Positions 1-64,000 of a DNA stretch of 64,000 nucleotides are shown in pieces. Source of the DNA: Nageia nagi (Eukaryota > Plantae > Pinophyta); NCBI GenBank assembly GCA_050084985.1, contig JBITNC010000001.1:94364001-94428000 (forward strand), written 5' to 3'. The notes below the pieces were generated by a model. The model was not told where the DNA came from. It ran no database searches and saw only the letters and a list, made by a program, of their open reading frames with translations. The translations under genes and the position numbers were made by a program. How positions within the stretch are numbered: the first letter of the stretch is position 1; the number at the start of each line of letters is the position of its first letter.

Positions 1-2500
1 TGAAAGCATATTGATAAAACACTCTTAATACGAGCCCAACTAGAGTTCCTCAAACCGTGCTCCCAAACATTGAATCCATAAAGTAGAGGTGGAGAAACAA
101 ATGCATGGAAGAGTTTGATATTCTCCATGCTATCTTGAAACTAATGGTGGGGATATTGTCGCTCCAAAGAGATAGTTGCATCATAACCCTTTTTCAATAT
201 GTTCTAAGAAGCTAGGATCAAGCTAAAAGTAGGACCTATGAAAAGAACACTTGAACATGTGTATGAAGTGACTATCTCAATAGGTTGCCCTTGAAAAATA
301 AGATGGATTATGGAAGCAACTACTTTCGACATATTAAATGACATCACCTTTTCCTTTCTAAGATTAACTTCAAGACTATGTGTATTAGAAAACACGCTCA
401 AATTATCAATATGATGTTGAAGCCCAATTGATGTATGAGCCAATAGAGTAATGTAATTTGCAAACAAAAAATGGAGACAAGGGAATCACACCGTAAATAA
501 ACCACATTTGGGATTAAGGTGTTTGTGATCAAATACTCAAGTTCATCAATATAGAACCCAAATAGGGTAGGTGAGAGAGGGTAACTATATTTAACACCAA
601 TTGTTCTACGAATAATACTTGATGGATAAGAGCCAATTCGAGCTTGACCAACAACCTATTCATATAAAGTCATGACAAGATATATGGCCCTCCAAAGATT
701 CTTATATCATTAAGTATCTAAAATAATAGATGTTTAGGGACAATATCAAAGGTTTTACATAAGTCTACAAAGAAGTAATAAGCCTTCCATTTGTAAGCTT
801 TGGCTTCTTAAGTAGTAACATAGAACATGAGGATGTGGTCAATTGGGTGGTAATTTCTACGAAAATCTACTTGTCTAGGTGCATGAAGATTGCATTTTTC
901 AACAAAACTAGATATGAAGTCATTAAGAGTTGCGATGAAGAGCTTTGCTAATGTGTGGTTGACCATGAGTGTTCTATAGTTGCTAGGGTTTAGTGGGTCA
1001 CCAGATTTGTTGATGGAATGAATGGTATTGGAAGTCCAAGAAGGGGGAAACCCATGAGAAGCAATATCGGTGAAATTTTTAGCAATATGGATAAAGAAGA
1101 ATACATGACTATGCTCAATGAATTCAATACTTAGGTTTTTAGAGTTAACAACATTACCAATTTGGATTTTATAGATAACTTGCAAATCATCTTATTAGTG
1201 AAGAAATAACAAGGATATGATCATGGGTTGGGGATGATAAGAGCTTGTTTGAGATGTCATAGAGAAAAGAAGCACACATGAACTAGTCATGGATAAGTGA
1301 TATAACATGAGCAAGACCTAGCGAGAAAAAGATGCCAAAAGCTTTTCCAAACTTTTTGTATTTTTTTTAAGGAATAATAAAATCTTTGGGATTCTTTACA
1401 ATATAATGTTTAAGATGTATAATGGAATAACCAAACTTATGGAGGGACTTGCAATCATGTTCAAACCATGAATTATGGTCAATGGCCATAATTAGGGCAA
1501 GGGAAGGGGGAATTGATGCTATGGGGAAAGGATTTGATATCAAGTTGTCCATAATGCTTTAGAAAAATGATCTACATTCAAAATAGGTTCTTGTAAATGG
1601 TGAAGGTTAACAAGATGACATTTTGTATATATGTTATGGTTGAAGTGGATGTGGGTAGTAGTAGGACATGGAGAAAAGTTGTATATAAGGATGTGTTTGG
1701 TATGTGGTAGATTAAAGGTGAGGTAGGCATGATTAGATAAAGGTGGAGATCAGAGATGTTGGACTCAATTATGGAAAAGGCAAAAGGGAGACTAGCCATC
1801 ACATAATCAACCACACTAGTACCATTGATAAAAGAGAAATAAGTAGAATAACTTGACTTAGGAAATTGAGCAATACTATTTTAGATGATCAAATCACGTG
1901 TTTCACCCAATTTGAGCATGAGTCTCCCATAAGATGAGATATTTTTTATAGGATCATCTAACTATCGTATTAAGCCCTATAGATCAATTTTTGATTATCA
2001 AAGGGGATATGAGGAAATATTATATAGGCGACATTGGGACATCCTTTTCCATTCATTGAAGTCCCCCACAACATGATATCACACAAAAGGGAAAACCTAG
2101 TGATCTCAAGATAAATATCAAGTTAGGGTGAGTTATCATCAACCGTAGTATTTGCTAAGCATGAAAGTGGAAAATAACATACCATAATGTAGAGACATCA
2201 AAATGTCGGCTTCTTATCTATAGAGACCCATATATGTATCTAGCATGAAAATATAAACATTCTAGATGAATGCATGAATCTAAGGGCTCATGATATAAGC
2301 ACACCACATTGCTAGAGCCTTTGGTACCTTGGCAGATCTCTAATCTATATGCAAAAAACCAAGAATGACTAAATAATATTGTAATGGTTTTAGCTGTCTT
2401 TCAATAAAAAGAGGTATTTTTCATCAATTACATCATTAAATGATCTTAGAGAAGAGAATAAAGAATCACCACAATTCGAAGTTGCAAATTTAATGTGAGA
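1..2500 (-). mobile_element. Degenerate non-LTR retrotransposon (RTE-like LINE), ORF2 endonuclease/RT remnant; runs off the window edge
   Basis: Minus-strand peptides IHSINKSGDPLNPSNYRTLMVNHTLAKLF, QVDFRRNYHPIDHI, G(VK)YSYPLSPTLFGFYIDEL, FANYITLL (FADD-like), and endonuclease-like GDFN and VDYVMAS. Many stops and frameshifts. Confidence 0.85.
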
Positions 2501-2515
2501 TTCAAGACCCGAGGC

Positions 2516-4140
2516 CTAGTGTTGATGTGGGCCAAAGTTTAGTCCATCTTGAAGGAGGACTATTCCATACCCAAACTCTACCAATGTGAAGAATGGCCCA
2601 CTTATGTTGTTTTTAGGTTTCATTTTTTTTTTTTGGTTATTTTTGAGTTCTTCATATTGCAGTCGAGTCAAATCCTTATCAAGGAATATTTTATTTAGAA
2701 TATCGAAAATAATATTTTTGGATTGGAGAATAACCCTATCTGTTAAAGTTTTAAAGTGGATGATCAAATTGTTATAGTGTGTGAGCATGTACGATAAAGA
2801 ATAATATCTGGTTGTTGCAATGTATCATGTAAGAAATGTGTAGCAACATCTAGTGGGTTATCTATCCTAATTAAACCCCTCACATGAAGGTCGAGGGATT
2901 TAAGTTGTCTTGATCTTTCTTCTTCAAACTTGGTTTGAATTACTAATTCGATTAGAGAAGGTGACTTTACCTGTTTGTTACCTTTAACTCCTTAGGTCCA
3001 AGTAGTTTAAATGTTTACTATTTTGAGTGTAGAAAAGCTCTTCTTCAATAACTAAAACTTCAACACACAAATTGGCAAAATCACTTGTATTAGTAAGATT
3101 TGATTTGTATGTTTCACACTTGGTAATAAGCTTAGCTTGTAGGTTTGTAAGTTCATATGGTACATATGTTTTAGATTGTATCTTAGAGATACGTTTTTCC
3201 AATTGCATAATTTGCTATGGTTTCTTATTTATAAAAAAGTGTTGGTCTTGAGCAATTTGAGAGATGTTAAAGGTTTGTTGTTCAAGTGAATCGATTCTCC
3301 TCTTGAGCTCATGTCCAATAAAATCCAGGTTTTCCTTGGTGAATGAATCGATTCTCAATATGAGTTCATGTTTTAAGAGGTTCAATTTATCCATAATGTC
3401 AACATCACCATCATTCTAAGAGGTTCAATTTATCCATAATGTCAGCATCACCATCATTGCCATTATGCTTTATAATCTTTGATCTCAAGTGCATAGTGGA
3501 GAAAAATAACAGAGATGAAAGTTTTTAATTATTTAGAAAGGTTTTGATTTTAATTAGAAGAAAGAGGCTTGAGAAAAAAGCTTAAGGGCTAAAGGATATG
3601 AATAGAGAAGAAAGTTAGGGTGGGCCCAATAAGACACAATAAAATAAAAAAGGGTGGGACCCTCCTTTGATTTTATACAAAAAGTTAGCAGGGCAAGAGA
3701 CATGCACCAAAAGAAAGACTACATCTATAGCTACAGAGCGACCATAATCGAACAACACACATACAAAGTTGATGTGGGTTGACCAATAAACTATCGAAGT
3801 TAACATGGGTTAATAATTAATGGGCAAGAAGGAGGATGATGAGTTTAGATAATGCTTATAATGTCAAAGACAAAAACAAGTCACCATAAACGAATAGGGA
3901 GGAGGCCATAGGGAGATTGTGCACTGATAATGACAGATAAGGGTCCAATATAAGAGCTCTAAAATGCGATAGGTTGTAAACAAGAAACAAGTGAAGGGTG
4001 CCAAAAGCGGAAAAAGTTTAAGAAACCTAGAATGGAGAGAAAAACACAAAGCAAAGGTGTGATAGCCATCGATATAAGAAAAAAAAGGACAACAAACATG
4101 TAGAATCAAGGCCAAAATCGAGTGGTTTGATCATACAACA
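2516..4140 (-). mobile_element. ORF1 (coiled-coil plus RRM-like) and probable 5' UTR of the same LINE
   Basis: ORFs 2984-3208 (heptad-like) and 2516-2788 (LIIHFK...IFLDKDLTRLQYEELK, resembling the LINE ORF1 'I.EDLT..QR' motif) lie directly upstream of ORF2 on the same strand. The 5' boundary is approximate. Confidence 0.6.
3374..3459. repeat. 43-bp tandem duplication
   Basis: TAAGAGGTTCAATTTATCCATAATGTCARCATCACCATCATT occurs twice, starting at 3374 and 3417. Confidence 0.9.
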
Positions 4141-4419
4141 ATTCCATTTTGAAGGGTTTATTGTCGTAACAGAAAAACAATGGTGTGGAGCCAATCAATG
4201 TTATTAATAGTTCATATCAATAATAGAACATGAAAATTGAAACTGTATAATGAAAGTTATGACCTTTGAAAGTTGATAATATTTTCTAGTAGAAAATTGA
4301 ATTGCACACGAAAAAATGTAGCAATTTGAAAACATAATTTTCGTCATTCCTTTCCCATGCAAGTTCATATACAAATCTTTGATAATCAACTACTTAATAT
4401 TACATAAGATAATTCAACC

Positions 4420-4680
4420 ATGCAATAAGCAACCTCAATTTAGACCTAAGATGTTTGTGATCATCTGCTCAAGTTCATCAATATAGAGCCCAAATGGAGT
4501 GGGTGAGAGAATGCAACCCTATTTAACACCAATAATGTTATAAACATTATCTAATAGGTGAGTGTCAATTTAAAGTTTACTAATTACTTGTTCATATAGA
4601 GTCATAACAAGGGATATGGCCTTTTTAAGGGTCCCTAGATCCTTAAACCACACAATGATATTAGGCAAATCTCCCAAAGA
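4420..4680 (-). mobile_element. Short LINE RT fragment, same family as 1-2500
   Basis: Homologous to 510-720 (AAGTTCATCAATATAGA.CCCAAA...TATTTAACACCAA). Confidence 0.7.
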
Positions 4681-5375
4681 AAAAAGTTTGATGAAGAAAT
4701 ATTTGATATTATGAGCATCTACAAAATGTAATCTTATATTGTTATAATATAATATTATGACTTTTTTTTGAAGAAAAAAAGTTACAATTGATGGAAATTG
4801 ATAAGCCATGTAATGTAATCTATTATTCATATGCATTTGGCATGATTTGTGTGATATGCTTTGGTGCTTGGGAACATGCATTTATATTGTAACCTAAACT
4901 TGATCTAGTATCTTGTATGGATCATTTGCAATCATTTGGGCTTTGTTTCCTTTAAGAAATATTAGTATGGACCTTTCATGGTGTCTTCATCTCATATCTT
5001 GGTGTTAATATTGCTTATTTCTTGCTTCTTATATAATTTCTTGATATTTGTTCTTTTGGGAATCTCTATTCATTTCAATGAGGATCATGTTTGTTCTAAA
5101 TAGGGATTCACCCACCATGGGTTGCACCTTTAATCATGTAGTTAGAACTTCTTCAACCATGGCTTTGTCCTTTTTCAGCAGTTCGAAAGTATATCGTTAC
5201 AAGAGACATCTATTTTTCAACCCTACCTTGACTATGTTTGTCTCTTTCATTGGGCTTTAGATGTTTCTATGATCAGGTCAACAATAGATGCTCCTAGTTT
5301 GGCAATTTTTTTTTTTATATTTATTAATTTTTATTTTCTAATGTTTTGTGAAAAACTAATAAGGTAAAGTCAATA

Positions 5376-5824
5376 TTTAATGTCCTTTTTAAACCTATTG
5401 GTTTGTAGGACCTGCCAAGAGTTTTTAAATATCACCAATGTTAGAGGTGGGATTAGAACTTGAGACATTCAATGTGGGTGCCATCACACCTTAGTTGTCT
5501 CCCAAATCCCATGGCAAGAGATGATTAGTTACTGTTTGGTGGTTTTAACAAACTTCATCATATTGTGATTGATCTAGATCTAGAATTTTGTTTTAGTGAT
5601 TTATTTTCATTGGGTGGGTGTGAGTGATTATGGTCAATTGTCCTTGGGAGTATTCTTATTTTTCTTGGAATATTTCTACATTTGTGCACTATTCAATATT
5701 TTTCTTTATACAAGAAACAATCATTCAAATAATTAATTGATACACACACACACACACACACACACACACTTCTGGACAAGCTTTGATAGGTTCTAAAAAC
5801 TAATGGGTTTAAAAGGATGTTAAA
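5376..5824. mobile_element. MITE-like element with ~43-bp terminal inverted repeats and an internal (CA)n tract
   Basis: 5376-5418 TTTAATGTCCTTTTTAAACCTATTGGTTTGTAGGACCTGCCAA matches the reverse complement of 5783-5824. The separate halves recur at 40570-40690 and 60686-60830. Confidence 0.55.
5742..5768. repeat. (CA)n microsatellite
   Basis: Direct observation. Confidence 0.95.
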
Positions 5825-6986
5825 AGATGTCTATCAATCTATCTATAATGATTCCATTGAGAAAAATGGAGATAAAAGGAAACCAAGTATTTTCATGTAA
5901 ATTTGAGAGCATATTTGGACTCCTTGTGAATATTTGACAAGGGTTGCTTCTTAAAAAAATGGAGATCTACATATATGAGATCTAGGCTTCCTATAAGGGC
6001 TAATAAGTAATTTCAAAATATTTAAATTTTGGGATATTACATGATAAATTTGTATGGTGAAGTTGAAGAAAAGGATGTGGTGAATTTATGGTTCAAATTT
6101 TAGCTCATTTGGATTGTGGAATTAAGATATATCATAAAATTATTTTTTTAGAAATTATAAAAAATAAGGAATTTATTATAAATTTTGCAAATTTGTTTGT
6201 AGTTTTAAATTTGCTGTGAAAAGTAATGGGGGTTTCTTAATTTTTTAATATATCTCATCATTTTTATGTAAAAAATTAAGTTGAAAGGTTAGTATGTCAT
6301 TTTTTGTAAATAAAATTGGTAGAGATTTGGTTAATTTAGAATTTTAATTTATTTAGATAGCTTTTTAGGATAACTAATGATCATTGGTTTAATGATAAGG
6401 TGTTGGAAATACTATTTGAAGGTACTAGTTTCCAATCTTCTTAGTAAAGTGTTTGATGGTCTTACATGGTACATTGGAGCATACTACACTTTTTTTTTTA
6501 CTCCTATTCCCTACTCAAGTACAAGATGGTGGTGTAATGACCAAATTCAATTTGTTCATGTTTCATATGAATGGATGATGATTGGTGCAACAACCACACC
6601 ATTTGTACAATAACTTGGAGTTTGTGAGGTTTATTCCTTCTGGCTGCACCAAATTGTTTTTGAAAATATTATGTTAGCACATGAAAAAATTTGTTTGTCA
6701 TCATCAATAGGATCATTAGGTCATAAAACCTTACTTTTGCATCCTTTTTGCTTCACTTTTTTGGTAGATCTAGAGGATATAAAAACATAATTTTTTTATA
6801 CATAAGATATTGCAAATAGTATGTGAATTAATAATTTAACATTGAGCTATTATATATATATATCATTTAGGACATTATATTGTATAAGTGCAAACTTCAA
6901 ATTACCATAACTTGTTTTAAAAAATTATTACAAGTGAATTTTTGTGTAGATTTAATTGGTATTATATTTATCATTATTTCTAAAAA

Positions 6987-8345
6987 TGGTAATATTTAAT
7001 TTAAATATTAGCTATTTTCTTTGTCAAGATAACTACTTGAAATGGAGTGATATGTAATATAGTTTGATTGGTTATGAGCTTAATTACTATATTGTTGACA
7101 TGATCCTACTCAAGAAATTATAAAGAATGAGAAGAGAATAGCTTGTTCAATCATGGTTATTAATATTGATCATAATTACAATTATCAAACAATGATTGAT
7201 GAGCATAAGGAAGATCCCAAACATTTTTTTGATAAGTTTTGAGAGATTTATAAGACAACTAGTGAAAGATCAAATTGATAAGGAGTTAGTTGACTTCATA
7301 TAAAGTTGTGAGATTTTGATTTCATTGATGATCTCTTTCTTCATATAATTACATATCTAGTTGTTGCTACTAAGACACCTAAAACTCTTGAAAGGGAAAT
7401 TGTGAAGAATATTTTGCATACATTGCCACCTAAGTTTAGGAATGTTGGTTATTCAACTCATATGGGCATTAAGTTTGGACATATCAAGGAGCTTCCTTCT
7501 TTATAGGTGTATATTGCATTGCAAAAAGAAGTTGATGACGAGGAGTCCCTTGATAAGAAGGTTAAAGTGCTTACTTAAAAAGAGGAGTTCAAGCAAAAGG
7601 ATAAAGATAAGGAGAAATGAAAGGGCAAGGAAAAAGGCAAGAATGATGATAAGGGTAAGAAATAACTTGTGGAATATCATTACCATGGTAAAGTTGGATA
7701 TAAAGTTAAGGTGTGTATCAAGAAAATGAAATAGCTTGAGGAAGAATTGAAGTTTCTCAAGATCAAGAATGGCAAGGAAGCCAAGGGGAGATGCTTATAA
7801 GCTTATAGGTCTTTTTTCATGCTATAACGAGGTAATCTCTTCCATTGATTATTATTTTTCATATTCTACATAATGATACATTGATTCAAGACCTTCTCAT
7901 CATGTGTGTTTTATGAGTTTGATGAATACAAAAATAATGCAATTATCATAAAGGCTAATAATGATGAAGCTCTTAAGTTGAAAGGGATTGGATTGATAAT
8001 GTTAAGTATAACCATGGGTACATTAAAAATCTTTATTATTTGTTATGTATGGATATAAATCTATTTTCAATCTACCAATTATATAAAGAAATGAAGATGG
8101 AAGTTAAAATTGATGATAATAGAGTTTTGAATAAAGATAAGAATCATGACTACGAGGTGATTACTATGGTCATTATACATGATGTGGTGAAACTATATAA
8201 ATTTGACAAGTTTGGAAGCTCTAATTAATGGACATATTTGGTTGTCGAAGTGGATGATAGCACAAAGCTATGGTATTTGATGTTTGATCATCTTTATTTT
8301 GGGTCCTTGAAGTTCATGATTCCAAATGCATGGTTATTGTTCTAC

Positions 8346-8380
<35 letters not shown>

Positions 8381-8432
8381 GTATGCAATGGTTGTATGTT
8401 AGAAAAACAACATAAGGATGTTTTATAAAAAG
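6987..8432 (+). mobile_element. Host copia, piece 1: degenerate gag, protease region and GAG-pre-integrase
   Basis: KNILHTLPPKFRN (gag), lysine-rich tract and knuckle remnant, STKLWYLMFDHL (LWH.RLGH-like), CNGCMLEKQHK. Interrupted at 8433. Contains (CT)n at 8349-8376. Confidence 0.75.
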
Positions 8433-9053
8433 TGTTGGAAGTTAAGCTAAACCTAGTGTAACTAGGGGTAGGCCTTGTGTTTATTTAACACATTAATATT
8501 TCTTAATACTTGTGCCATTATACTTGACTCCTATGTAATAATTAAATATATAAATGTATAGATGAGATCCATAGTTAAGATTAAAATATATTGTTATATA
8601 AGATGTAGGATATCTCACATGGATTGGTGTACATATTTATAGAACACTTTTATCTTATTTTATATATGATGTTGGGCTTAATCATCCAATATTGACAACT
8701 CTCTTATGAGCATTATTATTAATTAAGATATTATTATGGGGATTAACTACCCACTCATATTGTGTGCATTATTTTTTGTGGAATGCCTATTTTAGTAAAT
8801 CTAATATGGTTTGGTTGAACATGGTGTGCATATTTATAGGATACTTATGCCATGTTGTATATATACATTGGGCTTAACCAACCAAAATTTAAGGCTTTCT
8901 TATGAGCACTATTATTAATTAAGATATTATTGTGGGGCTTAATTGCCCACTCAAATCTTGTGCATTATTTTTGTTGAATACTTACTTCAATTATTGATTT
9001 GTGTGCAAATATCATGGTTTTCAATTATTCAATGACACTTGAATAATTATTCA
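8433..9053 (+). mobile_element. 5' LTR of a 34-kb nested insertion, with an internal ~195-bp tandem duplication
   Basis: Begins TGTTGG and ends TTCA. Preceded by AAAAG and followed by a degenerate iMet PBS (TGATGCAAGAGC, 9054-9065). The last ~100 bp are homologous to 42594-42696. Confidence 0.7.
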
Positions 9054-9994
9054 TGATGCAAGAGCTATTGGAGATTCTATCAAAGGTTGATTCAATGAAA
9101 TAGGGCTTTTTTTGGGATCTAGGAGAAATTTTATAATTCTAGATTTTGGGATATCAAATTTGAATTTTGTTTGTTGCATTTGGAGAAGAGGATATTGCCT
9201 AAGGAAGAGATATGAGAAATTTAATTTTTAGTAAATTCAAGAAGAATTTCAAGAAACCATTTACATTTTTAGAATAGTTGCAAAAAATTAGCTAGGGTTG
9301 CTTCTTTGCACTTTTTAATTTAGTTTCATTTGGCCCTCCAAATATGAATTTGAATTTTCTGGTAAAAGCCCTAGATTTATAGTTTCTTATTTGAATTTTG
9401 AAATTTACACTTGACCATTGGAAGTTGAATACATGTTTTTCTATTAGAACTAAATGTTAGAAATAATTTTTTTTTTTGTTAATATTGGGGTGGTTTTTAG
9501 GGAACCAATAACCACTTTACATTGAAGGTAGTTTTGAATTTATCCCTTAACCTCCCAAGACACGAACCATAGTCCCTCAACTTGGAGGAGGGCCTGAACA
9601 CATTCGAAAATTGGAAAAATTACATCATTTCAAGACTTTTTACATATCTTAAGATAGGCATTAAAAACTTGTACACTTGCAACAAATATTCGAAACTACC
9701 TGGTCAAATTTGAATTTTGAAATTTAAACTTACCGCTTGAAGAGAAAGAAGCTATGAGCCTTGGAAGTTGGTTCCAAATCTTGGGTCTAACCTTCCAAAC
9801 TATCGGATAGGCTAGAAGATTCCAATTGTTGCTTGCTTCAGTCAAGTCATTAGTCCCTTCTTGCATCTTTCCTACTTCTGGGTCTAAAGCAACTTGACCA
9901 TCCCTCCAATGTGACCTCAAACCCTTGAGAGGATGGAATGTCAAAGGATTCCAACAAAGAAGCAACAAAGGATGCAACCATTGTACCTTCCTTC

Positions 9995-10475
9995 TATTGG
10001 ATTGTATAATGCATTATTGTAAAGGTTGTGTTAAATATTCTATGTAAATTCACTAATTCATAAGAGTATCATTTAATACCTTAAGTATTTTAGTGAATAT
10101 AATAATGTAACTTGTCCTACACTCTAAGTCATGAGCATGCTTCTTGGGTCAAAAATGTGCATGTCATGCTTAGGTAATCCAAAGGGGATTTTGGCTTATA
10201 AATAGAAGGCTCCCTCTTTGTAATTACACACAACAAAATTTGGAGTAAAGTTATGCTATAGGATAGAAGTGTAGGAGTTGGGATTAGGAGAATTGTAAGA
10301 GAGTTGTATTTGTGAGAGAAGTAAAGATCTAGTTAGTGGATGTACTCCTAGTTGAAGGAATCACTTTACATCTTGTGTTGTTAGATTGGTCTGTGTATTT
10401 GTTAGATATGAATTTGAGAGCTTTCATGAGATCTTGGTAGTTTAGGATTGTTCTTGTTATAGATCAATTCTTTCA
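9995..10475 (+). repeat. 5' LTR (481 bp)
   Basis: Ends T(A)TTGG...TTTCA; TATAAATA near 10197; matches 18429-18911. Confidence 0.95.
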
Positions 10476-10477
10476 AT

Positions 10478-10495
10478 TGGTATCAGAGCCAAGTT
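10478..10495 (+). promoter_or_regulatory. Primer-binding site, tRNA-iMet
   Basis: TGGTATCAGAGCCAAGTT, 2 nt after the LTR end; complementary to the 3' end of plant initiator tRNA-Met. Confidence 0.95.
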
Positions 10496-11411
10496 GGAAG
10501 CTCATCTTCACATTCTTGGTTTAGAAGCTCTTCTTCTTAGCTTGAACACTTTTCTTGTTGAGGTAAAACTATGCGAAGGTATAATATCCTTGCTTCTTGG
10601 TTATTGTTAAAGTATTGCATTTGGCTACTAACATGTTATTTTTATGTGTTAGTTCCTTTTTTTTTTGCAAAATATGCCTAACCAAGTTCAATTTTTGTTT
10701 CTAACCCCTTATGTTACTTGAATTTTTTTTTTTTTTTAAATTACTACCGTATTTTATTACAAATTGGGGTTAGTATATGCAATTTTGATTACAAAAAAAA
10801 ATGATATCACAAATTTGATACAATATTTTTTAAAGAATAATTTTTTTTTTTTTAAATATTGTTAGAAAGCATAAAAAGGAAAGGTTTATTGCTTTAATAT
10901 AAAAACATTGTTTTTCCTTACAATTTTTTTTTGCAAGTATAATTGTTACTATAGTTGAAGGGAGGAAGTTTAAACAAACAATATAATAATATTTTTTTAG
11001 TATTGTATGGGTGGCCTATATATTATATATATATCTTTTTTTTTACAAACAAAAAAAAAAAACAAAAAAGCTATGTTGGTGGTAGATTCCTCCGCCTAGC
11101 TCTTCCTCCCACCCTCCTCTATTAGCATCTGGAACTTACACATAGGGCAAGAACTCCATCTTCATTATTCCTTACTGCCAACCTTCCCCACCACCACGAA
11201 TCCTTGTCAACACCATTTGCCTAGATCACTCTCCTTTTCTCCACCCTTGACTCCTTATCTGTGCGCTTCCTCTCCCATCGATTGGATGTGTTATGCTGCA
11301 TGCCTTTGAGGATGTTGGTTCAAAGTTTATTTAGCTTTAGAATTTATTCCACCATTTGCCATATTTCTCTCTCCATTAGATTCCTTGGACACACGAGCTC
11401 TGTGGGTGAGT

Positions 11412-11830
11412 AAGCATGTCTATGTAGGAAATTTTTTAGGGACATGTCGATTCAACAACAGTCTTGGCTGCATCGATCACTTCATATCCCCTCACCGCAT
11501 TGGGGCCTAATGTCTTTTCCCCTATGAATGTCATTGTGTCATCCAATAGAATTGAACCATTGCAACCCTGAAATGCTCAGCAGTGTCAGATTTCTCCAAT
11601 GTTTTATCTAAGATGATAATGTTCATACATTGATGAAGCAGTTATGCAAGTGCATGCGAAGGAAGGATGCCACCATTTTGGTTTCATTGATGATTGCTTT
11701 CCTAACAACTACATGGATAATACTTATCATGTTTGGACATGAAGTGGCATAAAAACATTACCACTCAACTGCACTGTTGCCATTCCACATAGCCATATTG
11801 TTACGATGATGATTCTTACCCTATGGTCTT
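11412..11830 (-). pseudogene. Captured class III (secretory) peroxidase fragment: exon 1, 61-bp intron, most of exon 2
   Basis: Exon 1 (~11830 to 11629): hydrophobic signal-like peptide, then QLS..FYATSCPNMISII...ETKMVASFLRMHLHNCFIN. Intron GTATGA...TTTCAG (11628 to 11568). Exon 2 (11567 to 11412): [51 protein letters not shown]. The intron sits at the canonical FHDCFV(N)|GCD position. Confidence 0.92.
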
Positions 11831-13553
11831 GACCACCTTGGAGTTCGCCTTGTGTCCCTCACCAACACACCTTCCCACCATTCTCCCTCACCATCCATTC
11901 ACCTAGCTCTTGCCTTGGCTCCTCCCTCCCTCACAGCCTCTCTAGGCCTTGGACCAATGCAGCCATCGAGTACAGACCATTCACACCTCACATTTGTTTC
12001 TTTGGACTCTTTGCGTACGTTTGCTTTTTGTCCCTTTGACGAATGTATACCTTTTTTTTTTACATGAATACCTACCTAGTGCACTCCTTTTTCCATCCTA
12101 CACTACTTTTTCATACCTATTTTTTTTTAAAGGGATCTTGTGTTTTTAAGTCAAAAGGGGGCAAAGATGAGTATTTGACTTAAATTTTTGCATTTTTTAA
12201 AATCTTATGTCAAAGTATGGCATGCCTACGACTTTGACTTAGATCACTTAATTTTTTTTAAAACATGCTTAGAATTTTTTTTTTAAGTTAATAATTGCAT
12301 GCTTAGTCCAATTTTTTTAAGATAAAGATGTATTTTTTTACTTCAAAATTGTTAAATTTAAAAAGAGCATTTTTTTAACTTGAATGCATACTTTTAAGTT
12401 AAAGTAATGCATGTTTAAAATTAGTACTTATGTTTAATGCATACTTAGTACTTAATTTTTAAGATAAATGCTTATATTTTTTTTAAAAATGTATGCATGC
12501 TTAATACTTATTTGTTAAAATTAATAAATGCATGCTTAGTACTTAATTTTTTAAGTTAATGCTTAGGATTTAAAATTTTTGAAGATGCATGCTTATGATT
12601 TAAAAATGCATGATTATGCCTCTTAAATTCTAGTTCTTATGAAGAAATAATGCATACTTAATTTTTTGAATTGATGCATACTTCTTTAAGTTAATGATGC
12701 ATACTTATACTTATGGGATTGATGCATGTTTTTTTGCAAAGTTAATGGACTAATGCAAAATAAAGATTGATGTAAAGATGTCTTTTAGGGGTTAGTAAAC
12801 AAAACCCATTGGACATTTAGGGTTCAAGTTATGAATGAATGATGTTATATTTATGCTTTTTTTATTTCATATTTTGTACTTTGATTAATTTGTTTATGCA
12901 AATAAAAATGTAAATATTGATATGAGTAACCCTTTAAAATGAATTCATCCATACGTACATTCCGTAACATGACTTGTTTGAGGAGTCATGAGGAGAAGAT
13001 AGGTGGATTAGAGCCTTTAAGTTTGATGATCCAAGTGTTGAAAATTTTGTATTGCTTAATTGCCCTTAAGTCCTCTGTTGGTTTGGATTTAACTCCAATA
13101 AGTGGATAGGTATGTGTGTAGTGATACCACATTTCGCACATCCATTTAGAGATTATCTTGATAACCTAGGAGGACAACTTAAAACCTAATTAAGATTAAT
13201 AATTTGGTCGACCCAATCAATATCAAAACCTTGAAAAATAGCTCATACTTCTTGTGAGAGTATATTATTATCTAAGGGAAACTAGTTGAGAATTGGTAGT
13301 ATTTGGGCTCCTCTTATGTGAGCATCTAGGTGAAGGCTTAGTTTTTATATAAAAAAATAAACTTCAAAATGTCACTCTACATCTATAATTCTTGAGATGA
13401 GAAATATGTTTGGATACATATGTTATTATTTGAATTGTAAAATATTTGCACTTGTGAATCAAATTAAGCATGTATTTAGTGTTAAATGTAACATGTATTA
13501 TTTACTTGATTTATTGGAAATATATGTTTATTATTTCAATTTTTTTATAGCAA

Positions 13554-16500
13554 ATGGAAGAATCTTTTTTACCCAAACACATTCTTAATAGTTCCAACTA
13601 TGAGATTTGAGAACCTCATATGAAAGCTGAATTGTAGGCAAGGAAGCTATGGCAAATAGTGAATGAGAATCTTGTACCTCTTATAGATGAGAAGGCACTA
13701 GATGTTTATAACACAAAGAATAAGTTGGTAATATTCATATTTTACCATGCAGTTTTAGATGATGTGTTCTTAATGATATCCTCCTCAACCTTAGTAAAGA
13801 TGTATGGAATAAACTAAAGCAAATCTATCTTAGTTCAAACTTTTTAAGAAGATTTACCATTCTCTAAAAATTACTTCAATCTCATCAAAAGAAAGATGAA
13901 AATGTGGCTACCTATTTGAACAAAATCATTGACCTAAGGACCCAACTTATTGCTTATAGGTGCAATTGGATCAATGATGAGTTCATGGTCTTCATCATTC
14001 TTGAAAACCTCTCATCAAAGTTTAGAAACTTTGTAATAGTTATGAAAATAAGGTTTGATGATGAAAAAGAAGTTATCTCCCTTGAGAACCTTTCAAAGCA
14101 CCTATTGAAGTATGAGGAAACCCTTAATAATAAAGGGTTGATTTCTTTTCCTAAGGAGAATAACGTTGCTTTTGGAGCAACCAAAAATTCTTTTAAGAAG
14201 AAGTTCAATTATAAAAAAAAATCTTACCCTTCTTCCTCTAAAAGGTTTGAGAAAAGAGGCAATGGCTACTACAACAATAAGAATAATAAAAACAACAAAT
14301 ACAGTAGTAAGAATAATGGTAACAATAATCACTTCAAACACAAAGATGGAAAAGGCAAACCAAACACTCCTTATCCTAAAGAAAAGTTTAATGGCAATTA
14401 TAATTATTATGGCATACAAGGTCACAAAAAAATTGATTGTTACAAAAAAAAGGAGAAAAAATACAAAGGTAATGGAAATGTAAAAAACTATAATGGAAAA
14501 AAAAATACTCATGTCGATTTTGCTATGGCACTTTATGTCTTGCATCTTTTCATATGAATGGATTGTTAACTCTAGTTGCACTAATCACTTATGCTTTGAA
14601 AAAAGGAAGTTTACGAACTTTCACAAGTATAATATGGATGTAGTTATGATAGGTGATAAATTTACCTTTGAAGTCCAAGAAATTGGGAGTGTGCTAATTT
14701 ATGAAAAAGTTCTTGATAATATTCTTTATATTTCTAAGTTAAAGATGAACCTTCTCTATGTGATCCAAATTGTTAGAAAAGGGTACTCTTTTGAGTTCAA
14801 CTCTCAATCTTGGTGCATTAAAAAAGGACTTGCCACTTTGGTTAAAGGGCCTGTGAAAGATAACCTCTACATTATGGATCAAGTTCTATCAAAGATGTGT
14901 CTTACTTCTAATGTGTGTTTTAAAGATAATATTTGGCACCATCATTTAGGGCATCTTGACCATAAGAGTATTCAAGTCATGAAAACCCAAGAACTTGTGA
15001 AAAATTTCCCTTCAATTTTTCTTTCGATTAGTCTATGCGAGAAGTGCTTTTTTGGTAAGATGCATAAATAAAAGTTTGAAAAAAATAAGGTAATAATAGC
15101 ATCTCAACTCTTTCAACTTGTGCATTCAGATTTGATAGGTACATTTTAAACTAAGTCACTTAGAGAAGCATCTTACATCTTGACTTTCATTGATGACTTT
15201 AGTAGGATGACCTTTAGGTATCTTCTTAAGCACAATCCTTGAGCACAAAGATCAAACTTTTAAGAGTTTTAAGGTTCTTAAGGCCTTTGTTGAGAATTAA
15301 AGTAATTTTAAAATCAAAATATTGAGATTAGATAATGGGAGAGAGTATAACAATAATGAGTTCAATGACTATTATGTTAAGTATGGCATCAAAAGAAGTT
15401 TACAATTCTATACACTCCTCAACAGAATAATGTTGTTGAACAAAAAAATAGAACAATCATGGAGATGGCTAGATGCATGTTGAGTAATCTTCCTAAGTTC
15501 TTGTGGGGTGAAGCTGTGAGCATTGTAATTTACACCTTGAATAGGTGTCCAAAAAAGCTATTTAGAGTAAAACTCCTTTTGAGGCATGGTTAAGAATAAA
15601 ACCTAACATTTCTCACTTTAGTGTGTTTAGTTGTGAAGCTTTCTCCTACATTATTTTTGAGAAAAGGAAGAAGTTGGATCAAAGAGCTAACAAATGTATC
15701 TTTATGGGTTATGATAATCAACATACAGGATTTAGGCTTTACTCTTCAACCTATAAAGCAATATTCATTTTAAGGGATGTAAAGTTCAATGAACTTCATG
15801 CAGAATCTACTTCTAATGAGAATGATGATGATTTAAAGAACTCTTCAGTTGCTCCTATCTGGTTGGATATTAATGTAGATAAGTCATTATAAGAATAAAA
15901 TTTTTCAACACAAAAGGTAACAAGGAATATGAATTTGAACAAATACTTAATTATCAAGATTGACAACAACTATGAGCCCTTAACTTTCAAAGAAGCTTCT
16001 AAGCACAGTGCTAGATAAAAGCCATGAAAGTGGAGTATGAGGTGCTTATGAAAAATCAAACTTGGGACTTGATTCTTTATCCCAATGATAAGAACATGAT
16101 TGTAATAAGTGGATCTATAAGGTTAAGTTCAATTCAGTTGGAGATATTAAGAAATACAAGGCAAAGTTAGTAGTTAAATGTTTTGTTCAAAAATACGATG
16201 TAAATTATGAAGAAACCTTTACTCCCATGGCAAAGATCCTATTGTGAGAGTTCTTCTTGCTCTTTCTGTAGCTTAAATATGAAAAGTTTTTCAACTTAAC
16301 GTCAAGAGTGCATTTCTCAATAGTGAATTAGATGTGAAAATATTCATGAATCAAAAAGAAGGGTTAATTATGGAAGGCAAAGAGTCTTTTGTGTGCAAGC
16401 TAAAATTTGTTTTGTATGGATTTAAGCAAGCACTTCGAGCTTGGTATAGAAAGATTTCAAGGTACTTTGCAAACATTGGATTCTTCAAGTATTTTTTAAC

Positions 16501-17510
16501 TCTGATCTATATGTGCTTAATCAAGGATAAGATGTGGTCTTGATTCTCCTTTATGTGGATGATCTTTTAATTAATAGGACAATGATGCAATTGTTCAAGA
16601 ATGCATATCCAAACTTAAGACAATATTTGAAATGATTGATCTTAGTCTCTTGCATTACTATCTTATAATGCAAATGTACTAATATAAGGATTGTACTTAC
16701 CTCAATCAATCTAAGTATATATAAGACATCTTGCAAAAATTTAGAATGGAGGAGTGTAGATATGCTATAATCCCCATCTCTCTTAGCATCACTATTTTTG
16801 TAAGCTCCAACTCTCAGTTAATTGATGCTATAGTTTATAAGCAATTAATTGGTAGTCTTTTGTATTTGACTATCTCTCAGTCAGATATTGCCTTTGTAGT
16901 GAATTTGATGGCATAATTCATGTAAAAATCTTATATTGAGCATCTCAATGCTGTTAAACATATTTTGTGATATGTTGCAAGGATTAAGGATCTTGCTCTC
17001 AAGTATTCCAAGTTGCCCTCTATTGTTCTCTTTGGATTCTCAAATTTTGACTATGGAGAAGATCACAATGATAGGAAGTCAACCTTTATGTATGTGTTTA
17101 GCATTGGTTTAGGTGCTATCTCTTAGGCTTCTAAGAAGTAACCTACTATTTCTCTTTCCATCACAAAAGTTGAATATCATGCCATGTCTATTGCAACCTA
17201 GGAAGCCATTTGGCTAAGGCATCTTTTGAAAGAAATTAGGTATGAGCAAGATGGCTCATCCTTGATCTGTTTTGATAATTAGTTAGTTAGTTCTTTGGTT
17301 AAAAATTCAGTGTTCCATCAAAAAAAAAACATGTGAAAATCCATACCTATTTTGTTAGGAAGAAGGTTCTTGATGGCATCATACACCTAGAGTAATGTCC
17401 ATCCACCTTAAACTCCACTAATTTGTTCACCAAGCCCCTTTTACAAGCTCAATTATGTAAGCTCAGGGATGCTATTGGGTTGATGAAGTTGCCTTCAAGG
17501 GAAGGTGAAG
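13554..17510 (+). pseudogene. Disrupted copia gag-pol polyprotein
   Basis: ATG at 13554 (MEESFLPKHILNSSNYEI*), knuckle remnant YYGIQGHKKIDC, protease WIVNSSCTNH, WHHHLGH, LVHSDL and TFIDDFSR (integrase), YVDDLL (RT), RNase H. Many stops and frameshifts. Confidence 0.92.
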
Positions 17511-17649
17511 TTTGAATTCTTGTGTTGAATTCATATTTGTGATGATAACTTCACCCTTAGAAGGATTTTATGCTGTATAGTGTTGATTTTATTGTACACC
17601 TTCATGGTAAGTTTGCTCTGCATAAAGAACTTGTAAGTATTGGCCACTC

Positions 17650-17990
17650 TAGCACTATTTAGTTATCTATATGTGAGGAACTCTTATGTGTCTTTTGACA
17701 CTGTTTAATTATCCATATGTAAGGAACTCGTATGTGCATACTCTATTTTTTAATCAATTTTGCACTATTTAGTTATCTATATGTGAGGAACTCTTATGTG
17801 TCTTTTGGCATTGTTCAATTATCCATATGTGAAGAATTTTTGTGTATACTCTATTTTTTGGTCAATCTTGCACTGGTTAGTTATCCATGTGTGAGGAACT
17901 CTTATGTGTTTTTTGGCACTATTTAGTTATCCATGTGAGGAATTTTTATGTCTTTTAGCATCATTTAATTATCCACATGTGAGAGACTTG
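17650..17990 (+). repeat. 3'-UTR tandem array of ~48-62-bp units
   Basis: Repeats of GCACTATTTAGTTATCYATATGTGAGGAACTCTTATGTG; also present at 59770-59980 in the sibling copy. Confidence 0.9.
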
Positions 17991-18416
17991 TTTTATATAC
18001 AACAGATGACTATATGTTTTTGGCATAGCATCTTCGTGATGACTTATAGTGCACTATTGATCAGTTCATGATGGCATTTATGTGATTCATCTATCCTTAT
18101 TGATATGAATATGATGCATCTAACTGATCTTATTATTCGAGCTACTTATGACTTACAGGTTCTTTTAAGATTGCAAGTTGCTTACCTCAAGTATGCAGGC
18201 TCTTGGAGACTCTTCATGACTTCTAGTTGGATGATTACTTCTTATACATTGAAACTAGTTATGATTAATGATTATATTTGGCAAAGTAGTGAGTCTTAAA
18301 CTAGATCTTTCTTTCTTTAAAAATATGTAAAAAGTTCTCATCTCTATTGTATCTATTTGGAGAACTCTCTTCTTTTCTCTTCTTCTTCTCTCTTACTCAC
18401 TCTATCTTAATATTGC

Positions 18417-18428
18417 ATGAAAGGGGAG
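18417..18428 (+). promoter_or_regulatory. Polypurine tract
   Basis: ATGAAAGGGGAG immediately before the 3' LTR start TGTTGG. Confidence 0.9.
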
Positions 18429-18911
18429 TGTTGGAATGTATAATGCATTATTGTAAAGGTTGTATTAAGTCTTCTATGTAAATTCATTAATATTTAAGAG
18501 TATCATTTAATACCTTAAAGTATTTTAGTGAATATAATAATGTAACTTGTCCTACACTCCAAGTTATGAGCATGCCCCTTGAGTCAAAGATGTGCATGTC
18601 ATGCCTAGGTAATCCAAAGAGAGATTTTGGCCTATAAATAAAAAGCTCACTCTTTGTAATTACACACAACAAAGTTTGGAGTAAAGTTATGCTATAGGAT
18701 AAAAGTGTAGGAGTTGAGATTAAGAGAATTGTAAGAGAGTTGTATTTGTGAGAAAAGTAAAGATCTAGTTAGTGGATGGACTTTTAGTTGAAGAAACCAC
18801 TTTACATCTTGTGTTATGAGATTACTTTATGTATTTTTTGGATGTGAATTTGAGAGCTTTCATGAGATCTTGGTAGTTTAGGATTGTTCTTGTTATAGAT
18901 CAATTCTTTCA
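18429..18911 (+). repeat. 3' LTR (483 bp)
   Basis: TGTTGG...TTTCA, followed by the TSD CCTTC. Confidence 0.95.
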
Positions 18912-19784
18912 CCTTCTTGAGGGATGGAACTCCTATACTCGTAGGTTCAAGACCCATCAAAATAGAGAAGAATAGGTTGCTTGAAGAAAGTTGAGTCTTT
19001 AGAACATCCCAAGGATAGAAGAAATTACAAACAACATCCATGCCATTCAAATCCAACCTCCCTGACAAGACTAGAGCACCTAAAATTTTGAGCAACACAT
19101 GATTTCTAGCTTCCTAGTTGAAATCAACCCTCTGCTCTTCCATAAATTGAAACTCATCCAATCGAAAACCTCTTTTTTCCTCAATAGGTAATAGGGGATC
19201 AATACAAAATAAATCTTCTATCTCTATTGGCATGAATCTAGAACCCATGGAAAAGTCCATTGGGATTTTAGGACCTAGATACAGATCCATCCAAAAAAGT
19301 GCTTCCTCCTTCATAGGAGAGAACCATGATTTAAGGGAGAAATTAGAGATAACCTCTTCAATGCTAGCTAGACCCAAAAAATCTAGCTCTTCAACATAAA
19401 CTAAACCACAAAGAGGCTTCTCCTCTGGACCCACTTCTTGCTCTTTGGCCTTGGGAATACTGAAACCCACAAACCTTCCCTTTTTGTCTTGACCAATGGT
19501 GTCCACATCACTCTTTGCATCCTTCTCTACTTAGAAAACCCTCCCTCCCTTCTAGAACCCTAATCTTCAATAGCACTAAGCACTCATGAACCTCCTCCAC
19601 TCCCAACATTACCTCTTCTCACCTTTTCCTTAGCACTCACATCGCTAGGCCTAGAAGAGCTCAACCCTAAAACTAACACTCACCCTGATCGAAGCTCCAT
19701 CAAAACAAAAGTGAGATAGCAATGGTCACTTAATGTTAGAAATAGCTTAAATGTAGTTAACAATGGTGATTTACAACAACCAAT

Positions 19785-19856
19785 GCCTTGACTCACTTGG
19801 TAAGGGCATGATACTTATGGATATAAGGTCTTGGGTTTGAGCCCATTGAACCCTTG
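19785..19856 (+). other. Degenerate tRNA-like segment (possible SINE head)
   Basis: A-box-like TGACTCACTTGG (19789-19800) and B-box-like GGGTTTGAGCCC (19833-19844) at tRNA spacing. No intact cloverleaf. Confidence 0.35.
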
Positions 19857-20442
19857 CCCTTGCTTTATGATTTTCATTAGCAATGGCCATTTTACAAATT
19901 TTATGGTAGTTTTGTAGATTTTATTAGCCATTTCATGGATTTTGATGGTCGATTTTGGTCAATTTGGATGGTGGTTTGAGGTATATAATATGGTTTGCAA
20001 TTTTTCAGTGACTATATGAATGTTCATACACTATGGATTACAAGAATTTGGAGGTGTACAAACTGTACAAAATTGTATGATTTTTTTTTTGATATATTTT
20101 TGTGATTTTGGGGTGAAAATTTTGAAGGCCATAACTTTTGATCCATAAGGAGTTTTGAGGCAACCTTTTTAGTTAGGCCATTTTTTTTAGATCTACACAT
20201 TAGTATAGCCTATTTCATTATATCCATGTCCTAATTTTAGAAGTATGACAAACATGAAGGAAGAAAAAATGTTATTATTATGATAATAATGAGAAGACAT
20301 GTTGAAAAAGGATCTTCAAAATAGTGTGAATATTGGTTGTTCAATGAGGGCTTCTTTAGATGGTGCCTTGATATCATTATTTTAATGAAGAAAGATTCCC
20401 TTATGTGGAAGAATTTCTCTATTGATAAGGAAAGATTCATTC

Positions 20443-23400
20443 TTTTTTTTTGAAAAAAATAGTTTTTATTAATAATAAAGTGGTGTTTTTGAAAGGCTCC
20501 ATTAACCTTGTACATCAATAAGGATGGGAAGTATTGTCTCATGCTTATATCTAAACTGAAAGATTTAAAAAAATAGGAGGAATCCTAAACAGAGGCATCT
20601 CTTAAAATTTAACATCTCCATCAAGAGGTATCCTCCTCAAAATTTCTATCTAACTACTTGCTATCAAAACCAACCATTATGACTTCTTAACATTAGACAA
20701 GAGGAGTTCTCCTTGCCTCTTGAGTCTTTCTACTTAAATTATTGGCCTCTGAAATCAAGAATTGATTGAGAGTCATTGGTTATGTTTACCTTTATTTTTA
20801 AGGAACTCCTCTGCTATTTTGATAGGTTTCCCACTCTTCATTCTTTCCCAAGGTCCATCCTTATTTTTTGCATGTTTCTGTTGTGAACACCCCATGAAGA
20901 AGCTTCCCTCATATGTTTCTTTTTGAGGAAAGATGTCTTCATGAAGTGTTGATTCTTTCTGCAAGATTTTTCATCATCATCATCTAAACACTTCTAGAGG
21001 ATGCTACTCCACATATAAATCTTTGGTCTTTCCTTGAGTAGTCCTCAAAAAATTTGGATTGATAGGGCTTACCATATCTCATTTGGTCTACAGAGCTAGG
21101 CATCTTGCTAAGGTTTGTCCATAATGTTCCAAATTTTGATAAGTCATATAAAAGGCTTAACCTTTGCCATAGGTCTTGGATTGTCGATTATAGAGCATCT
21201 TGTATCAAACATTTTGAGAGGTTACACAACATGGTTTCGTCAAGAGATGAAAGAGATATTGTATTTTGAAGTTCTCTCCCTAACCAAATTTCTACAGTCA
21301 TGTCTGCATAAATTTACAATATTTCCCATTAATGGGGAGTGCTTTACGTGATGTCCCTCTCCTAGGGATATGAATTAGTAATTAATTGTATATAAGAGAA
21401 AGCTATGTAATTAGGAGTTTTTATGTACTTTTTTGTGATAATGAATTATAAATATTAATTAAAAAGATCTCAAGATAGGAGACTAATGGGTCCAAGGGAC
21501 CAATTATGATCCCCAATGTGGGATGTTTTCCTCCTTGAGCTAGTTAGGATTGTTTACTAGTATTTAAATGTATTTCTTTCATTATATTTGATTGTTGGGA
21601 TCATGAGGAGTGATTGTTGATATCTTGAGGATCTTATGGATGAGATTCTTAGCTTTGCATGGTTCTTATGTGAAATCTAGGAACTTAGCTATATAAGAGA
21701 ATGATGCATCATTGAGGAGACATCTTGGTTATTCATTCATCTACCTCTTAGACTTGGTTGCCAACCATTGCCAACTGCTAGATCAAGTAGCCTCATCAAG
21801 TTCTATGTGCCCTAAGGAGGATCAGAAGCCTCATCAAGCTTTTGTACCCTCAATGGACCCTCATTAAGCTCTTGCCAAACCTTATGAAGATTTACAACAT
21901 TCAAATCCAAGAGATAGTAGCCCTAGCAATGTGACATCATCCTTTGGGAGTGATTTGGAGCCTCATCAAGCTCTTCATGCCCTAAGGAGGATTAAAAGCC
22001 CCATTAAACTTTTGTGCCCTCGATGAAACCTCATTAAGCTCCTGCCAAACCTTGTGAAGATTTACAACATTTAAATTCGAGAGATAAGAGTCCTAACTGT
22101 GTGATGTCAACCTTTGGGAGTGACTTGGAGAATCAAATTTGGCTAGTAAGCCAAATGTCTAGCCCTTTGGGCCATAATTTTTCCATTCTTGTGTCTTAGG
22201 AGAGTTTGTCTAGCCCAAGAGGCCACATTGGACTCTTGTTTGAGCATTGTACTTGATCTTAAGAAATAACTATTTTAGATTTGGTTTCTTCGCATCCATG
22301 TTTTATTATTTTCTTGAGTTTCTTGATGAAATTTGCATAAATCCCTAATTTTTATAATTTGGAACATTACAAACGACATCAAAGCTTGGATCTTTCCAAG
22401 CTATGAGGATGGAGAAGAGAAGATTAAAGGAGGATCATAAGATTGATGGCTTGCTGAATGTCTTGACAAAATTGCTTGGAGATGGGGATCAAGGAGAATC
22501 TTCAAAACAAGTAATGTCTATATCTCAACAACAATGATCCACCATGCATGAAAATTCAATATGGAGTACAAATCTTTGATGATTTCAATTAGTGAATATT
22601 GGACCATTTTGACCACCAATATGAGAATGAGTTCTTTGGAGATTTGATTGCATTAAGGCAAAGGGATTCACTAGAGGCCTACATTGAAGAATTTTAGGTG
22701 ATTGTAGTGATGGTAAGCAATATATCTAGCAAGAGCATGACATTGTTTCTCATGGAAGGATTGCTTGAGCTATTGAAGGGGATGGTTAAGACTCTTGCAC
22801 CCACATCTCTCCAAGGTGCCATCGAGGGAGCTTTAATGTTGGAGCCAACACTCATGAGATTTATATCTACCTCTTCACCTAGATCTAGGTTATTTGAGGC
22901 TACACATGGCTCAAAGGAGAGTTTGTCCCACTATGGAAGACAACATTTATCTTAAGTAGGGGAGAAAATGATAAGGAGAGAGGAACTATCATTACAAGAA
23001 AAGAGAGAAGAGAAAATGATAGGGGAGAAAAGTGAGGAATGACCAAATCTAAGGAAAGAAAACATAAAGTATTCCTTTGTGACTGATTTTGAAGAAATCA
23101 AATTAGATATGGTGAAGGAAGAAGTTGCCTAGCCACATAAAGGGAGTTATCTTACCTTTGTATCAAGAATTAAGTAAATAAGAGCTTGAGATTCATAAAA
23201 GACTATAACCATGGGGCCTAATTATGATGAAGGAGATCCAAACTTATGTATAGGTTTGGAACTAGATCTAGATCCCACTACAGATTCAGATCCAAATCCA
23301 AATTTGGGAGGATAGAGCTCATTTATGTGGTTACAAAAAGTTTTACAAAGAAACCTAAGTATACATAAAGCCTTAGGAAGGTTCATCCATGCCCTAGGGC

Positions 23401-26400
23401 ATCTTTTGTGCCATTTTGAGGTATGAAGCAATCATGGGATCAATGCAAAAAGGTATGAAAGCAATTTTGATTTTTATGAAAGTAGTTCAATAACTTGGCA
23501 TAACATTGACAATGAGAAGTAGACATGGTTTAATTTGGATAAGGGATCGAGGAGGTTTGAGTTTGACTCCCAAACCAAACCTTTGGAGAAAGGAATTCAG
23601 TTTTGGAGATGATCTAATTGGAGAGGCAATCATTCATGCATGTGAGGTTATTATGGGTGGGAACAAGGAACAAATGGTTCAACAAAAGGATTCCATTAGA
23701 ATCTTAAAGACTATTGCATTAGGGTTGAATGGTGGAGTTGTTGATGTGACTACCAATGGGATCAAAACAATGTTGAGGAATGAAGAAATTCTTGGAGCTA
23801 CTAGTTCTTCCATAGAAAAAGTATGCCTAATCCTTCTAGAGAAAATTTTCTTTGTCATCCTAAAATACAATTCATATCAAATGAGCATAGTATTGTTGGA
23901 GACAATGATGTTGTAAAAAATGTTGGGGAAGAAGAAGACAAAACCATTGTTGTTTCATATCTAGGTTTTGGAGATTGTCCCATATGAAAGTTACAAAATG
24001 ATGCAAAGGTTGTTGTTGAATATGGATTTGAAAAAGGTGATGGGGATTTAAGTATTGATGAAGGATCAAGGATTATCTTACATCCAAATAAGGATACCAA
24101 ATATTTTTTGGGGATGCAAGTGATGTCATGTAAGCAACCATAATGTCTATTGTTGTTGCCACACAATGGACAACCAAACACATGGAGTTTGATACTAGTG
24201 TTGTCACACAATGGATTGCCAAATGCATAGAGTTTGAGGCTGTTATTGTTGCATTTTTAGAGGTTTATTTGAGCATTGTTGTTCTTCTACCATGAATTGT
24301 ATACCTTACATATTTTAGGACTACATTTATGCCAACTTTAAGGGGTAATATATTGACAAATAGGGCATTAAATGTAAAGGTCTTTGTTATGATATTTGGG
24401 ACTATTTTTGGGCTACCAAAGGCTGTGTATTGCGTCAAACCTAAAAATCCATTATTTGCTATGTTTGGAAGGGTAAAAGGAGTTGCCACACATACATATT
24501 TCTAGTTTTTTCAAAGTTTAGTGTATGGGCTGAGTTTGCACATTTTAGAAGGTGTGAGGGAGCATCCCATATGATAAACAAGATTGTTTGTAAAGATAAT
24601 TTTATCTAAGATTTGATGGAGGTGTTTGAAGAAGGATGTCTAGATTTGAGAAGACCTTGGTGAAATGTGGGGCACCAAGGATAATCATGTACAACCATTA
24701 GGAAGGACGTTCACCTTCTTGAACATCACTTGTATTATCTTAAGATTTGGATCAGCCATGATGACATTAATGGAAGAATGCTTGTTGATAACAAGTAACT
24801 AGGGATTATAACATGGTAAATTTGGAGACTGCACTTTTGGTTTCAATGGGAGTAATGCTTGAGAGGATAATAGGGACTATAATGATGGGATGTTGGGCTA
24901 CATGCTTCATGATGATTGGGACTCCCCATATTGTCATACTTAGGATAGTTTCTCCTAATTTTTTTGACACTACCATAATGCTTGAAATTACACACTTGAT
25001 AGAGATTGAGGAAGTGTCCTTCATGATGAATTTCAAAGTAGTATTTTATGAGCATGGATTAGTAGAATTCATGATTGTTTATTTACAATACATAAAAGAT
25101 GACCAAGATGTAGTGAAGATAGTCTTTCATGTGATACTTGCAACATGTATAGATTTTGATGTTACCCTTGCATACTTGTTTGTTCTTGGTAAGGAAAAGA
25201 GAAAATAACTTTAGAATGATGGATTCACAATTAGAGTTGTGCAGTCAAAGCATGGAAAACATACTCCTTTGATATTGTTTTGGGACCCTAGGATCATAAT
25301 GAGATTTATCTTGATGTTAATGAGATGGTGTTGGCATTGCTTGAGGACAAGCAATTTTGAGAGGGGCAAACTTGTATTGTTCCAAATTTTGATAAGTTAT
25401 ATAAAATGATTAACTTTTTGTAGAGGTCCTAGATTGTCAATTTATCTTTTGGAATGGATAAATAATCTTGTGACAAATGTTTTGACAAGTTATATGACAT
25501 GGTTCCATCAAGAGATAAAATAAATGTATTTTGAAGTTCGCTCCTTGGCCCATATTTCTATAGTTGTGAGCACGAAAATTTACAATATTCTTCCATTAAT
25601 GGGGAGTGCTTTATGTGATGTCCCTTTTTTAGGGATATGAATTAATAATTGATTGTATATAGGAGTAAGCTATGTAATTAGGAAGCTTTATGTACCTTTT
25701 GATGATAATGAATTGTGATAAGATTAATTAATGTGATCTCAGGATAGGAGACTCATGGGTACAAAGGACCAATTATGAGCCCTAATATGGGCTTCTCTTT
25801 GCTTGAGCTACTTAGAAGTGTTTACTAATATTTATATGTATTTCATGCATTGTATTTGATTATTGGGATCTTGAGGAGTGATTGTTGGGATCTCAAGGAA
25901 CTTATGGATGAGATGCCTAGCTTTGCATGATTCCATGGCAAGATCTAAGCACTTAGCTATATAAAAGAATGGCACATCATTTAGGAGACATCTTGGTTAT
26001 TCATTCATCCACCTCTTGGACTTGGATACCAACCATTACCACCTATTGGATCGGGCAACCTAATCAAGCTCTTTTTTCCCTAAGGAGGATCATAAGCCCC
26101 ATCAAGCTTTTGTGCCCTTGGTGGAGCCTCATTAAGATCCTTCCAAACTTTGTGAAGACTTACAACATTCAAATTTGAGAGATAGGATCCCTAGCAGTTT
26201 GACATCAACCTTTGGGAGTGACTTGGAGTGCATTGGAGCATCAAATATGATCAATAAGCTAGATGTTTAGCCCTTCTTCCAATTTAGGAAAGTTCATCTA
26301 GCCTTAGAGGCCACATTGGATGCTTGTTTGAGCATTGTGTTGATTTAAGCAATAAATAATTCATATCTAGTTTCTTGGCATCCATATTTTGGTGTTTTTT

Positions 26401-27380
26401 TGAGTTTCTTGATGCAATTTGTATAAATTTATAATTTAGAACATTAAATTGTCTATTCTTAGAGGTTCAACATGCATAATCTCCTTGTTAACACCTCTTA
26501 TTTGGCATGAAGAAATGATATTTATTGATGGTATAACTTCTTCTATTTGTGTGACCTTCCTCATTTTGGGCATTGGTTCCTTTTGATTGTCAAGGCACAA
26601 TATGGAAAAATGCCCTTGTTTTGTACAAGAAGATATAAAGGGTATATGCTCATACTCAATCTCTTCTTTCCAAATTCCAAGTTCTAAGACTAAATTAATG
26701 GAGTACATGGGTTTCTTCCATGTCAATGGTGACAAAAATCCTTGCATACAATACCAATTGAGATTTTGACATGGTCACCACGTCAATTGTTACTGAATCC
26801 CTAACAACTTAGGTTATTAGTAGAAAAATCTCATTATGCCAATACTAGAAACGAAGATAAAGGAAATGAATCCAAACTAATGCTATATTGATACTTTGAG
26901 TATTCAAATAAAATTCTAGTCCCCATTTTTGTAGAAAGAGTCCATGCTTTCCAAAAACATGGACCTTATACTAAAATACACCTCAAATTAGCCTCCAGTG
27001 GGAGTTTCACCTTGAAAAAATCATTGGTCATTTTTTGAAATTTTGATATGACCCTAAGGCTACCATTTGGAGCTTGCCTAAGGGTTAATAGTGTTGATGT
27101 CTAATAATCACCCCAAAATTTTCTCTACCAAATTATTTCCTCTATGAGCCATGATAATATTCAAGAGATGCTTGGGGAAATGAAGTTTCCCTTCATTTGG
27201 AACTAAGGTTATCTAGCAAGGTGGCTTCACAAAGTACTCATATCCATTATGTACCACCTTGGCCCAATATTTTGTATCTAGTTAAAGGAATCAATGCCAT
27301 TGTTTTCCCTAGGGGGTACATGACATGATCCTTGGTCCATTTGCTTGACCCTACCAAGGTCCTTGTCCTCCATGAAGTTG
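20443..27380 (-). mobile_element. L1-clade element with ORF1 (DUF4283 plus zinc knuckle) followed by a short 3' end and A-tail; split by the gypsy at 21120-26448
   Basis: VWIHF, ARIFVTIDM and IEYEHIPFISSCTKQGHFSILC in 26454-27380; the frame continues in 20700-21119. The minus-strand 3' end reads AATAAAAACTATTTTTTTCAAAAAAAAA at 20443-20470. No ORF2 seen. Confidence 0.7.
21120..26448 (+). mobile_element. Non-autonomous gag-only Ty3/gypsy LTR element, 5.3 kb
   Basis: LTRs 21120-22371 and 25373-26448 with 16-bp inverted ends (consensus TGTAATGTTCCAAATT / AATTTGGAACATTACA). TSD TTGTC (21115-21119 and 26449-26453). Degenerate PBS CGACATCAAAGC; chromovirus-style CTTGAGGACAAG...GAGAGGGG before the 3' LTR. 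Gag remnant LIALRQRDSLEAYIEEF...EGL...PTSLQGAI at 22620-22950. No pol. Confidence 0.9.
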
Positions 27381-27384
27381 TAAA

Positions 27385-27690
27385 CACTACACCAAAAAAG
27401 GATTTTCATGATTAATTTGCACCATCATAAAAGGCTTTTGATAAAAGTTATTTAGTAGTTGTCTATGAGGGTTTCGTTAAAAATTCAACACCATACTATG
27501 ATGGTTAAGCAAATTACTGCAAAAGATTACCTTAGTTTATCCTTATGAAGGTGATTTATGGCCATCATTTTAAGATATTTTACAATGGTCATAAATCATG
27601 CTCATAGAGTATATTATGATGATTTTTAGTGACCCAAAACAAAGATTTTAAATCACTGCTATATTATTCCTTTTTAAAAATATATATAAA
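27385..27690 (+). mobile_element. Orphan CACTA (En/Spm) terminus
   Basis: CACTACACCAAAAAAG followed by short degenerate subterminal-like repeats. No partner TIR found in the window. Confidence 0.45.
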
Positions 27691-27699
27691 AGGTTCCCT

Positions 27700-27840
27700 T
27701 TGATGTCAAATGCTTTGAAGGATTTGTATGCTAAATTTAGGAATATACTATTTGAACAAATAGAATATGTTGGCATTAATCTTAATGATGTTACATTTAT
27801 TAATGTATTATTTACATGTAACCATGTAGTGTTGATTAAG
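27700..27840 (+). pseudogene. PLS-class PPR fragment
   Basis: SNALKDLYAKFRNI joined to LFEQIEYVGINLNDVTFINVLFTCNHVVL. Confidence 0.8.
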
Positions 27841-27844
27841 ATTG

Positions 27845-29308
27845 TGTAATATCTTCACTCGCTACAATCTTAACAATATTATATTATGAATAGACTATTT
27901 ATGATAATTAGATCTCCAGAGAAGGCTGATTCCTTATCCATTAGGCATAAACTATAAAGAACAATAACTAGAAAGAAAAAAAGGGGTAAAAATGAGAGGA
28001 ATAAAATAAAGAGATAAGAGTAATAAGGAATAAAGCAAAGGGGTGAATCACTAGTTTAGTGTAGGATTTCATAGTGTGTGAAACCTTGGCGAGAATCTAG
28101 TGTAGCAACTATAGAGCAAGCCTTCACTCTCTTAATTATTCCTCAGCATACACTTTACCATGTAGCAATTACAATTATTCCAACACATTGCTATTATTAT
28201 TCAAGAAACATTCATCAATTACCATAATGTAACCATATTAAGAACAATTGTAACAAGTGTTGGGAAAGAAGGGTCAATATAGTATCATATTGTTGGGAAA
28301 ATAAATGGTCTTTGAAAATAAATACAAAGGCAAATACTAAGGATCTTGCCCCATCACCTTATTACTACCTCTACTCATACATAAAGCAAAGTAACTATAA
28401 TGCAATTGAAAAGATCGAATGATTACATAAAATTGCCTCAATAGGCCTGATCTTCTTTTGTGAAGTCTTCTTGGTCAGTAGTTACATGTTTTGAATTTTT
28501 TTGACCACCTACATCTTTCTCGAAACCCTTTATAATGGTCTATAGCTTTGGTGGGGTTCTCTATAACTGTTTCTACTTCTATGGAAGTAAAAAGCTATTT
28601 TAGAAGTTTTTAGGTGCTACTCCTATGGTTCCAAAACATTATGACCTTTTTTGGGCATTTACTTTTATATCTGCTTCTCTCCTAGAGCTTTACAATCATT
28701 TTAGAGATGTCAGTTTGTATATCAGGCCTTTTTCTTCTTATTTCTTCTCTTGGGATTTGTGTTGAATCGAACTAGAATTACAAATGCTCCTTGATGATGT
28801 CACTTATCTCAGCTCAATGGTAAGAACAAAAATGGGATCTCCATACTCTGTAGTATTTCCTGTAGGGACCGCACATCCTCTTGATGTCATCATTTCTCTC
28901 TAGGTCTAGTTATAAGACAAAGATGAAACTCTACTGCTCCAGGTGATGTCACATTGAGAAAGGTCTTACACTTAGCCATTTTTACTCTACTTCTTCCCAA
29001 GGTTGCTAGGTCAAGCGAACTTTGGAATTTTGAATTCTTTGGATGACATCATCTCTCCTTAGGTTCAGAAGAAAGAACCAAAATAGGACCTCGTGCTTTG
29101 CAAATTCCTTTGATGACATCATCATCTCCTAGGTCTAGTGATAAGACAAAAATGAAACTTCGCTACTTTGCATGATATCATCTACTCCTGAATCCCTTTA
29201 TACTTAGCTTACTTTCATGTGAAAGACTCTAGAATCTCCACAACTAGAAAAGAATGCTTCAATACATTGAATACACTTCCGGGGTCCTCCCCAAAATGTA
29301 GAACTATA
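27845..29308 (-). mobile_element. Solo-LTR-like sequence with an internal degenerate repeat array
   Basis: TGTAAT...ACTATA ends, and repeats with TGATGTCA/TGACATCA cores at 28790-29190. It separates two PPR fragments. No TSD found. Confidence 0.45.
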
Positions 29309-29318
29309 TATAAGTATA

Positions 29319-29397
29319 CATGTAGGTTTAGTAAAAAAGGTCTATTAATACATCAAATCCATGAATGATTATTATCATATTACACCCATAATGGAAC
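29319..29397 (+). pseudogene. PPR L2/S2 fragment
   Basis: HVGLVKKG...KSMNDYYHITPIME. Confidence 0.8.
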
Positions 29398-29722
29398 TAC
29401 ATTATGCATGTTATTTATGAAACAACATTGCCCCCAAATTCCACATAAAGCAAGGTCTAATTGAATGCCTTGTTTTAATTTCTATAATCTACTATGAAAA
29501 ACTTGCACCTTACATGGAAGACATCTTCAAGATCATAAAAAAGGGTTGTTAGAAGTGATGTAGTGGCTATGACTTTGCTGATTATTAAATTTTGAAGGTT
29601 AATTTGTGATGAAGGGATATCAATTCAAGAAGAGTATGGTGGGGAATACACTGCATATTATGAGAGTTGTCATATCCAATTTATAAAGTAAAAATTACTT
29701 GCACTTGTGTCTATGTTGTTGT
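29395..29722 (+). pseudogene. KPNB1: Importin beta-1 (karyopherin beta) HEAT-repeat fragment
   Basis: NYIMHVIYETTLPP...IECLVLISIIYYEKLAPYMEDIFKI...IKF*RLICDEGISIQEEYGGEYT...FIK*KLLALVSMLL. Compare plant importin-beta DYIMRVVCEATLSP...FECLVSISSTYYEKLAPYIQDIF...IEFWSSICDEEIDILEEYGGDFT...FIKQALPALVPMLL. Confidence 0.9.
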
Positions 29723-29724
29723 AG

Positions 29725-29860
29725 ATTTTACGAAGAGCTAGATTATCTATGGTGATGAAAGAAGTATGATATGTTCCTGATATGAGATTTGTTCTACAAG
29801 ATATCAAGGAGGAAAAGAAGGATCACATTATTTACCACAATAGTAAGAAACTAGCAATTT
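29725..29860 (+). pseudogene. DYW cytidine-deaminase domain, N-terminal fragment of an RNA-editing PPR
   Basis: YEELDYL...MKEV*YVPDMRFVLQDIKEEKKDHIIYHNSKKLAI matches the GYVPD.RFVLHDVEEE.KE..L.HHSEKLAI consensus. Confidence 0.88.
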
Positions 29861-32499
29861 CCAATGAAATGTTTATACCAATGAAGCTAGAGAGGTGAAG
29901 AAGATGAAATATACATTAGAAGAGGAAAGAAATCACCTTTTCATCCAAGAATGCTCCAATGATGGATGTGTGAATCTTCCAAAATGATGTAATCCTTGTA
30001 AAAAAACCCCAAAATACATGCAAATATGATACTAATAAAAACTAAAACGCTTAATTTTCTCATTTGAAAACTTACTTTTATTTACTAAATGATATTTTCA
30101 ATGGGAATGGAAAGATGGACAATGTGAGCCCATCATCTAAGAGGCAAATGCCTAAGAATAAATACCCACCCCAACCATCAAAGGTGAGGCAAGAGGGTAT
30201 CCTAATACTTTCGTTAGATACATATATATCCATCTATGTAAATCAAGTACTATTATTAAGGACTAGTATTAAGAGTTAAACATGAAATATCAATTTCAAA
30301 ACTAACACTCAATAAAATAAACCTTCATTTTAACACATTACAACATGTATCCATGATTAGACTCTTAATCATATTCCCTAGCAACACTTGCATTTTCTCT
30401 CTTTATTTTTATTTTTACCAAATTATCTTCTTTTATTTGTCTGGCCAACTTTATACATATCCTATCTATAAATCTCAGTAAAAAATGCTATTCACGTGGT
30501 CATCACATACACATAAATTTAAGATTGAAATTTTAACATATGTTGTCAGAAAAGGATTGAGAGTGACTTGTAGAGGATCGCTGGTGGTCCTATTTTGCTT
30601 AGAAATGGATCATTCACGATCCTCTTCTTGAGGAATTTTGTGCTCAAATTTAAAGTACAAATTTTTACTACTAAAAAAAAGATCAAAACTAGCATCAAAA
30701 AGATAAAATTTCACACACACATGAACATAAATGTTTATATTGGGTCCCCTTAATGTGAGAGTACATCTAGTCTTGAAGGAGCCTTTCTCTTTTGTTATTG
30801 AATTAAGGATGAAGCTATAGCCACAATAGCCTAATGCTATGTCTCTTTTGGACACTCTTGCATCTTATTTAGCTCCAATGGTCTTTTTTGCTCCTCTCTT
30901 GTTCATCAAACTTAACTCCATAGAGTTATCAAATGCTTCTCAAGCCTCCCTATAAGTGACTCAAGAATATAATTTGGTTTTCACAAGTTCAAACATGACT
31001 CATGAATCTGATTATCTCCAATGGCTTCATCAATAGCCATGTTTCAAGCCTCTCTCCAAGAGACTCAAAAACTCTTAACCATATCACAAAAGAAGTATTT
31101 CATTTTGGTGACCTTCAATCTTGTCATTCATGATCCCATCTTTGTTCTCCCAATAACTTTTGGCTGAAAGACTCACAAGCTTCTTCACATGTGACAATGA
31201 ACTCTCTAGACTACCCACTATCTCCCTCTAAGAGTATAATGAGCATATGATATTCTTCATCATATGCATTACAAACATATAATAAGACTCATGTATATAT
31301 CCCTATAACATACAACATGTGACCTCACATTGATGCTCCCACTACATCTATGTGATCATTCCAATACATGAAGAATACAATGAGAAGAGCATAGAATGAT
31401 TCCTTTTGCTCATTTTACACTTTACAAATTTGAGAATAAAAAAAGAATGAAGTTCATGACTTGTACATATGCTATCTATGGTATGATCTACTCCACATGT
31501 GGTAGCATATAACCACACTAGTGAATACTCTCCTCTTACAATGCTTTTCTTTCCTACTTTTTACTTTCCTTTTTTTTTGTAATGAAGTCTCTCGAAGGAT
31601 AAAAGGTCACAACTGATGTCTTTTGGATTACATATGATGCTTCAACTTCCCCTTGAGTAACTCTTTATGCTTCACTTTTTGTTTTCCCCTTTCAAAAATG
31701 GGCTACTGGTAGTCTGTAGATGACTAGAATGGACCGCTAGCGATCCTCTTTCTATAAAGTCTAGTCACCTAATTTTGGGAATATGTCAGATTCCTTGTAC
31801 CAAATTTCTTGCATGGTTGATGTTGGTGATGCCCATCTCCATTTTTGATGATTTTTTTCTTTAAAATAGATTCTCAATTTTAGATCAATATGGTATCTAC
31901 TCTCCTCACTTCTAGATTGGTTGTCCACTATACCTGTAAGATGCTAGAAGATCTTGCTCAAGGGATGGTTTTCTCTTGATCAATCAATGAAGGTTTAGAT
32001 AAAGAATGCTCTTTTATACATACTCACATTTGTTTTGCAAGAATTTAAGCACACCTCTTCATAAGTAATTACAAAGATAGCAACAATTGAGATTCATTGA
32101 AGGCACACTATGCATATTATAAACTTAATTTCATTAAAGGAACAATATGCATATGATCTCATGGAGCCTCCCTATTATATATTGCTTGGACAATCACCCT
32201 CAAAATTTGTAGAATCATCAAACACCAATGGAGACCCAATCATTCTCGAATGAAGCTATGCGTAAATGCAAAATATAGTAATGCAAAATAACATATCATT
32301 CCAATTTCCATTTTGTAAACAATGTAAGTGTTTAAAAATGATTAAATTTAGGTTACTATTCAACCTAGTTGCAATAGTGACATGAAGGTTATTTACTTAG
32401 CAAACAAGTAGTTTTCTAGCTTCCTCATGTAGTGCATATATATGTAGGTATATATTTGTTCCCATTTGATCATCAACTAAAAATTATACAACATAATAC

Positions 32500-33130
32500 T
32501 TGGTTCTTTGTTCAATATATATATTCTTGCATAAGTAAGTTATCGGTCTAAACAATTGCAACATCCATAACATACTTTAATAAAATGGGTTTTAGTGTAT
32601 CTAAACACATAATGTTCATGGTAGTACTAGTGCAATATACTCATGTCATACTTGTAAAATGTAGTTTGGTGTAATATAACAACATCTTTACAATATTCAT
32701 GTAATTCTTGCATTACATATTATAAGAAGACAATATGATTGCAATATGCATGACATACTTGCATAGCATAGTTTTAATTTACATGACAATATCATTGCAA
32801 TGTTCGTGTCATGCTTGCATAGCCTAAGTTCAAAGTAACATATCATGTATGACAATACCCAATAATACTCATGTATAGTCTAAGCATCTAACAATTGCAA
32901 GACTCCATGATATCCTTGCATAATAGTATCATTGTAATGTTCATATCATTCTTGTATAGACTCAGTTTGAAATAATATAACATGTTTAATAGTTGTAAAC
33001 AATTTTCAAGTCACATTTGCATATTTAATAGTATCAATGCAATATATTTACATCATCTTAATAAATATGGTTTTATTGTAACATAACATGCATGATGATA
33101 CCAAGGAATATTCATCTCATATTTGCCTTA
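32500..33130. repeat. Degenerate tandem-like array
   Basis: Recurring CAATATCATTGCAAT...CATGTCATACTTGCATA-type motifs at irregular ~50-70-bp spacing. Confidence 0.55.
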
Positions 33131-33139
33131 CTGATAATA

Positions 33140-33322
33140 TCCCAATGAATGCAATGATTATAGGGATAGGCAACATGCACAAAATGGACATGGTTTGGAT
33201 GCTTTCAAAGGTTTCTAAAAAATGCAATTGATTGTTTTAGACCATATTCAATAACCATTGTAAGTATTATGGATGTATGTGTAACTCTTGTAACTTTAAA
33301 ATGGGGCATGGAAATTCATAGA
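33140..33322 (+). pseudogene. PPR P/L-motif fragment
   Basis: NAMIIG..HAQNGHGLDAFKGF*KMQL...RPYSITIVSIMDVCVTLVTLKWGMEIH. Confidence 0.75.
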
Positions 33323-33327
33323 CAATG

Positions 33328-33562
33328 TTTGAGAATGAAATGGAAATGAACTACATTGTGTATGCTATTTATGAAACAACATTATCCTTAGATACTCACA
33401 TATAACAAGTTGCATTTGAATGCCTTGTTTCTATTTATTCAATATACTATAAAAAACTTGCACCTCACATGGAAGACATCTCCATGATCATAACAAACAC
33501 TATTAGAAGTGATGTAGAGGCAATATATTTGCAAGTTATTAACTTTTGGAGCTCAATTAGTA
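33328..33562 (+). pseudogene. KPNB1: Second importin beta-1 fragment
   Basis: FENEMEMNYIVYAIYETTLSLDTHI*QVAFECLVSIYSIYYKKLAPHMEDISMIITNTIRSDVEAIYLQVINFWSSI; overlaps the region represented at 29395-29722. Confidence 0.9.
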
Positions 33563-33603
33563 TATTAAAAAGATTGGAAAGACTTTGTCAATGCTACTCT
33601 TGC

Positions 33604-33682
33604 AATTCACAAAGGCTTAGAAAAATGTTTGCAAAGGTTAAAAAAACATTCACAAAGGTTAGAGCAACATTCACAAAGGCTC
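33604..33682. repeat. ~21-bp tandem repeat, about 4 copies
   Basis: Units resembling ATTCACAAAGGTTAGARCAAC. Confidence 0.75.
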
Positions 33683-34149
33683 CCCATCTTTTTGTGGTAC
33701 TAATATTTTGGTTTATTATTCATTCTTTGACTGCATGTTCTTAATAGCCTTCTCTACAATATTTTGAAATGCTAAAACCATCCATCATTCACACACCTAA
33801 TAATAATAAAAAAATATAAAGAAACTTATATACATCTTTAACGATGATCAAATACTCGTGTTGTTGCAAGCATTAAATTAACTCCACCAACCTCCATTGG
33901 CATGCGAGAAGCATTTCATCTCAATGACATCCAAATGAAAACAATACATTTCAAATAAAAACCTAATGCTTATGCAAGAATATGACATACTAATGCTAAA
34001 AATACCCTCATCAACGTTTCTTCTTGCTATTTCCTTCTAATTTACCTTAGCTATTTATGCAACATGGATGTAATAAATTGCTAATTAGTACATTTAGTTT
34101 TGAAAAACAAGGCAAGTTTTACCTTGAGGATATCCAATGTGTAGAAACA

Positions 34150-35100
34150 ATTTTACAAAACACTAAAAGCATTTTATTTAAGGACATATGTGGTATTAAG
34201 AGAGAACTTAAAGTATGAGAGGATATATAGTTCATTCTTGAAGCAAGGTTTTCTAAAGAGTAAGAGTGAGCCCATACTCAACATCCAAAGAGAAGGAAGT
34301 AGCATTTTTCTCTTGAGATTGTATATAGATGATATAATCTACACCAAAAGCTCTCTCCAACAATCAAGAATCAATTCAAAAAGTCCATGATGAAAGAGTT
34401 TCTGATGAAGGACCTTGGATCAATGAACTATTTATTTGGCAATGAAAATTTGCCAAAGATACACTCAAGAAATTCTACATAGAAATTCATAAGGCTACAC
34501 CTACAAAATATGCTTAAGGAGCTATTTTATCCAAGGATGATGATGCTCAAAAGTAAATAAAACTCACTTTCATAGCCTAATTGGAAGCCTTATCACCTTG
34601 ACTACTAAAAGACTTGATATAGCATATTTGATGAGTTTAGTGACCCTATATTGAATATTCTATGAGTTTAGTGAGTTGGTTTATGGTTGAATTTGCATAT
34701 TTGATGAGTTTAGTGACCATGTTTATGCTTGATCCTTCTAAGCTTGATTTGTAGGTAATGAAACAAATATTTAGTTATGTGAAAAGTAGTTTGGAGTTTG
34801 AGATTAAGTACTCTTATGCCTCTAATCTTTTATTAATCAATGGATGGTTTTTGATTGAGAAGAGAGTTTGGATGATGGAAAATTAACTTTTGATATTTAT
34901 TTCTTTGAACTACAATTTGGTTAGATGAAGGTAATTGTGTCTCTCTTAAACAAAGGCAAAGTTTGTGGTAGCCATAATAGTGACAACTCAAGCCTTGCAA
35001 GTTGGATTCCTATGAAGTATTATTAAGTACCACATCATCATAACTAGCACCATTAGAACAAATTCAAAGACAATAATGTAGATGTGTGTTCAATCAATGA
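34150..35100 (+). mobile_element. Highly decayed copia RT/RNase H fragment
   Basis: SKSEPILNI...LYIDDIIYT, MMKEFLMKDLGSMNY, SLIGSL. Confidence 0.7.
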
Positions 35101-35264
35101 CTTCACAAAAATGATAACTATTCTTTGTGTAGTTTTTGTGGGAAATTTAAATCCATATTAAACTCACTTAAATGTAGTTGCTTAGTCACTACTTTCTATT
35201 ATAATGTTATTGCACCTTTCTTAGGTATGATTTAAATATTTCAAAATGAATATAGAAAATTATG

Positions 35265-38200
35265 CTCTTGATTTCAATGGCAAGATAAGGAGTCTTCAGA
35301 TGTAATATTTTGATGAGCAATTAGATCCTCTCCACATTAGGGCTTTAGAGCAGGATGATGAGCTCTAACGAGCATCCTATGGAAGATATCTTCTTGATCT
35401 TAGAGAGACTCATGACCTCATCATTATGAATGGTATTGCTTGATTCCCCCATTCTCATCATCACACGTGTTTTCCTCATGTAGGTGGGTCTTGATTCCCC
35501 CATTCTCATCATCACACATTGATTGGGATCTTGCTCCTAATTATAGCTTTGTATTGAAACAAAAATTTCCTCACATGCACTCTTTATCCTTCATCAATGA
35601 TCAAGCACTTTTCCTTTCCAAGAATCTACACTCCACTATCATGCATATTTTCCTTCACAACATCCACCCTACCCATGAAATCTTGACCATTCCCTGATGA
35701 ACCAATGGTTTGATGTGGATTGTAAATCCATCACCAACTCAAGTAGGGCATCACCTTTGTAAACCCTCCTCCTGTCATCCATTCCCTTCACCAATCTTAT
35801 CGTTAGCTCTTAAGGACCAAGAAGTGCCACTTCTTGGCAAAAAGATGATAAGAAATCATCTCAATCCTCCATAATGATCCCAAATCTTTTTGGCTCTCTT
35901 TCTCACCTAGAAGATATCACACTAGCCACATCATCTTACATGATTAGAGCATTTATGCCTTTTGGATCTACACCAATCCCAACCACATCCCTTCACCCAT
36001 TATCACTTGCCGTTGCTCCTTTGACTTATTTTCCCCTTCCCTCATCCATAAAGCCTTCCTTTAGCTTAGTTTTATGAAAGCACCTGATATCGAAAACCTT
36101 CAAGTCGAATATCTCAAGCATGCTAGTTCCATCATGCCACCCTTCCTCTTCCACCTCTTCAACACCATCATTTGCATTGGCTTCCCCACCCCCTAGACCT
36201 TGAACATTATCCACCCCATCCTCAAATCAGGTGACCCTTGTGATCTAAGCAATTACCATACCATTATGATTGGACACAATATGGCCAAGCTTTATGCCAC
36301 CATTCTTAAGGAATACATATATTAGTTGGAAGATGTTAGAGGCTTTAGGGTAGGAGGATAGGTAGGTTTCCACAAAGATCACCATACCACAGACCACATC
36401 TTCACTCTTTGAGTGATTATTAAGGTGGTTAAGTTCTGGAAGACCCCAATTTTTAGTTGTTTTGTAGATTTTAGGAAGGATTTTGATACTATCCTGCATC
36501 ATAGACTCATGTATAGACTTAGATGATTAGGGATCCTCAAGCTAGGCCTTACTACCATCTTGACACTATACGAGTCAATTTCAAGGAGGGTGCATACTCT
36601 AGAAGATCTATTTAACATGATTCATAACACCATCAGGGTGACGTAGGGTTTCTTGCTTTCTTTGACTCTCTTCAATCTTTATATTGATGAGTTTGAGTCA
36701 TGTATACTCGTGACTATAGGAATCAACACCATGTGTCTTCTCCACAACACTCATGTTCCCATCCTCCTCTTTGTTGATGATATTGTACTACTCTCACACA
36801 TAATAAAAGGTCTTCAACATTTGATGGATATCTTTGATTTGTTCAGTACTAGACAAGACTTAATGGTTAATCTCAATAAAACTAATATTATGGTATTCAA
36901 TACCTCAGAGGCCATTATTGATTAGACTCAGATCACTTACAAGGGTAGGTTTATTAATATTATCACATCTTACACCTACTTGGAGATTCTCTTCATAATA
37001 CCTTGATTCTCTATGTGAGTGATAACCCCATCCAAAGTACAATGAGGATATGCAACAATTTCCTTCTTGGAGAGATAATGTATCTAGAACCATTTTTAGG
37101 ATATCCCATCCAAGCTCCAATTATTCCACACTTTGGTCACTCCCACAATGCTATATGGTTTTAAGGTTTGGGGCCCTAGCTTGAGGAGCTCAGATTGGGC
37201 CATAGTTGAGAGGATCTTGGTTGACACTCTTTCTCACTCTATATAGAGCAAGAGGTTTGTTCTGCACCACATTATGTTGGCAGAGTTTGGCTGCCAACCT
37301 TTACAGATACAGTCCCTTACATTGATGGTTTTTTTCATCATCTCCACACCTTTGCATCTACTGGTAGAGATGATCAGCTTGTTTATAGAGCCTTGGCATT
37401 ATCCATGGACTTGGCAACTCAAGGTTATCATTGGTGTTAGTTCTTTGAGGTCTGTAAGGCATTGCAACACTTCAGGTTTTCATTGGACCAGTTACCTTTA
37501 CCCTAAGGGGACACATAAAGATCTAGATGTTACATTGGATTTGATAAAAGACATGCTTTATAGGGCCTATATTCAATGCACTTGGGTTTCCCCTACCCTC
37601 CCATCACACCCAAGTTGCTACACTACTCTCATCACTTCTCAAGTCTTGATAAAGGGTTGATTTGACCTCCCGATTATGTTAGTCTATGCCTCCCTCTTGG
37701 ATTGTGGATGATCCTAGGCAAGTTTAGAGTGTTCTCCCACCAGATTCGAATTGAGAATGATCACCACTTAGCACATGAGCTCAGAGTTTGTTAGTTGTGC
37801 TTGATAGAGCTTGCAACTGGGGATCATTCCATCTTTTGGTGTTTAATTTTTTATGAGATTCAAGGGTGGTATAACTATCTTTTTAGGGATGCTTGTAGTT
37901 CAATATCAACATTCTTTCAGTTCTTAGACCATCATTGTTTGGTACTCTACCTCAGAGAGACTTTCCTTCTTAGAAAAAATCTATTATTTGACTCCCAACA
38001 CCAGATAGGTGATCTCTTGATTACCTTTTTCTTCCCAGTTTCCTTAGGAGATGGACTTTGTAGGAGGAGGATTGAGGACTCTCTCCGGCCTACTTAATGT
38101 ACTAGATAGAGGGTGCATGCTGACCTTAGTTCTATGAGGTTGCAATGAATCATGACTATTTTTATCCACAATAGTGCCAATGCAAACATAGATTAGCGTA

Positions 38201-38445
38201 GGAGTGCATAGTCAGACAGATTGTGAGAGACCTTGCCTCTGACTATGTTTACTTAATATGTTTCTTTGTTCAACTATTTATTTCATTTTAGGGTTTAACC
38301 CCTATATTGTTCTTATAATTTTCATAGTTTGCTTTGAGTGAGGGCCTTTGAGCCCCTCATGCTGCTTTAGACTTGTATACCCTTTAGTCTCATTGACCAC
38401 TTTTGGTCATCTATGGATAGTAATATAATTTCTTTCTTTGTTTCT
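35265..38445 (+). mobile_element. 5'-truncated RTE-like LINE (EN, RT, C-terminal Cys/His motif)
   Basis: DFNG, IHPILKSGDPCDLSNYHTIMIGH, CFVDFRKDFD, LSLTLFNLYIDE, PILLFVDDIVL, RVFSHQIRIE...C.LC...H.IFWC; TTTC-rich 3' end. Confidence 0.88.
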
Positions 38446-38589
38446 ATATAATGTCCTACTCTTAAAGTAAGATAAACCCTTTTCTTTAAAGAGATTATTT
38501 ATTTTGTTGATTTCATTCTCATAGGGCTCTCTTGTCGATTGTTACCTATGTATCCTCATATTTGTAAACAATAAATCACTTTCCCTTTA

Positions 38590-39699
38590 GTGGCATTTCT
38601 AGGATATTATATTAGGGAAAACATTGATGTTTCTTATCATGTGAAAGTGCTCTAGAAGTAGATTTTAAGTAAATCTACAATCACTAATTTTAAATCACTA
38701 TATTCCTTAACATTAATAATAGAGCCTTTAGCGATAGGACTAAGATACACAAGCACAACCTAAAATTAGCTTGTTGAATGTTTATAGTGATCCTTAAGAT
38801 TAAACTAGGTGGAGACTAAACTAACACTCACATTCAATGATGAATAATAAACCAATTAAAAATAATGAAGTAACAATATTAACAACAATTTGAAGTATAT
38901 AACAAACATAAAGATGTGTAAATATAAACACTTAGATTATTGGATCAAATCTAACCTTATTGAGAAAGAGATTCATAAATATAAATACTTGTTACCTTAC
39001 CTAGACAATAAGCATATTAGAACTTATTGACAATTTAGATCTTAGAATGTAAACCATTTAGACATATGAGACAAAACATGATCCACATCCACACTAGTGT
39101 TTGTACAAACACTAGGGATGGCATTAGCACTCAAGGAAACATCCATGCCAAGATCCCTGTAGCTAAGAATTTACAACTAAGATCCAATAATAGTATAATG
39201 ATAACCAAGCCTAATGTAGCATATAATAGCAAATAGCAAAATGATAAAGCTTGTATGATAATCAAATTTCAATCTCAATATGTATTGTTGAAGAACACCT
39301 AAATTTAGTAATTGAGTGTGAATATCAAGATAAATATTTGATAGCCTCCTCATGTAGATCAATCCTCCATTTATAGGCAAGTACCCTCCCAAATTGGACA
39401 CCTAGAAGGTAGAATCGATGTTGGGGTGCCTTGCATAAGAAGAGAAAAAAGGACATGAGAAGACATTCATAACGATCAATCATAAGATAACACATAATGA
39501 TTTAATATAAAGTTGAACTTAATGAGTACACCTAAGGGTGGAAAACATTAAGTGTCAACATAGCCTATGAGTCAAATACATCAAGCCCCAATAATGGACT
39601 TGGATTAAAATGGTTCTTGATCATAGGTGAGACCTTCATAACATCATTAATATCATCATTAGATATTCCCTAATGGTGACAAAATCACCTTAATCAACA
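38590..39699 (-). mobile_element. Probable LTR fragment, unclassified
   Basis: Minus-strand CCTATAAATGG box near 39370; the plus strand ends in CAACA. No TSD found and the boundaries are uncertain. Confidence 0.3.
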
Positions 39700-40859
39700 T
39701 GCTTAAGACACACAAGCATAAACTAAAATTAGCTTATGTCTCTCACACATCAAGCCCTAATAATAAACTTGAACTCATTATAAACTTCCTCACTTTTAGC
39801 CTCTTCTTGACTATAACTTCCTCGAATCTCACAATCTTATCAAATCCCTTTGGATCTTTTCTTGCATTTCTTATTTTCTTCATGAGCTCTCACAACTTGT
39901 TGGTGCATTCTCTATCTGTTCTTGAATCCTATATCTTTCATAGCATTATGTGTGGCTTTTGATACCTTAAAGCTTTGTGAGACTTTTAAAGCTATCAATA
40001 ATATGGGATTTGAGAATACAAAAAAGACTCAATGGTTTTAAATTTTTTGAAATAATTTTGATGTGCTATGATGGTGTCTTACATTTAGATTTTTGATATT
40101 TAATATCTTCTATTGTAAGCTTAATTAGGATCAAAATTTGCATTAGATTTTGTTAAATAAGAGGTACTACAAGAGGAATAGAAATAAGAAATATTTTGTA
40201 CTTTTCTTTACAATTATTTTGGATATATGACATGGAATTTTCTTTTTGTGAGAACAATGTGTATTTGTGAATTAAAAGAATATGATTTGCATGTATCTTG
40301 GTTGATTTTGTGCACATGTATTTTAGGATATGCTTTTTGTAAGAATATTATGGATTCATAAATTAAAAGAATCTGCTTTGCATGTCTCTTGGTTGATATC
40401 ATGTGCATGTATTTTGGGCTTGAATCTAACTTGTTTGAGATTTGGTTGCAACTAAATAACTCTTCATTTTGTATCTCTCCAAGTGGTGCATCTTGGGTGA
40501 AACCAATTGAATATTCTAAAGTTGAAAGTCATTTGTGTATTTTACTTGTGTTTTGCATGCTTGAATTATTTAAGAAATGATCATTCAAATACTTAATTGA
40601 TATACATTTACTTCTAGACAAACTTTGATAGGTCCTACAAACCAATGGATTTAAAAAGATGTTAAAATACATTTATTTATCTATCTATACCAATAAGTAT
40701 TCCTTTAGGTAAGACAAACAACCTACTGACATAACTTTGTTGATGGACAATCTTTTGATTTCTATGCTATTACTTCTATATTGAAATTAAACCAAAAAAT
40801 TTCCATATTTTTCCATCATAACAAATTGTTAAATCAAGTAAAACAAATAGTAGGTTCTT

Positions 40860-42330
40860 GAAAACTATACTTTGTTCTTGTTCAATACTTCAAATCTATG
40901 AATAATTAATAGATGTGGGTTTCTATCACATGCAATTGTGATAATAATCTTGATAGACATGTATACAAAATGTAGAAGCATTAAGATGACAAGGGTTTTG
41001 TTTGACAAGATGCATTATGAATAAACAATTGCATGGATTACAATTATTGTAGTATATGCAAGGAATGGTTCTAACAAGGAAGGCATGAAACTATTTGAAT
41101 TAATGGAATATGCAGGCATTAATGGAGATGATGTAAGTTTGATAATAGCCTTGATAATATGGAAGAATTAAGATGGAAAAGGCTTTGTTTGACAAGATGT
41201 TATGAGCAAACAATTTCATGGACTATAATGATTGCAATGTATGCAAGGAATGATCAAGTAGTAAGGAAGCAATCAGACTATATAAATAAATATAATATGT
41301 ACACATTAATGTAGACAATATCACATTTGCTATTGTATTATTTGTATGTAGCCATGTAGGTGTAGTGAAAAAGGGTATCAATACTTCAAATCCATAAATG
41401 ATTATTATCATATCACACCTACATTAGACCATTATACATGTATAATTTCCCTTTTTGGTTGTGCCAAGCATATAGATGAAGCAAAAAACTTTATAAATAG
41501 CAAGGCAATAAAACCTATAGTTTGGACTTGTTTGCTTGGTGTTTGTATATTTCATCAACCCTAACCCAAAATGCAACGAAGTACAAGTGGTTTTAAACCT
41601 AATGAATTCTTGTGCGACTATTTTGGAGAGAAACTTTGTTGCAAAGTGGTAGTTACCACATATATGAAGGTTCTTCACAAGTCGAATGGTTGTGCTAGAG
41701 GATTAGTGTAACAACACATATAATTAAGGCAAAGTTTTTATTTGAAAATACACATTATGGATGAACAATTTCATGGACTACAATGATTGTAAGATGTGTA
41801 AGGAATGTTTATATTGAGGAATCCATCAAACTATTTGAACAAATGTAATACTTGGAATTAAATCTAGACCATATAACATTTATTAATGTTTTACCTGCTT
41901 GTAGCCACATAGGTCTAGTGAAATGTGGAAGCATTAAAATGATAATGGTTTGGTAAAATGTGGAAGCATTAAAATGATAATGGTTTGGTAAGATGTGTTA
42001 TGAACAAACAATTTTATGGTATGGAAGGAATGGTTGTAGCAACAATGCCATCAAAATATTTGAACAAATGGAATATGTGGGCATTAATCTAGATGATGTT
42101 ACATTTGTTAATGCAAATAATGCATGTAGCCATGCATGTCTATTGAAAGAGGGCTATCTAAACTTCAAATCCATGAATGATTATTATCATATTATGCCTA
42201 CAATAGAACATTATACCTTCTTGATCATGCCAAGTGTATAGATAAAGCAAAAGACTTCATAAATAGCATGCCAATAAAACCTAATATTGTAGTGTGGACT
42301 TATTTGCTTAGTGCATGTAGAATTCATATA
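40860..42330 (+). pseudogene. Tandem array of about 4 decayed PLS-class PPR C-terminal modules (through E1)
   Basis: LIDMYTKCRSIKMTRVLFDKM, WTTMI, VTFVNANNACSHACLLKEG, FKSMNDYYHIMPTIEHY, DEAKNFINS, MPIKPNIVVWTYLLSACRIH. 35-bp tandem duplication at ~41924-41993. Confidence 0.9.
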
Positions 42331-42347
42331 CCCTAGTCCTTTTAACT

Positions 42348-42696
42348 ATGTTAGGTAAATGTCCTTACAACCTATATTAACTCGACATCTTTGTAAGAGA
42401 GTTTTCATTGGTTAGATGCCATTCAAAATGCATGGTTTTCACTTGCATGCCATTGGTATGAAATGCTATATGTGCCACAATGGAGGTTGGTGGAATTGAT
42501 CTAATACTTGCAAGTGTGCAAATGTTTTATCATATATATATAATGACTATTTATACTCATCGTATTGTAATATTTTGAGGTAGTTATTAGCTATCATATT
42601 GTATGCTTTATTTTTGTGGAATGCTTGCTTCAATTATTTCTTTGTGTGAAAATATCATAGGTTTTGATTCTTTGGTGACACTTGCATAATTCTTCA
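42348..42696 (+). mobile_element. Right-hand LTR of the 34-kb insertion
   Basis: Ends TTCTTCA followed by AAAAG (42697-42701). The 3' ~100 bp are homologous to the end of the LTR at 8433-9053. The left boundary is tentative. Confidence 0.55.
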
Positions 42697-42701
42697 AAAA
42701 G

Positions 42702-44404
42702 TACATAGAACCTCAAACTTATTACAACTTGTATATTTATATTTGATTGGAATAATGAGTTCATTTGGTGGTTTAAGGTATATTCTCACTTTTATTGATG
42801 ATTACTCTATAAAAGTTTGGGTTTACACTTTGAAATACAAAAGTAATGTTCTTGAACAATTAAGGTATTTACAAAATCAATATGGAAGATTTATAGAAAT
42901 ACTAATGAGTGATAATGGATGGGAGTATATTAGCAATGGATTTTGAATTTTTCATCAACTTCTAATTCTCATACTCTAGAAAAAATGTTATTATTGAAAC
43001 AAAGAATAGAGTTCTTATTGAAATAATTAGATATATGTTGTATAATATGGATCTTAATTTAAAAAATTAGGCTAAAGTTGTTAATTGCATGTTATGTAAT
43101 TAATTATTTGACCACTAAATACTTAAACAATATTACTTCTAAACAAAAATATATTGGTTTTATGTCTAGTGCATATTCTAGATGGAAAAAAGATTTAAAT
43201 AGGAAGATAAAAGTAAAATATGCATTTTGGTTGTCCATCATGATGCTTCTATGGGCTATAGACTTTGGGATCCTATAAAAAGGAGATTATTAAGATTAGG
43301 GATAATAAGCTTGATGAAAAACACCCTTCTCATCATGGTTGCTCTTCTCCTCCATAATTTCTTAGTAGTATTCTTATTTCTTCTCATACTTCAAATGATG
43401 ATTTTCCTATAGGTGCTAATTTTGTGTTGGCAATCCTCATTGTGATGTGTTCATGATGATGTTGTTGATCATACTATAAATAGTGGAAACAATTTTGATA
43501 ATAATGGTAATGTTTTTGATACTGATGAACTTCTATTGGGTGTTCATTATGATAGTGATGATTCTCTTTGGATGAATAATAGTGATGGTGCAAATAATGT
43601 TATTAGTAATGATGGTGGAAATATCATTCTAGATAACTCTCCTCTTACTTCTTATCATGATGATATTGATCTCAAGCTAATGTAGGCTAAGAAAACTTTG
43701 ATTGGTGCTTTTAAAAAATGTTCATTTTTGAATAATAGTAATGGGAAAACTAGAGTTTGAAAGAATTTGGCTAATATGACTTTAATGAATCAAAATGAGG
43801 AATAGGAGGATCTCTATACCTTCAAACAACCACTAAGAAAGCCTCATTGGGATGCAACTATGAAATTTGATTATGATGCATTGATGAAGAACAACACTTG
43901 GGTGTTGGTTCCTACTCCTAATGTAAAAAATATTGTAATATGTGAATGATTTTATAAGATCAAACATACTTATTATGGTCAAATTGAATAGCATAATCAT
44001 AAATTGATGTTAAATTATTTTTATAAAGAAGGTGATATTGACTTCAATTAGACTTTTAATCTTACTAATAAAATGTATTTTATAATATTTTTTCGTAGCA
44101 TTGCTTACTCTTTTCATTGGGAAGTGTATTAAGTAGACATGAAAAATGCATTTCTCAATGGTAGTTTAAAAGAGGAAATCTATGTGGAGAAATCCAAGGG
44201 TTTTGATATTTAAAATGGATCTATTCCTCTTGTTTGTAGGTTTAAGAAATTATTTTTTATATGAGAAGAATATTTTTTCTTCTCAATTATAATTCTATGA
44301 TATGTATTTTAGAAAATATTATGTATATGAAAAGATGGGATGTAACTATTCTCATCCTTATTTTGTATGTGGATGACTTGATTATTACATGCAATGATAG
44401 TAAG
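42702..44404 (+). mobile_element. Host copia, piece 2: integrase to RT
   Basis: LQLVYLYLIG, YILTFIDDYSIKVWVY, SDNGWEY, WDATMKFDYDALMKNNTWVLVP, DMKNAFLNG, LYVDDLIITCND. Confidence 0.88.
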
Positions 44405-45605
44405 TGTTGATATTGAAAAATAAAATATTTAATAAATAATACAACAATATAAAACAAGCCTAGATTTAACAATAACTAAGAATATAAATGAATGGAAAAA
44501 GAAATAATTTCTTAGCTATTGGGATCAAATCTTTACTTATTAAGATAAGAGACAAGAGATACTAAACATGTCATCTTTACTTGTACAATTAATTGTATTT
44601 CAAAAATAGACCAAGTAGGCCATTAATGATTAATTTGCAAGATATCAAATATAATAGCTTTGATATCCAAAGCACCAATTGTTAGGCTACGTCTTAGAGC
44701 TTGCATGCTAGAATGGTGAGGAGAGACCTTTAAATGATCAATTGATTGGTGTGATCTTGTACTTGAAATCCTATTCTAACATACAAAGTGAATGAAAGCA
44801 AATAGAACTCATGTGATAGCAAAATATTTATCGTGATAGGTGGTGCCAAGAAATACCAATCACAAATAATGTGTATGAGAGATATCAAGAATAAGATTTG
44901 ATATGATATCTCGTATATACTTCTCTTCTTTATATAGTAAACTATTCTTTTGGCCCAATCTAGCTCACTTATTGCTATCTTGATCCTTGCACCACAAAAG
45001 AAGGAAATAACATGAGATATGGAATATATCATGTATATTATCAAAATAAAGAACATACATCATCATTTATTTTAAGACATCTAAAATAGAAAAGTGTTTT
45101 TATTTTAGGTGTTAACACTTTCCTCCATTTGAAAGTATGATTGAATGTTACCATGTAATCACACATTTCAAAGGAGTAAAAGCATAACATAAAGGATATA
45201 AAGAATAACAAAATACTCTCTTGAATTGATCATAGTGATAACATTGGGTTGGCCATTTTGAATGTTATCCCCCCCGCCTTTACCTTGGCTTTTGCAATGA
45301 AGAGTTTCATTGAATGAAAGAAATCAAGGCAAAGAACCTACATAAAACTTCAAAAATAAAACCCTCAAAAGACAACACATATAACTCAAGAAATATGCAT
45401 CATTTGTTAGCTTAAAGTTCAAAGTAATATAATATATATCTTGACCTATAGGGTGGTACTTAGTGCTCTAAGTACAAATGAGATATAACATAAATGGTTA
45501 ATACCCCAACCATAAATGGGTTTATGAAGATAGTTAATTCCCTAACTATAAAAGGGATGTCAAAACGATGCATCTCTTATGGATTATGCTAGAAATGTGA
45601 TCTTT

Positions 45606-45783
45606 ATAATGGGTTTGCATTATGGGTAGTTATTTATTTCGAAATACTAAATGAGTTAAGAAGCACAATGGGGTTGCCATTATGGGTACTAATTTTTTCT
45701 AAAGTAACAAATGAGCCAAGAAACATAATGGGGTTACTATTGTAGGTACTAATTTATTATAAAGTACCAAACAAGCCAAGAAG
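45606..45783. repeat. 60-bp tandem repeat, 3 copies, in the gypsy 3' region
   Basis: Units of AATGGGGTT.CCATTATGGGTACTAATTT...AAATGAGCCAAGAA. Confidence 0.85.
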
Positions 45784-46790
45784 TGGCATCATCATGGGGT
45801 TAACATGAAGGGCCTTCTTATGCCCCAAATATCAAAATGGGAATTTCATAGAATTGAGCATAATATATGATTATGAACAAAAATAAAATGATCATAGATT
45901 CATAGAAAAATAATACCTGCATATATCATTTGTAATGAATTAGAAATGCTTTTGAATCTCAAAACTTGAAATTTGCTATAGATAATCTTCATAATGAACT
46001 CTTCATCATTTTAGATTCTTTAATCTTTAAAAAGGTTTGAACAAGTTGGAAGTTAATCTTCTATGAGTAACCACATTTTGGTGGCAACTCTCTGTTCTTA
46101 CTAGAAACCATCTTCTTTTCTAAAACTAATTGTAAACAAGACTAACACATTTTGATCTTAGTATTGATAACACCAAATAAACCTTCCCAATTGTGGGTGC
46201 TTGGGAACTAGAGAGGAAAGGAAATATGAAGGCTAAAAAGGATTTTCATTACTAAGTACTATGCAAAATCTGAACTTCAAAATCAAAATTGGGTCGTTGG
46301 AGCTAGGATTGTCAAATATGAAACTTCTTCAAATACATGATTTTGGTGGTATATTAATCCTCTTTTTCATTAGTTGTTTTGAACCTATATACACCCTTTC
46401 CATACTTTGTAGCTACAATAAAAATTCATATCCAATTGGACTCAAATTTGCTAAGCTTTTCTTCCTTTTCTACCTTTAAATCTTATGATGGTCATCATTA
46501 AGGAAAAGATCACCAACTTTGAACTCATTTGGATTCATTCTCTTACTCTATGCTATTTTTATTATATTATGATACACTTTGAGATGCTCAATTGCATTTA
46601 CCCTTTTCTCATCTAGAGCTTTTAACTACCTTAACTTTTCTACATTTATATCTTCTTAATCAATGATGCCTTCAAGATATATTCTTAGGAATGGAATCTC
46701 ACTATCTAGAGGAAGGAACACTTCATCTCCATACACAAGAGAGTAAGGAGGACAACCTATTTTGACGTGATGTTGGTCCCATATGCCATT

Positions 46791-49700
46791 CGAAACAAAG
46801 GGAGAAATTATACTAATGTCCATAGGTGACCAAAAATGGTTAATGGGACTAAAAAGTGTACAAGTCTAGAGAAGCCTGAAGGGCATAATGGCCCTCATTC
46901 AAAGTAAAATAAAAATCTAAGAAAAAATAATGAATAGTACCTAGAAGGGGGTAAGCAGTCAAACAAAGAAGCACAAGGAAAAGGTCTCTCTTCATCTATC
47001 TGACCATGCCCTCCTAGATTGATTTGTGATCTATGTTGATGTCATTATGATTGAAGAAGGTCATGATCCACTGCGACCTCATAGAACTAAGGTCAACATG
47101 CACCCTCTATCTGGTACATCAAGTATGCTAAGGTGGGTCACCAATCCTCTACCTTTGAACTCCCTCTCTTGAGGTGATCTAAGAGAAAGAGGTAATCAAG
47201 TGATCTGCTATTGGGTGTTGAGAATCAGATAATAGATGCTTCTTGAGAAGGAAAGTCTCTTTGAGATAGAGTGCTAAACATTGATGGTATGAGAATTGGA
47301 AGAATGTCAAGATTGAGCCATGTGCATCTTAAAAAAGATAGTGGTACCACCCCCAGATCTTGTAATAGATCAAACATCAGAAGATGAAATGATCTTAAAT
47401 CTTAGGCTCTATCCAGCATAATTGATATGCTCAAAGTTCACATGCCAAGTGGTGATCTAACTCAATCCAAAGATGATGGGAACACACTCTAAATTGGCCT
47501 AAAAACATTTGCAAGCCAATAGGGAGGTGTAAATTGATGTAAGAAAAAGGTCAAATCAACCCTATGTCAATCCTCAAGAAGTGATGTGAGTAGTGTAACA
47601 ACTTAGGTGTGAGGGGAGACTGGGGAGTAACCCAATTGCATTGAATATAAGCCTTGTAAAGCATGTCTCTAATCAAAGCCAATGTAACATCAAGATCCAT
47701 ATCAGAGTCACCTTAGGGCATAAGTAGTTGGTTTGGTGAAAACTCAAAGTGATGCAATGCCTCAAAGAGCTCAAAGAACCAACATCAATAACAAACTTGA
47801 ACTATCAAGTCCATGGATGATGCCAAGGCTTTGTAAGGAAGTTGGTAAACTTGACTTGTAGAAGCAAAGATTTGGAGATGATGGAGAAAGAGGACCATCA
47901 ATGCAAGGGAACATATCTGTAAAGGGGGTAACCAAACTCTGCTAGCATAACATGGTGCAGAATAAACCTCTTACTCCGAATAGAGCAAGATAGGGTGCCA
48001 ACCAAAAGCTCTCTGACTATGGCCTAATCTGAGCTTCTCAAGCTAAGGCCCTAAACCTTAGAACCACATAGCACTAAGGGAGTGACCAAGGTGGGAAATA
48101 ACTAGAGCTTGGATGGTATATCCTAAAAATGGAGCTAGATACACTATCTCTCCATGGAGGAAACTATTGCATATCCCCGCTAAACTCTAGGTGGGGCTAT
48201 CGCTTGCATAGAGAATCGAGGTCTCATGAAGAGCTCTCCCAAGCATATGTAATATGTGGTGACCTCAATGGCCTTATCTTTGTAAGTGATATGAGTTTGG
48301 TTAACAATGACCTTTGAGGTGTTGAAGACCATAATATTGGTTTTATTGAGATTAACCACCAAATCTTGTCTTGTGCTGAACAACTCAAGGGTATCCATCA
48401 AACATTGAAGACCCTATGTAGTGTGTGAGAGTAGTACAATATAAGTGAATCCAACTTGTCAATATAAAGATAAAAGAGAATTAGAGAAAGAGGGCAACCT
48501 TGTTTCACCTTGATGGTGTTGTAGATTGTATCAGATAGGCCCTTTGTAGTACATACGCTCCTTGAAATAGACTCATAAAGGGTCAATATGACTATAAGGC
48601 CTAGCTAGAGGATCCCTAATCATCTAATTCGATCCATGAGTTTATGACATGGGATGGTATCAAAAGCCTTCCTAAAATCTATAAAATAGCTAAAAATTAG
48701 GGTCTTTCAAAACCTAGCCTTCTTAATGATTGCCTGAAGAGTGAGGATGTGGTCAATGGTGTGGTGATCTCTATGGAAACCTACCTATCCTCTTGCCCTA
48801 AAGACTAACATATGCCAATTGAGAGATGTAGTGCTCAAGAGTGATGGCATAAAGCTTGGCCATAGTGTGGCCAATCATAATGGTACAATAATTTCTCATA
48901 TTATAAGGGTCACCTAATTTATGGATGGGGTGGATAATGTTCATGGTCCAGGGGGTGGGGAAGCTAGTGCAAATGATGGTGTTGAAGAGATGGGAGAGGA
49001 AGGGGGTACGACTAAATTAGCATGTTTGAGGTATTTAGCTTGAAGGTTTTCAATGTCAGGCACCTTCCTAGAACTAAGCTTACAAATGGCTTTATGGGTG
49101 AGGGGAGGGGAGAAGAATTCGAAGGAGGATGGGCAAGTGATAATGGGTGAAGGGATGTGGTTTGGATCGATATAGAGCTTAGAGACATAAATGTTCCAAT
49201 CTTGAAGGGTGATGAGGCTAGTGTGATGGCATTTAGGTGAAAAAGAATACCAAAATGATTTAGGGTTGGTGTGGAGTGTCAAGATGATGTATTGTCATAT
49301 TTTGGCTAAGAAGTGGCACTTCTTGGTCCTCAAGAGCTAACAGTAAGAGTGATGTAGGGAATGGATGACATGTGAGGGGTTTGCAAGGTCGATGGCTTGT
49401 TTGAGTTGATAGTGTCTATATTTACACTTTGTATTGAACCCTTGGTTCATTAGAGAGTGACCATGATGACAAGGGTGGGGTGGAGGGTAAGTGGCATGAG
49501 GGAAAATATACATGATAGTGGAGTGTAGGGTCTCAAAAAGGAAAAGCACCTGGTCATCGATGGAAGAAGAAGAGTGCATGTGGGGAAGTTTTTGCTTCAA
49601 TATAAAGCTATAATTGGGGGTGAGATCTTGATCAAAGTGGATGATAGTATGAGGTGTGGGAGGGGCAAGGTGATGGGTTGAAATAAGGATGATGAGCAAA

Positions 49701-50275
49701 GAGTCTATGAGCAAAAGTGTCAAGTGGGCATGGTCGATAAGGGGGAAACAAGGGGCTACACAAAAGGCTTGACATAAGGGGACAAGTGGAGACCTAACAA
49801 GGATGTAGTCCATAACACTGGACCCACCTATGTGAGGAAAGCATGTGTAATGACAAGAGTGGGTAAATCAAGCAATACCATTTAGAATGATGATGTCATG
49901 GGTTTTCCCAAGATCGAGTAGAGATCTTTAATGGCAGGATGTAGGCATAGTATCATCAAATGCTCGTTGAAACTCATCATCCCTTGCCAGGGTCCTAAGG
50001 TGTAGAAGATCCATTTGATCATCAAAATAATGCATTTGGAGACTCCCTATCCTGCCAAGATGACATCCCCTTATATTGCATATCTAGATATCTCAGGGAA
50101 GAGGTATAGGAATGGAGGCTCACCATCTCCATGTATGGCATAACATGAGGTCACTGGAAGGAAATAACAACTTATTATGTAGAGTCTCTAGAGAGGTGAT
50201 GGTCTCATGATAGATAACCAACTATATCGTGCATGCATGTCGATCTCGTCCACCTATATCCTATGATGCTATTCA
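46791..50275 (-). mobile_element. RTE-like LINE, same family as 35265-38445, inserted in the gypsy integrase
   Basis: Reverse-complement homology along its length (for example 47060-47120 vs 38101-38156); VKQGCPLSLILFYLYIDKLD, MDYILV. Confidence 0.9.
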
Positions 50276-51789
50276 ACAACCTTACAAAGAATTTTAATGA
50301 TTGTCTTATTTGTTGTTTTAGTTATACCATCTCCCTATGGATAATATGGGGAGGAATTTTTTTTCATATAGAATTACTCACAAATGTCTCTTACCACTTT
50401 ACTTAAATTTGGGCCATTATCCATGGAAATATTAGATGGGATTTCAAATATGGTTATGATGTGAAATGTGAGGAATTTGACAATTTAGGGGCCTTTAATA
50501 ATATTAGAGGGGCTGCATCTACCTACTTTGTGAAATATTTTATGGTTATTATGATGAACTTATGTCCCTCCTTTGATCTTAGATTGATGATTTCAATCAA
50601 ATCTATCACCCAAATAGAAAATGACCATGGATAAACCATTGTATGAGTTCTTAAGGAGGAGTTAGTTGAATATTTACATGCTTTTGACAATCCACATAGT
50701 TTTTTTTTACAAGAGAAGCATAATATTTTTCCATTAATGGTCAATAGTAACCCAATCTCCATAACTTATGATAAATTATGTTACCATTGAAGTGTCCACC
50801 TACTTTGCCTTCATGAACTTATTCCATTTCTTTTTTATCATCAACAATTAACAAGCATTTGAGAAGAGTGCCCACAAATGATCTATATAAGACATCTCCA
50901 ATAAGGATATATTTTATTTCTATGTTTATCAACCTTATTCTTTGTTTTTTTTTATTATCAAAATCTTCAAGAATTACACTATCTTTGATGAAATCATATA
51001 TTTCTTTATACCATACATTATAAGGAAGTATATCACATACATATTGGTTATCGTAATAAATTTTTGATAAAGATACTATTTTCCATATGAATAGGCTTAT
51101 GCAAATTCTCAATTGTCATGATTGTTTCCTTATTTTGAATTGGAATGGATTCCAAGGAAGTTACATTGGCCATTGTATCAATATATTTGTTATATTTCCT
51201 TGAAATAAATTTTTTTAATTTATCATTTTTGTCTCATCCTATGATGTAATATTTATATAATTTGTCTTCTCATTCAACATGGTGAGATTATCAATCAATT
51301 GAGACCTTGCTATAAAATTTTTCAGTTTAGCTCTCTTTTCTTTGCACAAGGACAAACACCCCCTTCCTAACTATCTAGTTAGCCTATTCCTACTTCTAAT
51401 AATGAAAATAGAAAAGGACTCGTGTAGTAAGATGAAACCTACTATGTCTCGATCCTCTTTAACTATCCAAAATATGCTTGGGGATGTAGATAGACTTCAA
51501 CTTGTGTCTTATAGCTAGAATGTAAGGAATTATATTTGGCTTTGAGCTTTCTTTAGAATTGCATCATCACTTTGAAATACATCAACATGAAGTGACTATG
51601 TTGTTGAGTCTAATACATAAATTGAATAATGAACTATTTCTTGAGCATTAGAATTAGAAAATTTATTTAAATATCTATCTAATGACACACACCTACAATT
51701 GTACAACATTGAAGGCAAATGAGATGTGCAAATTATCTTGGAAAGAACAACTACCAAATAAAGGAGGTCTTGTATGTCACATGACTTGC

Positions 51790-52625
51790 AAATAATCATT
51801 TATTTGTAATTAAAATATTGGATAACAACTCAAAAATGGAGTTTGATACTATGAATGGTGAGAAATGTAATTTCATTTGAGATAAATTCAAAGGTTATTA
51901 AATTATGGATAAAGCTTTAGGAGTTGGGAAGATGTTTATGCTTGATGTTGAAGGTTCCAACAATCAAAAACTCAATATTTGTGTCATGAATGTCACCACT
52001 CTTTGGCATCAATAATATGGACACATAAATCCTAATTACTTGGTCACTTTACAAAAGAGTAATATGGTACATGGTCTTCCATATCTTTCTTCTCATATTA
52101 ACATTTGTTCTACTTGTATAACAAGGAAATAACACATAATTACGTTTGACACTAGCACACATTATGCTCAGGGAACTCTTGATATGATTCATTTTGATGT
52201 ATGCAAACCCATAAGGTCTAGCCACACTAGCCTCATATTTTCTAATGATTATTAATGACTATTCCAAAATGATGTTGGCATATTGATTAAAAATAAATAA
52301 TGAAACCTTTCAATATTTTAAGGAGTTTAAAGCTCATGTGGAGAATGCTATTAGTTGTCATATCCATGTTCTTTTCTCAGATCAAGAGGGATAATACCTA
52401 CCAAATGGGTTTTTTGCATTTTTTAAGTAGAATGGAATTTGATGATATTTAACTACACCTTACACACCACAGTAAAATGGAGTTTATGAAAAATGAGATC
52501 GAATCATAATGGAAATAATGAGAAGTATGTTGAAAGATGCAAAGATAAATGGATCTTTTTGGGTCAAAGAAATAAGGAATGCAATATATCTATTGAATAG
52601 AGCACCTTGTAAAGCTCTTGTAAGG
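51790..52625 (+). mobile_element. Unrelated copia GAG-pre-integrase/integrase fragment
   Basis: LWHQ*YGHIN, ICSTCITRK, IHFDVCKP, TTPYTPQ*NGV, YLLNRAPCKAL. Confidence 0.8.
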
Positions 52626-52626
52626 A

Positions 52627-52880
52627 GAAGGTACACATTTCTTCATTCTTGATTATTTGTTGGATTAATTGATACTAACATATATGATATGTGTGATATG
52701 TGTTCATTTTTTTGTAAATTTGGTGAAAATAGTATTATGATGCATTTCTATACATACATACATACATATATGTGTGGTGTGCACTAACTTCTTGTATTAT
52801 TTGCAATTTTTTTTTAAAAAAATTTGCTTACCTTTTTTTTTAGAAGTTAGTATACAAAAGTGCAAGTTTTTATACATTTC

Positions 52881-52915
<35 letters not shown>

Positions 52916-55900
52916 TTTTTTTCCCTAAATAAAAAAGGGGGTTTATATTTTACTAGTCTATTAAAAAAAGGGGGGGGGAGAGTTAGTATACAATATTGCA
53001 ATTTGTTTCAATTATGTTTTAAATTTTTTTTACTAACTCAAAATAAAAAAGGAAGAGATTATTCTTTCAAAAAATAAAAAATAATTTTTTTTTGGTAAAT
53101 TTATTTTGAATTTATTTTAATACATTAAATGGGGGGGAGATTTACACTTAAAATATTATGTTGAAACTAATTTTTTTCTAAAAATAAAAAAATAAAAATG
53201 TTTCAAGGGGTGGCCTCTTTAGCACTTAGATCCATCCCCCCCCTTCTGGTTGCACCCCTAGTGCTCCTCTTGCCACTAAACTCCTCCTATTAGACTCTAT
53301 GCTCTTCACTCCTCAACCCTTATCAATCAAGCCATGCAAGAGAGGGGGCGTTCTTGTTGTTTGACCTCTTGCACAATGTTTAACCTCTTGCATAATGTTT
53401 AACCTCTTCTATTTGCGACATCTCCTGAACGTAGCCTTATCCTATTTCTTGCTTCCTCTATCTATTCATGACATCTCCTCAACATTGTCTTCTTCCATTT
53501 CATGCTTCCTTTGTTTGTTCATGACATCTCCTTAATGTCATCTTCTTCCATTTCATGCTTCCTTTATCTGCTCATGATGTCTCTCAAACACCACCTCTTC
53601 TTGCCCTCATGGTCCCTTTCACTCACTGTGGCATTGCTTGAGACATGGATGCCATCTTCTTAGACTATTTGAATATTCAAATGCTTTACAACTCTTTGAA
53701 CTAGGATGCGATCACTTTAAAATTTAGGGGAAGAATATATGTAGAAAGAACATGCAAGCAAGTGAGCTCATCTGATATAGTTGTTCAAATACCATGTTGT
53801 TGGGAGGCCCTTTGGTCTTTTTTTTAGAATTGAGTTTTAGATCATCCAAAAGGTGTGAGTCTCCAACATATAGAATCTATGGTAGTTGCCCCCCCTAGCC
53901 TCATTGCTCCTCCACCTACATTGCGAGCTATCTCTCCCAAGCTCCTTGGCACCTCTATCATGTATAATCACCCTTATCCCCCCTTGACTTGTTTAAATAA
54001 AATAAATGCTTCTTTTGTTACTATTTGTGCATTAAATTATTTGTGATTACTTTCACTAAATGCACCTGCAAAACCAACATATACTCTTTCTTAGTAAGGG
54101 AAGGGTGGCCATCACTTTTTATCTAAATGCATTTATTTAAGAAGAAGTACTCAATCATGAATAGCCTCTGCATTCTTTTTCCTTGGAGTGCTTGAGGTAA
54201 AATGGCATTAAAATTATTTGAATTTTTTCTCTCAAGTACTAGTAGAAGCATGATAGCTTATTAAACACTTACTTATTTAAATGGAGAAAATCAATTTTTT
54301 AAAGTAGCCACTTTTTAATGCCTATAATTACAGTTTTTAAAATGCTTATTATTGGCATTAATGCTTAGCATTTTTTTAGTTAAAATTCTAAGTAAAATAG
54401 CATGTTATCTTTAGGATAAATCTTTTTTAAGTAAAAGAGGGGGAAAATTGCATATTTCTTTTACTTAATTTTTTACTATAGCATGCATGTTACATAAAAT
54501 ATTTCATTTCTATCTATTTTTTTAACTTATGATAATGCATGCTTCTTAATTTTTTTTCCTTTTTCCCATGCATGTTAAGTATTTTTTACAAAGTGATAGA
54601 TAAATGCAAACTAAGTTAATAATCCATGCCTAAGGCTTAAAATTTTTAAGTCAATGCTTAGTACTTAGAAGTTAAATGCATGCTTAATACTTCAATTTTT
54701 TAAGTTAAATGGTGTATTTATTTACTTAAAAATTGTTAAGTTAAAAAGTCATTACTTAAATGCATACTTTTAAGATAAAATGATGTATGCTTATACTTAG
54801 TATTTAAATTTTAAGTAAATGATGCAATTTAATTCTTTTTACAAAAGATTGAACTTGTGCAAAAATAGGAATGATGTAAAGATGTCCTTAAGGGGTTGGT
54901 AAACAAAAGCCATTTGACACTAAGGTTTCATTTTTTTTGAATGGATGATGTTTACTTATGCTCTTTTACTTTATGTTTCATATTTTGATTTATTTTCTTA
55001 TCCAAAAAAAATGCAAATATTGAAATGAGCAACCCTTTAAAATGAACATATCTGCATGTACATTCTGCAACATGACTTGTTTGGTGAGCCATGAGGTGAG
55101 AACAGGTGGACTAGAGCTTTTAAGTTCAATGATCCAAATGGTAATAAATTTGTACTTTTCAATTACCTTTAAGTCCTTTGTTGGTCTAGATTTAGCTCCA
55201 ATAGGTGGATAGGTATGTGTGTAGTGATACTACATATTCATACATCCATTTAGGATTATCTTGATAATCTAGGAGGATAACTTGAAACTTAATCAAGATT
55301 AATAATTTGGTCGATCTAATAAATATTAGAACCTTAAAAAATAGCTAGTACTTCTCCTTATGAGAGTATATTACTACCCAAGGGAAATTGATTGAGGATT
55401 GGTAGGACCTGAGCTCCTCTTATATGGGCATCCAAGTGAAGGCCTAATTTTAGATAAGAAAATAAACCTCAATAATGTCACTCTACATCTATGATTCTTG
55501 AAATAGAAAATATATTTGGATACATGGGTTATTATTTGAATTGTAAAATATTTGCATTTGTGAGTCAAATTAAGCATGTCCCTAGTGTTAAATGTAACAT
55601 GTATTATTTACTTGGTTAAAACTTAATATTTAATATTATTTATTGAACCATATGCTCATTATTTAATATTTTTGTATAGAAAATAGAAAAATCTTTTTCA
55701 CTCAAACACATTCTTAATGGTTTCAACTATAGGATTTGGAAACCATGGATGAGAGTTGAATTACAAGCAAAGAAGCTTTGGCAAATAGTAAATAAAAATC
55801 TTGTACTCTTATAAATGAAAAGGCACTAAAAGTTTACAACATGAAAATGAGTTTGCAACCTTCATGATTTATTGTGTAATTTCAAATGATGTGCTCTTAA

Positions 55901-58900
55901 TGATTTTCTCTTTAACCTTAATAAAAGAAGCTTGGGATAAGCTTAAGCAAATCTACTTGGGTTCAAATTTTTCAAGAAGATTTACCATTCTTTAAAAATT
56001 ACTTTAATCTCATCAAAGGGAAGATGAAAATGTTACCATCTACTTAAACAAAATTATTTACCTAAGGACCTAACTTGTTGCTTATGAATGCAATTGAATC
56101 AATGACGAGTTCATGGTCTTCATCATTCTTCAAAACTTTTCTTCAAAGTTTGAAAACTTTGTAATGGTTATAGAAATAAGGCTTGATGATAAAAAAATCT
56201 TCTCCTTTGAGAACCTTTTTAGGTACCTATTGATGCATGAGAAAACCCTTAATAATAAGGTGTTGATTTCTTCTCTCAAGGATAATAATATTACTCTTGA
56301 AGTAATCAAAACTCTTTTCAAGAAGTTTAACCATAAAAAGAAAACTTATCCTTCTTTCTCTAAAAGGTTTGAGAAAAGAGGTAATGGTTACAATAGTAGT
56401 AAGAACAACAAAAACAACAACCATAGCAGTAGAAATAATACTAACAATAACCATTTCAAGCAAAAAGATGGAAAAGGTAAAGAAAACATTCCTTATCCTA
56501 AAAAAAAATTTTATGGTAATTGTAACTATTATGGCATCCAAGGTTATAAAGAAGTTGATTATTTCAAAAAGAAAAGAGAAGAAAAGTACAAAGGTAATGG
56601 AAATGTAAAAAATTATAAAGGAAAAAAGAATATTCATGCTAGTTTTGCTATGATACTCTACTCCATATCTCATATTTTTTTATCTAAATGGATTGTTGAT
56701 TTTGGTTGCACTAATCACCTATGCTTTGAAAAGAAAAAGTTTGAAAACTTTCATAAGTACAAAAAAATACGATTATGATAGGTGATGACTCCACCTTCAA
56801 ATTCCAAAGAATTGGAAGTGTGTTGATTCATAGAAAGGTTCTTAAAAATATTCTCTATGTTCTTAAGTTAAAAATAAACTTTCTCTTCATGATCCAAGTT
56901 GTTAGAAAAGGGTACTCTTTTAAGTTCAACTCTCAATCTTAGTGCATTAAGAAAGGACTTACCACGTTGGTTAAAGGATCTATGAAAGATAACCTTTACA
57001 TTATGGATTAAATTCCATAAAAGATGTATCTTACTTTTAGTGTGTTCTAGAGGTAATCTTTGACACCATCATTTAGGGCATCTTAACCATAAGAGTATTC
57101 AAGTTATGAAAGACCAATAATTTATATAAGGTTTGCCTTTAATTTCTCCTTCAGTTGGTCTATGCGAGAAGTGCATTCTTAGCAAGATGCATAGATAAAA
57201 ATTTGAAAAAGATAAGGTAACAAGAGCATCTCAACCTTTTCAACTTATGCATTCAGATTTGATGGGTTTATTTTAGACTAAGTTACTTAGAGGAGCATCT
57301 TATATCTTAATCTTCATTGATAACTTTAGTAGGATGACCTTTGGATATTTACTTGAGTATAAAGATCAAACCTTTGAGAGTCTTAAAATTTTTAAGGCCT
57401 TTATTGAGAATCAAACTAACCTTAAAATTAAGATGTTGAGATTAGATAATGGGAAACAATATAACAATAATGAGTTTAATGATTATTGTACTAAGTATAT
57501 AATCAAGAGGTAGTTTATGATTCTTTACACTCCTTTACATAATGTTGTTATTGAAAAAAAAAAATAGAATAATTATAGAGATAGCTAGATGCATGTTAGG
57601 TAATCTTCTTAAATTCTTGTGAGGTGAAACTATAAGCATAACTATTTACACCTTGAATAGGTGCCCTACAAAAACCATTTAGAGTAAAACTCCTTTTGAG
57701 GCATGGTCAAGAAGAAAACCTAACATTTCTTATCTTAAAGTGTTTGGTTGTGAAGCATTCTCTTACATTATTTCTGAGAAAAGAAAGAAGTTAAAAAAAA
57801 GAGTTAAAAAATGTATCTTTGTAGGTTATGATAGTTAGCATAGAGGCTATACGCTCTACTCTCCATCTTACAAAGCTGTGTTTATTTCAAGGGATGTAAA
57901 GTTTAATGAACTTCTTAATATTCCACTTCTAAAGAGGATGATGATGATCCAAAGGACTCTTTAGTTGCTCCTAAATGGTTGGATATTGATGTATATAAGT
58001 CACCTCAGAAGTAAAATTCTCTAACACAAAGGGTAACAAGGAGCATGACCTTGAACAAATCCTTAATTATCAAGATTGATAATAAGCATGAGCCCTCGAC
58101 CTTCAAAGAAGCTTCTAAGCACAAGTGCTAGATGGAAGCCATGAAAGTAAAGTATGAAGTGCTTATAAAAAATAAAACTTGGAACTTGGTTCCTTATCCT
58201 AATGAAAATAATATGATTGGTAATAAATGGATCTACAAGGTTAAGTTCAATTCAATTGAAGATATTAATAAATACAAGGTAAGGTTAGTAGCTAAAGGTT
58301 TTTGCTCAGAAATACGATGTAGATTTGAGAAAACCTTTACTCTCATGTAAATATGCCTATTATGAGAGTTATCCTTGCTCTTTCTATAGCTCAAGAATGG
58401 AAAGTTTTTGAACTTGACTTCAAGAGTGCATTTCTTAATGGTGACTTAGATGTGAAATTCTTCATGAATAAATCAGAAGGGTTTATTGTGAAAGGTAAAG
58501 AGTCCTTTATGTGTAAGCTAAAAAAATCATTGTATGGAATCAAGTAAGCACCTAAAGCTTGGTATAAAAAGATTTTAGGGTACTTTATAGACATTAGATT
58601 CTTTAAGTATTTTTCTAACTCTAATCTATATGTGCTCAATCAAAGAAAAAATGTGGTATTGATTTTCTTTTATGTGGATGATCTTTTGATTATTAGGAAT
58701 AAGGATGAAATCATTCAAGAGTGCATATCCAAATTTAAGGTAATATTTGAAATGATTGATCTTGATCTTTTGCACTACTATCTTGGAATGCAAGTGTATC
58801 AATACAAGGATTGTACTTACCTCATTCAATCTAAGTATATATCAAACATCTTATAGAAATTTGGAATGGAGTGTAGATATGCTACAATTTCAATCTCTTC

Positions 58901-60430
58901 TAAAATTATTATTTCTCTGAGCTCTAATTCTTAGTTAGCTGATGCTACAACTTACAAGTAATTAATTGGTAGCCTTTGTATTTGACTATATCCAAGCTAG
59001 ATATTACCTTTGCAGTGAATCTGATAGCACAATTTATGCAAAAACCATATGTTGAACATCTCAATGCTGTTAAGCAAATCTTAAGGTATGTTTCAAAGAT
59101 TAAGAATCTTGCTTTCAAGTATTTTAAGTTACCCTCATTTGTTCTCTCAAGATTCTCATATTCTAACTATGGGGGAGATAGAGATAATAAGAAATCAACT
59201 TTTGCATATGTGTTTAACATTGGTTTAGGTGCTATCTCTTAGGATTCTAAGAAGTAACCTACTATTTCTCTTTCCACCATAGAAGCTGAATATCATGTCA
59301 TGTCTATTACAGCCTAAGAAACCATTTAGCTAAGGTATCTTTTGAAAGAAATTAGGTATGAGTAAGGTGGTTTATCTTTGATCTCTTCAAATAATCAATT
59401 AGCTATTTCTTTGGTTAAGAATGTTGTGTTCCATTAGAGAATAAAATATGTAGAAATCCATGCCCATTTTATCAAGGAGAAGATTCTTGATGGCATCATA
59501 CACCTAGAGTATTATTCATCCATCTTAAAATTTGTTGATTTGTTCATCAAGCCCCTTCCAAAAGCTCAGTTCTGTAAGCTTAAGGATGCTATTAGGTTGG
59601 TGAAGTTACCCTCAAGGAGGAGTGAAGTTTGAATTCTTGTGTTGAATTCATATTTATGATTACAACTTCACCCGAAGAGGATTTTATGCTATATAGTGTT
59701 GATTTTATTTTACACCTTCATGGTAAGTTCGCTCTGCATGAGGAACTTATTGTACAAATTGGCCAATCTAGCACTATTCAGTTATCCATATATCAAGAAC
59801 TCTTATGTGTCTTTTGGCACTATTCAATTATCCATATGTGAGGAACTCGTATGTGCATGCTCTATTTTTGATCAATTTAGCACTATTCAGTTATCCATGT
59901 ATGAGAAACTCTTATGTGTCTTTTGGCACTGTTAAGTTATCCATATGTGAGGAGCTCATGTGTGTATGTGCTATTTTGTAATGATAATCAACATATGTTT
60001 TATATTCAACAAGTGATTATAAATTTTTGGTATGGCATCTTCATGATGACTTATAGTGCACCATTGATCAGTTCATGATAGCATTTGTGTGATTCATATA
60101 TCATTGATGAGATGAATATGTTGCATCTAATTGATCTTATTATTCAAGCTATTTATGACCTGCAAGTTCTTTTGAGATTGTAGGTTACTTACCTCAAGTA
60201 TGTAGGCTCTTGGAGACTTTTCATGACTTCTAGTTGGATGACTACTTCATGTACATTGAAATCAGTTATGGTTAATGATTGTATTTGGCAAAGTAATGAG
60301 TCTCAAATTAGATATTTCTTACTTTAAAAATATGTAAAAATTTCTCATCTCCATTATATCTGTTTGAAGGAGAACTCTCTTACTTTCTCTTCTTCTTATC
60401 TCTTATTCACTCTATCCCAATAACATATGA
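52627..60430 (+). mobile_element. LTR-less internal copy of the 9995-18911 copia family
   Basis: Colinear homology with the first copy from 10575 to ~18420 (leader ends, gag-pol at 55683-59625, 3' UTR repeats). Lacks LTRs, PBS and PPT. Confidence 0.92.
53410..53620. repeat. ~53-bp tandem repeat, about 4 copies, within the variable leader
   Basis: Units resembling CATGACATCTCCT.AA...TCTTCTTCCATTTCATGCTTCCTTT. Confidence 0.8.
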
Positions 60431-61607
60431 CCTCTAGCTCATCACTATCTTTCTCAAAACTATGTTGTAATAAACTATGACCTTTGGCTAATCAATTTTA
60501 AAGTTATATCTATAAATGGTTCATATTTATAATCAATAGCATAAGTCTTTAATCCATTGAGAATATTTTCCAAAAAGATATTTGTAATATGTCTTCCAAT
60601 TAATGTGCAATCAAGCAAAAGCTAATTTTAAAAAAATGGGGAATAAATTTTTCTAACCATTCATTAAAAAAATGTAAAATAGAAATTAATATCCTTTTAA
60701 AACTAATTGGTTTGTAGGACCTATCACTAGTTTTTAAATATCACCAATGTAGGGAACAAGAGATAAATATGGAACCTTAAATGTGAGTACCTTCACAACC
60801 ACTTGTTTCCTAAATTCCCTAATAAGAGTTTATATTTAAAAATCAAGAGGCACCATGCTTACATGCCATAAGATTTAGTAGATCAAGAGGCATTTTATAA
60901 TTGCATTTAAATGGTTCTTGAAAAGACTCTTTAGTTGAACATACAAATTGATGGAACCAATGATTGATGTTTGGAACCACTTTCTTGCCTCTCTAACCAA
61001 ACTATGTAGAAATTACTTTGCCTTTAGATTTTTATTAATTCCACTCCTAAATTCCATGGTATACTCGAATCCCTAAATGTGAGAATTTAGATCCCCACCA
61101 TTAAATTTCTCTAATTTTGAACCTAATTAGTTCTTAACAATAACATTGTTATGGAGATTACTTGATAGAGGGTTTCCTATCTCTTGCTTTGACATTACTT
61201 TATCGTTAATCAAGAATCTATGTTATCAATTCACTTTTTCATTTTATCAATCTAAGTGGCATGAACTCTACTTCCCTCACTGGATTCCTTCCAAGGCATT
61301 CCTTCCCTAACATCGATGCTTAGGAATGCCCTAATTTAATCTATAATGGTGATGTGATATTCACAAACATACTTAGGTATATCCATATCTATACCACTTA
61401 AATACAAAGATTCAATACCTCCAAAAATCATTAGGATTTTTGGCACAAAAAGGATACTTGAAATAAAAAAGTCAGCTTCATCAATATGTTGATGTTAAAA
61501 ATAAATATAATAAGAAATAGTATAATAATATAAAAAATCCTAGAATTAGTAATAGTAAATATTAGAGACAAAGTGGGCAAAATAACTAATATATCAACTA
61601 TTAAAAT

Positions 61608-61647
<40 letters not shown>

Positions 61648-62458
61648 TATATATATATAATGAAATTGAATCTATCATCTTTATCAACTATTAATATATC
61701 AATATTTCTCATATATATGAGAAATATTGAATTTATCATCTTTATCTATGCAATCGATCAAATTTTAAAAATAGGGCAAGTAGGTCATTAATGATTCATC
61801 CATAAGATCTTAGCTATAATGAATTTGATATCCAAGCATCAATGCTCAAGCTATGTCTTAACACCCTTACATTAAAATGGTGACGAGATACCTTCAAACA
61901 AATGATCAATCGATATGATCCTATAAGGAAAGCATACTCTAACATACAAAGTGAATGAAAGCAAACAAAGCTTGTGTGATATTAAAATCTTAGATCTTAA
62001 TCTCGACTAGAATGAATTTGATATCTAAGCTTTGGTGCTCATGTTACATCTAGCATCTGCATGTCAAAATGGTGAGGAGAGACTTGTGAATGAATTATTG
62101 TTCGATGTGATATTGCAAGGGAAAACCTAATGTAACATATGAAGTGAATGAAAGAAAACTAATCTTAGATCTTGATAAGTGGTGCCAGAAAATATGATTA
62201 CAAAGAATCTATATGAGAACTATTAAGACCAAGATTTGATTTGATATCTCACTATACTTCTCTCTTTTATGTAGGTAAGTCTCCTTTTGGCCCAAGCTAG
62301 CTCGCTTAACACTCCCTTAATCTTTGTATCATACAAAAAGAAATAACATGGGATATAAAATATATCATAGATATTATAAAAATAAAGCACATATATCATC
62401 ATTTATTTTAATACATCTAAAATAAAAAAATGTTTCTATTTTAGGTGTCAACACTAAG

Positions 62459-62993
62459 TACACTATTAAGTTGAAGAATAAGTTAAAAAAGATATAAAAT
62501 TACAAATTGGGATCTTCTTTAGTTATTATTAGGATTGTAAGTTTTGTAATTGGAAAATGGACTTTTTCTCTCTCAACTTAGCTATGCATTGGATCTCTTA
62601 AAAGGATCCAATCTTGAAGGGTTCAATACATTAAAGAATATTATAGTTATAGGCATATAATTATTGAAGGATGCTTCAAATAATAAGAATATGGATATTA
62701 CTAGATTCAATTTATTGGTGCACAATATTTATTCATTACAAGCCAAATATTGCATTTATTGGGAGTTATGTAGCTAGGTTTTTGTTGTTCCTATAGAAAG
62801 TTATTTTATAACATGAAATATAGCTTTGAGATATGTGAAGGGTACTTTGTACTTGAAAGTATTCTATAACAAGAATAATGCATCCAACTTGGATGAGTAC
62901 AATTATTCTAATTAAGTGATGATGTGGATATAAAGTCTAATCTAAGGTATATTTTTACCTATGGTGGTGATCTAATTACTTGGATGAGTAAAA
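62459..62993 (+). mobile_element. Host copia, piece 3: RT C-terminus and start of RNase H
   Basis: IKLKNKLKK...ENGLFLSQLSYALDLLKR, ALRYVKGT, GYIFTYGGDLITWMSK. Confidence 0.85.
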
Positions 62994-63649
62994 TGTTAGA
63001 ACATATAATGCATTATTATGTAAATAACATAGGTATGTTGTTCATAATTATTTGAAAATTAAAGGAACATATATAACACCTAATATAGAAGGAAAGTTTT
63101 TTTTGTAATATGAAATAATCTACTTATTATAAAATGTGGTTATACATGTGTGCAAATGTGGAGCCCCATCTATTTTTTATTAGGGGTATTTCCACATGTG
63201 CATGTAGACTCACACATTTAAGATAAAGGTGTGGGCGTTTGTAATTATTGAATAGGCATAGGTAGAAAGCCTTCCATCTATCATTCTTAATATAGGTATA
63301 TATTTACTCTATGGATGATGGCATTCCCCTTGAGTAAAAGGGTGAGTTAAAGGGACTTTTTTACTTATAAATAGAGAGCCTCCTCCTTGTAACATACACA
63401 CTTGTAGAAGCATTATTATGCTACTAGTTTGCATAGAGATCTAGGTTGATAGAAAGCTTGTAAGAAAGATCTTGAGAAGAATAGATTTATATTAAAGTGG
63501 AGTATTCTCTTAGAGAGAAAACACTATATATTTTTCTCTCTTTGTGTGAATGTTAATTATTATTTTTGAGAGAAAAAATGTTATAATGAGTGTTAATTTG
63601 TTGGAGTACACACAAGTGATCTTGATTAAGGAATCATTTAATTCCTTCA
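62994..63649 (+). mobile_element. Solo LTR (656 bp) with TSD TAAAA
   Basis: TGTTAG...TTCA, with TAAAA at 62989-62993 and 63650-63654 and TATAAATAG near 63366. Its start resembles the LTR at 18429. Removing it restores WMSKKHNIISKSS. Confidence 0.9.
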
Positions 63650-63654
63650 TAAAA

Positions 63655-64000
63655 AGCACAATATTATCTCCAAATCTAGTAGAAAGAAAAAATATCATAA
63701 TATTTCTCAAGAAAGGCAAGCTATGCAATAATATATATCTCTTCTTCAAGAGTTGGGTTATGGATAGGATGGACCATGCACACTTTGGGTGGATAATCAA
63801 AGTGACACAAACGACAAAAGATCTTACGTTGCATTGAAAATTAAAACACATTGAGATTGATATGTATTAGATTCAAGATAAGGCATAATAAGGTGATTTT
63901 TATGTATAATACATTCTAACAAAGAAGTAGCTAGAAGAAATCTTCATCAAACCTTTCGTAGAGGCCCCATTTTTTCATCTTTGATAAGTGATTGGAGTGT
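63655..64000 (+). mobile_element. Host copia, piece 4: RNase H
   Basis: KHNIISKSSRKKKYH (KKQ..V..SS.EAEY-like) and LH*KLKHIEIDMY (H.RTKHIEID-like). Confidence 0.85.

What the first reader, a model, noticed from the sequence alone, without database searches (positions are those of the whole stretch)
11080..12100. Copia family with a swappable 'cargo slot' carrying an antisense, intron-retaining peroxidase gene fragment
Seen: between the PBS and gag of an otherwise canonical copia lies class III peroxidase exon 1, an intact GT-AG 61-bp intron and exon 2 (11830 to 11412). It is antisense to the element and bracketed by C-rich tracts. The sibling copy (52627-60430) shares the leader start and the leader 3' half but has unrelated sequence between similar C-rich flanks (53210-54050). 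Known: gene capture by LTR elements is usually of spliced mRNA, whereas intron-retaining capture is the hallmark of Pack-MULE, Helitron and CACTA elements. Inference: this family behaves as a 'Pack-copia' with a dedicated variable slot. Antisense orientation would protect the host intron from splicing during retrotransposition, and element transcripts could produce antisense RNA or siRNA against the parent peroxidase.
Basis: partly seen in the sequence, partly recalled or inferred. Interest (0 to 1): 0.88.

Follow-up and report, generated by a model that had tools for sequence, protein, structure and literature searches.

The report
Peroxidase gene scrap inside copia intron
An old, dead copia retrotransposon of a plant carries a broken, backwards piece of a peroxidase gene inside a 3-kb intron of its leader. 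This looks like a one-off passenger in a fast-changing stretch of that intron, not proof of a gene-carrying "cargo slot".

Summary
Element e1 (9995-18911, LTRs 91.5% alike, TSD CCTTC) carries peroxidase exon 1, a 61-nt GT-AG intron and exon 2 on the minus strand at about 11355-11825. It lies between two C-rich tracts, and the sibling e2 has different sequence there.

The fragment is a pseudogene with two stops and one frameshift. It sits in the core of a 2,972-nt spliceosomal leader intron (10579-13550). Donor and acceptor are conserved in related copies fetched from metagenome contigs, and one copy (L039) lacks the intron to the nucleotide.

In 15 leaders only the intron ends are shared. Nearly every core holds a C-rich island that cannot be aligned between copies and often contains minisatellites.

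Peroxidase occurs only in e1 (484 kb searched). No other island gave a Pfam hit. No TIR, TSD or Helitron end bounds the fragment.

"Pack-copia" is therefore only partly supported: the variable zone is real, but recurrent host cargo and mobilisation of this fragment are not shown. Most likely this is a single old insertion into unconstrained intron sequence.

The scan had already noted this leader intron, here and in two other windows of this genome. It also noted a Helitron with the same peroxidase parts.

The parts
9990..9994 (.). Target-site duplication CCTTC, 5' copy
   Evidence: Identical to 18912-18916.
9995..10475 (+). 5' LTR of e1
   Evidence: 481-nt alignment at 91.5% identity to the 3' LTR. 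Ends read.
10478..10489 (+). Primer-binding site TGGTATCAGAGC (tRNA-Met type)
   Evidence: The same motif occurs in 7 related loci.
10476..10578 (+). Leader exon, ending ...GCGAAG before the splice donor
   Evidence: Alignment A4. Conserved TTGAGGTAAAA..GAAG|GTATAA.
10579..13550 (+). Leader intron, 2,972 nt, running from GTATAA to TTTTTTTATAG
   Evidence: Donor and acceptor conserved in all copies. The intron-less copy L039 joins the two exons exactly.
11080..11300 (+). Left C-rich tract of the island
   Evidence: C 36%, G 13%. Comparable islands occur in nearly all family leaders.
11355..11567 (-). Peroxidase exon 2 remnant. Homology is clear over 11412-11567 and weak down to 11355. Stop at 11436-11438.
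11568..11628 (-). Peroxidase intron 1, 61 nt, GT..AG on the minus strand
   Evidence: It lies between residues 47 and 48 of the 1sch numbering.
11629..11825 (-). Peroxidase exon 1 remnant. The mature part FYATSCP..HLHNCFIN is 11629-11754. A stop lies at 11758-11760. A signal-peptide-like part lies at about 11761-11825 in another frame.
11826..12040 (+). Right C-rich tract of the island
   Evidence: C 38%, G 14%.
12041..12753 (+). AT-rich part of the intron with ATGCATGCTTA-type minisatellites
   Evidence: Patchy similarity to e2 and other copies.
12754..13550 (+). Conserved 3' part of the intron
   Evidence: 75-84% identical to all other copies.
13555..17700 (+). Degenerate gag-pol. The end coordinate is approximate.
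   Evidence: Retrotran_gag_2, Pol_BBD, gag_pre-integrs, SH3_retrovirus and RVT_2, in that order. Many stops.
18429..18911 (+). 3' LTR of e1, preceded by a polypurine tract at 18416-18428
18912..18916 (.). Target-site duplication CCTTC, 3' copy
52631..55679 (+). Leader intron of the sibling e2. Its island is 53210-53990, with a 53-nt tandem array at 53403-53577.
55681..60430 (+). Degenerate gag-pol and 3' region of e2, without LTRs

Best explanation
e1 is an old, dead Ty1/copia element whose leader holds a 2,972-nt spliceosomal intron. Across the family only the intron's first ~100 nt and last ~0.8-1.4 kb are conserved. The core is under little constraint and turns over quickly. It is built around a G-poor, C-rich island that is prone to minisatellites.

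In e1 this island is split by about 0.5 kb copied from the 5' end of a class III peroxidase gene: signal peptide and exon 1, intron 1, and exon 2. The piece lies backwards and is decayed.

The most likely history is a single DNA-level event. Either a gene scrap was copied in during break repair, or this is the remnant of some other carrier. The event happened in e1 itself or in its direct progenitor. The insert was tolerated because this part of the intron is removed from the mRNA that is translated.

Shown: the anatomy, the intron, the family-wide variable core, the uniqueness of the peroxidase piece, and the absence of transposon ends.

Inferred: the mode and time of insertion, and that it has no function.
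For: Single insertion with a perfect 5-bp TSD and matching LTRs.

The intron is real. The donor GAAG|GTATAA and the acceptor TGTAG|CAAATGG are conserved in 7-17 copies. L039 joins them exactly, with PBS-to-gag only about 110 nt.

The core differs in all 15 leaders, even between copies that are 88-89% alike in the conserved part.

The islands have the same composition everywhere. Six of them hold tandem arrays of 19-67-nt units. A few pairs keep faint ~100-nt similarity above shuffled controls. So the island belongs to the family and is not cargo.

The non-C-rich gap in e1's island (11301-11825) is filled almost entirely by the peroxidase homology at 11355-11825.

Peroxidase is found nowhere else in the window or in the 55 loci. 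No other island has a Pfam hit.

No TIR, TSD or Helitron terminus was found.

Decay of the piece: 5 of 24 conserved residues changed in exon 2, plus 2 stops and 1 frameshift. This is similar to e1's own gag, which has 8.6% private changes at family-conserved sites. The piece is therefore old, not a recent addition.
Against: Whether the piece arrived before or after e1 integrated cannot be told without the rest of the genome.

The related copies come from metagenome contigs of an unidentified plant and are only about 80% like e1. Close siblings of e1 that might share the fragment were therefore not sampled.

Pfam on stop-free ORFs cannot see captured promoters, UTRs, introns or badly decayed exons, so other islands could still hold unrecognised host DNA.

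A note from the same scan (s1-846275, unchecked) reports the same gene parts inside a Helitron 42.9 Mb away. That hints at a carrier or at a shared source.
Confidence: 0.55

Rival explanations
1. Pack-copia. The family uses the leader core as a dedicated slot. Host fragments are picked up there repeatedly, kept antisense so that their introns survive, and spread by retrotransposition.
For: The core differs in every copy between conserved ends. It lies in a spliced intron, so cargo costs nothing. The antisense orientation of the one known cargo fits. The fragment is about as decayed as the element and has no transposon ends of its own.
Against: Only 1 of 15 leaders has recognisable host sequence. 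The cores share composition, tandem arrays and faint similarity, as expected of an intrinsic hypervariable region. No second copy of the peroxidase cargo is known. With one case, no orientation bias can be claimed.
Confidence: 0.15
2. Later nested insertion. A DNA transposon that had captured the peroxidase 5' end landed in e1's leader, and its ends have since been lost. A Helitron is the first suspect, as one is noted elsewhere in this genome.
For: Intron-retaining fragments are typical of DNA-level capture. The scan note s1-846275 lists a Helitron with peroxidase promoter, exon 1, intron and exon 2 in the same genome. That note is unchecked and I could not read its sequence.
Against: No hairpin plus CTRR end, no 5' TC-type end, and no TIR or TSD beyond chance. 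At most about 55 nt on one side (11301-11354) and none on the other are neither peroxidase nor C-rich tract. That leaves no room for carrier sequence.
Confidence: 0.15
3. RNA-level capture. Reverse transcriptase switched templates onto a co-packaged antisense or unspliced transcript of the peroxidase locus, then switched back.
For: Template switching is the accepted route for chimeric LTR elements (PMC13317346, PMC5131818). The fragment has no DNA-transposon ends.
Against: It needs an antisense transcript covering exon 2 to exon 1. [quoted passage not shown] No sibling copy is known.
Confidence: 0.08
4. Artefact. Two truncated elements flank a piece of host DNA, or the region is a mis-assembly, so the fragment is not really inside one element.
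For: The sibling e2 is such a composite: it has no LTRs and is joined to another copia's integrase.
Against: e1 has a perfect 5-bp TSD and a matching LTR pair. The leader architecture around the fragment is that of the whole family.
Confidence: 0.02

Closest known systems
Bs1 of maize and other LTR retrotransposons with transduced host gene fragments (PMC13317346, PMC7264820, PMC3726574)
   Same: A host gene fragment sits inside the internal region of an LTR retrotransposon. It is not a full ORF.
   Different: [quoted passage not shown] From memory, not checked in the papers read here, the Bs1 fragments are also intron-less. Here the piece is antisense, keeps its intron, sits in a leader intron, and is known from one copy only.
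Pack-MULE, Pack-CACTA and Helitron gene capture
   Same: The captured gene piece retains its intron and covers the 5' end.
   Different: Those are DNA transposons with TIRs and TSDs, or with a 5' TC start and a hairpin plus CTRR end. None of these bounds the fragment. The carrier here is a retrotransposon.
LTR-mediated retroposition by template switching (PMC5131818)
   Same: Host sequence ends up between LTR-element sequences.
   Different: Those copies are described as retrocopies made through an RNA intermediate (abstract of PMC5131818). That they are spliced and in sense is my reading of the paper from memory. This piece is unspliced and antisense.
Reverse-oriented, intron-containing cassettes in retroviral and lentiviral vectors (own knowledge, not checked here)
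   Same: The principle is the same: an intron survives an RNA genome only if it lies antisense to it.
   Different: Those are engineered. Here nothing shows that the piece ever went through an RNA cycle.
Spliced LTR-element RNAs: the BARE and Drosophila copia gag-only mRNAs, the Ogre intron, retroviral leader splice donors (PMC3735527; otherwise own knowledge)
   Same: The element RNA is spliced for expression while the unspliced RNA is copied.
   Different: Here the intron is a 2.3-3.5 kb leader intron that ends 4 nt before the gag ATG. My two searches of the paper library found no description of such an intron.
Antisense additional ORFs of Grande, RIRE2 and Retand (PMC7264820)
   Same: Antisense sequence of non-element appearance lies inside a plant LTR element.
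   Different: [quoted passage not shown] This piece is upstream of gag, is in one copy, and is clearly host-derived.

Membership tests
Ty1/copia LTR retrotransposon (carrier e1) | Pair of LTRs with TG..CA ends, flanked by a 5-bp target-site duplication | tested here: met
   LTRs 9995-10475 and 18429-18911 are 91.5% alike. The 3' LTR runs TG..CA. The 5' LTR starts TA, a changed TG. TSD is CCTTC/CCTTC.
Ty1/copia LTR retrotransposon (carrier e1) | PBS next to the 5' LTR and a polypurine tract before the 3' LTR | tested here: met
   TGGTATCAGAGC at 10478; GCATGAAAGGGGAG at 18416-18428.
Ty1/copia LTR retrotransposon (carrier e1) | Domain order gag, protease, integrase, reverse transcriptase | tested here: met
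   Retrotran_gag_2, Pol_BBD, gag_pre-integrs, SH3_retrovirus, then RVT_2. RNase H was not looked for. The frame is broken many times.
Class III plant peroxidase gene (PF00141) | N-terminal motifs FYxxSCP, RLHFHDCF and GCDxS, in order | tested here: met
   FYATSCP, RMHLHNCF and GCNGS are present. PDB matches have E 1e-9 and 2e-12; HMM scores are 62.5 and 34.3 bits.
Class III plant peroxidase gene (PF00141) | First classical intron between the distal-His motif and GCD | tested here: met
   A 61-nt GT-AG intron lies between residues 47 and 48. Three introns at conserved positions are the classical pattern (PMC6627342). The exact place of intron 1 is from my own knowledge.
Class III plant peroxidase gene (PF00141) | Complete open reading frame including the proximal-His half | tested here: not met
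   Homology stops at about residue 110-115. There is no exon 3 or 4. There are two stops, one frameshift and a two-codon gap.
   15 leaders were examined and only e1 has a recognisable gene piece. Sensitivity is limited to protein-coding remnants.
   None was found in 484 kb, in the scan's index, or in the protein collection. The source genome itself could not be searched.
Nested Helitron, MULE, hAT or CACTA insertion | Own termini (TIRs, or a 5' TC start and a hairpin plus CTRR end) and a TSD at the fragment's borders | tested here: not met
   The best inverted repeat (13 nt) and the best direct repeat are at chance level.
Spliceosomal intron (leader 10579-13550) | GT..AG ends conserved across copies | tested here: met
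Spliceosomal intron (leader 10579-13550) | Evidence of precise removal | tested here: met
   L039 has LTR, PBS, the leader exon and then CAAATGGGAG (gag), with the intron missing to the nucleotide. This is DNA evidence of a reverse-transcribed spliced RNA.
Spliceosomal intron (leader 10579-13550) | Spliced transcripts observed | not testable with these tools

The most novel reading that the evidence does not exclude
This copia family uses its 2-3.5 kb spliced leader intron as a neutral cargo bay. Sequence placed in the intron core is removed from the translated mRNA but copied with the unspliced genomic RNA. The element could then carry and spread foreign DNA, including intron-containing host gene pieces lying antisense. 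The peroxidase piece would be the first recognisable example, and the unalignable C-rich cores would be older cargo.
Probability: 0.2. Interest if true: 0.7.

Novelty: new variant of a known kind. Interest (0 to 1): 0.4.

Why it matters
Host gene pieces inside LTR retrotransposons are known. [quoted passage not shown] An antisense piece that keeps its intron, inside a retrotransposon, is unusual.

The context found here makes it understandable. A large leader intron has an unconstrained core, and this is a place where a retroelement could carry passengers at no cost. If a genome-wide census showed the same piece in several insertions, it would show a route for retrotransposons to spread unspliced gene fragments.

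As it stands, this is one old, decayed passenger in one dead copy. The more solid result is the spliced leader intron with its hypervariable core.

Tried and rejected
Tools that failed.
They were, however, contained in whole-intron or whole-window comparisons in local scripts on the closed machine.
- The look-up of sequencing runs: the best holder has only 0.11 of the words, and no RNA run was found.
I used the search for related loci on metagenome contigs instead.
- The search for homologous proteins with the exon 2 piece gave no candidate in the allowed length range. This says nothing about longer relatives.

Step left out. The spliced (joined) peroxidase model was never built. The exons were searched one by one by reference.

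Ideas rejected.
- A peroxidase remnant in e2 ('SHLLDD..KT.GP' at 53790-53858, minus strand): 16 of 200 shuffles score as well, and there is no nucleotide similarity to e1.
- Direct repeats flanking the e1 insert (11086-11120 against 11893-11934): the best local alignment of the two tracts is no better than 10 of 500 shuffles.
- The inverted repeat 11141-11153 / 11813-11825: it is 13 nt long, which is chance level.
- A LINE-type retrocopy: there is no poly(A) trace at the fragment's 3' end.
- A parent peroxidase gene inside the window: none.
- The search of earlier findings by sequence was blank.
Full report
WHAT IS THERE

The window holds a structurally complete but dead Ty1/copia element, e1.
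- Its LTRs are 9995-10475 and 18429-18911. They are 91.5% alike over 481 nt.
- It is flanked by a perfect 5-bp target-site duplication, CCTTC at 9990-9994 and at 18912-18916.
- A tRNA-Met-type primer-binding site follows the 5' LTR at 10478. A polypurine tract precedes the 3' LTR.
- The broken reading frames give Retrotran_gag_2, Pol_BBD, gag_pre-integrs, SH3_retrovirus and RVT_2, in copia order.
- The gag ATG is at 13555, so the leader is about 3.1 kb long.

THE PEROXIDASE PIECE

I searched the two exon pieces separately by reference. The joined, spliced model was deliberately not built.
- Minus-strand 11629-11757 matches peanut peroxidase 1sch residues 6-46 (E 1.3e-9).
- Minus-strand 11439-11567 matches residues 48-92 (E 2e-12).
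- Pfam PF00141 agrees.
- A peroxidase HMM built from 170 library hits scores 62.5 and 34.3 bits on six-frame translations.
- The 61 bases between the pieces (11568-11628) start GT and end AG on the minus strand. They lie where the first of the three classical introns of class III peroxidase genes lies. The three conserved introns are documented in PMC6627342. The exact place of intron 1 is from my own knowledge.

With full-length library peroxidases, tblastn shows how far the homology extends.
- It runs clearly from 11754 to 11412 and weakly on to about 11355.
- Upstream there is a signal-peptide-like stretch (..IIIVTIWLCGMATVQLSGN) up to about 11825. It is in a neighbouring frame, which implies a 1-nt frameshift.
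- There is no exon 3 or 4, and no other peroxidase sequence in the window.

The piece is a pseudogene.
- It has stops at 11758-11760 and 11436-11438, the frameshift, and a two-codon gap.
- It has changes in conserved residues: HFHDCF has become HLHNCF, GCD has become GCN, and VSCADIL has become ISYIDML.
- Five of 24 columns that are at least 90% conserved are changed in exon 2.

THE FLANKS

THE SIBLING

e2 matches e1 from 54858 to 60416 at 82%, and for roughly 100 nt after a shared GAAG|GTA motif at 52631. In between there is no similarity, by blastn, by nhmmer or by targeted alignment.

e2 has no LTRs and no PBS. Its leader abuts a fragment that aligns with the integrase region of copia elements, and that fragment belongs to a different family.

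A faint peroxidase-like peptide on e2's minus strand (53790-53858) is not significant: 16 of 200 shuffles score as well, and there is no nucleotide similarity to e1.

MORE COPIES OF THE FAMILY

I therefore aligned the gag of e1 and e2 with protein hits and scanned JGI metagenome contigs. This gave 55 loci of the same family, about 80% identical to e1 in gag, the LTRs and the 3' leader. After removing duplicates, 13 of them cover all or much of the leader.

THE LEADER IS AN INTRON

- In every copy that has a PBS, a donor GAAG|GTATAA lies about 100 nt downstream of it.
- Every copy has the acceptor (T)GTAG|CAAATGGGAGAATCC, 4 nt before the gag ATG.
- Locus L039 has LTR, PBS and the leader exon, followed directly by CAAATGGGAG. 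The whole 2.3-3.5 kb is missing to the nucleotide. That is what a reverse-transcribed spliced RNA would leave.
- In e1 the intron is 10579-13550.

This agrees with another first-reader note on this window (s1-846655) and with two notes on other windows of this genome. I tested it here with independent copies.

THE CORE OF THE INTRON

All-against-all comparison of the 15 leaders shows that only the last 0.8-1.4 kb is shared by all, and the first ~100 nt (385 nt in one pair) by some. The 1.3-2.5 kb in between is unique to each copy. It matches nothing else in 484 kb. This holds even between copies that are 88-89% alike in the conserved part.

Yet the layout is the same nearly everywhere: an AT-rich stretch, a 0.3-0.9 kb island of 40-55% GC that is rich in C and poor in G on the element's sense strand, another AT-rich stretch, then the conserved part.
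- Six islands contain tandem arrays of 19-67-nt units.
- Five of 45 island pairs keep a ~100-nt similarity that beats composition-matched shuffles. Most pairs do not.

I read the island as a hypervariable part of the family that is prone to minisatellites, not as foreign cargo.

IS THERE CARGO ELSEWHERE?

I scanned 96 stop-free ORFs of at least 40 residues, from the GC-rich cores of 14 leaders, against Pfam. Only the two e1 peroxidase pieces hit; the other six families had E above 0.006. The peroxidase HMMs find only e1 in the window plus all loci. So one of 15 leaders has a recognisable host-gene piece. This test cannot see non-coding or badly decayed cargo.

HOW DID THE PIECE GET THERE?

A two-element chimera is excluded by the TSD.

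A nested DNA transposon is unlikely.
- No TIR or TSD beyond chance was found.
- No hairpin plus CTRR end and no 5' Helitron-like end was found on either strand.
- At most about 55 nt on one side (11301-11354) and none on the other are neither peroxidase nor C-rich tract.

There is no poly(A) trace either.

The piece is about as decayed as e1 itself. e1's gag has 8.6% private changes at sites conserved in the family. The peroxidase residues suggest roughly 10% nucleotide change, with a wide margin (my estimate). So it is not a recent addition from a working gene. It entered around the time of integration, or before, or it came from a copy that was already decayed.

Whether it was ever copied through RNA cannot be told. 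No sibling with the piece was found, but the true close relatives of e1 are in a genome I could not search. Three attempts failed or came back blank:
- the exon 2 protein search;
- the scan's sequence index.

One lead remains. The scan holds an unchecked note (s1-846275) of a Helitron 42.9 Mb further on in the same genome that carries peroxidase promoter, exon 1, intron and exon 2. These are the same gene parts. I could not read that sequence. The comparison is the most decisive next step.

COMPARISON WITH WHAT IS KNOWN

LTR elements with host gene pieces are known, for example Bs1 and the genome surveys of rice and sorghum (PMC13317346, PMC3726574). [quoted passage not shown] The capture review PMC13317346 never uses the words intron or antisense.

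Intron-retaining capture is the mark of Pack-MULEs, Pack-CACTAs and Helitrons, whose defining ends are absent here.

The logic that an antisense intron survives an RNA genome is familiar from reverse-oriented vector cassettes (own knowledge).

I found no paper describing a multi-kilobase leader intron in a plant copia. This was a limited library search.

VERDICT

The 'Pack-copia' reading is only partly supported.

Best explanation (0.55): a single old DNA-level insertion of a peroxidase 5' fragment into the unconstrained, fast-evolving core of a spliced leader intron, tolerated because that core is spliced out.

Rivals:
- a true cargo slot (0.15);
- an eroded nested carrier such as a Helitron (0.15);
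- template switching onto an antisense transcript (0.08);
- an artefact (0.02).

Interest is moderate. The piece itself is one decayed passenger. The intron context is the more notable result, and it makes the cargo idea testable.

HANDLING NOTES

No letters of them went to any public search afterwards. They were part of whole-intron or whole-window comparisons in local scripts only.

Noticed in passing
window 10579-13550; L039:1709-1870; loci L012, L015, L016, L032, L043, L048, L054: The copia family has a 2.3-3.5 kb leader intron with a conserved donor GAAG|GTATAA and acceptor TGTAG|CAAATGG. One copy (L039) lacks it exactly, which suggests a reverse-transcribed spliced RNA.
   Followed up: yes
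window 12754-13550 and the last ~800 nt of the intron in all loci: The 3' part of the intron is as conserved as the coding region (75-89% between copies), although it is non-coding and spliced out. A packaging, dimerisation or promoter role is possible but untested.
   Followed up: partly
window 10630-10652 and the same place in the loci (alignment A4): A TACTAAC(AT) branch-point-like motif followed by a T-run and TAG is conserved about 55-75 nt after the donor. A short alternative intron may exist.
   Followed up: no
window 52497-52631, 60416-60430, 44597-45119, 61762-62455: e2 has no LTRs. Its 5' end is joined, about 10 nt before the donor, to an integrase fragment of a different copia. A 75-81% direct-repeat pair at 44.6 kb and 61.8 kb may be the LTRs of an outer element, so e2 may be part of a recombinant or nested composite.
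   Followed up: partly
window 17631-17968 and 59750-59978: There are tandem repeats of about 110 nt between pol and the 3' LTR in both e1 and e2.
   Followed up: no
window 12493-12727; e2 54300-54800: AT-rich minisatellites of ATGCATGCTTA-type units (21-35 nt) lie upstream of the conserved 3' part of the intron. They are shared in patches between copies.
   Followed up: partly
window 35278-38444 against 46792-50057 (inverted); 21197-22342 against 25465-26428 (direct): Two further repeat pairs point to other transposable elements. One is an inverted pair at 76-80% identity. The other is a direct pair at 78-82% with 170-nt tandem units.
   Followed up: no
L048:4480-4751 against L047:8960-9231 (minus strand): Part of one copy's variable core recurs inverted at 92% identity about 9.6 kb away on the overlapping contig. 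The core is therefore inherited between close copies even though it cannot be aligned between distant ones.
   Followed up: no
L054:4170-4303 and L026:7523-7668: Some intron cores hold very GC-rich tandem arrays (19-nt and 37-nt units, up to 60-70% GC) inside an otherwise roughly 20% GC intron.
   Followed up: no
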